From an uncultured Actinomycetes bacterium (lineage in GTDB: Bacteria > Actinomycetota > Actinomycetes > S36-B12 > CAIYMF01): DNA of 32,000 nucleotides. The notes under the pieces are model-generated. The model searched no databases. It was not told the origin of the DNA and saw only the letters and a list, made by a program, of their open reading frames with translations. Positions within the stretch are counted from its first letter, which is position 1, and every line of letters starts with the position of its first letter. The position numbers were made by a program, and so were the translations under genes. This document shows, piece after piece, positions 1-32,000 of the stretch. The stretch spans positions 1,470,001-1,502,000 of the forward strand of contig CAWJMG010000003.1 of the NCBI GenBank assembly GCA_963843975.1, written 5' to 3'.

Positions 1-237
1 TCCTGGCCGATGACGTACTTGTCGAGGAACTCGTAGATCTCGCGCGGCTTGGGCAGCTCGTCGAACTGCAGGTCGCTGGACTCGCTGCAGCTCTTCCTCG
101 ATGATCTCGTTGCAGAGATCGATGCACTCGTCGCAGATGTAGACCCCGGGGCCCGCGATGAGCTTCTTGACCTGCTTCTGGGACTTGCCGCAGAAGGAGC
201 ACTTGAGCAGGTCGCCACCGTCGCCGACGCGTGCCAC
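1..237 (-). CDS. clpX: ClpX ATPase, N-terminal part (runs off window start; one frame break near 87)
   Basis: Minus-strand translation from GTG at 237 gives [50 protein letters not shown], the ClpX zinc ribbon. Beyond ~87 the product continues only in another frame ([28 protein letters not shown]). GAGGAGGA SD upstream. Not in the ORF track because there is no stop in the window. Confidence 0.9.
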
Positions 238-369
238 GTGTCCTCCTCGGGTCCGTGCAGGAAATGACGGGGCGCGCCCTGCGCCCGTGCTGATGCCGAC
301 GGTACCCCGTCGAGGGCCGGGACACGCGGCTGGAAACACGCGCGGCGGACCCGTTATGCCGACAGCGCA

Positions 370-400
370 ACGCCCGTCCGACGTGGTGCCGGACGGGCGT
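370..400 (-). terminator. Stem-loop between clpP2 and clpX (11-bp perfect stem acgcccgtccg/cggacgggcgt, 9-nt loop)
   Basis: Inverted repeat read directly from the sequence. It lies just downstream of the clpP2 stop on the minus strand. No U tract, so terminator versus attenuator or processing site is open. Confidence 0.5.
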
Positions 401-448
401 CGTCGCTGGTCAGAGGCCTGTGGCCGCTGTCGGCGCGCGGTGCTCGAA

Positions 449-1096
449 CTAGACGACGGCGGCCTTGCGGCTCGGGATCACCGAGTCGACGATGCCGTAC
501 TCGACGGCCTCGTCGGCCGTGAGGATCTTGTCGCGCTCGATGTCCTTCTTGACCTGCTCCGGGTCGCGCCCGGTGTGCTTGGCGAGGATCGACTCCATCG
601 CCGTACGCATGCGCAGGAGCTCGGCCGCCTGGATCTCGATGTCCGTGCCCTGGCCGCCACCCTCGGTGTACGGCTGGTGGATCAGGACGCGGGAGTTCGG
701 CAGGGCGTAGCGCTTGCCCGGGGTGCCGGCACCGAGGAGCACCGCGGCGGCCGAGGCCGCCTGGCCGAGGCACACGGTGGTGATCTGCGGCTTGACGAAC
801 TGCATCGTGTCGTAGATCGCCGTCATAGCGGTGTACGAGCCGCCGGGCGAGTTGATGTAGATGCTGATGTCGCGGTCGGGGTCCATCGACTCCAGGCACA
901 GGAGCTGTGCCATGACGTCGTCGGCGCTCGCGTCGTCGATCTGCACGCCGAGGAAGACGATGCGCTCCTCGAAGAGCTTGGAGTACGGGTCGTAGCGCTT
1001 GTAGCCCTGGGGCGAGCGCTCCTCGAACTGGGGCAGGACGTAGCGCGCCTGCGGGCCGGGGGCGGTGATGCCCGACGGGGTGAACAGCTGGCTCAT
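449..1096 (-). CDS. clpP2: ATP-dependent Clp protease proteolytic subunit 2
   Basis: 215-aa ORF. ClpP family signature YINSPGGS and Ser-site context [13 protein letters not shown]. It is the second of two tandem clpP genes between tig and clpX. Confidence 0.93.
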
Positions 1097-1127
1097 GTCG
1101 TAGGTCTCCGTATCCGTCGGTCGCTGA

Positions 1128-1742
1128 TCAGGCCGTGCCGCCGCCGCCGGGAACGTCCAGTGCGGACGTCACGACGTGGTCGACGATGCCGTACTCCTTG
1201 GCCTCGTCCGCGGAAAACCACTTCTCCCACTCGGAGTCCTCGATGATGCGCTCGACCGGCTGACCGGAGTGGTGCGCGATGAGCTCGGCCATCTGGCGCT
1301 TGATGAGCAGCATCTGCTCGGCCTGCTTCTGCACGAGGCTCTGGACGCCGCCGAGGCCGCCCAGCGGCTGGTGCATCATCACGCGGGCGTGCTTGAGCGC
1401 GTAGCGCTTGTTGGGCGCGCCGGCCGTCAGCAGGAACTGGCCCATCGACGCGCACATGCCGAGCCCGAAGGTGGCCACGTCGTTGGGCACGAACTGCATC
1501 GTGTCGTAGATCGCCATGCCCGCCGAGACGCTGCCGCCCGGGCTGTTGACGTACAGGTTGATGTCGGCCTTGGGATCCTCGGCCGAGAGCAGCAGGAGCT
1601 GACGGACGATCTCGTTCGCCATCTCGTCGCGCACCTCTCCCTCGAGGAAGAGGATCCGCTCACGGAGGAGTCGCTCCTTGATCGAGTCGCCGTAGCCGGT
1701 CACGCCAGCGCCGGGGCCTCGATCGGTCCAGGTACCGCTCAC
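1128..1742 (-). CDS. clpP1: ATP-dependent Clp protease proteolytic subunit 1
   Basis: ClpP motifs YVNSPGGS and [14 protein letters not shown] prefer the internal GTG at 1742 (VSGTWTDRG...), preceded by GGGAGGA SD, over the track start at 1826. Confidence 0.9.
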
Positions 1743-1801
1743 GGTGGTCCTCCCAGGTAAGTCCGCGTCGTACGTCGTCGCGTGCTCGACCCTAACGACG
1801 A

Positions 1802-1835
1802 AACACCCCCGTGCCATCCCGGGCACGGGGGTGTT
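1802..1835 (-). terminator. Intrinsic-terminator-like hairpin after tig (14-bp stem aacacccccgtgcc/ggcacgggggtgtt, followed by UUU on the minus strand)
   Basis: Perfect inverted repeat 44 nt downstream of the tig stop, with a short T run after it on the transcribed strand. Confidence 0.65.
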
Positions 1836-1878
1836 CGCCGTAGGCGTGACGCGGGCCGCTCAGCGCGACCCGGACGGG

Positions 1879-3244
1879 TCAGTGGTTGTGACCCTCGTGG
1901 TCGTCGTGGTCGTGACCCTCGTGGTCGTGACCCTCGTGGTCGTGGCCCTCGTGGCTGTCGAACTCGGGGACGCCGGCAGTCGCGAGCTCGTTGAGCGCCG
2001 AGAGGTCGATGACCGTGCCCTCGGTGTCGACGATGCGCGCGTGCTCGAGGACGTGGGCGAGCGCCTTGCTGCGACGGACCTCGGAGACCGCGGCGGGCAC
2101 CTGGCCGGCGTTGACGAGCTCCTGGGCGAACTGGTCGGGCGTCATGCCGTAGCGCGGCGCCTGCTGCACGAGCCAGGACGACAGCTCGGCCTCGGAGACG
2201 GCCAGCTCCTCGGTCTCGGCGATCTTGTCGAGCACGAGCTGGCTCTTGAGGCCGTCGCGCGTCTGCGTCTCGACCTCGGCGCGGTGGTCGTCGTCGCCGT
2301 GGCCGTCGGAGAAGTGGTCCTCGACCTGCTGGGCGATGGCGCTCTCGGGCACCGGCACCTCGGTCGCGGCGAGGAGGGCCTCGGCGACCTTCTCGCGGGC
2401 GGCGTAGCCCTGCTCGAGCAGCTTGACGCGGGCGAGGCGGTCGGACAGATCCGCACGCAGCTCCGAGATCGTGTCGAACTCGCTGGCCAGCTGGGCGAAG
2501 TCGTCGTCGGCGGCGGGGAGCTCGCGCTCGCGCACGGTCGAGACCTTCACCGTGACGGTGATGTCCTTGTCGGCGTACTCGCCGCCCTCGGGCGTGAAGG
2601 TGAAGGTGCGCTCGTCGCCTGCGGCAGCGCCCTCGACGGCCTCGTCGAAGCCGGGGAGCATGCCGCCGGTGCCGACCTCGTACGACAGCGCGGTGGCGTC
2701 GAGGTCGTCGACCGAGGTGCCCTCGAAGTCGCCGGACAGGTCGAACAGGATCACGTCGCCGGAGGCGGCGGCGCGCTCGACGGTCTTGAGCGAGCCGAAG
2801 CGGCTGCGCAGGCTGTCGAGCTGGGTGTCGACGTCCTCGTCGGTGACGACGGCCGGGTCGACGACGACCTCGATGGTGTCGTACGCCGGAAGGTCGAACG
2901 CGGGGACGACGTCCATCTCGGCCGTGTACGACAGCGGCGCCGCGTCCTCGAACGTCTGCACGTCGACCTCGGGGCGGCCGAGCGAGCTTGATGTCGTTCT
3001 CGCGCAGTGCGGCGTCGAGGCTCTCGTTGATGGCGTCGTTGACCGCCTCGTCGAGGACCGCGGCACGACCGACGCGCTGGTCGATCACGCGGTTGGGCAC
3101 CTTGCCCTTGCGGAAGCCGGGCACCGAGATCTGCGCGGCGATGCGCTTGTACGCGGCGTCGAGCGAGGGCTTGAGCTCCTCGAACGGCACCTCGACGGTG
3201 AGCTTCACCCGGGTGGGCGACAGGGTCTCGACGGCGCTCTTCAC
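1879..3244 (-). CDS. tig: Trigger factor (frame break near 2981-2988 as sequenced; His/Asp-rich C-terminal tail)
   Basis: N-terminus [50 protein letters not shown] is in the frame of ORF 1739..3244. The rest ([13 protein letters not shown]...[12 protein letters not shown]...) is in the frame of ORF 1879..3066. Span is 1366 nt = 455 codons + 1. Confidence 0.9.
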
Positions 3245-3369
3245 GTGGATCGGTGCTCCTGGGTCGGTACGTGCCGGATCGCGTGCTGCGGTCCGCGGTG
3301 GGTGGTGGTCCGAGTGCAGTGCTGGATCGTGCGGGTCGGGCTCGCCGTGCGGGCCGGGGCCCTGGCTGG

Positions 3370-3442
3370 TCGGGGCGGGGAGACTCGAACTCCCGATCTC
3401 CTGCCCCCAAAGCAGGCGCGCTAGCCACTACGCTACGCCCCG
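3370..3442 (-). tRNA. tRNA-Pro (anticodon UGG); CCA also encoded at 3367-3369
   Basis: A 73-nt cloverleaf folds by hand: acceptor CGGGGCG/CGCCCCG, D stem GCGT/GCGC, anticodon stem CCTGC/GCAGG with loop TT-TGG-GG, T arm GGGAG-TTCGAGT-CTCCC, discriminator A. Confidence 0.92.
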
Positions 3443-3576
3443 CGTGGCGCCCCGATCCTACGGGACGGCGAGCAACCGTCCGACCGCACGGATCCGGTCC
3501 CGCGACCTGCCCGCGGCCCTGTCCGACCGAGGCACCCCTGCCGCTGTGGAATCATGGTCGTCACGGTTCGCCGTAC

Positions 3577-3647
3577 GCGGGTGTAGCTCAATGGCAGAGC
3601 CCCAGCCTTCCAAGCTGGCCATGCCGGTTCGATCCCGGTCACCCGCT
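3577..3647 (+). tRNA. tRNA-Gly (anticodon UCC)
   Basis: A 71-nt cloverleaf folds by hand: acceptor GCGGGTG/CACCCGC, D stem GCTC/GAGC, anticodon stem CCAGC/GCTGG with loop CT-TCC-AA, T arm GCCGG-TTCGATC-CCGGT, discriminator T. CCA is not encoded. Confidence 0.92.
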
Positions 3648-3652
3648 CCGCT

Positions 3653-3701
3653 CGATGCCCTGACCAGCCGCCGGCGAAGCCGGCCCCTGGTCAGGGCATC
3701 G
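3653..3701 (+). terminator. Long hairpin right after tRNA-Gly (15-bp stem cgatgccctgaccag/ctggtcagggcatcg with nested gccggc-gaa-gccggc)
   Basis: Perfect inverted repeat read from the sequence, starting 6 nt after the tRNA 3' end. Confidence 0.6.
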
Positions 3702-3708
3702 TCGCACC

Positions 3709-3725
3709 GCGGGTGACCGGGATCG
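3709..3725. repeat. Inverted 17-nt copy of the tRNA-Gly 3' end (T-loop to acceptor)
   Basis: gcgggtgaccgggatcg is the exact reverse complement of cgatcccggtcacccgc at 3630-3646. Confidence 0.85.
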
Positions 3726-3754
3726 GGAGGAACCCGACGCACCCCCACGACCCC

Positions 3755-3820
3755 CCGCGCCGAAGGCGCCACCTGGTCGTCAGCCCGTGCCCCACCGAGA
3801 CGGACCCGGTCACCACGGCG
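3755..3820. repeat. Direct repeat copy 1 (~66 bp; 46-bp perfect core 3775-3820)
   Basis: The core ggtcgtcagcccgtgccccaccgagacggacccggtcaccacggcg recurs exactly at 3891-3936. The flanks ccgcgccgaaggcgcca / ccgcgccaaggcgccag are near-identical. Confidence 0.9.
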
Positions 3821-3871
3821 TCACAGACCCCGTCCGACCGTGGGCCGGCACCCGCCCCCGCAGACGGGGCG

Positions 3872-3936
3872 CCGCGCCAAGGCGCCAGCCGGTCGTCAGC
3901 CCGTGCCCCACCGAGACGGACCCGGTCACCACGGCG
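3872..3936. repeat. Direct repeat copy 2 (~65 bp; core 3891-3936)
   Basis: Same as copy 1. The offset is 116 bp, which is not a multiple of 3, so this is not a coding repeat. Confidence 0.9.
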
Positions 3937-4004
3937 ACAAGGACGGTGATCGACGGCGGGGCTACCCGACCGCCCCCGAGCTCACCGTCGACCAGACTGT
4001 CCGG

Positions 4005-4601
4005 GTGACCGAGCGGCCCGCACCATCGCGACCCCGGCTCGTCGTCGCGTACGGCACTCACCCCGCCCACGACCTCCTCCGCGCCGAGGCCGCCCGCTTC
4101 CACCACGTGCCCCCCGACCGCATCGTCATCGCCCACGCGTGCCCCCGCTGCGGCAGCGACGAGCACGGCCGCCCGATCCTGCTGCCGACGGCCGCCCTCC
4201 GGAGCCCGGCCCACGTCAGCCTCGCCCGTGCCGGCGACCTGTCCGTGGTCGCCCTCACCGACGCCGGCCCCGTCGGCATCGACCTCGAGCCCGACGGCGC
4301 CGCCGACTTCCCCGGCTTCGACGACGTCGCCCGCCACGCCGACGAACGCGGCACCGACGCGACCGTCTCCTGGGTCCGCACCGAGGCGCTGCTCAAGGCG
4401 CACGGCCTCGGGCTCGTCGTCGACCCGCGAGACGTCAGCATCAACGCCGACGGATCCATCACCTGGGACTCGCCGCACGCACCGCCCGGGCCTGCCTGGC
4501 TGCGCGACCTCGCCGTGCCCGGCCACGTCGCGTCGGTCGTCGTCCTCGCCGATCACGACGTCGCGGACCTGTCCGTCACCGTCGGACCCCCGACGTACTG
4601 A
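4005..4601 (+). CDS. 4'-phosphopantetheinyl transferase, Sfp type (start uncertain)
   Basis: Motifs CPRCGSDEHGRP, VGIDLEP (G-x-D-x-E) and WVRTEALLKAHGLG (W-x-x-x-E-A-x-x-K). GTG 4005 is the only in-frame start downstream of the repeat region. There is no convincing SD. Confidence 0.75.
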   Translation: MTERPAPSRPRLVVAYGTHPAHDLLRAEAARFHHVPPDRIVIAHACPRCGSDEHGRPILLPTAALRSPAHVSLARAGDLSVVALTDAGPVGIDLEPDGAADFPGFDDVARHADERGTDATVSWVRTEALLKAHGLGLVVDPRDVSINADGSITWDSPHAPPGPAWLRDLAVPGHVASVVVLADHDVADLSVTVGPPTY

Positions 4602-4617
4602 GCGCAGCCGGGACGCC

Positions 4618-5919
4618 TCAGCGCGGGGCGACCGGCAAGGCAGGAAGCGGTCGCGCACGCAGCCAGGGATCGAAGAGGTCGGTCAGCGGTTCGCCGACCA
4701 GCTCGGCGGCGAGCGCCTCGAACATCGCGGTCGTGACCGAGCGGTAGCGGTTGCGATCGATCCAGGTGCGGAGCAGGAAGAAGAACCGGTCGTCGCCGAT
4801 CCTCAGACGCAACGCGTGCAGCAGCAGCGCACCCCTCTTGTAGACGCGGTCGTCGAACATGAGGTCGGGCCCCGGGTCCACGAGCAGCAGGTCTTGCGGC
4901 TTGGCGTCCAGCTTCGTCCAGTGGTCGCGGGCACGCGCGTCGGCGGAACGCCCGCCCGACTCCTCGGACCACAGCCACTCGCAGTAGCAGGCGAATCCCT
5001 CGTGCAGCCAGATGTCGCGCCACGACGACACCGTCACCGCGTTGCCGAACCACTGGTGCGACAGCTCGTGCGCAACGAGGCGCACATTGTCCCAGTCGGA
5101 GGTCAGGAAGTTCGACCCGAAGGTCGACATCCCTTGCGCCTCAAGGGGGATGTCCAGCTCGTCCTCAGTGATGACCACCGTGTAGCCGGCGAACGGGTAG
5201 GGACCGAAGAGCCGCCCGAAGAAGTCGAGCATCTCCGGCTGCCGGCCGAACGCCTGGTCGTACCGCGCGAGCTGCGCCTGCGGGAGCACCGCGGTCATCG
5301 GCACCTCGGAGGCAGCCACAGGGCGAACGACGTACCGCCCGATCTGCACGGTGGCGAGATACGTGGCCATCGGCTCGTGCTGCTCGTAGACCCACCGCGT
5401 GGTGCTGGCCGACCGCCACTGGCTGGTGCAGATGCCGTTGGCCACCACGTGGTAGGCGTGGGGGGCCGTGAGCTCGATGCGGTACGTCGCCTTGTCGTCC
5501 GGGCGGTCGTTGCAGGGGAACCACGACGGCGCGCCGTTGGTCTGGCCGGCGACGAGCACGCCGTCGGCGAGCTCCTCCCAGCCGCACTCGTCGTCGCCGT
5601 CGGGCACGGGCCGCGGCCGTCCGTCGTAGGTCACGACCACACGGAACCCTTCGGCCGCCTTGATCGGGCGCCGCGGCGCCACGACCAGGTGGTCGGCGCG
5701 GGCGACGTACTTCGCCGCTGCACCGTCGACCGTCACCTTCGTGACCCGGAGCCCGGAGAGGTCGAGCCTCAGCTGCTTCAGGTCGATGACCGCCTCCGCC
5801 GTCAGCGCCGCCTTGCCGCGGAGCTGGTTGCTCTCGACGTCGTACGACAGCGTGAGGTCGTAGTGCGACACGGCGTACGAACGGTCCCCGCGGTGCGGGA
5901 AGTACTCCGGCGCCTTCAC
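4618..5919 (-). CDS. M1-family zinc metallopeptidase lacking the GxMEN exopeptidase motif
   Basis: HELSHQWFGNAVTVSSWRDIWLHEGFA (HExxH-x18-E). GTG start at 5919 with GGAGGAG SD; GTGA overlap with the upstream synthetase stop. The track ORF 4618..6690 is over-extended. Confidence 0.85.
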   Translation of the reverse strand: MKAPEYFPHRGDRSYAVSHYDLTLSYDVESNQLRGKAALTAEAVIDLKQLRLDLSGLRVTKVTVDGAAAKYVARADHLVVAPRRPIKAAEGFRVVVTYDGRPRPVPDGDDECGWEELADGVLVAGQTNGAPSWFPCNDRPDDKATYRIELTAPHAYHVVANGICTSQWRSASTTRWVYEQHEPMATYLATVQIGRYVVRPVAASEVPMTAVLPQAQLARYDQAFGRQPEMLDFFGRLFGPYPFAGYTVVITEDELDIPLEAQGMSTFGSNFLTSDWDNVRLVAHELSHQWFGNAVTVSSWRDIWLHEGFACYCEWLWSEESGGRSADARARDHWTKLDAKPQDLLLVDPGPDLMFDDRVYKRGALLLHALRLRIGDDRFFFLLRTWIDRNRYRSVTTAMFEALAAELVGEPLTDLFDPWLRARPLPALPVAPR

Positions 5920-8900
5920 TCGTCTCCTCCGCCGTCGACATGTTGCCACGGACCGATCGGGTTGCCGATCCATCGTGTCTTGTCGGGGACGAACTCCCCG
6001 CGCATCACGAGCGACACCGGCCCGACCGTCGCGTGCCGCCCGAGCGTCGCCGCCGGGAGGATGACGCTGTTGGGGCCGAGGGTCGATCCCGTCCGCAGCG
6101 TGACGGTGTCCATGCTGAGCACCCGGTCGTGGAACAGGTGGGTCTGGACCACGCAGCCCTGGTTGACGGTGGCTCCTGCCTGCAGGTGGATGAGGTCGGC
6201 CTCGGGCAGCCAGTACGTCTCGCACCAGACGCCGCGGCCGATCTTGGCACCGAGGGAGCGCAGCCACAGGTTGAGGACCGGCGTGCCCGTCGAGGGCCGC
6301 GCGAACCACGGCGCGGCCACTGCCTCGACGAACGTGTCCGCCAGCTCGTTGCGCCACACGAACGAGCTCCACAGCGGGTGGTCGCCGACACGGAGCCGCC
6401 CGACGAGCGCCCACTTGGCGAGCGTCGTCACGACCGCGGCCACGGTCGCCGCCGCGATGACGACGGGTCCGCTCAGCAGCACCGCCACCCACCAGCCGTA
6501 CGCCGACGCGAGCGCGATCTGCGCGACGACGACACCGAGCCCGACCGCGACTCCGACCATGACGGGGACGAGCCGGCAGAGCTCGACCAGCGCCCGCGCC
6601 ACGACCAAGCGGGTCGGCGGGTCGTACGTGCGGCTCCGGTCCGCCTTCTGCTCCACGCGGCGCAGCTTGGTCGGCGGGCTGCCGAGCCACGACGTGCCGG
6701 CCTTGGCCTTCGTACGGCGCGGCGCCGCGGACAGCACCGCGACGAGCCCCCGCTTGGGCACCTTGCGACCAGGAGCGGCCATGCCGGAGTTGCCCACGAA
6801 CGCATGCTTCCCGATCTCGACGTGCTCAACCCGCAGCCAGCCGCCGCCGAGCTCGTAGCCGCCGAGCAGCGTGTCGTCGGCAAGGAAGGCACCTTCCCGC
6901 ACCGTCGTCAGCTTGGGGATGAGCAGGACGGTCGAGGCCTCGACGCTCGGACCGATGTTCGCGCCGAGCCCGCGCAGCCAGGCCGGCGTGAGCGAGCTGG
7001 AGTAGAGCGGGAAGAGCCAGGTGCGTGCCTCGTCGAGGACGCGGAGGGTCGCCCACGCCTGCCACGCGCGAACTCCGTGCACCGGATGCGCCCCGGGAAC
7101 GAGCCCGATCCCGAGGAGCCGCACGACGAGCCAGATCAGCAGGGCCAGCAGAAGCATGCCGACGACGGTCGCCAGCGGCAGCCAGGCCAGGGCCCTCAGC
7201 GCTGCAGCCGCCACCGAGCCGGCGTCCTTCAGCTGCTGCGCCGCAGGGGCGACCGCCGCCACGGCGGCGATCCCTGGCAGCGAGGCGATGAGCACGGCGA
7301 TCGCCGTGTAGCCGACGACCCACACCGGCCGGTTGAGCGGCCGCTCGGCCCACGGCCCGCGCGCAGTCTTGCGCGGCCGTGCCGGTGCGCCAGCCCAGAG
7401 CTCGCCGGCGGGGACGTCGCCGAAGACGGCTGAGCCGGGCGCGATCTCCGCGCCGGCGCCGATCACCGCGCCCGGCGCGAGCGTGCTGCGCGCCCCGATG
7501 CGCGCGTCGGGGCCGATACCGACGGCGCCGACGCGCAGCAGGTCGCCGTCGAGCCAGTGCCCTGACAGGTCGACCTCGGGCTCGACCGAGCACCCGTCGC
7601 CGAGGACGAGGTGCCCGGTGACCGGCGGCACCGAGTGGAGGTCGACGTGGCGACCGACCGTGGCGCCGAGCAGCCGCGCGTAGAGCCGCATCAGCGATGC
7701 ACCCGCGAGGTTGGCGGCGCCGAGCTCGTCGGCCAGCCGCTCCGCGAGCCACACGCGCAGGTGCACCCAACCGCCGCGCGGGTAGGTGCCCGGGCCGACG
7801 CCGACGAGGATCGCCCGCGCCCCCACCGCGGTGAGCAGCATGCGACCGGGGGCCGACACCAGCAGGAGCCAGGCGACGACGACCACCGCCCAAGGCGCGC
7901 TCGGCAGCCAGGCGACCCCGAACCACTGGGCAGCCGCCGTCGACCCGAGCGCAGCCCAGGTGAGCCATCGCAGCCCGGTGATCGTGCGGAGCGGGATGGT
8001 CAGCAGCACCTGTGCCACCTGGGACCCGCGCGATACGGGGTGAACGGTGCGGTCGACGTACGCCGCCGGTGTCGCGAGCTCGTCGAGCGCGACCGCGAGG
8101 TCGCCGATCCGGGGGTGGTCGTAGACCTCGGCGACGGTGACCTCGGGGTACGTCGCCCGCAGCCGCGACACCAGCTGCGCCGCAGCCAGGCTCCCGCCGC
8201 CCAGGTCGAAGAAGTCGTCCTCGGCGCTCGTGACCGTGGCCCCGAGGATGTCGGCCCAGAGGTCCTGCAGCTGCCCGGCCGTGCCCTCGAGCCGCGTGGA
8301 CTCCGCGATCTCGACGGTGCCGAGCGGCCAGGGCAGGGCGTCGCGGTCGATCTTGCCGGAGGTGCGGGTGGGCAGCGTGTCGACCTGTGCCAGACGAGGG
8401 ACGAGGGCCGCGGGCATCGTTGCCCGAAGGGTCGCGACCGCAGCCGCCGGGTCGAACTCGTCGGTGGTGGCGACGTAGCCGACGAGCAGCGCGTTGCCCG
8501 ACCCGGTGCGCCGAACCGCCGCCGCAGCGCCGGTCACGCCGGGGAGCGCCAGCAGGGCGCTGTCGATCTCGCCGAGCTCGATGCGCCGGCCGCCGACCTT
8601 GACCTGGTCGTCGGCGCGTCCGAGGAAGAGCAGGCCCTCCTCCTCGTAGCGGACGAGATCACCGCTGCGGTAGGCGCGGTCCCAGCCCAGCGTGGGCATG
8701 GGGGCGTACTTCTCCGCGTCCTTCACCGGGTCGAGGTACCGCGCGAGGCCGACGCCGCCGATGATCGAGCTCGCCGGTGCCGCCGGGCTCCACCTGGACG
8801 CCCGACTCGTCGACCACGGCGAGGTCCCAGCCGTCGAGAGGCAGCCCGATCCGCACCGGTGGCTCGCCCGTCAGCCGGGCACCGCAGGCCACGACCGTGG

Positions 8901-9772
8901 CCTCGGTGGGCCCGTAGGTGTTCCAGACCTCGCGGTCCTCCTCGACCAGCCGTGCCGCGAGCTCCGGCGGGCACGCCTCGCCACCGAGGATGAGCAGGCG
9001 TACGGCGGCGAGAGCATCCGCGGGCCACAGCGCGACGAGAGTCGGCACGGTCGACACGACCGTGATGTCGTTGGCGACCAGCCACGGCCCGAGCTCCATG
9101 CCGCTGCGCACGAGCGAGCGCGGCGCCGGCACGAGGCAGGCGCCGTACGCCCACGCGAGCCACATCTCCTCGCACGACGCGTCGAAGGCGACCGACAGCC
9201 CCGCCATCACGCGGTCGCCCGGGCCGAGCGGCTCGTCCTGCAGGAAGAGCCGCGACTCGGCGTCGACGAACGCCGCCGCGCTCCGGTGCGACACGGCCAC
9301 GCCCTTCGGCGCACCGGTCGAGCCGGACGTGAAGATCACCCAGGCGTCGTCGGTCGTCGTCGGGAGGGTGCCGTCGGCCGCCGCGGGCTTCGGCTTCCTG
9401 ACCGTGCAGCTCGAGGTCGTCGGTGAGCACCGCGGCCACGTCCGTCTCGCCGAACACCGTCCGAGCGCGCTCGTCGGGGTCGTCGGCGTCGACCGGCACG
9501 TACGCCGCCCCCGCGACCAGCGTGCCGGCGATGGCGATGTAGAGGTCGGTCGTGCCCGAGCGGATCCGGACCCCGACCTTGTCGCCCGGCCCCACCCCAG
9601 CTGCGTGCAGCTCCTCGGCGACCTCCTCGGCCGCGTCCAGGAACTCCTCGTAGGTGAGAACCTGGGCGCCGTTGTCGAGCGCGGGCTCGTCCGCGTGGTC
9701 CGCCGCCGTGCGTCGCAGCACGTCGACGAGGGTCCGCGGCGCGGCCGCCAGCGGACCGCGCAGCAGAGTCAT
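5916..9772 (-). CDS. Pls-type single-module NRPS-like synthetase: A-PCP followed by three repeats of 2 TM segments plus a beta-helix-like domain (two frame breaks as sequenced, ~8767 and ~9395-9415)
   Basis: A-domain motifs LTYEEF, VAGAAYVPVD, FTSGSTGAPKG, FDAS, NTYGPTE, GELIIGG, YRSGDL, GRADDQVKVGGRRIELGEI, SGKIDR. PCP motif FFDLGGGSL. No C or TE motifs. Six hydrophobic segments and three hexapeptide-like regions. The pieces lie in ORFs 8723..10093, 8659..9339 and 5916..8726. Span is 3857 nt = 1285 codons + 2. Confidence 0.85.
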
Positions 9773-9854
9773 GCAGGCAGTCTCTCGGACGGTCCGTCGC
9801 GTGACCAAGCGCCGCGCTCGGGCACCACCGGAGGGTCCGGTACGTCGTACTACC

Positions 9855-11238
9855 GTGCGTCTCTCCGAAACCCCGGCTGCGGCCGCCGCCATCGCCGCTG
9901 CGCTGCTGCTCGCGGCCTGCTCGACGCCCTCCTCGAACGACTCGACAGGCTCGAGCGCACCGGTCACCAGCACGCCGACGGTCGGCCCGTCGACCAGCGC
10001 CGGTGCGTCCGCTTCGGCCTCCCCCTCGTCACCTCGACCGACGCGCTCCGGCGCCGACGCGGCGCTGCTCGCAGCGGCACGCAACGGCGACACCGCCGGC
10101 GTCCGTCAAGCCCTGGCCGACGGTGCGGACGTCGAGGCCGCCGACGACCTCGGCCGCACGGCCCTGGTGCAGGCGGCGTACGGCAACCACCTCGAGATCG
10201 CCCGGATCCTGGTCCGTGCCGACGCCGACGTGAACCACCTGGACGCGAGCACCCAGAGCCCGTACCTCATCGCGACGAGCGAGGTCGGCGACGACCCGCG
10301 GCTGCTCGATCTCCTGCTCTCGCACGGTGCGAACCTGCGCGCGAAGGACAGCTACAACGGCACGGGGCTGATCCGTGCGGCAGATCGTGGATTCCCGAGG
10401 ATCGTCGATCGCCTGCTCGAGGCCGGGATCGAGATCGACCACGTCAACCGGTTGGGGTGGACCGCCCTGCACGAGGCGGTAGTCCTCGGCGACGGGTCCG
10501 AGCGGTACCAGCGGGTGGTGCGCCTGCTCGTCGACTCCGGCGCGGACCCGCTGCTGCCGACGCAGAGCGACGGAGTCCGCCCTCGCGCGCACGCTCAGGC
10601 ACGCGGCTTCACGAGGATCGACGCCCTCGTGAGGTCGGCCGCTGAAGGTCTCACGCCCGATCGACGTCTGCTTCGGCACGCACGCGCAGGCAGCGTCGTC
10701 GCCGCGGAGGCAGCCCTGGCCGATGGTGCCGAGGCTCGAGGTCCGCGACGCGCGCGGGCGCACGCCTCTGCTGCTCGCCGCCACGGAGGACCGGGTGCCG
10801 ATGGCGAGGATGCTGGTCGCCCGGGGGGCCGATGTGAACGCCCTGGACGGCCGCCATGACACGCCGTTCCTCGTCACGGGCGTGACCGGCAGCGTGGCCA
10901 TGCTGAAGGCGCTGCTCCCCGGCCGACCCGACACGACGATCCGCAACCGGTACGGCGGGGTCGCAGTGATCCCGGCGTCCGAGCGCGGCCACGCGGAGTA
11001 CGTGGCGGCTGTCCTCGCCCTGACCGACATCGACGTGAACCACGTGAACGACCTCGGCTGGACGGCGCTGCTCGAGGCCGTGATCCTCGGCGACGGCGGA
11101 CCGCGGCACCAGTCCGTCGTCCGCGCGCTGCTGGCCGCAGGCGCAGACCGCTCGATCGCGGACCGCGACGGCGTCACGCCGTTGCAGCACGCCGTACGCA
11201 GGGGGCAGACCGCCGTGGCGGCTCTGATCGACGGCTGA
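9855..11238 (+). CDS. Ankyrin-repeat lipoprotein, two homologous halves (frame break ~10733 as sequenced)
   Basis: Signal and lipobox VRLSETPAAAAAIAAALLLAAC. ANK repeats include GRTALVQAAYGNHLEIARILVRADADVN, LGWTALHEAVVLG, GRTPLLLAATEDRVPMARMLVARGADVN and GVTPLQHAVRRGQ. The parts lie in ORFs 9654..10859 and 10723..11238. Span is 1384 nt = 461 codons + 1. Confidence 0.8.
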
Positions 11239-11383
11239 CCTCTGCCGTCACGAAACCCCAGAGGCACCATGCACCCCACCCGTGACGCAGTTCACGCGCT
11301 GTTTACACAGCGTGGTCGCGTTTCACCCGTTCGGGCCGACTTTCCCCCGTGGACCCTCACGCTCCGCGCATGTTGCCCGGTAC

Positions 11384-11492
11384 GGTGACCCTCATTGCGC
11401 TCGGGGTCGTGGGGCGTCGCGCGGTCGCTGGGGCGGCGACCGGTCGACGTCGGCGTCGGGTGCCGCGGTGGTCGGCTCAGTGGGGGCCGACC
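11384..11492 (+). promoter_or_regulatory. Conserved structured leader of secreted paralog A (two hairpins; the second is ggtcggc-tcagtgggg-gccgacc at 11470-11492)
   Basis: Shares tcggggtcgtg and cggctcagtgggggccg blocks with the leader of paralog B. The stem shows a compensatory T:A to C:G change. Confidence 0.5.
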
Positions 11493-11516
11493 CCGGGGAC
11501 AAAGGGGAATCTCTCG

Positions 11517-12788
11517 ATGAAGACACGTGCGTGGATCGCCAGCTTGACTGTCGCCACCGTCGCGGCGGCGCTCAGCGTCGTCACGGTGGCCGTGCCTGCG
11601 GCCGACGCCGCGCCCCCGGTCGAGGTGCCTGTCGGCACCCTCAGCCTCTCGCTCGGTGCCATCGACCAGTTCACGTTCGACAAGGGCACCGCCGACGCCA
11701 CCGACGACATCGTGCAGCCGATCGGGGCTGTGGTCGGCAAGTGCACGCTCACCCCGACCAGCGGCCCGCTGGCCGCGTTCAGCGCCACCGGCGGCGTGCC
11801 CGGCTTCTACCGCGACTCCATCGGCGTCGCCGGGCCGACCGGCAGCAACGCCTACGGCCGCGAGTGCGCGCGCGTGAGCAAGACGCCCGCCGAGACCCTG
11901 ACGCTGTCGCTGCCCCGCACCTCGGGCGGCGCGTACGACACGATCTTCGGCCAGGCCTACGCCAACGCAGCCAGCCTCGAGGTCGAGGTCAAGGGCGACG
12001 CCGTCGTCCAGGCGACCACCTCGCTGGGCGGCACCCCGACCGGCACCTTCTACCTGCGCGACGGCGACGAGCACTACCGCTCGACTCCGCCGGCTCTGCC
12101 CAACACCTCGACCTGCTCCGCGAACTCCCCCGGCTACGGCGACGACGACGGCGAGCGCGACAACTGCACGTGGAAGATCAGCGGCGCCAAGTTCGACAGC
12201 ATCACGTTCACGGTCCTGCGCGGCGCGTTCTCGCTCGAGGGCGGCAGCGACTGCCGTTCCACCGCGGTCCGCACGAGCACGTTCTCGCTCGTGGTCGAGG
12301 CCGACGGCCTGCTCAACTGCGGCGCCACCACCCCTGGCGTGACCAGCGACGGCTCTATCTCCGACGTCGCCATCACCCGCCTCGAGAACGGACTGGCGAC
12401 GGACGGCACCTGCGTCGGCATCCCGTTCACCCTCCGCGCTGACGGCGGCTCGACCACCTTCCACAAGCCGGCCACCACGCAGGGAAGCGCGCAGTTCACG
12501 CTGTCGCTGACTCGGACCATCCCGGCGTCGTCCGGCATCGACCCGCTGACAGTCGACTGGGAGGACGGCACCACGGTGTACGACCTCCCCTGGTGCAAGC
12601 CGGGCCTGAAGACGGGCGCGACGTTCAACTACGCGGCGCTCACCCCCGCCGATGACGCCTCGAGCGCCACGGCCGGCATCCAGTACGCCTGCCAGTACGA
12701 CCTCGACCCGACCTTCTCGGACGACGGCACGCTGACGATCGTCGACTCGGTCTACTTCACCGGCGACATCAAGTTCACGACCCGCTAG
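11517..12788 (+). CDS. Secreted Cys-rich protein of unknown function, paralog A
   Basis: ATG preceded by aaagggga SD. Signal peptide MKTRAWIASLTVATVAAALSVVTVAVPAADA. Colinear with 13053..14339 and shares the C-terminal GDIKFTTR. I recognise no known domain. Confidence 0.8.
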   Translation: MKTRAWIASLTVATVAAALSVVTVAVPAADAAPPVEVPVGTLSLSLGAIDQFTFDKGTADATDDIVQPIGAVVGKCTLTPTSGPLAAFSATGGVPGFYRDSIGVAGPTGSNAYGRECARVSKTPAETLTLSLPRTSGGAYDTIFGQAYANAASLEVEVKGDAVVQATTSLGGTPTGTFYLRDGDEHYRSTPPALPNTSTCSANSPGYGDDDGERDNCTWKISGAKFDSITFTVLRGAFSLEGGSDCRSTAVRTSTFSLVVEADGLLNCGATTPGVTSDGSISDVAITRLENGLATDGTCVGIPFTLRADGGSTTFHKPATTQGSAQFTLSLTRTIPASSGIDPLTVDWEDGTTVYDLPWCKPGLKTGATFNYAALTPADDASSATAGIQYACQYDLDPTFSDDGTLTIVDSVYFTGDIKFTTR

Positions 12789-12806
12789 ACCCGCACGACC
12801 GCACGG

Positions 12807-12837
12807 CGCGGGAGGCAGCGATCCGCTGCCTCCCGCG
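12807..12837 (+). terminator. Hairpin after paralog A (cgcgggaggcagcg-atc-cgctgcctcccgcg)
   Basis: 14-bp perfect inverted repeat 19 nt after the TAG stop. Confidence 0.65.
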
Positions 12838-12937
12838 TCGGCATGCCCGGGGCGCCACGCGCAGGCGGAACCCTGAGATCCCTGTAACGCCAACGACTGT
12901 CGCCGCGTTTGGTCAACGCAGGGCACAACGCTGCGAC

Positions 12938-13025
12938 GTCACGACCCCGGGCCCCCCACTGTTCGGGGTCGTGACGCGCGGCGAGGCTGCCCGGCGCATC
13001 GAGGGCCGGCTCAGTGGGGGCCGGC
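12938..13025 (+). promoter_or_regulatory. Conserved structured leader of secreted paralog B (hairpin 12938-12975, 12-bp stem; hairpin gccggc-tcagtgggg-gccggc at 13005-13025)
   Basis: Same block order, loop sequence and distance to SD/ATG as upstream of paralog A. Confidence 0.5.
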
Positions 13026-13052
13026 ACGCCGGGACACAAGGGGAACCGCTTC

Positions 13053-14339
13053 ATGAAGACTCGTGCCTGGCTCGCAGGCCTCGCCGGCACCACCCTCATC
13101 GCCACCGTCGGGGTGGTGGCCTCGACGAACGTCGTCGCCTCCGCGGACCCGGTCGCGCCCATCGCCGTCGGCACGGTGGAGATCGCCACCGGCCCGACCG
13201 CCTCGATGGTCTTCAGGAACACCGCCGGCGTGGTCAAGGCCACGCAGGCGATCAGCACGGCCAGCGACAAGTGCAGCCTCACGCCCGTCACCGGGCCGGT
13301 CGGCGCCTGGTCCGCCACCAACGGCGTGCCCAGCTACTACCAGACCGGCATCGGCGTCTCCGGCATCAAGGCCACGGGCACCGCCTGCGGTCGCATCGAC
13401 CCGTCGCCGGACGAGACCCTGACCCTGAAGCTCAACGGATCCGCGCTCCCTGCCCAGCTCAGCTCGCCGCTCGCCCGGTGGGCATCGCTCGACGTCGAGT
13501 TCAAGGGCGGCGCGACGGTGGTCGCGACCCTGAAGCGTGGCGGTGCCGCGGTCGACACCTACACGATCGTCACCGGGACTTCGGCACCGGCCACGCCCCC
13601 GGCCAACACGCAGTACTGCCTCAACGGCTCGGACTCGGGTCCGGACTCGTTCAGCGGCGACAACTGCCAGTGGAGGATCGGCTCGCCGACATCCTTCACC
13701 GCACCTTTCGACGAGATCACCCTCGACGTCACCGTCGGATCGGGAACCTCGCTCAAGGGCGGCGGCGACTGGGCGGTGCCGGCGAACCACCGGAGCGTCT
13801 TCGGTCTGTACGCCCAGCCCGACGGCGTCCTCGACTGCAACGCGGGCGCGCAGAACGTGTCGCCGGACAGCGCCGAGTGGAGCATCTCCGTCAACCGTTT
13901 GACCAACGGCGACGTCGACGAGGTGTGCACGCCGGTGCCCTTCAGCCTGCGCAAGGACGGCTCATCGGCGACCTTCCGCAAGCCCCTCGACAGCCAGTAC
14001 TCGGCCCAGTTCGTCATCGACGTCGTCAAGAAGCAGGTGGCCGCGACCAACCCGATCGCCGTGATCCAGGTGAACTGGGAGGACGGCGCCGGCGCCAAGG
14101 ACGTCGGCTGGTGCAAGGACTCGTACTTCGTCGGCACCGACCTCTCCGGCAAGCCGGTGATCGACTACGGCGTGCTGACGGTCGTCGAGGCCGATGCCAG
14201 CAACGGCAGCGCCGCCAGCCTTCCCGGCTTCCAGTTCGCCTGCCTCTACAAGCAGTCCGCCGACCTGCAGGCGGACGGCAGCCTGATCACGACGGACGGC
14301 CTGTACGTCACGGGCGACATCAAGTTCACGACCCGCTAG
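13053..14339 (+). CDS. Secreted Cys-rich protein of unknown function, paralog B
   Basis: ATG preceded by caagggga SD. Signal peptide MKTRAWLAGLAGTTLIATVGVVASTNVVASA. Conserved Cys positions and C-terminal GDIKFTTR are shared with paralog A. Confidence 0.8.
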   Translation: MKTRAWLAGLAGTTLIATVGVVASTNVVASADPVAPIAVGTVEIATGPTASMVFRNTAGVVKATQAISTASDKCSLTPVTGPVGAWSATNGVPSYYQTGIGVSGIKATGTACGRIDPSPDETLTLKLNGSALPAQLSSPLARWASLDVEFKGGATVVATLKRGGAAVDTYTIVTGTSAPATPPANTQYCLNGSDSGPDSFSGDNCQWRIGSPTSFTAPFDEITLDVTVGSGTSLKGGGDWAVPANHRSVFGLYAQPDGVLDCNAGAQNVSPDSAEWSISVNRLTNGDVDEVCTPVPFSLRKDGSSATFRKPLDSQYSAQFVIDVVKKQVAATNPIAVIQVNWEDGAGAKDVGWCKDSYFVGTDLSGKPVIDYGVLTVVEADASNGSAASLPGFQFACLYKQSADLQADGSLITTDGLYVTGDIKFTTR

Positions 14340-14354
14340 ACCCAGCACTCCCGC

Positions 14355-14395
14355 CGAGAGGGCGGAGCGCGGCGGCAGCCGCCTCCGCCCTCTCG
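14355..14395. terminator. Long hairpin between convergent paralog B and the regulator (cgagagggcggag ... ctccgccctctcg with an inner gcggc/gccgc stem)
   Basis: 13-bp outer stem plus a nested 5-bp stem, read directly. It sits between two converging stops (14339 and 14429). Confidence 0.65.
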
Positions 14396-14428
14396 CACGT
14401 GGTACCGGCGTACGGCGCCGGATCCGCG

Positions 14429-17400
14429 TCAGGTGGCGAGGACGCCGAGGCCGGCCAGCACGGCGCCGGCCTCCTCGGACTTCGCTCGCGCGGCGGCGGT
14501 CTCGCCGGTGAGGGCGAGCACGTCGGCCTGCAGGCCCAGCAGCTGGGCCCGCTCGAACGGCAGTGAGTACTGGTCGGCCAGTGCGACACCGGCATCGGCC
14601 TCGACGAGCGCCTCGTCGTGGCGGCCGAGCGCGGTGAGGGCGCGGGCACGCTCGAGGTTGAGGCGCGGCTGCAGCGCGACGCCCTCGCCGGTGGCAGAGC
14701 CGGCGTTGGACTCCAGCAGCACCAGCGCGTCCTCGGCGCGGCCCTGGCGCGTCAGCGCCTCCACCCGCACGAGCGCCGACTCCAGCGCGCTCACCTTCTG
14801 GCTGAGCGCGACCAGCTCGAGCTCGGCGTCCTGCGCCAGCGCCTCGGCGGCCTCGAGCTCGCCGCGGCCGAGCAGCACTCGGGCGCGGTGCACCTCTCCG
14901 TACGCCGCGAAGGCGGGGACTCCGGAGACGCGCAGGACCCGGACGGCGTCGGTGAGCACCGTCTCCGCCTCGTCGAAGCGCCGCTGGCTCGCGAGCACCT
15001 CGCCGAGGCTGAGCGCCACGATCGCGGCGCCGACGACGTCGCCGACCTCCTGGGCTGCGACGCGGCCGGCGGCGAACGACGCGACCGCCTCGTCCCATCT
15101 GCCGGCGTAGTAGGCGAAGCCGCCGAGGTTCCCGTGGGCGGCGAAGGCGCGCAGGCTGTTGCCGCGCGCGTTCATGACCGTGAGCGCCTCGCGGGTGCGG
15201 TCGCCGACCGACGTGTCGCCGAGCTGGAACGCGGCGACGTCCATCGTGAGCAGCGCCTGCTCGAGCGCCTCGAACTCGCCCGTCTCGCGCGCCTCGTCGA
15301 GCAGCGTCTGCGCGATGTCGAGCGCGTCCTGCAGCCGCTCCTGCTCGAGCCGGATGCCCGCGCGCACCGACCGGAGGCGCACCCGGGTGCGCCGTGCGTC
15401 GAGCGAGGTCTCGGCCGAGAGCATCCGCTCGGCCTTGCTGAGCCTCGGCGAGAGCCGGCCCGAACGCACCCGACCGCTGCCGCACCTGGGCGCGCTGACG
15501 CAGCAGAGTGGCGCTCATGAGCGGGTCCTCCGGTGAGAGGCGCAGCGAGAGTCGGAACGCGTCGAGCGACTGCTCGTACATGCCTGCGAGGTCGCGCACC
15601 TCGCCGAGCCGGCGCCACAGGTCGCGCCTGTCGACGTCGGACACCTCGGCCACGCGCCGACCCGACTCCAGCGCTCGCTCGTAGAGCGCCGCGGCGTCGG
15701 CGTTGGCGTAGGCGCGTGCCGCGCGGTCGCCCGCCATCCGTGAGTAGCGCCAGGTGGCGGCGTCGTCGCCACCGCGCCAGAAGTGCAGCGACAGCGTGTC
15801 GGCGTCGGCCTCGAGATCCTCCGACAGCTTCTCGACCGCACGGCCCGCGGCCGCGTGAAGCTTGGCCCGCAGCCGGTAGGCGAGCCCCTCGTACGCCGCG
15901 TCGCGGATCATGCCGTTGCGGAACTGCAGGCGCCCGCTGCCGTCGGGCTCGAGGAAGCTCTCGAGGCGCGAGAGCGTCGCGGCGTCGACGAGGAGATCGT
16001 CGCTGCGGATGGTCTCGTTCAGCACCTCGGTGCGGAACGAGCGGCCGAGCACCGAGGCGTAGCGCAGGATGCGGCGCGAGTGCGCGTCGAGCGCGTCGAT
16101 CTGCGCGTCGAGCGCGGCGTGGAGGTTCTCGGGCACCGAGTCGAGCGAGCCGACCTCGGCGAACACGCGCGCGATCTCCTCGACGAACAGCGGGTTTCCG
16201 CCCGCACGCCGTACGACCTCGTCGATCTCGTGCGGGCGCATCGGTGTGGCTGCCGTCGCCGCGATCACGAGGCGGCGGATGACGTCGTCAGGCAGCGGGC
16301 CCAGCTCGACGCGCTCCCCCGCCGGGTCGAAGCCGCCCTCGTCGCGCCGGGTGACGAGCATGGCCCATGGACGACGAGGCGCCTCCGCGGCGAAGCGCGC
16401 GAGGACGTGGGCCGACGCCGCATCCGCCCAGTGGCCCTCCTCGACACGGAGGAGCAGCGGCCCGGGGAAGGTCGTCTCGACGAGGCGCAGGATGAGGTCG
16501 GCGATGCGGTCGGGGCGGAACCGCGGCTCGATCGCTCGTACCTCGGGGGACTCGGGCATCGACACGGTGACCACGTCGCCCAGCAGCGAGGCGAACGCCA
16601 GCAGCTCGGGCGCGAGACGTCGCACCCCGGCGCGCACGGCGTCGGCCATCTCGTCGTGCGTGCCGCGCTCGACGCGGAGCAGGGCACGCACCGGGTCGCG
16701 CAGGACGCGGTACGGCGCGGTGGCGCCGTACGGCTCCGCGCGCACGGTGATGGTGCGCACGTCGAACCCGGCGAGCGCCTCGGCGACGACGCGGCTCTTG
16801 CCGGTGCCGTTGCCCCCGCTCACCACGACCACGCCGCCGTCGCCCATGAGCATCCGGCCGACGTTCGACCGGATGGCGTCGAGCTCGACCTCGCGGCCGA
16901 GCAGCGGCAACGAGGTGCCCGCGCCCGTGCCGCGCGTGCCCGTCTCCTCCGCGACGGCGAGCACCGGCACCGGGACGGTCTTGCCCTTCATGGGGAACGG
17001 GCCGGCCGGGGTCGTGGCGAAGAGGGTGCGCGAGCGCTCGAGGACGGTGGGGTGGGCGAACAGCACGCCGTGCGGGGCCTTGCCCATGATGCGCGCCGCT
17101 GTGTTGGTGGTGTCGCCCATCGCGGAGTACGCCGCCCGCTCGACGGCGCCGACCTCGGCGGCGAACACGTGCCCGCGGTTGACGCCGATCTGCAGCGGCA
17201 GCGGCGTGCCGACGTCGAGGACGCGGCGCATCGCCCGCAGCATGCGGCCTTCGTCGTCCTCGCTGGAGTAGGGGACGCCGGAGCCCATGAAGAGCTTGCC
17301 GCCGTCGCTGTCGAGGTCGGTCGCGAGCAAAGTGACGCCCTCGTCGTTCATGGCCTGCATGAACACCGACACGGTGCTGTCGAGGGCCTCCGCCACGGCT

Positions 17401-18191
17401 TGCGGGCCAGGGCCCGACAGCAGTGCGTCGGTGCCGCTGAAGCGCGCGAACGCGATCGTCGCGATCTTGTGCTCGGGGTCGGGCACCCGCTCGGCGAGGT
17501 AGTCGCCCAACGCGTTCGGGAAGAGCGCACGCAGCCTGTCGCCCTCGACGTCGGGCACCGGCGGCGGTTCGGTGAGCGGCGGGTCGACCGAGCGCCAGCG
17601 CAGCAGCAGCGCGCCGTCCTCCGCGCGCGGCCGCGTCGAGCCTCGCGGCAGCCGGGCAGCGGTGGCGGCCGTGACGACGATCTCGCCGGCGTTCGCGAGC
17701 TTCTCGGCGTCGGCCGTCGCCGTGGCCGCAGGACCGAGGATGAGCAGCTCGCGGGTCGGTGCACCGACGAGGAAGAAGTCGACCGGTCCGGAGTGGATGC
17801 CGACCGACATCCGCAGCTTGAGCCGCCCGACCGAGGTCGGGATGGCGGAGGCGTCGCGCAGGGCGATGCGCATGTCGACGGCGGCGGCGCAGGCCCGCAC
17901 CGCGTGGTCGTCGCCGCGGAACGTGAACAGCAGGGCGTCGCCGCCGAACTTCAGGAGCTCGCCGCCGCGTGCCCCGGCCATGCCGAGCATGCCGCCGAAG
18001 ACGCGGTTGAGGGTCTCGATCAGCTCCTCGGCGCCGATGCGGCCGCGGCGGGCGAGGCGCTCGGTCAGGGCCGTGAAGCCGGAGATGTCGGCGAAGACGA
18101 GGGTGGCGTCGATGCCCTGCCAGGAGGAGCCGGGGGCTGCGTCGTCCCACTCGAGGGCGACCCGGGGCACGTGGCGTCGGAGGTCGGTCAC
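14429..18191 (-). CDS. Large signalling protein: two tandem class III cyclase-homology domains, a P-loop NTPase and TPR-like repeats (frame break ~15400-15480 as sequenced)
   Basis: CHD1: VFADISGFT, KFGGDALL. CHD2: MGDTTNTAARI. P-loop VVVSGGNGTGKSR. The Ala/Leu-rich helical-repeat C-terminus continues in ORF 14429..15469. GTG start with GGAGGAGGG SD. Span is 3763 nt = 1254 codons + 1. No LuxR-type HTH seen at the C-terminus. Confidence 0.8.
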
Positions 18192-18292
18192 GACCTATCC
18201 CTCCTCCCCGTAGTCCGGATGCGCCCGACCACCGCCCCAGCGGTCCGCACGCTCACCGTAGGGGCTGAGCACGGCCCGCGAGACTCGTTGTC

Positions 18293-19199
18293 TCAGGTCG
18301 TGGACCGTCGTGCCCTCGGGCGGCGCTGACCAGGGAGCCGCTGGCACCCGGGGCACCAGTAGAGACGACGACCCTGGTGGTCCTGCGCCGAGACAGGGAG
18401 GCCGCACCGGACGCAGGGCCGCCCTTCTCGCCTGTAGACGTAGACGCCGGTGCTGCGGCGCAGCCTGCGGATCTGCGGGGTGTCCTCGCCGCCGTCGAGG
18501 CTCGGGGTCGTCCGAGTTGGGCCGGTCGAGGTCGAGCGCGGCGAGCGCCTCTGTGTGGGCCGGGTCGACCGTGACGATGCGACCCCGGCGTACGCCGTCC
18601 TTCATCAGCAGCACGAGGTCTGCCCACATGGCGTCGAAGACCGGGCCGCGCAGCAGCCGGCCCTCGAGGAACGGCGACACCTGGTGCCTGAAGAGGAGCT
18701 CGGCGCGGTAGATGTTGCCGACGCCCGAGAGCACCGACTGGTCCATGAGCAGCGTGCCGACCGGCGCGCGGCTCGACAGGATCCGTGCCTTCGCGCGGTC
18801 GGGTTCGGCGTCGGCGCGCAGCGGGTCGGGGCCGAGCCGGGCCACGATCGCGTCGCGGCCGTGGGTGCCCACGAGGTCGCACGCCGTCGGGCCGCGCAGG
18901 TCGGCGTACGACGCCGAGCCCTCGATCCGCCAGCGCACGGCACCGCGCGGTTCTGGCGCAGGGCCCTTGGCCGTGATCATCGTGCCGTACAGACCGAGGT
19001 GGACGTGGACGACGTCGTCGCCCTCGAACGCGACGAACAGGTGCTTGCCGTACGCCTCGGCCTGCTCGAGCACCCGGCCGGTCAGGATCTGCGCGCCGGA
19101 GTCGAAGCGCCCCTGCGGGCTGCTCGACGCGACGACCTGGCCGGCGAACGTGCGGTGCAGGCCGCGGGCGAGGCGGTGCAGGCTGTGTCCCTCGGGCAC
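18293..19199 (-). CDS. nei: Fpg/Nei-family DNA glycosylase (endonuclease VIII-like; frame break ~18500 as sequenced)
   Basis: Starts V-PEGHSLHRLARGL (catalytic Pro2 context) after a GAGGAG SD. H2TH region LMDQSVLSGVGNIYRAELLF. The zinc finger VYVYRREGRPCVRCGLPVSAQDHQGRRLYWCPGCQ is found only in a third frame ending at TGA 18293-18295. Span is 907 nt = 302 codons + 1. Confidence 0.85.
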
Positions 19200-19235
19200 C
19201 GGGTGCTCGCTCCTCGTCTCGCGTACGGTCGGCGC

Positions 19236-19439
19236 ATGGCCAAGCAGAAGCGTGCACCGTCGGACGGCGACGAGCATCCCGACGACCGTGCGCTGGACCG
19301 GCTGGCCGACCGCGGCCCCTCGCGTGTCGGCGTCGAGGGCGCGATGCGCTCCCGCGACGTCTCCCGGCCGAGCCCCGCGCAGCTGGCCGCGGCTCAGCGA
19401 ACCGTGAAGCCGAAGACAGGTCCGCCGATCAGCGGCTGA
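19236..19439 (+). CDS. Possible small protein (67 aa), hypothetical
   Basis: ATG..TGA: MAKQKRAPSDGDEHPDDRALDRLADRGPSRVGVEGAMRSRDVSRPSPAQLAAAQRTVKPKTGPPISG. It fills the nei-rpiB gap and has G/C at most third codon positions. SD is weak, and it is hidden in the tail of track ORF 18450..19439. Confidence 0.4.
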   Translation: MAKQKRAPSDGDEHPDDRALDRLADRGPSRVGVEGAMRSRDVSRPSPAQLAAAQRTVKPKTGPPISG

Positions 19440-19443
19440 CGCG

Positions 19444-19899
19444 TCAGAACGAGCCGGTGGCCTCGTAGCCCGCGAGCAGGTCGATGCGGCGCTGGTGCCG
19501 CACGTCGCCGCTGAACGGGGTGGCGAGGAACGCCTCGACGATCGCGAAGGCCGTGGCCTCGTCGTGCTGCCGGGCGCCGATGCCCATGACGTTGGCGTCG
19601 TTGTGCTGGCGCGCGAGCTCGGCGATCTCGACCGACCACACGAGCGCGGCCCGCACGCCGGCGACCTTGTTGGCCGCGATCTGCTCGCCGTTGCCCGAGC
19701 CGCCGATCACGATGCCGAGGCTGCCCGGGTCGTCGACGACGGCCTGAGCAGCCGCGACGCAGAACGGCGGGTAGTCGTCGAGGGCGTCGTACTCGCGGGC
19801 GCCGTGGTCGACGACCTCGTGCCCCTGCCCCCGGAGGTGCTCGGCGAGCACCGCCTTCAGCTCGAATCCGGCGTGATCGGCACCCAGGTGTACGCGCAT
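19444..19899 (-). CDS. rpiB: Ribose-5-phosphate isomerase B
   Basis: MRVHLGADHAGFELK...GIVIGGSGNGEQIAANKVAGVRAAL...MGIGARQH is a typical RpiB/LacAB pattern. The track ORF 19444..20643 is over-extended. Confidence 0.9.
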   Translation of the reverse strand: MRVHLGADHAGFELKAVLAEHLRGQGHEVVDHGAREYDALDDYPPFCVAAAQAVVDDPGSLGIVIGGSGNGEQIAANKVAGVRAALVWSVEIAELARQHNDANVMGIGARQHDEATAFAIVEAFLATPFSGDVRHQRRIDLLAGYEATGSF

Positions 19900-19925
19900 A
19901 GGCCGATCGTGCCAGCCCGGAGCCG

Positions 19926-20567
19926 TCAGTCGAAGACCGGGCCCAGATCGCGCGTGCGCTTGATCTCGAAGAAGCCGGGGGTGCCGGCGACGAGCAGCGT
20001 GCCGTCCCACAGCCGACCCGCGGCCTCGCCCTTCGGCGCGGGGGTGACGACCGGACCGAAGAAGGCGACCACGGAGCCGTCCTCGCCGGGCACGTGGATG
20101 ACGGGGGTTCCGACGTCCATGCCGACGGCGTCCATGCCCTCGTGGTGGCTGCGGGTGAGCTCGGCGTCGTACTCCTCGCTCGTGGCCGCCTTGGCCAGCT
20201 CGGCCGGGAGTCCGACCTCGGCCAGCGCCTCGGCGATGACGGCGTCGACGTCCTGGTTGCCGCCGGGGTGGATGCGGGTGCCCATCGCGGTGTAGAGCGG
20301 GAGGACGACGTCCTCGCCGTGCGCGAGCCTCGCCGCGGTGACGACGCGGACCGGGCCCCAGGCCTTCGCCATGAACTCGACGTACTCGGGCGGCAGCTCG
20401 CGGCCGGCGTTGAGGACCGCGAGGGACATCACGTGCCAGCGGGTGGTGACGGGCCGGACCTTCTCGACCTCGAGCATCCAGCGCGACGTCATCCACGCCC
20501 ACGGGCAGACCGGGTCGAACCAGAAGTCGGCGATGACAGGGCTCTCGGAGGCGGTGGCATTGACCAT
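19926..20567 (-). CDS. DsbA-like thioredoxin-fold reductase (Rv2466c-like), CPWA active-site variant
   Basis: [16 protein letters not shown]...GPVRV...FFEIKRTR. Colinear, as far as I can recall, with the M. tuberculosis Rv2466c family, and in the same position between rpiB and pepN. Confidence 0.8.
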
Positions 20568-20780
20568 TCAACGAGTCTACGTCGCCCGGCCGCAGCCGCA
20601 CCTCCGCCGCAGGATGTCCGGCGGCGCCCGCGGCACGGGCCACGTTCGGCGGTCAGGCCCACCACGCGTGCGAGGATATGCCGATCGACGGCGAGGCGAC
20701 CGTGCTCCCGAGGCACCGGCACCCTCGTCGTCCGTGCGACGGGTGTCCGTCGAACTGGGGCAGTGGGGAAGGACGGTCCG

Positions 20781-23336
20781 GTGACGGCCACGAACATCAC
20801 GCGCGCCGAGGCGGCCGAGCGGTCGGCGCTCGTCGCGGTGCAGGGGTACGAGGTCGAGGTCGACCTCTCGACGGCGTCCGAGTCGCCGACGTTCGCGACG
20901 ACCACCACGGTGCGCTTCACCGCCACCCCGGGTGCTGAAACCTGGATCGACCTCATCGCCGCCCGTGTGCACAGCGCGGTGCTCAACGGCTCCGAGCTCG
21001 ACACCGCGACCTTCACCGGCACCCGCCTCCCCCTGACCGGGCTCGCGGCCGACAACGTCCTCGTGATCGAGGCCGACTGCACCTACATGCGCACCGGCGA
21101 GGGCCTGCACCGCTTCGTCGACCCGGTCGACGGCGGCATCTACCTGTACTCGCAGTTCGAGGTCGCCGACGCGCGCCGCATGTACGCGTGCTTCGACCAG
21201 CCCGACCTCAAGGGCACGTTCGCCGTCTCGGTCACGGCACCGGCCGGCTGGCAGGTCGTCTCGAACTCCCCCACGCCGGACCCGGTCGGCCTCGACGGCG
21301 GCCTCGCCCGGTGGTCGTTCGCGCCGACGCCGCGCATCTCGCCGTACATCACCGCGCTCGTCGCCGGGCCGTACCACGTCGTGCGCGACGAGTACGTCGG
21401 CCCGCACGGCACCTACCCGCTCGGCGTCTTCTGCCGCGCCAGCCTGGCCGAGCACCTCGACGCCGACGTCGTCCTGCTCGAGACCAAGCAGGGCTTCGAG
21501 TTCTTCGAGTCGCAGTTCGAGACGCCGTACCCGTTCGTGAAGTACGACCAGCTCTTCGTGCCGGAGTTCAACGCGGGCGCGATGGAGAACGCCGGCTGCG
21601 TGACGATCCTCGAGGACTACGTCTTCCGCTCGCGCGTCACCGACTACTACTTCGAGCAGCGGGCCAACACGATCCTGCACGAGCTCGCGCACATGTGGTT
21701 CGGCGACCTCGTCACGATGACGTGGTGGGACGACCTCTGGCTGAACGAGTCGTTCGCCGAGTGGGCGGCGCACTGGGCCAACGTCGGCGCCACCCGCTAC
21801 CGCGACGCATGGACCACGTTCCTCATCCAGCGCAAGGGTTGGGCGTACCGCCAGGCGCAGCTGTCCTCGACGCACCCGATCGCCGCCGACATGGTCGACC
21901 TCGAGGCGGTCGAGGTGAACTTCGACGGCATCACCTACGCGCAGGGCGCGGCGTCGCTGCGCCAGCTCGTCGCGTGGGTCGGTGAGAAGGAGTTCCTCGA
22001 GGGGCTCACGTCGTACTTCGCCAAGCACGCCTGGAGCAACACCCGCCTCGCCGACCTGCTGGTCGAGCTCGAGGCCTCCAGCGGCCGCGACCTGTCCGAG
22101 TGGACCACCGCGTGGCTCGAGACGGCAGGCGTCAACCTGCTGCGTCCCGAGGTCGTCGTGGCCGCCGACGGCACGTTCGAGTCGGTGGCGGTCGTGCAGG
22201 AGCCGCCCGCGAGCCCGCCCGGCCTCCATCCCGTCCTGCGCCCGCACCGCATCGCGGTCGGCCTGTACGAGCGCACGTCATCGGGCCTGCAGCGGGTGCG
22301 ACGCCTGGAGATCGACGTCGTCGGCTCGCGCACCGAGGTGCCGGAGCTGCAGGGCATCGCCCAGCCCGACCTGCTGCTGCTCAACGACGACGACCTCACG
22401 TTCGCGAAGATCCGCCTCGACGACCGTTCGCTGCGCACCGCCGTCGACTCGTTCGACCAGCTGCTCGAGCCGATGCCGCGGGCGCTGATCTGGGCCGCTG
22501 CGTGGGACATGCTCCGCGACGCCGAGATGCCGCTGCGCGACTGGCTGCAGCTGCTCGAGACGGGCCTCCCGACCGAGCGCGACATCAGCATCGTGCACAC
22601 GCTCCTGTCGCAGACCAAGGCCGCGATCGAGCAGTTCTCGGCGCTCGGGCGCCGCGAGGAGTACCGCGACCGCTGGGCCGGCCTCACGCAGTCGCTGCTC
22701 GATGCGTCCCCCGCCGGCGGCGACCTCCAGCTCGCCTACGCACGCGCGTTCGCGGCCACCGCACGCACCGACGAGCACGCGGCGGTGCTCCGCGGCTGGC
22801 TGTCCGAGGGCTCGGCACCCGAGGGTCTCGCCATCGATACCGACCTGCGCTGGACCCTGCTGCAGAGGCTGCTCGCCCTGGGTGCCGCGGCACCCGAGGA
22901 GGTCGACGCCGAGCTCGAGCGGGACAACACCGCGAGCGGGCACCGGCAGGCGGCCACCGCGCGTGCCCTGGTGCCGACGATGGAGGCGAAGGAGGCGGCG
23001 TTCGCCGCGACCGTCGAGGGTGACGACCTGCCGAACGCCCTGCTGACGGCCACGGTCGCCGGCTTCGCCTCGGCTGACGCACGCGAGCTGCACCGGGCCT
23101 TCCTCGACCGGTACTTCGACGCCATCCCGGAGGTGTGGGCCGAGCGCACCAACGAGACCGCGCAGACGATCGTGCTCGGGTTCTACCCCGCGCAGCTCGT
23201 CGAGCAGTCGACGCTCGACATCACCGACCGTTTCCTTGCCCGCGACGACATCCCGCCGGGCGCGCGGCGCCTCGTGCGCGAGGGACGCGACGGCATCGAG
23301 CGGTCGCTGCGCTGCCAGGCACGCGACGCCTCCTGA
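20781..23336 (+). CDS. pepN: Aminopeptidase N (M1 family)
   Basis: GTG 20781 after a ggggaagga SD (VTATNITRAEAAERS...). GAMEN at 21576-21590 and HELAHMWFGDLVTMTWWDDLWLNESFAEW. The track ORF start at 20094 is over-extended. Confidence 0.93.
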   Translation: MTATNITRAEAAERSALVAVQGYEVEVDLSTASESPTFATTTTVRFTATPGAETWIDLIAARVHSAVLNGSELDTATFTGTRLPLTGLAADNVLVIEADCTYMRTGEGLHRFVDPVDGGIYLYSQFEVADARRMYACFDQPDLKGTFAVSVTAPAGWQVVSNSPTPDPVGLDGGLARWSFAPTPRISPYITALVAGPYHVVRDEYVGPHGTYPLGVFCRASLAEHLDADVVLLETKQGFEFFESQFETPYPFVKYDQLFVPEFNAGAMENAGCVTILEDYVFRSRVTDYYFEQRANTILHELAHMWFGDLVTMTWWDDLWLNESFAEWAAHWANVGATRYRDAWTTFLIQRKGWAYRQAQLSSTHPIAADMVDLEAVEVNFDGITYAQGAASLRQLVAWVGEKEFLEGLTSYFAKHAWSNTRLADLLVELEASSGRDLSEWTTAWLETAGVNLLRPEVVVAADGTFESVAVVQEPPASPPGLHPVLRPHRIAVGLYERTSSGLQRVRRLEIDVVGSRTEVPELQGIAQPDLLLLNDDDLTFAKIRLDDRSLRTAVDSFDQLLEPMPRALIWAAAWDMLRDAEMPLRDWLQLLETGLPTERDISIVHTLLSQTKAAIEQFSALGRREEYRDRWAGLTQSLLDASPAGGDLQLAYARAFAATARTDEHAAVLRGWLSEGSAPEGLAIDTDLRWTLLQRLLALGAAAPEEVDAELERDNTASGHRQAATARALVPTMEAKEAAFAATVEGDDLPNALLTATVAGFASADARELHRAFLDRYFDAIPEVWAERTNETAQTIVLGFYPAQLVEQSTLDITDRFLARDDIPPGARRLVREGRDGIERSLRCQARDAS

Positions 23337-23353
23337 GCGGCTGACGACGGACG

Positions 23354-23389
23354 ACGGCCCGGCACCCACGAGAGTGGGTGCCGGGCCGT
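23354..23389. terminator. Bidirectional hairpin between convergent pepN and the downstream minus-strand gene (15-bp stem acggcccggcaccca/tgggtgccgggccgt)
   Basis: Perfect inverted repeat with a 6-nt loop, 18 nt after the pepN stop. Confidence 0.7.
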
Positions 23390-23408
23390 TGCGCGTCGGT
23401 GGGGGCAG

Positions 23409-23822
23409 TCAGACGGTGTCGAGGTGCGGCGTGCGGGGCGTGCGCGCGTGGTCGGCCATGAGCTGCAGGCCGGAACGGAGGCCGCCGACGAGGTCGCCCG
23501 CGGCGAACGACGAGGTCATGGTCAGCGAGGCGAGACCGCAGGTGCGATCGGTCACGGCCGCAGCCGCACGCGATCCGGTGACGATCTCGAGCGAACGGCG
23601 AGCAGGGTCGACGGCGACGAGGACGGTCTCGACGGCGGACGCGCCGCTCTCGGCGAGGATGCGCTCGGCGCTGGACCGGCCCTCGGGGAGGGCACCGATC
23701 CGGACCCGGAAGAGCAGGCCGGACACCGCCTCGGCGGAGGCGACCGCCTGCTCGATGGCGGCCCGCTGCTGCGGGCTCACCGGGTCACCAGCGGGCACTG
23801 GTGCCCCCGGTGCCGTCGGCAT
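23409..23822 (-). CDS. Conserved hypothetical protein (start uncertain: ATG 23822, GTG 23798 or GTG 23780)
   Basis: The ORF is coding-like from SPQQRAAIEQAVASAEAVSGLLFRVRIGALPEG onward. Its position next to pepN is conserved in actinobacteria, from memory. I could not assign a function. Confidence 0.6.
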   Translation of the reverse strand: MPTAPGAPVPAGDPVSPQQRAAIEQAVASAEAVSGLLFRVRIGALPEGRSSAERILAESGASAVETVLVAVDPARRSLEIVTGSRAAAAVTDRTCGLASLTMTSSFAAGDLVGGLRSGLQLMADHARTPRTPHLDTV

Positions 23823-24156
23823 CCGCGTCCGCGGCCTCGAGGGCGGACGGGGTGCCGGGGGTGGTGCCGAGCGCCAGCGGGTCGCCGGTCCAGGCATCGG
23901 TCTCGTTCGCGCGGCCCGAGCGCGTCCAGCCCGGGGCCTTCACGAGGAGCCACACGATCGCGGCCACGGTGAGCGGAAGGACCACGAACACGAGGAAGGC
24001 CTGGCCGATGCCCATCGTCGTGCCGCGCTCCTCGCCGTCGTCGAAGGTCATGTCGACGCGGGACGCCGCGGCGGGACCGGCCGTGAGGGCGACGAGGACG
24101 GCGGAGGTCACGACAGCAGCTGCAGCCCGGGAACGGGCGCCGAAGGAAGAGGCCAT
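23785..24156 (-). CDS. Small membrane protein, hypothetical
   Basis: 123-aa ORF with an N-terminal signal-like segment (AAAAVVTSAVLVALTAGPAAA) and one TM segment (FLVFVVLPLTVAAIVWLLV). Confidence 0.55.
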   Translation of the reverse strand: MASSFGARSRAAAAVVTSAVLVALTAGPAAASRVDMTFDDGEERGTTMGIGQAFLVFVVLPLTVAAIVWLLVKAPGWTRSGRANETDAWTGDPLALGTTPGTPSALEAADADADGTGGTSARW

Positions 24157-24235
24157 GAGCCGATCCTATGCGCCTGTCGAGCGGGCGCCTCCCGCCGTCG
24201 CACCGGGCGACGAGGGGCAGGCAGGGGCGTCCCGC

Positions 24236-26356
24236 TCAGCCGGTGACGGCACGGACGATCCGGCGCAGCAGCGCGTTGCCGGGGAGATCGTCGACGAGCA
24301 CGGGGCGGCCGGCGCCATCGGTGAGGGGCACCCGCCAGTTGGGGTACTCCTGGTCGGTGCCGGGCTGGTTCTGCGCCCGCTTGTCGCCCACGGCATCGGC
24401 GAGCGACACGCACAGAAGCCGCGCCGACGTCTGGCCGATGAGCCGGTGCAGCGCCTCGACGACCTCCTCCGCGCCCGCACCCGGTCGGAGCAGGCCGCGG
24501 CCCTCGAGCAGGGAGCGCCAGGCGGCGAGGTCGCGCTCGGCGTTCGCGAGCTCCTCCTCGTACGTCGTGGCCAGCAGGCCGAGCTCGTGCCGCAGCCGGA
24601 CGTGCTCGCCCTCGATGAAGCCCCAGGTGGGCGGGAGGTCGTGCGTGGTCACGCTCGTGAGCGCGAGCTCGCGCCAGTGCTCGGGCTGCAGCGGCGCGCC
24701 GTGCTCGTCGGCCTCGAACCACAGGATCGACGTACCGAGGATCCCGCGCTCGCGCAGGACGTCCTGCACCCAGGCCTCGACCGTGCCGAGGTCCTCGCCG
24801 ATGACGACGGCACCTGCGCGCTGGGCCTCCAGCGCCAGGATCCCGATGAGCGCCTCGTGGTCGTAGCGGACGTACGTGCCCTCGTTGGCGGGCATGCCGC
24901 GCGGGATCCACCACAGCCGGAACAGGCCCAGCACGTGGTCGATGCGGATGCCGCCCGCGTGCCGGAGCACGGTGCGGAGCATGTCGCGGTACGGGATGAA
25001 CGCGGCCTCGGCGAGGGCGTCAGGGCGCCACGGCGGCTGCGACCAGTCCTGGCCCATCTGGTTGTACATGTCCGGCGGGGCCCCGACGGCGACGTCCTTG
25101 GCCAGCACGTCGCGCAGCGCCCAGGCATCGGCACCCTCGGGGTGCACGCCGACCGCGAGGTCGTGCATGACGCCGATCGCCATGCCGGCGTCGGTGGCGG
25201 CCTCCTGCGCGGCGGCGAGCTGCTCGTCGAGAACCCACTGCAGCCAGCGGTGGAACTCCACGAGGTCGGCGAGCTCGACCCGTGCCTTCTCGGTCGCCTC
25301 GCCCTTCGGGTCGACCAGCGCCTCCGGCCAGTCGGCCGGCTGGCCGTACGTGTCGCCGAGCGCGCACCAGAGCGCGAAGTCGTCCAGGCCCGCGCCCTCG
25401 CGGTCGCTGAAGGCGGCGTACTGCGCCTTGCGTCCGGGCGACAGCGGGACGGCGTGGACGAACTCGAGCGCGGTGCGCTTGGCCGCCCAGATCGGGTCGC
25501 GCTCGAGGAGGTCGGCGGTCGCGTTCGTCGCGCGCACCTTCTCCGAGAGCATCGCCATGGCCTTGTGGCCGGCCTCGCTGAGGTAGGCGTACTCCGGCAC
25601 GGCCTCGACCCGGATGTAGATGGGGTTGGCGAAGCGGCGGGTGACCGGGAGGTACGGCGACGGCGCCATCGGAGGCACGGGCGAGGCCGCGTGCAGCGGG
25701 TTGATGAGCAGGAAGTCGGCGCCGAGGTCGTGGCCGCTCCAGGCGACGAGGTCGGCGAGGTCGACGAGGTCGCCGAGGCCCCAGGAGCGCTTGGAGCGGA
25801 CGGAGTACAGCTGCGCCCCGAAGCCCCAGCCGCGACGGCCGCGCAGGCGCTCGGGCAGCTCGAGCCGGCGCGGCGTGACGACGAGCGTGGTGCCGATCGG
25901 GCGCGTGCTGCCGTCGTCCGACCGCAGCTCGCCGTGCAAACGGTGCCAGCCGGTCGGGAGGTCGGTGGGGATGGAGAACGTGGCCTCGCCGACGAGCCCG
26001 CCGTCGACCTCGACCGGCTCGACCCAGCGGTCGACCTGCACGACGTCGCTGCGGCTCCCGCCGTCCTCGAGCTCGATCCAGAGCCTGGCCGAGTCGCCGT
26101 GCGGCAGGTGGACCCAGGTGCTCGCGGCGTCGCCCTGGCGGGCGACGAAGACCGGCGGCAATGCCCTCTGCCAGTCGCGGATCCGCCGCTCGTGGAGCGC
26201 GGCGCCGATGCCGGCCGGCGTCGTCGCGTCGACCCCCAGGGCTGCGAGCACGGCGACGACCGTCGCGGTCGGCACCACCTGGTGCTGGCCGGCCTGGTCC
26301 CAGAACTCGGTCGCTACGCCGTACGCCGCCGCGAGGGCTGCAAGGTCAGTGTCCAC
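24236..26356 (-). CDS. malQ: 4-alpha-glucanotransferase (amylomaltase, long actinobacterial form)
   Basis: 706-aa ORF. The GH77-type C-terminal half contains GAQLYSVRS, LLINPLHA, IRIDHVLGLFRLWWIP, VIGEDLGTV and TTHDLPP. GTG start at 26356. Confidence 0.88.
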   Translation of the reverse strand: MDTDLAALAAAYGVATEFWDQAGQHQVVPTATVVAVLAALGVDATTPAGIGAALHERRIRDWQRALPPVFVARQGDAASTWVHLPHGDSARLWIELEDGGSRSDVVQVDRWVEPVEVDGGLVGEATFSIPTDLPTGWHRLHGELRSDDGSTRPIGTTLVVTPRRLELPERLRGRRGWGFGAQLYSVRSKRSWGLGDLVDLADLVAWSGHDLGADFLLINPLHAASPVPPMAPSPYLPVTRRFANPIYIRVEAVPEYAYLSEAGHKAMAMLSEKVRATNATADLLERDPIWAAKRTALEFVHAVPLSPGRKAQYAAFSDREGAGLDDFALWCALGDTYGQPADWPEALVDPKGEATEKARVELADLVEFHRWLQWVLDEQLAAAQEAATDAGMAIGVMHDLAVGVHPEGADAWALRDVLAKDVAVGAPPDMYNQMGQDWSQPPWRPDALAEAAFIPYRDMLRTVLRHAGGIRIDHVLGLFRLWWIPRGMPANEGTYVRYDHEALIGILALEAQRAGAVVIGEDLGTVEAWVQDVLRERGILGTSILWFEADEHGAPLQPEHWRELALTSVTTHDLPPTWGFIEGEHVRLRHELGLLATTYEEELANAERDLAAWRSLLEGRGLLRPGAGAEEVVEALHRLIGQTSARLLCVSLADAVGDKRAQNQPGTDQEYPNWRVPLTDGAGRPVLVDDLPGNALLRRIVRAVTG

Positions 26357-26421
26357 GACCCCATCCTGCCCACGTCAGGACCCGGGTTTCCAGAGCAGGG
26401 GCCTGGAAGATGAAAACGCTG

Positions 26422-27870
26422 TCACGCCCCCGACCACAGCGGGGGACGCCGGTGCGACCACGGAGCGGCCTGCTCGAGCTGCGCGGCGAGCGTGATGAGC
26501 GTGGCCTCGTCGTACGGCCGCCCGACCAGCTGGACGCCCACGGGCAGGGTGACGCCGTCCACCTCGGGCCAGGCCAGGGGCACCGAGACGGCCGGGAGGC
26601 CGGTGATGTTGTAGGGCGCGGTGAACGGGGTGAACCGCTTCTGGGCCTCGAAGTCGCCGGCCGGGTCGGCGTCGTCGCGCAAGCCTCCCGGGCCGATGAG
26701 GGAGGGCAGCTGCGCGAGGGTCGGGGTGAGGATCACGTCGTACGCCGCGGTGGCGTTGATGACCATGCGCGTGATGAGGCGCATGGTCGAGACCGAACCG
26801 GCCAGCTGGATGCCGCTGACGGCACGGCCGCGCTCGCGCAGCCACTGCGTCAACGGCTGCAGGCGCGACTCGTCCTCGGGCAGCACCGGCGTGAGCAGGG
26901 CGAGCACGGACCAGACCGCCTCGAACGCCGGCACCGTCTCGGGGCCGAACGGCGGGGCGACGTCCTCCACGGTGTGACCGAGCGACTCGAGGAGGCGCGA
27001 CGCCTCGTCCCACGCGGCGAGGCAGTGCGGGTCGACCTCGGCGGCGGCGATGACGGGCGTGGCGTAGCGGCCGATGCGCAGGCGACCGGGAGTGCGGCGC
27101 GCGGCAGCCAGGAAGGTGTCCCCCTCCAGCATGGGGCGGGCCGGGAACGGGTCGTCGGGGAACGGGCCGGCGAGCGTGTCGAGCAGCGCAGCGGCGTCCG
27201 CGACCGTGCGCGCGAGCACCCCCTGGGTCGGCAGCTCGCCCACGGGATCGCGCAACGGCCCGTTGCTGATACGGCCGCGGGCCGGCTTGATGCCGACGAG
27301 GCCGGTGACGCTCGCGGGGATGCGGATCGAGCCGCCGCCGTCCGAGCCGTGGCCCGCGCTGGCGAGCCCCGCGGCGACCGCGGCCGCCGCTCCCCCGCTG
27401 CTGCCGCCGGCCGAGCGGGTGAGGTCCCACGGAGTGCGGGCAGGCGGGGCGACGGCTGTCTCGGTGTAGCAGGGCAGGCCGAACTCCGGCGTGTTCGTCT
27501 TGCCGGTGATGACGAGACCGCCCTGACGCATGCGGGTCACGACGTTGTCGTCGCCGTAGGGCGTCATGTCGTATGCCACCGAGCCGAGGGTGCACCGGAC
27601 CCCCGCGACGAAGACGAGGTCCTTCGCCGGCACGACCGTGCCGTACAGCGGGTCGAGCGGCTGGTCGGCGCCGACCGAGCCGAGGCGCGCGTCGGCCGCG
27701 CGCGCGGCATCGCGGGCGAAGTCGTCGGTGCGCGTGATGAACGCGCCGACCGTGGCGTCGAGCCGGTCGGTGCGCTCGAGGTAGTGCTCGGTCAGCTCGA
27801 GCGAGCTGATCTCGCGGCGGCGGAGAGCGGCGCCCTGCTCGAGGGCGGTGAGGTCGTGCAGGTCAGCCAT
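26422..27870 (-). CDS. Amidase (amidase-signature family)
   Basis: GGSSGGAAAAVAAGL and GSDGGGSIRIPAS signature; 482 aa. Confidence 0.88.
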   Translation of the reverse strand: MADLHDLTALEQGAALRRREISSLELTEHYLERTDRLDATVGAFITRTDDFARDAARAADARLGSVGADQPLDPLYGTVVPAKDLVFVAGVRCTLGSVAYDMTPYGDDNVVTRMRQGGLVITGKTNTPEFGLPCYTETAVAPPARTPWDLTRSAGGSSGGAAAAVAAGLASAGHGSDGGGSIRIPASVTGLVGIKPARGRISNGPLRDPVGELPTQGVLARTVADAAALLDTLAGPFPDDPFPARPMLEGDTFLAAARRTPGRLRIGRYATPVIAAAEVDPHCLAAWDEASRLLESLGHTVEDVAPPFGPETVPAFEAVWSVLALLTPVLPEDESRLQPLTQWLRERGRAVSGIQLAGSVSTMRLITRMVINATAAYDVILTPTLAQLPSLIGPGGLRDDADPAGDFEAQKRFTPFTAPYNITGLPAVSVPLAWPEVDGVTLPVGVQLVGRPYDEATLITLAAQLEQAAPWSHRRPPLWSGA

Positions 27871-27942
27871 GGCGCCATGATCGCCCGTGATCGCTCCGCC
27901 TGTTCGAAGAACCGGCCGCCTCGAACCACGCGCCGGAGCCGG

Positions 27943-28281
27943 TCAGCCGCGCAGGCGGCCGATGAGGAACGCGACCAGCAGGAACAGAGCCAGGGCGACG
28001 ACGATCAGGGCCAGGCAGCCGAGGTAGCCGGCGGTCCGGGACTGTCCCGCACCGCGCCACAGGGGTGCGCCGCCCTCGCGGGCGGTGGCCACGGGGTGCG
28101 TGCGGTCGATCCAGGCGTCGCGGTGGGACTCGTCGCAGAACAGCAGGTCGGCGTCGATCTCGTGGCCGTCGTCGTCGACGTACAGGGTGGCGAGCGCGAT
28201 GCCCGACCCCTCGTCCAGCAGCGTGCCGCACTCGGCGCAGGGCACGCCGACGGGACCGGCGTCGGGCTGCTCGTCGCTCAC
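27943..28281 (-). CDS. Hypothetical protein with C-terminal TM anchor
   Basis: 112-aa ORF. N-terminal CAECG...FCDESH, C-terminal GYLGCLALIVVALALFLLVAFLIG. Confidence 0.55.
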   Translation of the reverse strand: MSDEQPDAGPVGVPCAECGTLLDEGSGIALATLYVDDDGHEIDADLLFCDESHRDAWIDRTHPVATAREGGAPLWRGAGQSRTAGYLGCLALIVVALALFLLVAFLIGRLRG

Positions 28282-28333
28282 GCGGCAAGCCTGTCATCCG
28301 AGCCGCTTGCGCGGCAGGGGGTCAGGGCAGCGT

Positions 28334-28492
28334 CTATCCGTGCGTGTGCTGGTCCCAGCCGAGGCGGACGGCGACGTTGGGGTCCGGGATCTCCTGCTTG
28401 CCGCAGCGCATGCACACGATGGCCTTGATCTGGCCCTCGAGCGTGACGGCGTGCCAGGCGTGGAACCCGATCATGCAGGTGAGTGCCTTCAT
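28334..28492 (-). CDS. Small Cys/His-rich protein (52 aa), hypothetical
   Basis: GGGGAGGA SD then ATG: MKALTCMIGFHAWHAVTLEGQIKAIVCMRCGKQEIPDPNVAVRLGWDQHTHG. In the track it appears only as the tail of the spurious 1128-aa ORF 28334..31720. Confidence 0.6.
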   Translation of the reverse strand: MKALTCMIGFHAWHAVTLEGQIKAIVCMRCGKQEIPDPNVAVRLGWDQHTHG

Positions 28493-28648
28493 GCGTCCTC
28501 CCCGTGGTGGTGCCGATGGGGACATCGTGCGCCTCATCCGGCACGGATGGGCGGTTCCCCTTCCCCTGCGCGGCCGGACGGCTACCCCGGGTGACGACGA
28601 CGCGCCGAGCCGTACGCGGAGAGTGCGCTCCGCCGTCGCGCTCCTAGG

Positions 28649-30766
28649 GTGTGCGTCGTGCCGCTGTACCCCGATGCCCCGCGCCTCGACCTCGTCGACG
28701 ACCTGTCCGGTCGCTCCGTCCCCGATCCCTACCGCTGGCTCGAGAGCGGCGAGTACGGCGACGACGCCCAGCGGGACGAGTGGGGTGCCCAGCAGTCGGC
28801 CCTCTACGAGGCCGAGGCCGCGACCTGGACGACGGTCGAGCACTGGCGCACACGCGTCGGCGACCTGCTCAAGTCGGGCGGCGTAGGGCCGCCGGCGTAC
28901 CGCGGGGACCGCGCGTTCTTCATGCGGCGCGAGCCCGACGGCAACATGGCGGTCCTCTGGACGATCGACCCCGACGGCACCGAGCGCGTGCTCATCGACC
29001 CGATGCAGCTCGACCCCGAGGGACACACGACCCTCGACTCGTTCCAGCCGACCAAGGAGGGGCACCTCCTCGCCTACCAGCTCTCGGTCGGCGGCACCGA
29101 GGAGCCCGACCTCTTCGTGATGGACATCGCGACCGGCGAGCAGCTCGAGGGCCCGATCGACCGCATCCGCTTCTCCCCCATCGCATGGCTGCCGGGTGCC
29201 GAGGCCTACTACTACGTGCGCCGGCTCGACCCGTCGCTCGTGCCCGACACCGAGCGGCCGTTCCACCGCCGCGTCTACCTGCACCGCGTCGGAACAGACC
29301 CGAGCACCGACGTCGAGATCTTCGGCGCCGGTCGCACGATCACCAACTACTACGGCGTCTCGGTCAGCCGTGACGGCCGCTGGCTGCAGGTGTCGTCGCA
29401 GGAGGGCACCGAGCCGCGCAACGACCTCTGGGTCGCCGACCTCACGGCGTCGCCGCTGGAGTCGCCCGAGCTCGTGCCGGTGCAGGTCGACGTCGACGCC
29501 CAGACCGGCATCTACGTCGGCCGCGACGGCCGCTTCTACGTGCACACCGACCTCGACGCGCCGCGCGGCCGGCTGGCCGTCGTCGACCCGGCGACGCCCA
29601 CCGCGGACAACTGGGTCGACCTGCTGCCCGAGGACCCGACCGCCGTGCTCGAGGACTTCGCGGTCCTCGACGGCGACGAGATGGCCGAGCCGCGCCTTCT
29701 CGCGACCTGGTCGCGGCACGGCGTCGGCGAGATGACGCTGCACGACCTGTCGACGGGCGCGAAGCTCGGCGACGTCGCCCTTCCCGGTGTCGGCACCCTC
29801 GGCGGACTCGTCGAGCGGCCCGAGGGCGGCCCGGTCGTGTGGTTCGTCTACACCGACTACACGACCCCGTCGAACGTCTACACGTACGACGGCCGCACAG
29901 GCGCGGTCGAGCTCTTCGCCTCGCCTCCCGGGCACGTCGACGTCCCCACCGTGTTCAGCCGGCAGGAGACGTTCACGTCGAAGGACGGCACGAGCGTGCG
30001 CATGTTCGTGCTCTCCCCCGCGGCCGACGTCGACCGGCCGCGGCCCACGCTGCTGTCGGGCTACGGCGGCTTCGGCATCTCGATGCAGCCGACGTACTCC
30101 GCCACGGCGCTCGCGTTCGTCGAGGCCGGCGGGGTGTACGCCGTGGCGTGCATCCGCGGCGGCGGCGACGAGGGCGAGGAGTGGCACCGCGACGGCATGC
30201 TCGCCAACAAGCAGAACGTGTTCGACGACTTCGCGGCGGCGCAGGAGCACCTGATCGCTGCAGGGTGGACCACGCCCGAGCAGCTCGCGATCATCGGCGG
30301 CTCCAACGGCGGCCTGCTCATGGGCGCCGCACTGACCCAGCGCCCCGACCTCGCGCGCACGGTCGTGTGCCAGGCCCCGCTGCTCGACATGATCCGCTAC
30401 GTCGAGGTGCCGCCCGAGACGAGCTACCTCGGCCCCACGTGGACCGTCGAGTACGGCGACCCCGCGGTGCCGGAGCAGCTCGACTGGCTGCTGTCGTACT
30501 CGCCGTACCACAACGTGCCCGAGGGCACAGACTTCCCGGCACTGATGATGATGGTGTTCGACAACGACAGCCGCACCGACCCGATGCACGGCCGCAAGTT
30601 CGTGGCCGCCGTGCAGCACGCGTCCGTCGGCGAGCGGCCGATCGTGCTCCGCACCGAGGCCAACGTCGGGCACGGGGCGCGGTCTGTGTCCAAGTCGGTC
30701 GACGAGATCGCCGAGACGCTCGCGTTCGTCGCGCACTGGACGGGGCTCGAGCCCTCCGCCGGTTAG
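28649..30766 (+). CDS. Prolyl oligopeptidase (S9A family); the start may be GTG 28658
   Basis: N-terminus VPDPYRWLE, catalytic Ser context IIGGSNGGLLMGAA, C-terminal GHGA; ~700 aa. Confidence 0.88.
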   Translation: MCVVPLYPDAPRLDLVDDLSGRSVPDPYRWLESGEYGDDAQRDEWGAQQSALYEAEAATWTTVEHWRTRVGDLLKSGGVGPPAYRGDRAFFMRREPDGNMAVLWTIDPDGTERVLIDPMQLDPEGHTTLDSFQPTKEGHLLAYQLSVGGTEEPDLFVMDIATGEQLEGPIDRIRFSPIAWLPGAEAYYYVRRLDPSLVPDTERPFHRRVYLHRVGTDPSTDVEIFGAGRTITNYYGVSVSRDGRWLQVSSQEGTEPRNDLWVADLTASPLESPELVPVQVDVDAQTGIYVGRDGRFYVHTDLDAPRGRLAVVDPATPTADNWVDLLPEDPTAVLEDFAVLDGDEMAEPRLLATWSRHGVGEMTLHDLSTGAKLGDVALPGVGTLGGLVERPEGGPVVWFVYTDYTTPSNVYTYDGRTGAVELFASPPGHVDVPTVFSRQETFTSKDGTSVRMFVLSPAADVDRPRPTLLSGYGGFGISMQPTYSATALAFVEAGGVYAVACIRGGGDEGEEWHRDGMLANKQNVFDDFAAAQEHLIAAGWTTPEQLAIIGGSNGGLLMGAALTQRPDLARTVVCQAPLLDMIRYVEVPPETSYLGPTWTVEYGDPAVPEQLDWLLSYSPYHNVPEGTDFPALMMMVFDNDSRTDPMHGRKFVAAVQHASVGERPIVLRTEANVGHGARSVSKSVDEIAETLAFVAHWTGLEPSAG

Positions 30767-30776
30767 GCTCGACGGC

Positions 30777-31754
30777 GTGGACAGCATCGTGACCGGCACG
30801 TCCCTGCTCGCCGCGGAGTCGACGAAGGACGATCCGTGGTGGGCGTCGGCCATCGCCTGGGTGACGACGTACACGCTCGCGATCGTGCTCACGATCGTCG
30901 TCTCGGTCGTGCTGTGGTGGATCATCATCCGGCTCATCCGCCGTGTCACCGACAAGGCCAAGCAGCGGCTGCGCCAGGACCGCCCCGGTGCCGCGCGCAA
31001 CAGCGAGCACACCGCCGAGCTGACCTCGGTGCTGATGACCGCGCGCCGCGAGCAGCGCGCGGAGGCGCTCGGCCAGCTCCTGCGCAGCGTCACGACCTTC
31101 ACGATCGTGAGCCTCGCTCTGCTCGTCCTGCTGTCGCAGATGGGCGTCAACCTCGCACCGCTGCTGGCGTCGGCCGGCGTCGTCGGCGTCGCGCTCGGCT
31201 TCGGCGCGCAGACGCTCGTGAAGGACTTCCTGTCCGGCATCTTCCTCGTGCTCGAGGACCAGTTCGGCGTCGGCGACGTCGTCGACCTCGGTCCGGCCAT
31301 CGGCACGGTCGAGGAGGTGACGCTGCGGATCACGCGCGTGCGCGACCTCTCCGGAGTCGTCTGGTACGTCCGCAACGGCGAGATCCTGCGCGTCGGCAAC
31401 CGCTCGCAGGGATGGACGACCGCCGTCGTCGACGTGCCCGTCGCGTTCAACGAGGACCTCGAGCGCGTGCGACGCATCGTCGACAAGGTCGGCACGATGA
31501 TGGACGGCGACCCGGCGTACGACGGCATCCTGTTCGGCACGCCGATGTACGCCGGCGTCGAGAGCGTGAGCGGCGACGCCGTCTTCGTCCGGGTGACGGC
31601 CAAGGCCGCACCCGACCAGCAGATGGCCGCGGCCCGCGCGATCCGCGAGCAGATCAAGCTCGGCTTCGACGAGGCCGGCATCCGCGTGCCCGTGCTCGTG
31701 CGCAACAACCTCCCCGGCACCCAGCCCCCGCCCGCCGCCGCTCCCCCTGCCTGA
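30777..31754 (+). CDS. Mechanosensitive ion channel, MscS family
   Basis: TM segments, then LVKDFLSGIFLVLEDQFGVGDVVDLG...GTVEEVTLRITRVRDLSGVVWYVRNGEI, the MscS beta-domain pattern. Confidence 0.88.
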   Translation: MDSIVTGTSLLAAESTKDDPWWASAIAWVTTYTLAIVLTIVVSVVLWWIIIRLIRRVTDKAKQRLRQDRPGAARNSEHTAELTSVLMTARREQRAEALGQLLRSVTTFTIVSLALLVLLSQMGVNLAPLLASAGVVGVALGFGAQTLVKDFLSGIFLVLEDQFGVGDVVDLGPAIGTVEEVTLRITRVRDLSGVVWYVRNGEILRVGNRSQGWTTAVVDVPVAFNEDLERVRRIVDKVGTMMDGDPAYDGILFGTPMYAGVESVSGDAVFVRVTAKAAPDQQMAAARAIREQIKLGFDEAGIRVPVLVRNNLPGTQPPPAAAPPA

Positions 31755-31758
31755 CCTG

Positions 31759-31808
31759 GATTCGGTAGTGCCAGGGCGCGCAGTACGCCGCCCTAGCACT
31801 ACCGAATC
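31759..31808 (+). terminator. Hairpin after the MscS gene (20-bp stem with one mismatch: gattcggtagtgccagggcg / cgccctagcactaccgaatc)
   Basis: Inverted repeat starting 5 nt after the stop. Confidence 0.65.
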
Positions 31809-31863
31809 GTCGTGACGGACGGCTCGCGGTGCGGTGCGCGGGCTTCCTCGACACACTGGGCAC

Positions 31864-32000
31864 ATGCTGTGCCTCGTCACCGGTGCGACCGGATACATCG
31901 GCGGACGGCTCGTGCCCGAGCTGCTCGCCGCCGGGCACGAGGTGCGCGTCCTCGCCCGCCATCCCGAGCGCCTCGTCGACCGCACCTGGGTCAACGACGT
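31864..32000 (+). CDS. NAD(P)-binding SDR/epimerase-like protein, N-terminal fragment (runs off window end)
   Basis: MLCLVTGATGYIGGRLVPELLAAGHEVRVLAR is a Rossmann TGxxGxxG motif. Confidence 0.7.
   Translation, partial: MLCLVTGATGYIGGRLVPELLAAGHEVRVLARHPERLVDRTWVND

Follow-up and report, generated by a model that had tools for sequence, protein, structure and literature searches.

A minus-strand pls-type gene overlapping an M1 peptidase gene in an actinobacterial genome: a probable lysine-specific member of the epsilon-poly-L-lysine synthetase family

In the 32,000-nucleotide stretch of DNA analysed here (the window), a pls-type gene and an M1 peptidase gene lie one after the other on the minus strand, and a third gene converges on them:

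5916..9772, minus strand: pls-type gene, ATG at 9772, TGA at 5918-5916
4618..5919, minus strand: M1-family zinc metallopeptidase, 433 aa, HEXXH-X18-E intact, in the position of PldII
3903..4601, plus strand: probable Sfp/AcpT-type phosphopantetheinyl transferase (PPTase), 232 aa (call of the source record), convergent, with weak matches

The pls-type gene spans 3857 nt, that is, 1285 codons plus two bases, as an earlier reading of the sequence alone had counted. Once two inserted bases are removed, its product is 1284 aa long. The closest relatives have the same length and are annotated as 'Pls/PosA family non-ribosomal peptide synthetase'; the relatives of 1284 aa are 85–91% identical to the corrected product, and the N-terminal start MTLLRGP is common to all close relatives. 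The intact orthologue of Longivirga aurantiaca is 91% identical. All 80 genomic homologues are intact (1277–1383 aa). The domain order of the product is A-T-(TM1-TM2-C1)-(TM3-TM4-C2)-(TM5-TM6-C3), and its main parts are as follows:

8319..9748, minus strand: adenylation (A) domain, aa 9-484 (PDB 7WEW, E=3.6e-187)
8094..8273, minus strand: carrier (T/PCP) domain, aa 500-559 (PF00550, E=1e-12)
5955..8018, minus strand: Pls/PosA C-terminal polymerisation domain, aa 585-1272 (TIGR02353)

In the frame-corrected protein we found every adenylation and carrier motif in the order given by the sequence-only reading: LTYEEF at residue 39, VAGAAYVPVD at 86, FTSGSTGAPKG at 147, FDAS at 196, NTYGPTE at 284, GELIIGG at 333, YRSGDL at 367, GRADDQVKVGGRRIELGEI at 384, SGKIDR at 471 and FFDLGGGSL at 520. 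The phosphopantetheine-attachment residue is Ser527, and its codon is exactly the claimed one (8190-8192). Using Pfam, we obtained matches to AMP-binding (E=5e-58), PP-binding (1e-12) and Hexapep (1.6e-10), and neither a Condensation nor a Thioesterase domain at E<=0.1, which agrees with the reported lack of such motifs. The C-terminal part of about 690 aa matches the NCBIfam model TIGR02353 "Pls/PosA family NRPS" with 675 bits (E=9.5e-203; cutoff 423 bits) over the whole length of the profile, positions 1-695 of 695. Because of the AMP-binding, PP-binding, Hexapep and TIGR02353 scores, the domain content of 5916..9772 is, on sequence grounds, far beyond chance. [quoted passage not shown] The Pls of Streptomyces albulus has the same domain order, likewise with no C or TE domain. 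This enzyme was reportedly described by Yamanaka et al. in 2008, and PldII by Yamanaka et al. in 2010. The S. albulus Pls differs from the window in its host (Streptomyces versus a Sporichthyaceae-like lineage), and the window copy has two single-base insertions. The likeness between the two in C1-C3 is known here through the family HMM only.

The extra bases had been noted as a pair; they are present, and it turned out that they are two separate insertions, probably consensus errors of the assembly:

9406, minus strand: inserted base 1, gene strand GAGCTG-C-ACGGTC, frame shift between residues 122 and 123
8766..8767, minus strand: inserted base 2, gene strand GAGCT-C-GATCATC, splitting GELIIGG after residue 335

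Uncorrected, the gene is spread over three reading frames, the longest ORF being 936 aa. The first insertion falls in the variable linker preceding FTSGSTG, where relatives of about 90% identity read DDLELTVRR/K.KP, a stretch whose counterpart in the window is divided between DDLEL in one frame and TVRKPKP in the following one. At the second site, GEL[IV]IGG is unbroken and of unchanged length in every aligned relative (one locus has GQLIIGG), and the DNA of L. aurantiaca lacks the inserted base.

If the insertions were real, pls would be a recently inactivated pseudogene with no full-length synthetase, yielding at most an N-terminally truncated product of 927–936 aa without most of the A domain. 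Both frameshifts stand in the sequence as given, the public source record has them too (its gene call is a 927-aa fragment, P0250), and a search for same-strain sequence over the two pls sites recovered none; the exact corrected Pls protein was absent from the protein collection searched. We nevertheless consider inactivation unlikely. Lesions of the same type occur in four other genes within 16 kb, namely those of trigger factor (tig), the ankyrin protein, a regulator and fpg/nei. All six in the window are single-base insertions in the same direction on an AGCT core (p about 1e-10). The public run ERR12037365 provides an independently assembled same-strain contig, 99.94% identical to window positions 14314-19693. 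It differs there by one mismatch and by the absence of exactly those two insertions that the interval contains. No in-frame stop codon was found in any of the three frame segments of pls, and there is no sign of decay besides the insertions, the length being that of the 1284-aa relatives. Ka/Ks of the corrected gene against L. aurantiaca is 0.11, with 0.07–0.12 in each frame segment. Given the common AGCT motif and the parallel with the two sites that could be verified, the two pls frameshifts are most likely assembly consensus errors at an AGCT-containing motif. By this analogy, the organism itself most likely has an intact gene.

We then compared the A domain with that of S. albulus Pls (PDB 7WEW), to which it is 66.5% identical. 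Its ten-residue specificity code (residues 197, 198, 201, 240, 261, 263, 285, 293, 294 and 473) is DAESIGTVVK, identical to S. albulus Pls at all ten positions and common to 195 of 202 homologues. The published codes are DAESIGTVVK for Lys, DMEHNGTVSK for Orn, DFECLSAVTK for Dab and DFEYVGTVTK for Dap (PMC10522769 Suppl. Table 2). Position 2, which controls the side-chain length, holds Met in the Orn code and Phe in those for Dab and Dap (PMC10522769); it is Ala in the window. Since the code is that of S. albulus Pls, L-lysine is the predicted substrate of the A domain. The statement of the sequence-only reading that the identity of the polymer cannot be read from the sequence therefore does not wholly hold, as the code is the published Lys code.

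A Pls/PosA-family synthetase with another cationic monomer (ornithine, 2,4-diaminobutyrate, 2,3-diaminopropionate or beta-lysine), or with an unusual linkage or chain length, seems still less probable than a pseudogene. Enzymes for at least five further polymers do belong to the family, and the Stachelhaus code serves only as a predictor (PMC10522769). Against this stand the agreement of the code at every position, including the Ala at position 2, and the A-domain identity to Pls, which is far above the 36% between the A cores of PosA and Pls. In addition, reports of a pls-peptidase operon concern Pls and do not extend to the synthetases of Dab and Dap (PMC8117764). PosA, the delta-poly-L-ornithine synthetase of Acinetobacter baumannii, belongs to the same family by the NCBIfam model; it is proteobacterial and has the Orn code with Met at position 2 (PMC10522769), and no coupled M1 peptidase is described for it.

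The region after the carrier domain is built from three repeated units:

7809..8015, minus strand: membrane helix pair 1, TM1 aa 586-616, TM2 aa 627-654 (AlphaFold2 helices 2-32 and 43-70 of the 700-aa model)
7326..7808, minus strand: C1 soluble domain, aa 655-815, two helices, then a left-handed beta-helix (AlphaFold2 strands)
7110..7325, minus strand: membrane helix pair 2, TM3 aa 816-848, TM4 aa 853-887 (hydropathy and AlphaFold2)
6615..7109, minus strand: C2 soluble domain, aa 888-1052 (AlphaFold2)
6405..6614, minus strand: membrane helix pair 3, TM5 aa 1053-1091, TM6 aa 1093-1122 (hydropathy and AlphaFold2)
5919..6404, minus strand: C3 soluble domain, aa 1123-1284 (AlphaFold2; weak LbH_EIF2B match)

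The sequence-only reading had described six hydrophobic segments in three pairs. Using Kyte-Doolittle hydropathy (19-residue window, threshold 1.6), we found five of the six above the threshold. TM1 is less hydrophobic, so that in pair 1 hydropathy clearly supports TM2 only, and AlphaFold2 predicts TM1 as a long helix. The model of the 700-aa C-terminal part (pLDDT 83.5, pTM 0.85) consists of three units, each of two long helices and a beta-helix domain. As proposed, a hexapeptide-like stretch follows each pair; the three begin at residues 705, 939 and 1177. Pfam Hexapep lies in C1 at aa 752-782, a basic loop of C2 (aa 995-1038) is modelled with low confidence, and the QTHLFHDR block of C3 is invariant in an alignment of 62 sequences. 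The fold agrees with the published PosA model, in which six bent membrane helices lie under three left-handed beta-helices that pack as in trimeric sugar-nucleotide acyltransferases (PMC10522769). The assignment to Pls-type stand-alone A-T enzymes with a six-helix, triple beta-helix C-terminus is borne out by TIGR02353, the A-domain identity, AlphaFold2 and Foldseek.

The best Foldseek matches of the model are hexapeptide-repeat acetyltransferases for serine (CysE), maltose and galactoside. They share the fold of C1-C3 (probability 1.0, E about 1e-4) at a sequence identity of only 15–23%. The window differs from them in having three beta-helices on one polypeptide, separated by membrane helix pairs, and in its predicted acyl donor, a carrier-protein thioester rather than acyl-CoA. 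It is very improbable that these acyltransferase-like domains move lysine from the carrier domain to another membrane acceptor (lipid, cell-wall polymer or protein) with no free polymer formed. In favour of such a transfer, the soluble domains resemble O- and N-acyltransferases whose acceptors are small molecules or sugars, the family occurs extremely widely among actinobacteria with no reported polymer, and the polymer was undetectable in the native Corynebacterium variabile strain (PMC8117764). Against it, free homopolymers are released by all the characterised members (S. albulus Pls, the C. variabile homologue and PosA), be it in vitro or in a heterologous host, and a peptide product would suit the conserved coupling to a peptidase.

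At their junction, the M1 peptidase gene (GTG start) and pls (TGA stop) share 4 nt, GTGA. In 77 of 80 related loci the peptidase gene comes directly 3' of pls, with an overlap of 4 nt in 27 and of 1 nt in 18. The exact M1 protein of the window is already on record. This is the known pls-pldII operon arrangement (PMC8117764; PMC9223678); the sequence-only reading, which did not recognise the neighbourhood from described pls loci, had missed the M1 peptidase gene. In S. albulus, the metallopeptidase gene pldII also lies directly 3' of pls and is described as translationally coupled to it (PMC9223678). By gene position, the M1 peptidase may thus be the counterpart of PldII, with a polymer-degrading role in self-protection. 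For PldII, an action outside the membrane is described (PMC9223678), whereas in the window protein neither an N-terminal signal nor a membrane segment is obvious. The published description of the coryneform Pls set includes the same architecture, Lys-type pocket and peptidase-gene operon. The C. variabile homologue, 51% identical to Pls, yields epsilon-PL of 26–35 residues in S. coelicolor (Jiang et al. 2021, PMC8117764). Its gene is silent in the native host, so that a family gene need not be expressed, and therefore expression of the window gene cannot be assumed.

Taken as a whole, the locus is probably best explained as a lysine-activating Pls in a pls-pldII-type cassette, with the frameshifts as consensus errors. 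The organism would be close to Longivirga (Sporichthyaceae, Actinomycetota), and the pls product would be a single-module, membrane-bound NRPS-like homopoly(amino acid) synthetase. Its A domain would activate L-lysine as the adenylate and load it as a thioester onto the phosphopantetheine arm that Ser527 of the T domain carries. The C-terminal domain, with its six membrane helices and three presumably cytoplasmic left-handed beta-helix domains packed like a hexapeptide acyltransferase trimer, may transfer the lysyl group to free lysine or to a growing free chain, in either case onto the epsilon-amino group. Repetition of this transfer would produce epsilon-poly-L-lysine without a template, and the chains may then be exported. 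The coupled M1 zinc peptidase would serve, like PldII, in self-protection by degrading the polymer.

The phosphopantetheine arm is probably installed by the product of the convergent gene. The sequence-only reading had called it an adjacent PPTase, for which the sequence matches are weak: ACPS (E=0.0032, a score below the cutoff), AcpT (0.11) and HetI (0.29). Of the 80 loci, 18 have a homologue, and 17 of these have it convergent as here; in locus L084 a PF01648 gene occupies this position. We regard 3903..4601 as a probable PPTase gene; its protein has an exact match (P0287). The other neighbours named in the sequence-only reading, namely the ankyrin gene (matched in only 3 of 80 loci), the secreted paralogs and the cyclase regulator, are, by locus comparison, not conserved partners of pls.

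The minus-strand coding signal of pls, followed by G+C at the third codon position in a window of 67–76% G+C, is continuous from about 9840 to 5880, but it passes through three successive phases. The gene spans 3857 nt, or 1285 codons plus 2 bases. The sequence-only reading had proposed two extra bases here. They are present, at two different sites and not at one, so that the longest open reading frame as written is only 936 aa. The frame-corrected gene encodes 1284 aa without an internal stop codon.

Phases and frame segments of pls
9841-9361, minus strand, first phase of the coding signal (third-codon-position G+C)
9361-8761, minus strand, second phase of the coding signal
8761-5881, minus strand, third phase of the coding signal
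ATG at 9772, minus strand, translated frame segment 1, MTLLRGP...VLTDDLEL
Minus strand, translated frame segment 2, TVRKPKP...FTSGSTG...NTYGPTE...GTGEL
To TGA at 5918-5916, minus strand, translated frame segment 3, from IIGGVGLARYL...

All the motifs named by the sequence-only reading were located in the corrected protein in the claimed order. The adenylation domain with core motifs A1–A10 is seen only after frame correction (PF00501, E=5e-58; TIGR01733, 328 bits against a cutoff of 317). It is followed by a T domain (PF00550, E=1e-12) with the sequence FFDLGGGSL, and the codon at 8190-8192, proposed earlier for the carrier serine, is that of the phosphopantetheine-attachment residue Ser527. 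Residues 585–1272 match the NCBIfam profile TIGR02353 ("Pls/PosA family non-ribosomal peptide synthetase") over its whole length (1–695 of 695) with 675.3 bits, above the curated cutoff of 423.1, which bears out the Pls-type assignment. At E<=0.1 the complete list of Pfam matches is AMP-binding, PP-binding, Hexapep, AMP-binding_C and LbH_EIF2B. Thus, no condensation, epimerisation or thioesterase domain was found in the corrected protein at this threshold, in agreement with the proposed absence of canonical C and TE domains. The closest solved structure by sequence is 7WEW, the adenylation domain of the Streptomyces albulus epsilon-poly-L-lysine synthase (E=3.6e-187; 66.5% identity over 469 aligned residues of the A domain), and the C-terminal part has no sequence match among solved structures. 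The Pls A domain, reconstructed from the alignment with 7WEW, was used as a search query and matched partial proteins only, at up to 78% identity; full-length S. albulus Pls was not among these matches. On its sequence, the pls product is a member of the Pls/PosA family of cationic homopoly(amino acid) synthetases.

An uninterrupted pls frame is not found in the window as written. The closest named relative, Longivirga aurantiaca, has a Pls that is 91% identical and also 1284 aa long. Its locus is syntenic (pepN, rpiB, fpg, the cyclase-AAA-TPR regulator, an unknown gene, the ankyrin gene, pls, M1, an unknown gene, tig, clpP, clpP), and all of its genes are intact. Compared with the L. aurantiaca proteins, the window shows frame changes in tig, pls (two), the ankyrin gene, the regulator and fpg/nei. 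Gene-by-gene DNA alignment with L. aurantiaca placed six uncompensated single-base insertions.

Single-base insertions placed by DNA alignment
2984, in tig
8767 and 9406, in pls
10733, in the ankyrin gene
15444, in the regulator gene
18500, in fpg/nei

The first pls frameshift was also considered as an extra C at 9385. This was rejected, as relatives at 90% identity place the frame change right after DDLEL, at 9406. All six insertions shift the frame in one direction, and all six are contained in or bordered by an AGCT core, for which only 2.4–2.9% of window positions qualify (p ~1e-10). The AGCT core survived the background test; CTCGAG and GCTCG were rejected as error contexts, both being very common in the window. 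The insertions have the look of a consensus error bound to this motif, possibly related to methylation. The Ka/Ks of the corrected pls against L. aurantiaca is 0.11, and the values for the three frame segments run from 0.07 to 0.12.

Independent sequence was found for two of the sites. Removal of base 18500 gives a predicted Fpg/Nei of 301 aa, and an identical protein is on record. Its contig, from the public run ERR12037365, carries an intact regulator of 1253 aa and is 99.94% identical to window positions 14314-19693, differing by one mismatch and exactly two extra bases. It lacks the insertions at 15444 and 18500. A second contig of this run is 100% identical to window positions 19681-20999. 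Exact look-up in protein records gave no match for Pls, trigger factor or the ankyrin protein in their corrected forms. We also looked for same-strain sequence across the two pls insertion sites and found none; therefore, the error reading at these two sites is by analogy with the sites where the same motif-bound error is absent from the independent assembly. Two of the six AGCT-tied insertions are demonstrably absent there, and we advise against counting pls as a pseudogene. We conclude that the six insertions are most likely systematic consensus errors, with pls intact in the organism.

The source record calls pls as a fragment of 927 aa on a contig of 2.76 Mb. In the same 90% clusters (those of entries P0002, P0003, P0005 and P0006), several long contigs of 0.12–2.8 Mb from NCBI/ENA, others as well as that of the source, have truncated pls calls, the lengths being 145, 447, 493, 927 and 1003 aa, whereas the JGI and Logan members are mostly full-length at 1284 aa, with some partial. 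This points to one class of assemblies sharing the frameshift problem. The practical gain is that the apparent break in pls is most likely an assembly artefact, and frameshifted genes from this assembly should be polished before they are interpreted biologically.

To describe the C-terminal part, we modelled the last 700 aa with AlphaFold2 from a 62-sequence alignment (mean pLDDT 83.5, pTM 0.85). The model consists of three copies of one unit, each with two long helices, two shorter helices and then a beta-rich domain. The six transmembrane segments in three pairs proposed earlier correspond to six long helices in three pairs; hydropathy is strong for five of them and weaker for TM1. The top Foldseek matches in the PDB are hexapeptide-repeat (LbH) acyltransferases, namely serine, maltose and galactoside acetyltransferases. 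The Hexapep match, the three modelled beta-rich regions and the Foldseek result together support three tandem soluble domains with an acetyltransferase-like left-handed beta-helix, and with them the triple beta-helix C-terminus of the sequence-only reading. The modelled fold is the one published for the delta-poly-L-ornithine synthetase PosA, in which AlphaFold and RoseTTAFold models place six bent membrane helices beneath a pack of three left-handed beta-helices (PMC10522769). Fold and topology suggest that the three beta-helix domains are cytoplasmic and assemble into a pseudo-trimer resembling that of hexapeptide acyltransferases. A QTHLFHDR block in C3, the third soluble domain, is invariant in the 62-sequence alignment.

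The Stachelhaus positions were mapped via the 7WEW sequence, and this mapping reproduces the published Pls code. The pocket code of the A domain is DAESIGTVVK, identical at 10 of 10 positions to 7WEW and to the published lysine code. The published codes are DAESIGTVVK for lysine (S. albulus Pls), DMEHNGTVSK for ornithine (PosA), DFECLSAVTK for Dab and DFEYVGTVTK for Dap (PMC10522769, Supplementary Table 2). Position 2 of the code tunes the length of the side chain, and the lysine enzymes have Ala there (PMC10522769). The same code is exact in 195 of the 202 homologues examined. A homologue from Corynebacterium that shares only 51% identity with Pls directed the formation of epsilon-PL of 26–35 residues in S. 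coelicolor (PMC8117764). From the code, its recurrence among homologues and the Corynebacterium product, we infer that L-lysine is the likely monomer. In characterised members, the A domain first adenylates L-lysine and then attaches it to the phosphopantetheine of the T domain (Yamanaka 2008, summarised in PMC10522769 and PMC8117764). The C-terminal domain then forms isopeptide bonds iteratively and without a template, with free lysine or the free growing chain as the acceptor (PMC10522769, PMC8117764).

The genes around pls are as follows.

Neighbours of pls
3903..4601, convergent with the M1 gene, putative PPTase-like gene
5919..4618, minus strand, M1 zinc metallopeptidase of 433 aa, HEXXH-X18-E intact
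9855-11237, plus strand, ankyrin-repeat lipoprotein gene with a frameshift at 10733, lipobox LLLAAC, ~460 aa when corrected
11517-12788 and 13053-14339, plus strand, two secreted paralogs, 39% identical, with an MKTRAW... signal peptide and the end GDIKFTTR

The GTG start of the M1 gene overlaps the pls stop by 4 nt (GTGA). Of 80 related genome loci, 77 have an M1 homologue directly 3' of pls; the loci are from Nocardioides, Rhodococcus, Nocardia, Mycobacterium, Tsukamurella, Kribbella, Amycolatopsis and others. The two genes overlap by 4 nt at 27 loci and by 1 nt at 18. In S. albulus, pldII, which encodes an epsilon-PL-degrading peptidase, is translationally coupled to pls (PMC9223678), and C. 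variabile has the same pls-peptidase arrangement (PMC8117764). The gene order here matches theirs, and the likeness to PldII is one of gene position; a literature search for PldII as an M1-family member gave no match. The M1 peptidase would shorten the polymer or break it down, perhaps in self-protection. The window contains two M1-family peptidases, a full-size PepN with ERAP1_C (20780-23336, plus strand) and the short pls-coupled one without it. The latter has a conserved E-A-Q-G-x-S-x-F-G where the GXMEN exopeptidase motif would stand. The exact 433-aa protein is on record from the 2.76-Mb source contig.

The PPTase-like gene matches ACPS at E=0.003, and AcpT and HetI more weakly. Its homologues occur in 18 of the 80 loci, and in 17 of these the convergent position is kept; a relative of 90% identity has a PF01648 gene at the equivalent position. 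The ankyrin gene is divergent from pls across a gap of ~80 nt, and only 3 of the 80 loci have a match to it. It is thus no conserved partner of pls. The secreted paralogs have no Pfam or NCBIfam match; in L. aurantiaca, a single homologue of 456 aa adjoins the ankyrin gene. The ankyrin lipoprotein, the secreted paralogs and the cyclase regulator stand next to pls in just 2–3 of the 80 loci. In two relative loci of 90% identity (L084 and L085), the pls-M1-PPTase trio has other neighbours, an unrelated set of arsenic and phosphoesterase genes. For these reasons, the three kinds of genes were rejected as parts of the system. We consider it unlikely that this Sporichthyaceae-like lineage and the many other non-Streptomyces actinobacteria with the pls-peptidase-PPTase cassette make a polycation differing in chain length, linkage or cellular role from the antibiotic epsilon-PL that Streptomyces secretes. 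Such a polymer may, for example, be cell-associated and physiological, perhaps tied here to the ankyrin lipoprotein and the two secreted paralogs.

The Pls-type family covers at least 597 genome loci and ~7900 database proteins, with thousands of metagenome proteins. Pls-type synthetases are already characterised and automatically named by NCBI annotation rules, and the pairing with a peptidase is published. The discovery value is therefore slight, and the locus is a Pls-family member in a Sporichthyaceae-like genome. It adds such a case to the pls-peptidase(-PPTase) cassette as a compact unit in varied contexts across Actinomycetota. A scan for promoters and terminators at 3600-10100 found none, as expected at such G+C. 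The pls cassette, the ankyrin gene, the paralogs and the regulator lie between clpP-clpP-tig (449-3244) and fpg-rpiB-(Rv2466c-like)-pepN (18195-23336). These flanking genes form what we take to be a conserved housekeeping block, nearly contiguous in Mycobacterium tuberculosis. The trigger factor in this block (1879-3244, minus strand), when corrected at 2984, is 454 aa long and has a histidine-rich C-terminal tail.

Follow-up and report, generated by a model that had tools for sequence, protein, structure and literature searches.

The 32,000-nt stretch of DNA analyzed here (the window), which comes from an uncultured Actinomycetes bacterium, carries two neighboring genes for exported, all-beta proteins of a family that has so far gone without a name, and wherever the arrangement could be tested, a gene of this family directly adjoins a convergent cyclase/STAND/TPR gene. 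On balance, we lean toward the view that these are exported binding proteins that form a two-gene cAMP module with the convergent gene, whose product resembles soluble adenylyl cyclase (sAC). No known family or described module fits the proteins. The evidence points to a two-gene module, undescribed so far, rather than to a tie with the polylysine genes.

Two exported paralogs of an unnamed family

Paralog 1 (P0001) encodes 423 amino acids (aa) at 11517..12788 on the plus strand (stop codon included), with a signal peptide at ~11517-11609, and paralog 2 (P0002) encodes 428 aa at 13053..14339 on the same strand (stop codon included), with a signal peptide at ~13053-13148. Translation of both open reading frames revealed no internal stops. 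The proteins are colinear over their full length and share 171/443 identities (39%; E 2e-78, BLASTP), in agreement with the first-pass annotation of the locus, which had described a tandem pair of diverged secreted paralogs with Sec-type signal peptides; the duplication is probably old. The mature products would be acidic, Sec-exported proteins of ~40 kDa, with calculated values of ~40 kDa, pI 4.3, and 9 cysteines for P0001 and ~41 kDa, pI 4.6, and 8 cysteines for P0002.

By inspection, both proteins have the basic n-region, hydrophobic core, and A-x-A cleavage site that characterize Sec export: each starts with MKTRAW, and the cleavage sites read ADA/AP and ASA/DP. This layout (MKTR, 20 hydrophobic residues, ADA/AP) is kept in 16/16 aligned members and in the representatives that were inspected. 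The same inspection found no twin-arginine motif in either signal peptide, no lipobox (neither protein has a cysteine in its first 70 residues), and no LPXTG motif, hydrophobic tail, or other C-terminal anchor; both proteins close with GDIKFTTR followed by TAG. The lack of LPXTG and lipobox had been noted before and holds. Eight cysteines align between P0001 and P0002 (C76, C117, C200, C217, C268, C299, C360, and C392 in P0001 numbering), which confirms the earlier estimate of about eight, and P0001 has an extra ninth, C246. The earlier label "Cys-rich" is too strong for proteins with 8 to 9 cysteines in ~395 mature residues (2%).

A family profile search returned 605 cluster representatives, all of ~400 to 500 aa and all with the same eight cysteines, which are conserved at 91 to 100% among 149 family representatives. 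The median mature pI of the family is 4.3. Searches of Pfam, NCBIfam, PHROGs, PADLOC, and PDB sequences yielded nothing above threshold for P0001, P0002, and 26 relatives (a sample of the two paralogs, 10 spread representatives, and all 16 aligned members); the sole PHROGs match (E 0.019) was to a family of unknown function, and no PADLOC family matched the secreted proteins. Two of the initial claims, that the proteins lack a recognizable domain and that they may define a new family, therefore stand, and neither profile nor structure searches placed them in a characterized family. The family is distributed patchily, occurring in 30/201 genomes of the order that supplied most of the sampled loci. 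A search for related loci with a narrowed alignment returned four named loci only.

The AlphaFold model is all-beta (pLDDT 81, pTM 0.78), and the eight near-invariant cysteines of the mature, all-beta protein probably form four disulfides, for which the predicted pairs are C76-C117, C200-C217, C268-C299, and C360-C392. When the whole model was compared with the PDB using Foldseek, the only high-probability matches (0.9 to 0.99) were CBM6, CBM29, and APC10-like jelly rolls, with TM scores to the target of 0.37 to 0.50, root mean square deviations of 6 to 7 Å, and identities of 6 to 17% over ~140 to 190 aligned columns. These matches map to the N-terminal half of the chain rather than to its C-terminal domain, because the C-terminal domain gives none when it is searched alone: modeled separately (pLDDT 78), the C-terminal 164 residues had no PDB fold match (best E 0.07, TM ≤0.29). 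Foldseek against BFVD likewise gave nothing usable (all TM ≤0.38, and ≤0.27 for large alignments), and Pfam scans of 28 members detected no CBM family at E values up to 0.1 to 10. The N-terminal ~220 residues may thus be likened, weakly, to carbohydrate-binding jelly rolls of the CBM6/CBM29 type. The family shares with these and with galactose-binding-domain-like jelly rolls (PDB 1uy2, 1o8p, 1w8z, and 1tvg) a secreted beta-sandwich; in contrast to CBM6/CBM29, its N-terminal module spans ~220 residues with two inferred disulfides, and a second domain, which has no PDB match, is fused to it. This second domain is predicted to be a beta-sandwich of ~165 residues without a PDB relative that ends in a conserved Y-x-x-G-D-x-K hairpin, in which G416 and D417 are conserved in 93% and 98% of the 149 representatives, respectively. 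Separately, residues 198-251 of P0001 (C...NCTWKI...ITFTV...FSLEG) could be aligned to positions 8-59 of the CUB domain (PF00431), which is also an extracellular disulfide-bonded beta-sandwich. We rejected this candidate (13.7 bits against a cutoff of 21.4, with a match in 1/16 members), and we treat the resemblance as chance or very remote.

Since they lack an anchor and a catalytic signature, the proteins most likely act as binding proteins resembling lectins or adhesins, either released from the cell or associated with its wall. They had been suggested to be "ligand-binding, surface or toxin-like"; given the weak jelly-roll likeness and the fast evolution described below, which together form its basis, a ligand-binding or surface role is the most plausible of these, whereas positive evidence for a toxin was absent.

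The convergent cyclase gene and its secreted neighbors

The partner gene lies at 14429..18191 on the minus strand and encodes tandem class III cyclase domains joined to an AAA_16 STAND NTPase and a MalT-like TPR region, as identified by Pfam and tblastn. Its product is 1252 aa long in relatives; in the window, a frame break near 15470 splits it into two pieces in different frames, which are 85 to 93% identical to the Longivirga protein (tblastn). The best PDB sequence match is to human soluble adenylyl cyclase, ADCY10 (E 2e-15). The partner is laid out like ADCY10 and the mycobacterial cyclase-ATPase proteins Rv0386, Rv1358, and Rv2488c, with two class III cyclase domains in tandem, then a P-loop STAND NTPase, and then TPR repeats; it differs from this group in that a domain search found no LuxR-type HTH. 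A literature search found no exported partner protein described for ADCY10 or for Rv0386, Rv1358, or Rv2488c. The cyclase domain also had weak PADLOC matches to Pycsar cyclases.

The family gene directly adjoins this cyclase/STAND/TPR gene, in convergent orientation, in 32/32 testable loci (2 of the 34 loci end at a contig edge and were excluded), a count that is inflated because related genomes share synteny by descent. The gap between the convergent genes measures 12 to 824 nt, except at one locus with a fragmented cyclase gene, where it is larger. Three of the genomes belong to other classes, and in these the cyclase is 36 to 39% identical and the other flanks are unrelated. No third gene family is common to more than 10 of the 34 loci. 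Phyletic profiling, which the first-pass annotation had proposed, thus uncovered a strong pairing with the cyclase regulator and no co-occurrence with the synthetase of the Pls-type polycation locus.

We also found that in ten genomes, the convergent slot next to a cyclase homolog is filled not by this family but by another family with signal peptides; in G181, an eleventh genome, it holds a divergent member of the main family that the genome search had missed. Members of this second family, termed "alt," occur at L064, L066, and L069-L074. Like the main family, they have a signal peptide, sit opposite a homologous cyclase-STAND gene in convergent orientation, and lack a Pfam domain; their C terminus is also similar in form (...C-x15-25-L..(L/Y)F.(E/D)DPK..., compared with ...YACxY...VYFTGDIKFTTR in the main family). 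They differ in being longer and variable (403 to 1236 aa), with an RCC1 propeller insert in one member. Comparison of the two families by hhalign gave a homology probability of 3 to 4% (16-row and 149-row profiles), with an alignment limited to the last ~35 residues. Common ancestry was not detectable by hhalign, blastp, or hmmsearch, which were concordant.

Rates of evolution and competing readings

The secreted genes evolve ~10-fold faster than their neighbors. Across the same pairs of genomes, their dN is 0.16 to 0.67, compared with 0.02 to 0.09 for CycReg, rpiB, fpg, tig, and the ankyrin gene, and their dN/dS is 0.36 to 0.97, compared with mostly 0.06 to 0.21 for the neighbors (rpiB reached 0.40 in one pair), with the provisos that extreme codon bias distorts dS and that dS is higher in the secreted genes than in the neighbors. 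Given these properties of dS, part of the apparent rate may stem from the replacement of alleles and not from positive selection acting in place. The STAND-cyclase gene, at a dN/dS of 0.06 to 0.11, is under strong purifying selection. The secreted partner is the fastest-evolving gene of a conserved housekeeping neighborhood and, in some genomes, is replaced by an unrelated secreted protein, a combination typical of molecules that face other organisms. In the genus tree, P0001 falls in a "copy 1" clade and P0002 in a "copy 2" clade, which also holds the one copy that Longivirga aurantiaca has. The secreted-protein and cyclase trees agree in their main clades and in two taxonomically odd placements, G130 and G053.

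Our best guess from these data is that the proteins bind targets outside the cell, are diversifying, and are coupled to cAMP signaling. The surface of the secreted protein would diversify quickly while its cysteine scaffold is kept. The likeliest logic is that the cytoplasmic sensor turns an intracellular cue into cAMP, which would then govern production or use of the exported protein. We infer this coupling from gene position, because convergent genes cannot be co-transcribed. The same orientation, together with a terminator-like hairpin for each gene, the absence of a conserved canonical CRP site upstream, and the predominance of one order among the sampled loci, would also suit extracellular proteins that act alone, for example in nutrient scavenging or wall binding, with their adjacency to the cyclase gene reflecting inherited synteny or a shared terminator and having no functional meaning. 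Given that the pairing persists where all other flanks differ, including in other classes with 36 to 39% identical cyclases, that the odd tree placements are common to both genes, and that a slot without the family holds another secreted protein, we regard this explanation as unlikely. A secreted enzyme, such as a new type of glycan- or peptide-degrading hydrolase, also seems improbable, albeit with some evidence in its favor: eight acidic or polar positions (E126, D155, N216, D245, K317, Q326, D380, and D417) are conserved in 83 to 98% of the 149 representatives, and many of the Foldseek matches lie inside glycoside hydrolases. Those matches, however, are to accessory beta-sandwich domains, with TM <0.3 to whole chains; no hydrolase profile matched, the invariant positions are mostly glycine, cysteine, or hydrophobic, and a gene-wide dN/dS of 0.4 to 1 is uncommon for enzymes.

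The fast evolution, the exchange of the secreted cassette for one of an unrelated family, the patchy distribution, the signs of transfer, and the weak Pycsar matches raise the idea of a conflict or defense module in which the STAND-cyclase would detect an invader and the hypervariable secreted protein would serve as effector, decoy, or bacteriocin-like weapon. We consider this decidedly unlikely, given that the PADLOC matches stem from similarity common to class III cyclases in general, with none for the secreted proteins, that the STAND protein's low dN/dS is unlike that of arms-race sensors, and that the surrounding genes include no conserved immunity gene, cNMP-activated effector, or toxin domain. 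Membership in the Pls-type polycation locus, for instance as acidic proteins that bind or carry the secreted polycation, would be consistent with the acidity of the mature proteins (pI 4.3 to 4.6) and with the synthetase, M1 peptidase, and ankyrin lipoprotein genes that adjoin the paralogs in the window, L003, and L004. Nevertheless, the synthetase adjoins a family gene in only these 3 of the 34 loci and is absent from the other 31, including L001 of the same genus, where the cyclase gene and the two paralogs are all retained, and the acidity is family-wide and independent of the synthetase. The phyletic pattern has largely refuted this explanation, which is highly improbable, and the link to the polycation locus that had been floated as speculation was not borne out; the Pls-type genes are a separate, locally acquired cassette.

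If the pairing of exported binding protein and cyclase is functional, it would define a family of ~600 sequence clusters, so far without a name, domain, or structure, and tie it to the cyclase-STAND-TPR class that extends from mycobacteria to full-length mammalian soluble adenylyl cyclase. A more specific version, which we put forward as a tentative possibility, is that bacterial sAC-like proteins are dedicated partners of fast-evolving exported proteins, with the TPR sensor monitoring the pre-protein or gating its production and reporting by cAMP. The pre-protein would perhaps be monitored through its C-terminal Y-x-x-(G/E/D)-D-x-K hairpin, which is common to the two otherwise unrelated cargo families. 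Such a partnership, if true, would constitute a previously unknown secretion-coupled cAMP signaling module and provide a first lead to the signal sensed by the STAND-TPR half of sAC-type cyclases. Longivirga aurantiaca CGMCC 4.7317, a cultured isolate with a single family copy, an intact cyclase gene, and a Pls locus, makes the question directly testable.

DNA elements around the two genes

A conserved block with the appearance of a promoter or operator lies upstream of paralog 1 (11278..11345, plus strand; GTGACGCAGTTCAC...TGTTTACACAGCGTG...TTCACCCGTTCGGG); the copy-1 orthologs in L001, L003, and L033 are preceded by it as well, as is the lone Longivirga copy (L004). The one match to GTGA-N6-TCAC in the whole window, against a chance expectation of 0.54, falls inside this block (11282-11295). 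It is not kept in the orthologs, and the conserved block shows GTG-N9-CAC spacing instead. Control of the secreted genes by cAMP-CRP is thus not supported.

Each paralog is also preceded by a leader element on the plus strand. That of paralog 1, GGTCGGC-TCAGTGGGG-GCCGACC (11470..11492), sits ~25 nt upstream of the AAGGGGAA ribosome-binding site, and that of paralog 2, GGCCGGC-TCAGTGGGG-GCCGGC (13004..13025), is a direct repeat of it. The sequence is almost unvarying among 8 copies of the gene, which represent 5 genomes of the genus. When it was considered as a structured RNA, covariation was seen in one pair only, the stability of the fold was unremarkable (z-score -1.6), and Rfam gave no match.

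At their 3' ends, the two genes share 31 identical nucleotides (12762..12792, plus strand, and 14313-14343) that comprise the GDIKFTTR codons, TAG, and then ACCC, as the first-pass annotation had reported, and these sit within a 40-nt stretch of 95% identity between the paralogs. Codon bias had been offered as a partial explanation. It does contribute, and its share appears larger than claimed: because the same 27 nt recur with hardly a change in 8 copies of the gene across 5 genomes, the identity is probably mostly what an invariant peptide combined with extreme codon bias would give, although with so few lineages (8 copies), nucleotide constraint is not separable from codon bias and shared descent.

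A scan for consensus promoters and terminators had no matches, as expected for a genome of ~72% GC; the terminator-like hairpins, which have no T-tails, were detected by folding. Paralog 1 is followed by an inverted repeat with 17-nt arms and a 3-nt loop (12804..12840, plus strand; -43.3 kcal/mol, z -5.8), and a strong hairpin (14355..14395, unstranded; -61.9 kcal/mol, z -5.7) occupies the 89-nt gap between the convergent genes, where it is probably a bidirectional terminator. A hairpin of its own after each paralog would fit separate transcripts, which is compatibility rather than proof. Comparable GC-rich hairpins occur 3' of the stop codon in orthologous loci.

Two tandem secreted proteins and their family

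The plus-strand genes at 11517-12788 and 13053-14339 of the window (G+C content, ~72%) are open frames without stops that encode P0001 (423 aa) and P0002 (428 aa), and the two proteins align end to end by BLASTP (39% identity; E value, 2e-78), as expected from the first-pass annotation, which had described them as tandem, colinear, diverged paralogs. Both N termini start with MKTRAW, followed by a hydrophobic core and an A-x-A-type cleavage site, in keeping with the proposed secretion. Of the roughly eight shared cysteines that had been claimed, exactly eight align, and P0001 has an extra ninth at residue 246; since cysteine makes up only ~2% of the mature protein, however, the label "Cys-rich" was an overstatement. 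The common GDIKFTTR-TAG ending was likewise seen, as was the 31-nt stretch (12762-12792 and 14313-14343) without differences. Neighboring cysteines probably pair as 76-117, 200-217, 268-299, and 360-392. The ninth cysteine, C246 (window 12252-12254), is also found in the closest relatives of P0001 (P0003, P0004, and P0006), at a position that is the Trp of a GGGDWG motif in most family members; in the P0001 subclade, C246 could stay unpaired as a free thiol or be part of an altered disulfide.

The same leader block lies 5' of both genes (11440-11516 and 12975-13052), consisting of GGC-TCAGTGGGG-GCC and an AAGGGGAA ribosome-binding site, and a very stable GC-rich hairpin lies 3' of each (z about -5.8 for the first and -5.7 for the second). 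Near-invariant equivalents of the leader occur at L001, L003, L004 (Longivirga aurantiaca), and L033, all loci of the same genus, and the pattern (C/G/T)GGC-(T/C)CAGTGGGG-G(C/T)CG, then AAGGGGAAC, is nearly invariant in eight gene copies of the genus. The leader had no Rfam match, and its exact motif did not turn up in front of family genes from other genera; with covariation limited to one base pair, there was too little to class the leader as a structured RNA. A promoter-proximal block is also conserved in the genus. Simple testing gave no support for a canonical CRP site.

The first-pass annotation had recognized no domain in either protein, and this held: neither matched Pfam or NCBIfam above threshold, and searches of PADLOC and PHROGs, as well as a profile search against all PDB sequences, were empty too. 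Ten representatives spread over the family also lacked Pfam matches and are publicly annotated as "hypothetical protein." Tests for CBM, CUB, sortase substrate, lipoprotein, and defense families assigned the proteins to none of them; the only Pfam or NCBIfam hit, a CUB match in P0001, scored 13.7 bits against a cutoff of 21.4 and was shared by none of the 15 further members in the alignment. Eighteen relatives came from a word-based search, and of 1.84 billion cluster representatives, 605 matched in a profile search at E values of ≤1e-3 (146 at ≤1e-30), nearly all 400 to 500 aa long and aligned as one stretch. Among 149 representatives, the eight cysteines are 91 to 100% conserved, as are the C-terminal G416 (93%) and D417 (98%), and the median mature pI of the family is 4.3.

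Modeled with AlphaFold2 on an alignment of 16 rows, P0001 was all-beta (pLDDT, 81; pTM, 0.78). Foldseek detected no whole-chain relative in the PDB; its high-probability matches were to single jelly-roll modules only (CBM6, CBM29, and the APC10-like protein PP25), with weak TM scores to the target of 0.37 to 0.50, and a BFVD fold search yielded nothing usable. When the C-terminal 164 residues were modeled alone (pLDDT, 78), they had no PDB match (best E value, 0.07; TM score, ≤0.29), and the weak jelly-roll resemblance of the model is therefore assigned to the N-terminal ~220 residues; the predicted C-terminal beta-sandwich has no assigned fold relative in the PDB.

Pairing with the cyclase-STAND gene

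P0001 and P0002 are the only family copies in the 4.19-Mb window assembly. Family members were carried by 30 of 201 sampled genomes of the order, and by 6 of 400 of the phylum (3 of these 6 matches being marginal); the match in Longivirga aurantiaca (L004; G090) comes from the same genus-level group as the window. When ~20 kb was fetched around 34 loci and neighbors were scored, the family gene was immediately adjacent to and convergent with a homolog of the ~1,250-aa cyclase-STAND protein at 32/32 loci with enough contig, these being related genomes rather than independent ones. Phyletic profiling, which the first-pass annotation had suggested as a check for co-occurrence with the synthetase or the cyclase regulator, thus pointed to the cyclase regulator. 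The convergent genes are separated by 12 to 824 nt, except at one locus with a fragmented cyclase gene. The partner combines two class III cyclase domains with an AAA_16 STAND NTPase and MalT-like TPR repeats, and its top PDB match is human soluble adenylyl cyclase; the literature found on such cyclase-STAND proteins does not describe a secreted partner. The pairing is kept in three genomes of other classes, where cyclase protein identity is just 36 to 39% and the vicinity of the pair lacks tig, fpg, rpiB, and pepN. Any other gene family was shared by 10 of the 34 loci at most. The family is real and hitherto unnamed, within a strictly conserved two-gene module.

In the reverse direction, strong cyclase homologs were present in 44 of the 201 genomes, including 29 of the 30 family carriers; the thirtieth has a fragmented cyclase copy. 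Among 15 genomes with the cyclase and no reported family member, one (G181) encodes a divergent member missed by the genome search, 10 encode a different signal-peptide protein in the exact same convergent slot, and 4 run into contig edges and are not judgeable. Just upstream of the divergent member in G181, L067:1273-3132 resembles, by eye, a fusion of a glutaminase with a cyclic-nucleotide-binding domain (FGELAL...RSTRIVA-type motif), which, if correct, would place a putative cAMP receptor beside the module.

The alternative proteins in these 10 genomes (403 to 1,236 aa) are homologous among themselves (E values down to 1e-137), show no detectable homology to the P0001/P0002 family, and lack Pfam domains other than an RCC1 propeller insert in one (L071). 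Their genes lie at L064:1518-3353, L066:5259-7043 and 11480-13693, L069:5837-7069, L070:4916-6802, L071:4404-6986, L072:3794-6778, L073:2583-6347, and L074:36-2012, with frameshifted copies in L065 and L068. The extreme C termini look alike, reading ...C...L..(L/Y)F.(E/D)DPK.. in the alternative proteins and ...YAC...VYFTGDIKFTTR in the P0001/P0002 family. In G166 (L066, G166:C6:137000-156000), the entire module of alternative gene and cyclase-STAND gene is tandemly duplicated, and its two cyclase copies share 54% and 60% identity with the protein from Longivirga.

Evolution and possible roles

The secreted-protein tree contains two old paralog clades inside the genus: P0001 clusters with copy 1 of both L001 and L003, and P0002 clusters with copy 2 of each and with the only Longivirga copy. 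The paralogs therefore arose before these species did, and copies were later lost differentially. At L035:1923-4954 (G051, same genus), the window order is reversed, the copy-1-like gene following the copy-2-like gene and adjoining the cyclase gene, an assignment with moderate tree support (89/83 and 95/93). The cyclase tree matches the secreted-protein tree on the main clades and on the odd placements of G130 and G053, consistent with the two genes having been inherited or transferred together.

Identity between the window and Longivirga is 93% for the cyclase protein but only 42% for paralog 2. Across the same genome pairs, dN was 0.16 to 0.67 for the secreted genes, compared with 0.02 to 0.09 for the cyclase, rpiB, fpg, tig, and ankyrin genes. 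The respective dN/dS values were 0.36 to 0.97 and mostly 0.06 to 0.21 (0.40 for one rpiB pair); since dS is unreliable under such codon bias and was above that of the neighbors in the secreted genes, part of the signal may reflect allele replacement. The ~10-fold dN excess, with intact frames and a retained cysteine scaffold, is robust.

These exported, all-beta proteins with eight near-invariant cysteines evolve fast, and their position is locked to an sAC-like cyclase-STAND-TPR gene. They may act extracellularly as binding proteins, and the cytoplasmic cyclase-STAND sensor would control them via cAMP. Binding is favored over an enzymatic role in that no hydrolase signature is present, the invariant residues are for the most part Gly, Cys, or hydrophobic, and the N-terminal part resembles a jelly roll. 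Less probably, the secreted genes and the cyclase gene lack a functional link, or the pair is a conflict system; retention of the pairing in other classes speaks against the first of these readings, and the empty PADLOC search speaks against the second.

The phyletic pattern all but refutes the reading that the proteins are accessories of the neighboring polycation (Pls-type) locus, a link the first-pass annotation had raised as speculation. At three loci only (the window, L003, and L004) do genes for the Pls-type synthetase, the short M1 peptidase, and the ankyrin protein flank the pair, and L001, from the same genus, has both paralogs and the cyclase gene with the Pls-type flanking genes absent. 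The interest of the locus lies in the conserved two-gene module rather than in the polycation locus.

Neighboring sequence

Many single-base frame breaks interrupt the neighboring genes of this assembly, and both secreted-protein genes are intact. Each split gene matches its Longivirga ortholog in two or three pieces in different frames: tig (1960-3244), the Pls-type synthetase (5919-9772, two breaks), the ankyrin gene (10041-11235), the cyclase-STAND gene (14438-18191), and fpg (18296-19199). Since the related L003 assembly is similarly fragmented, indel errors in assembly are the probable cause of these breaks. Two tRNA genes, tRNA-Pro (3367-3442, minus strand) and tRNA-Gly (3577-3649, plus strand), separate tig from the accessory genes. 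The plus-strand open reading frame that follows (4026-4589) has a Longivirga ortholog with a weak, subthreshold match to 4'-phosphopantetheinyl transferase (23.5 bits versus 25), an activity that would fit the adjacent synthetase.
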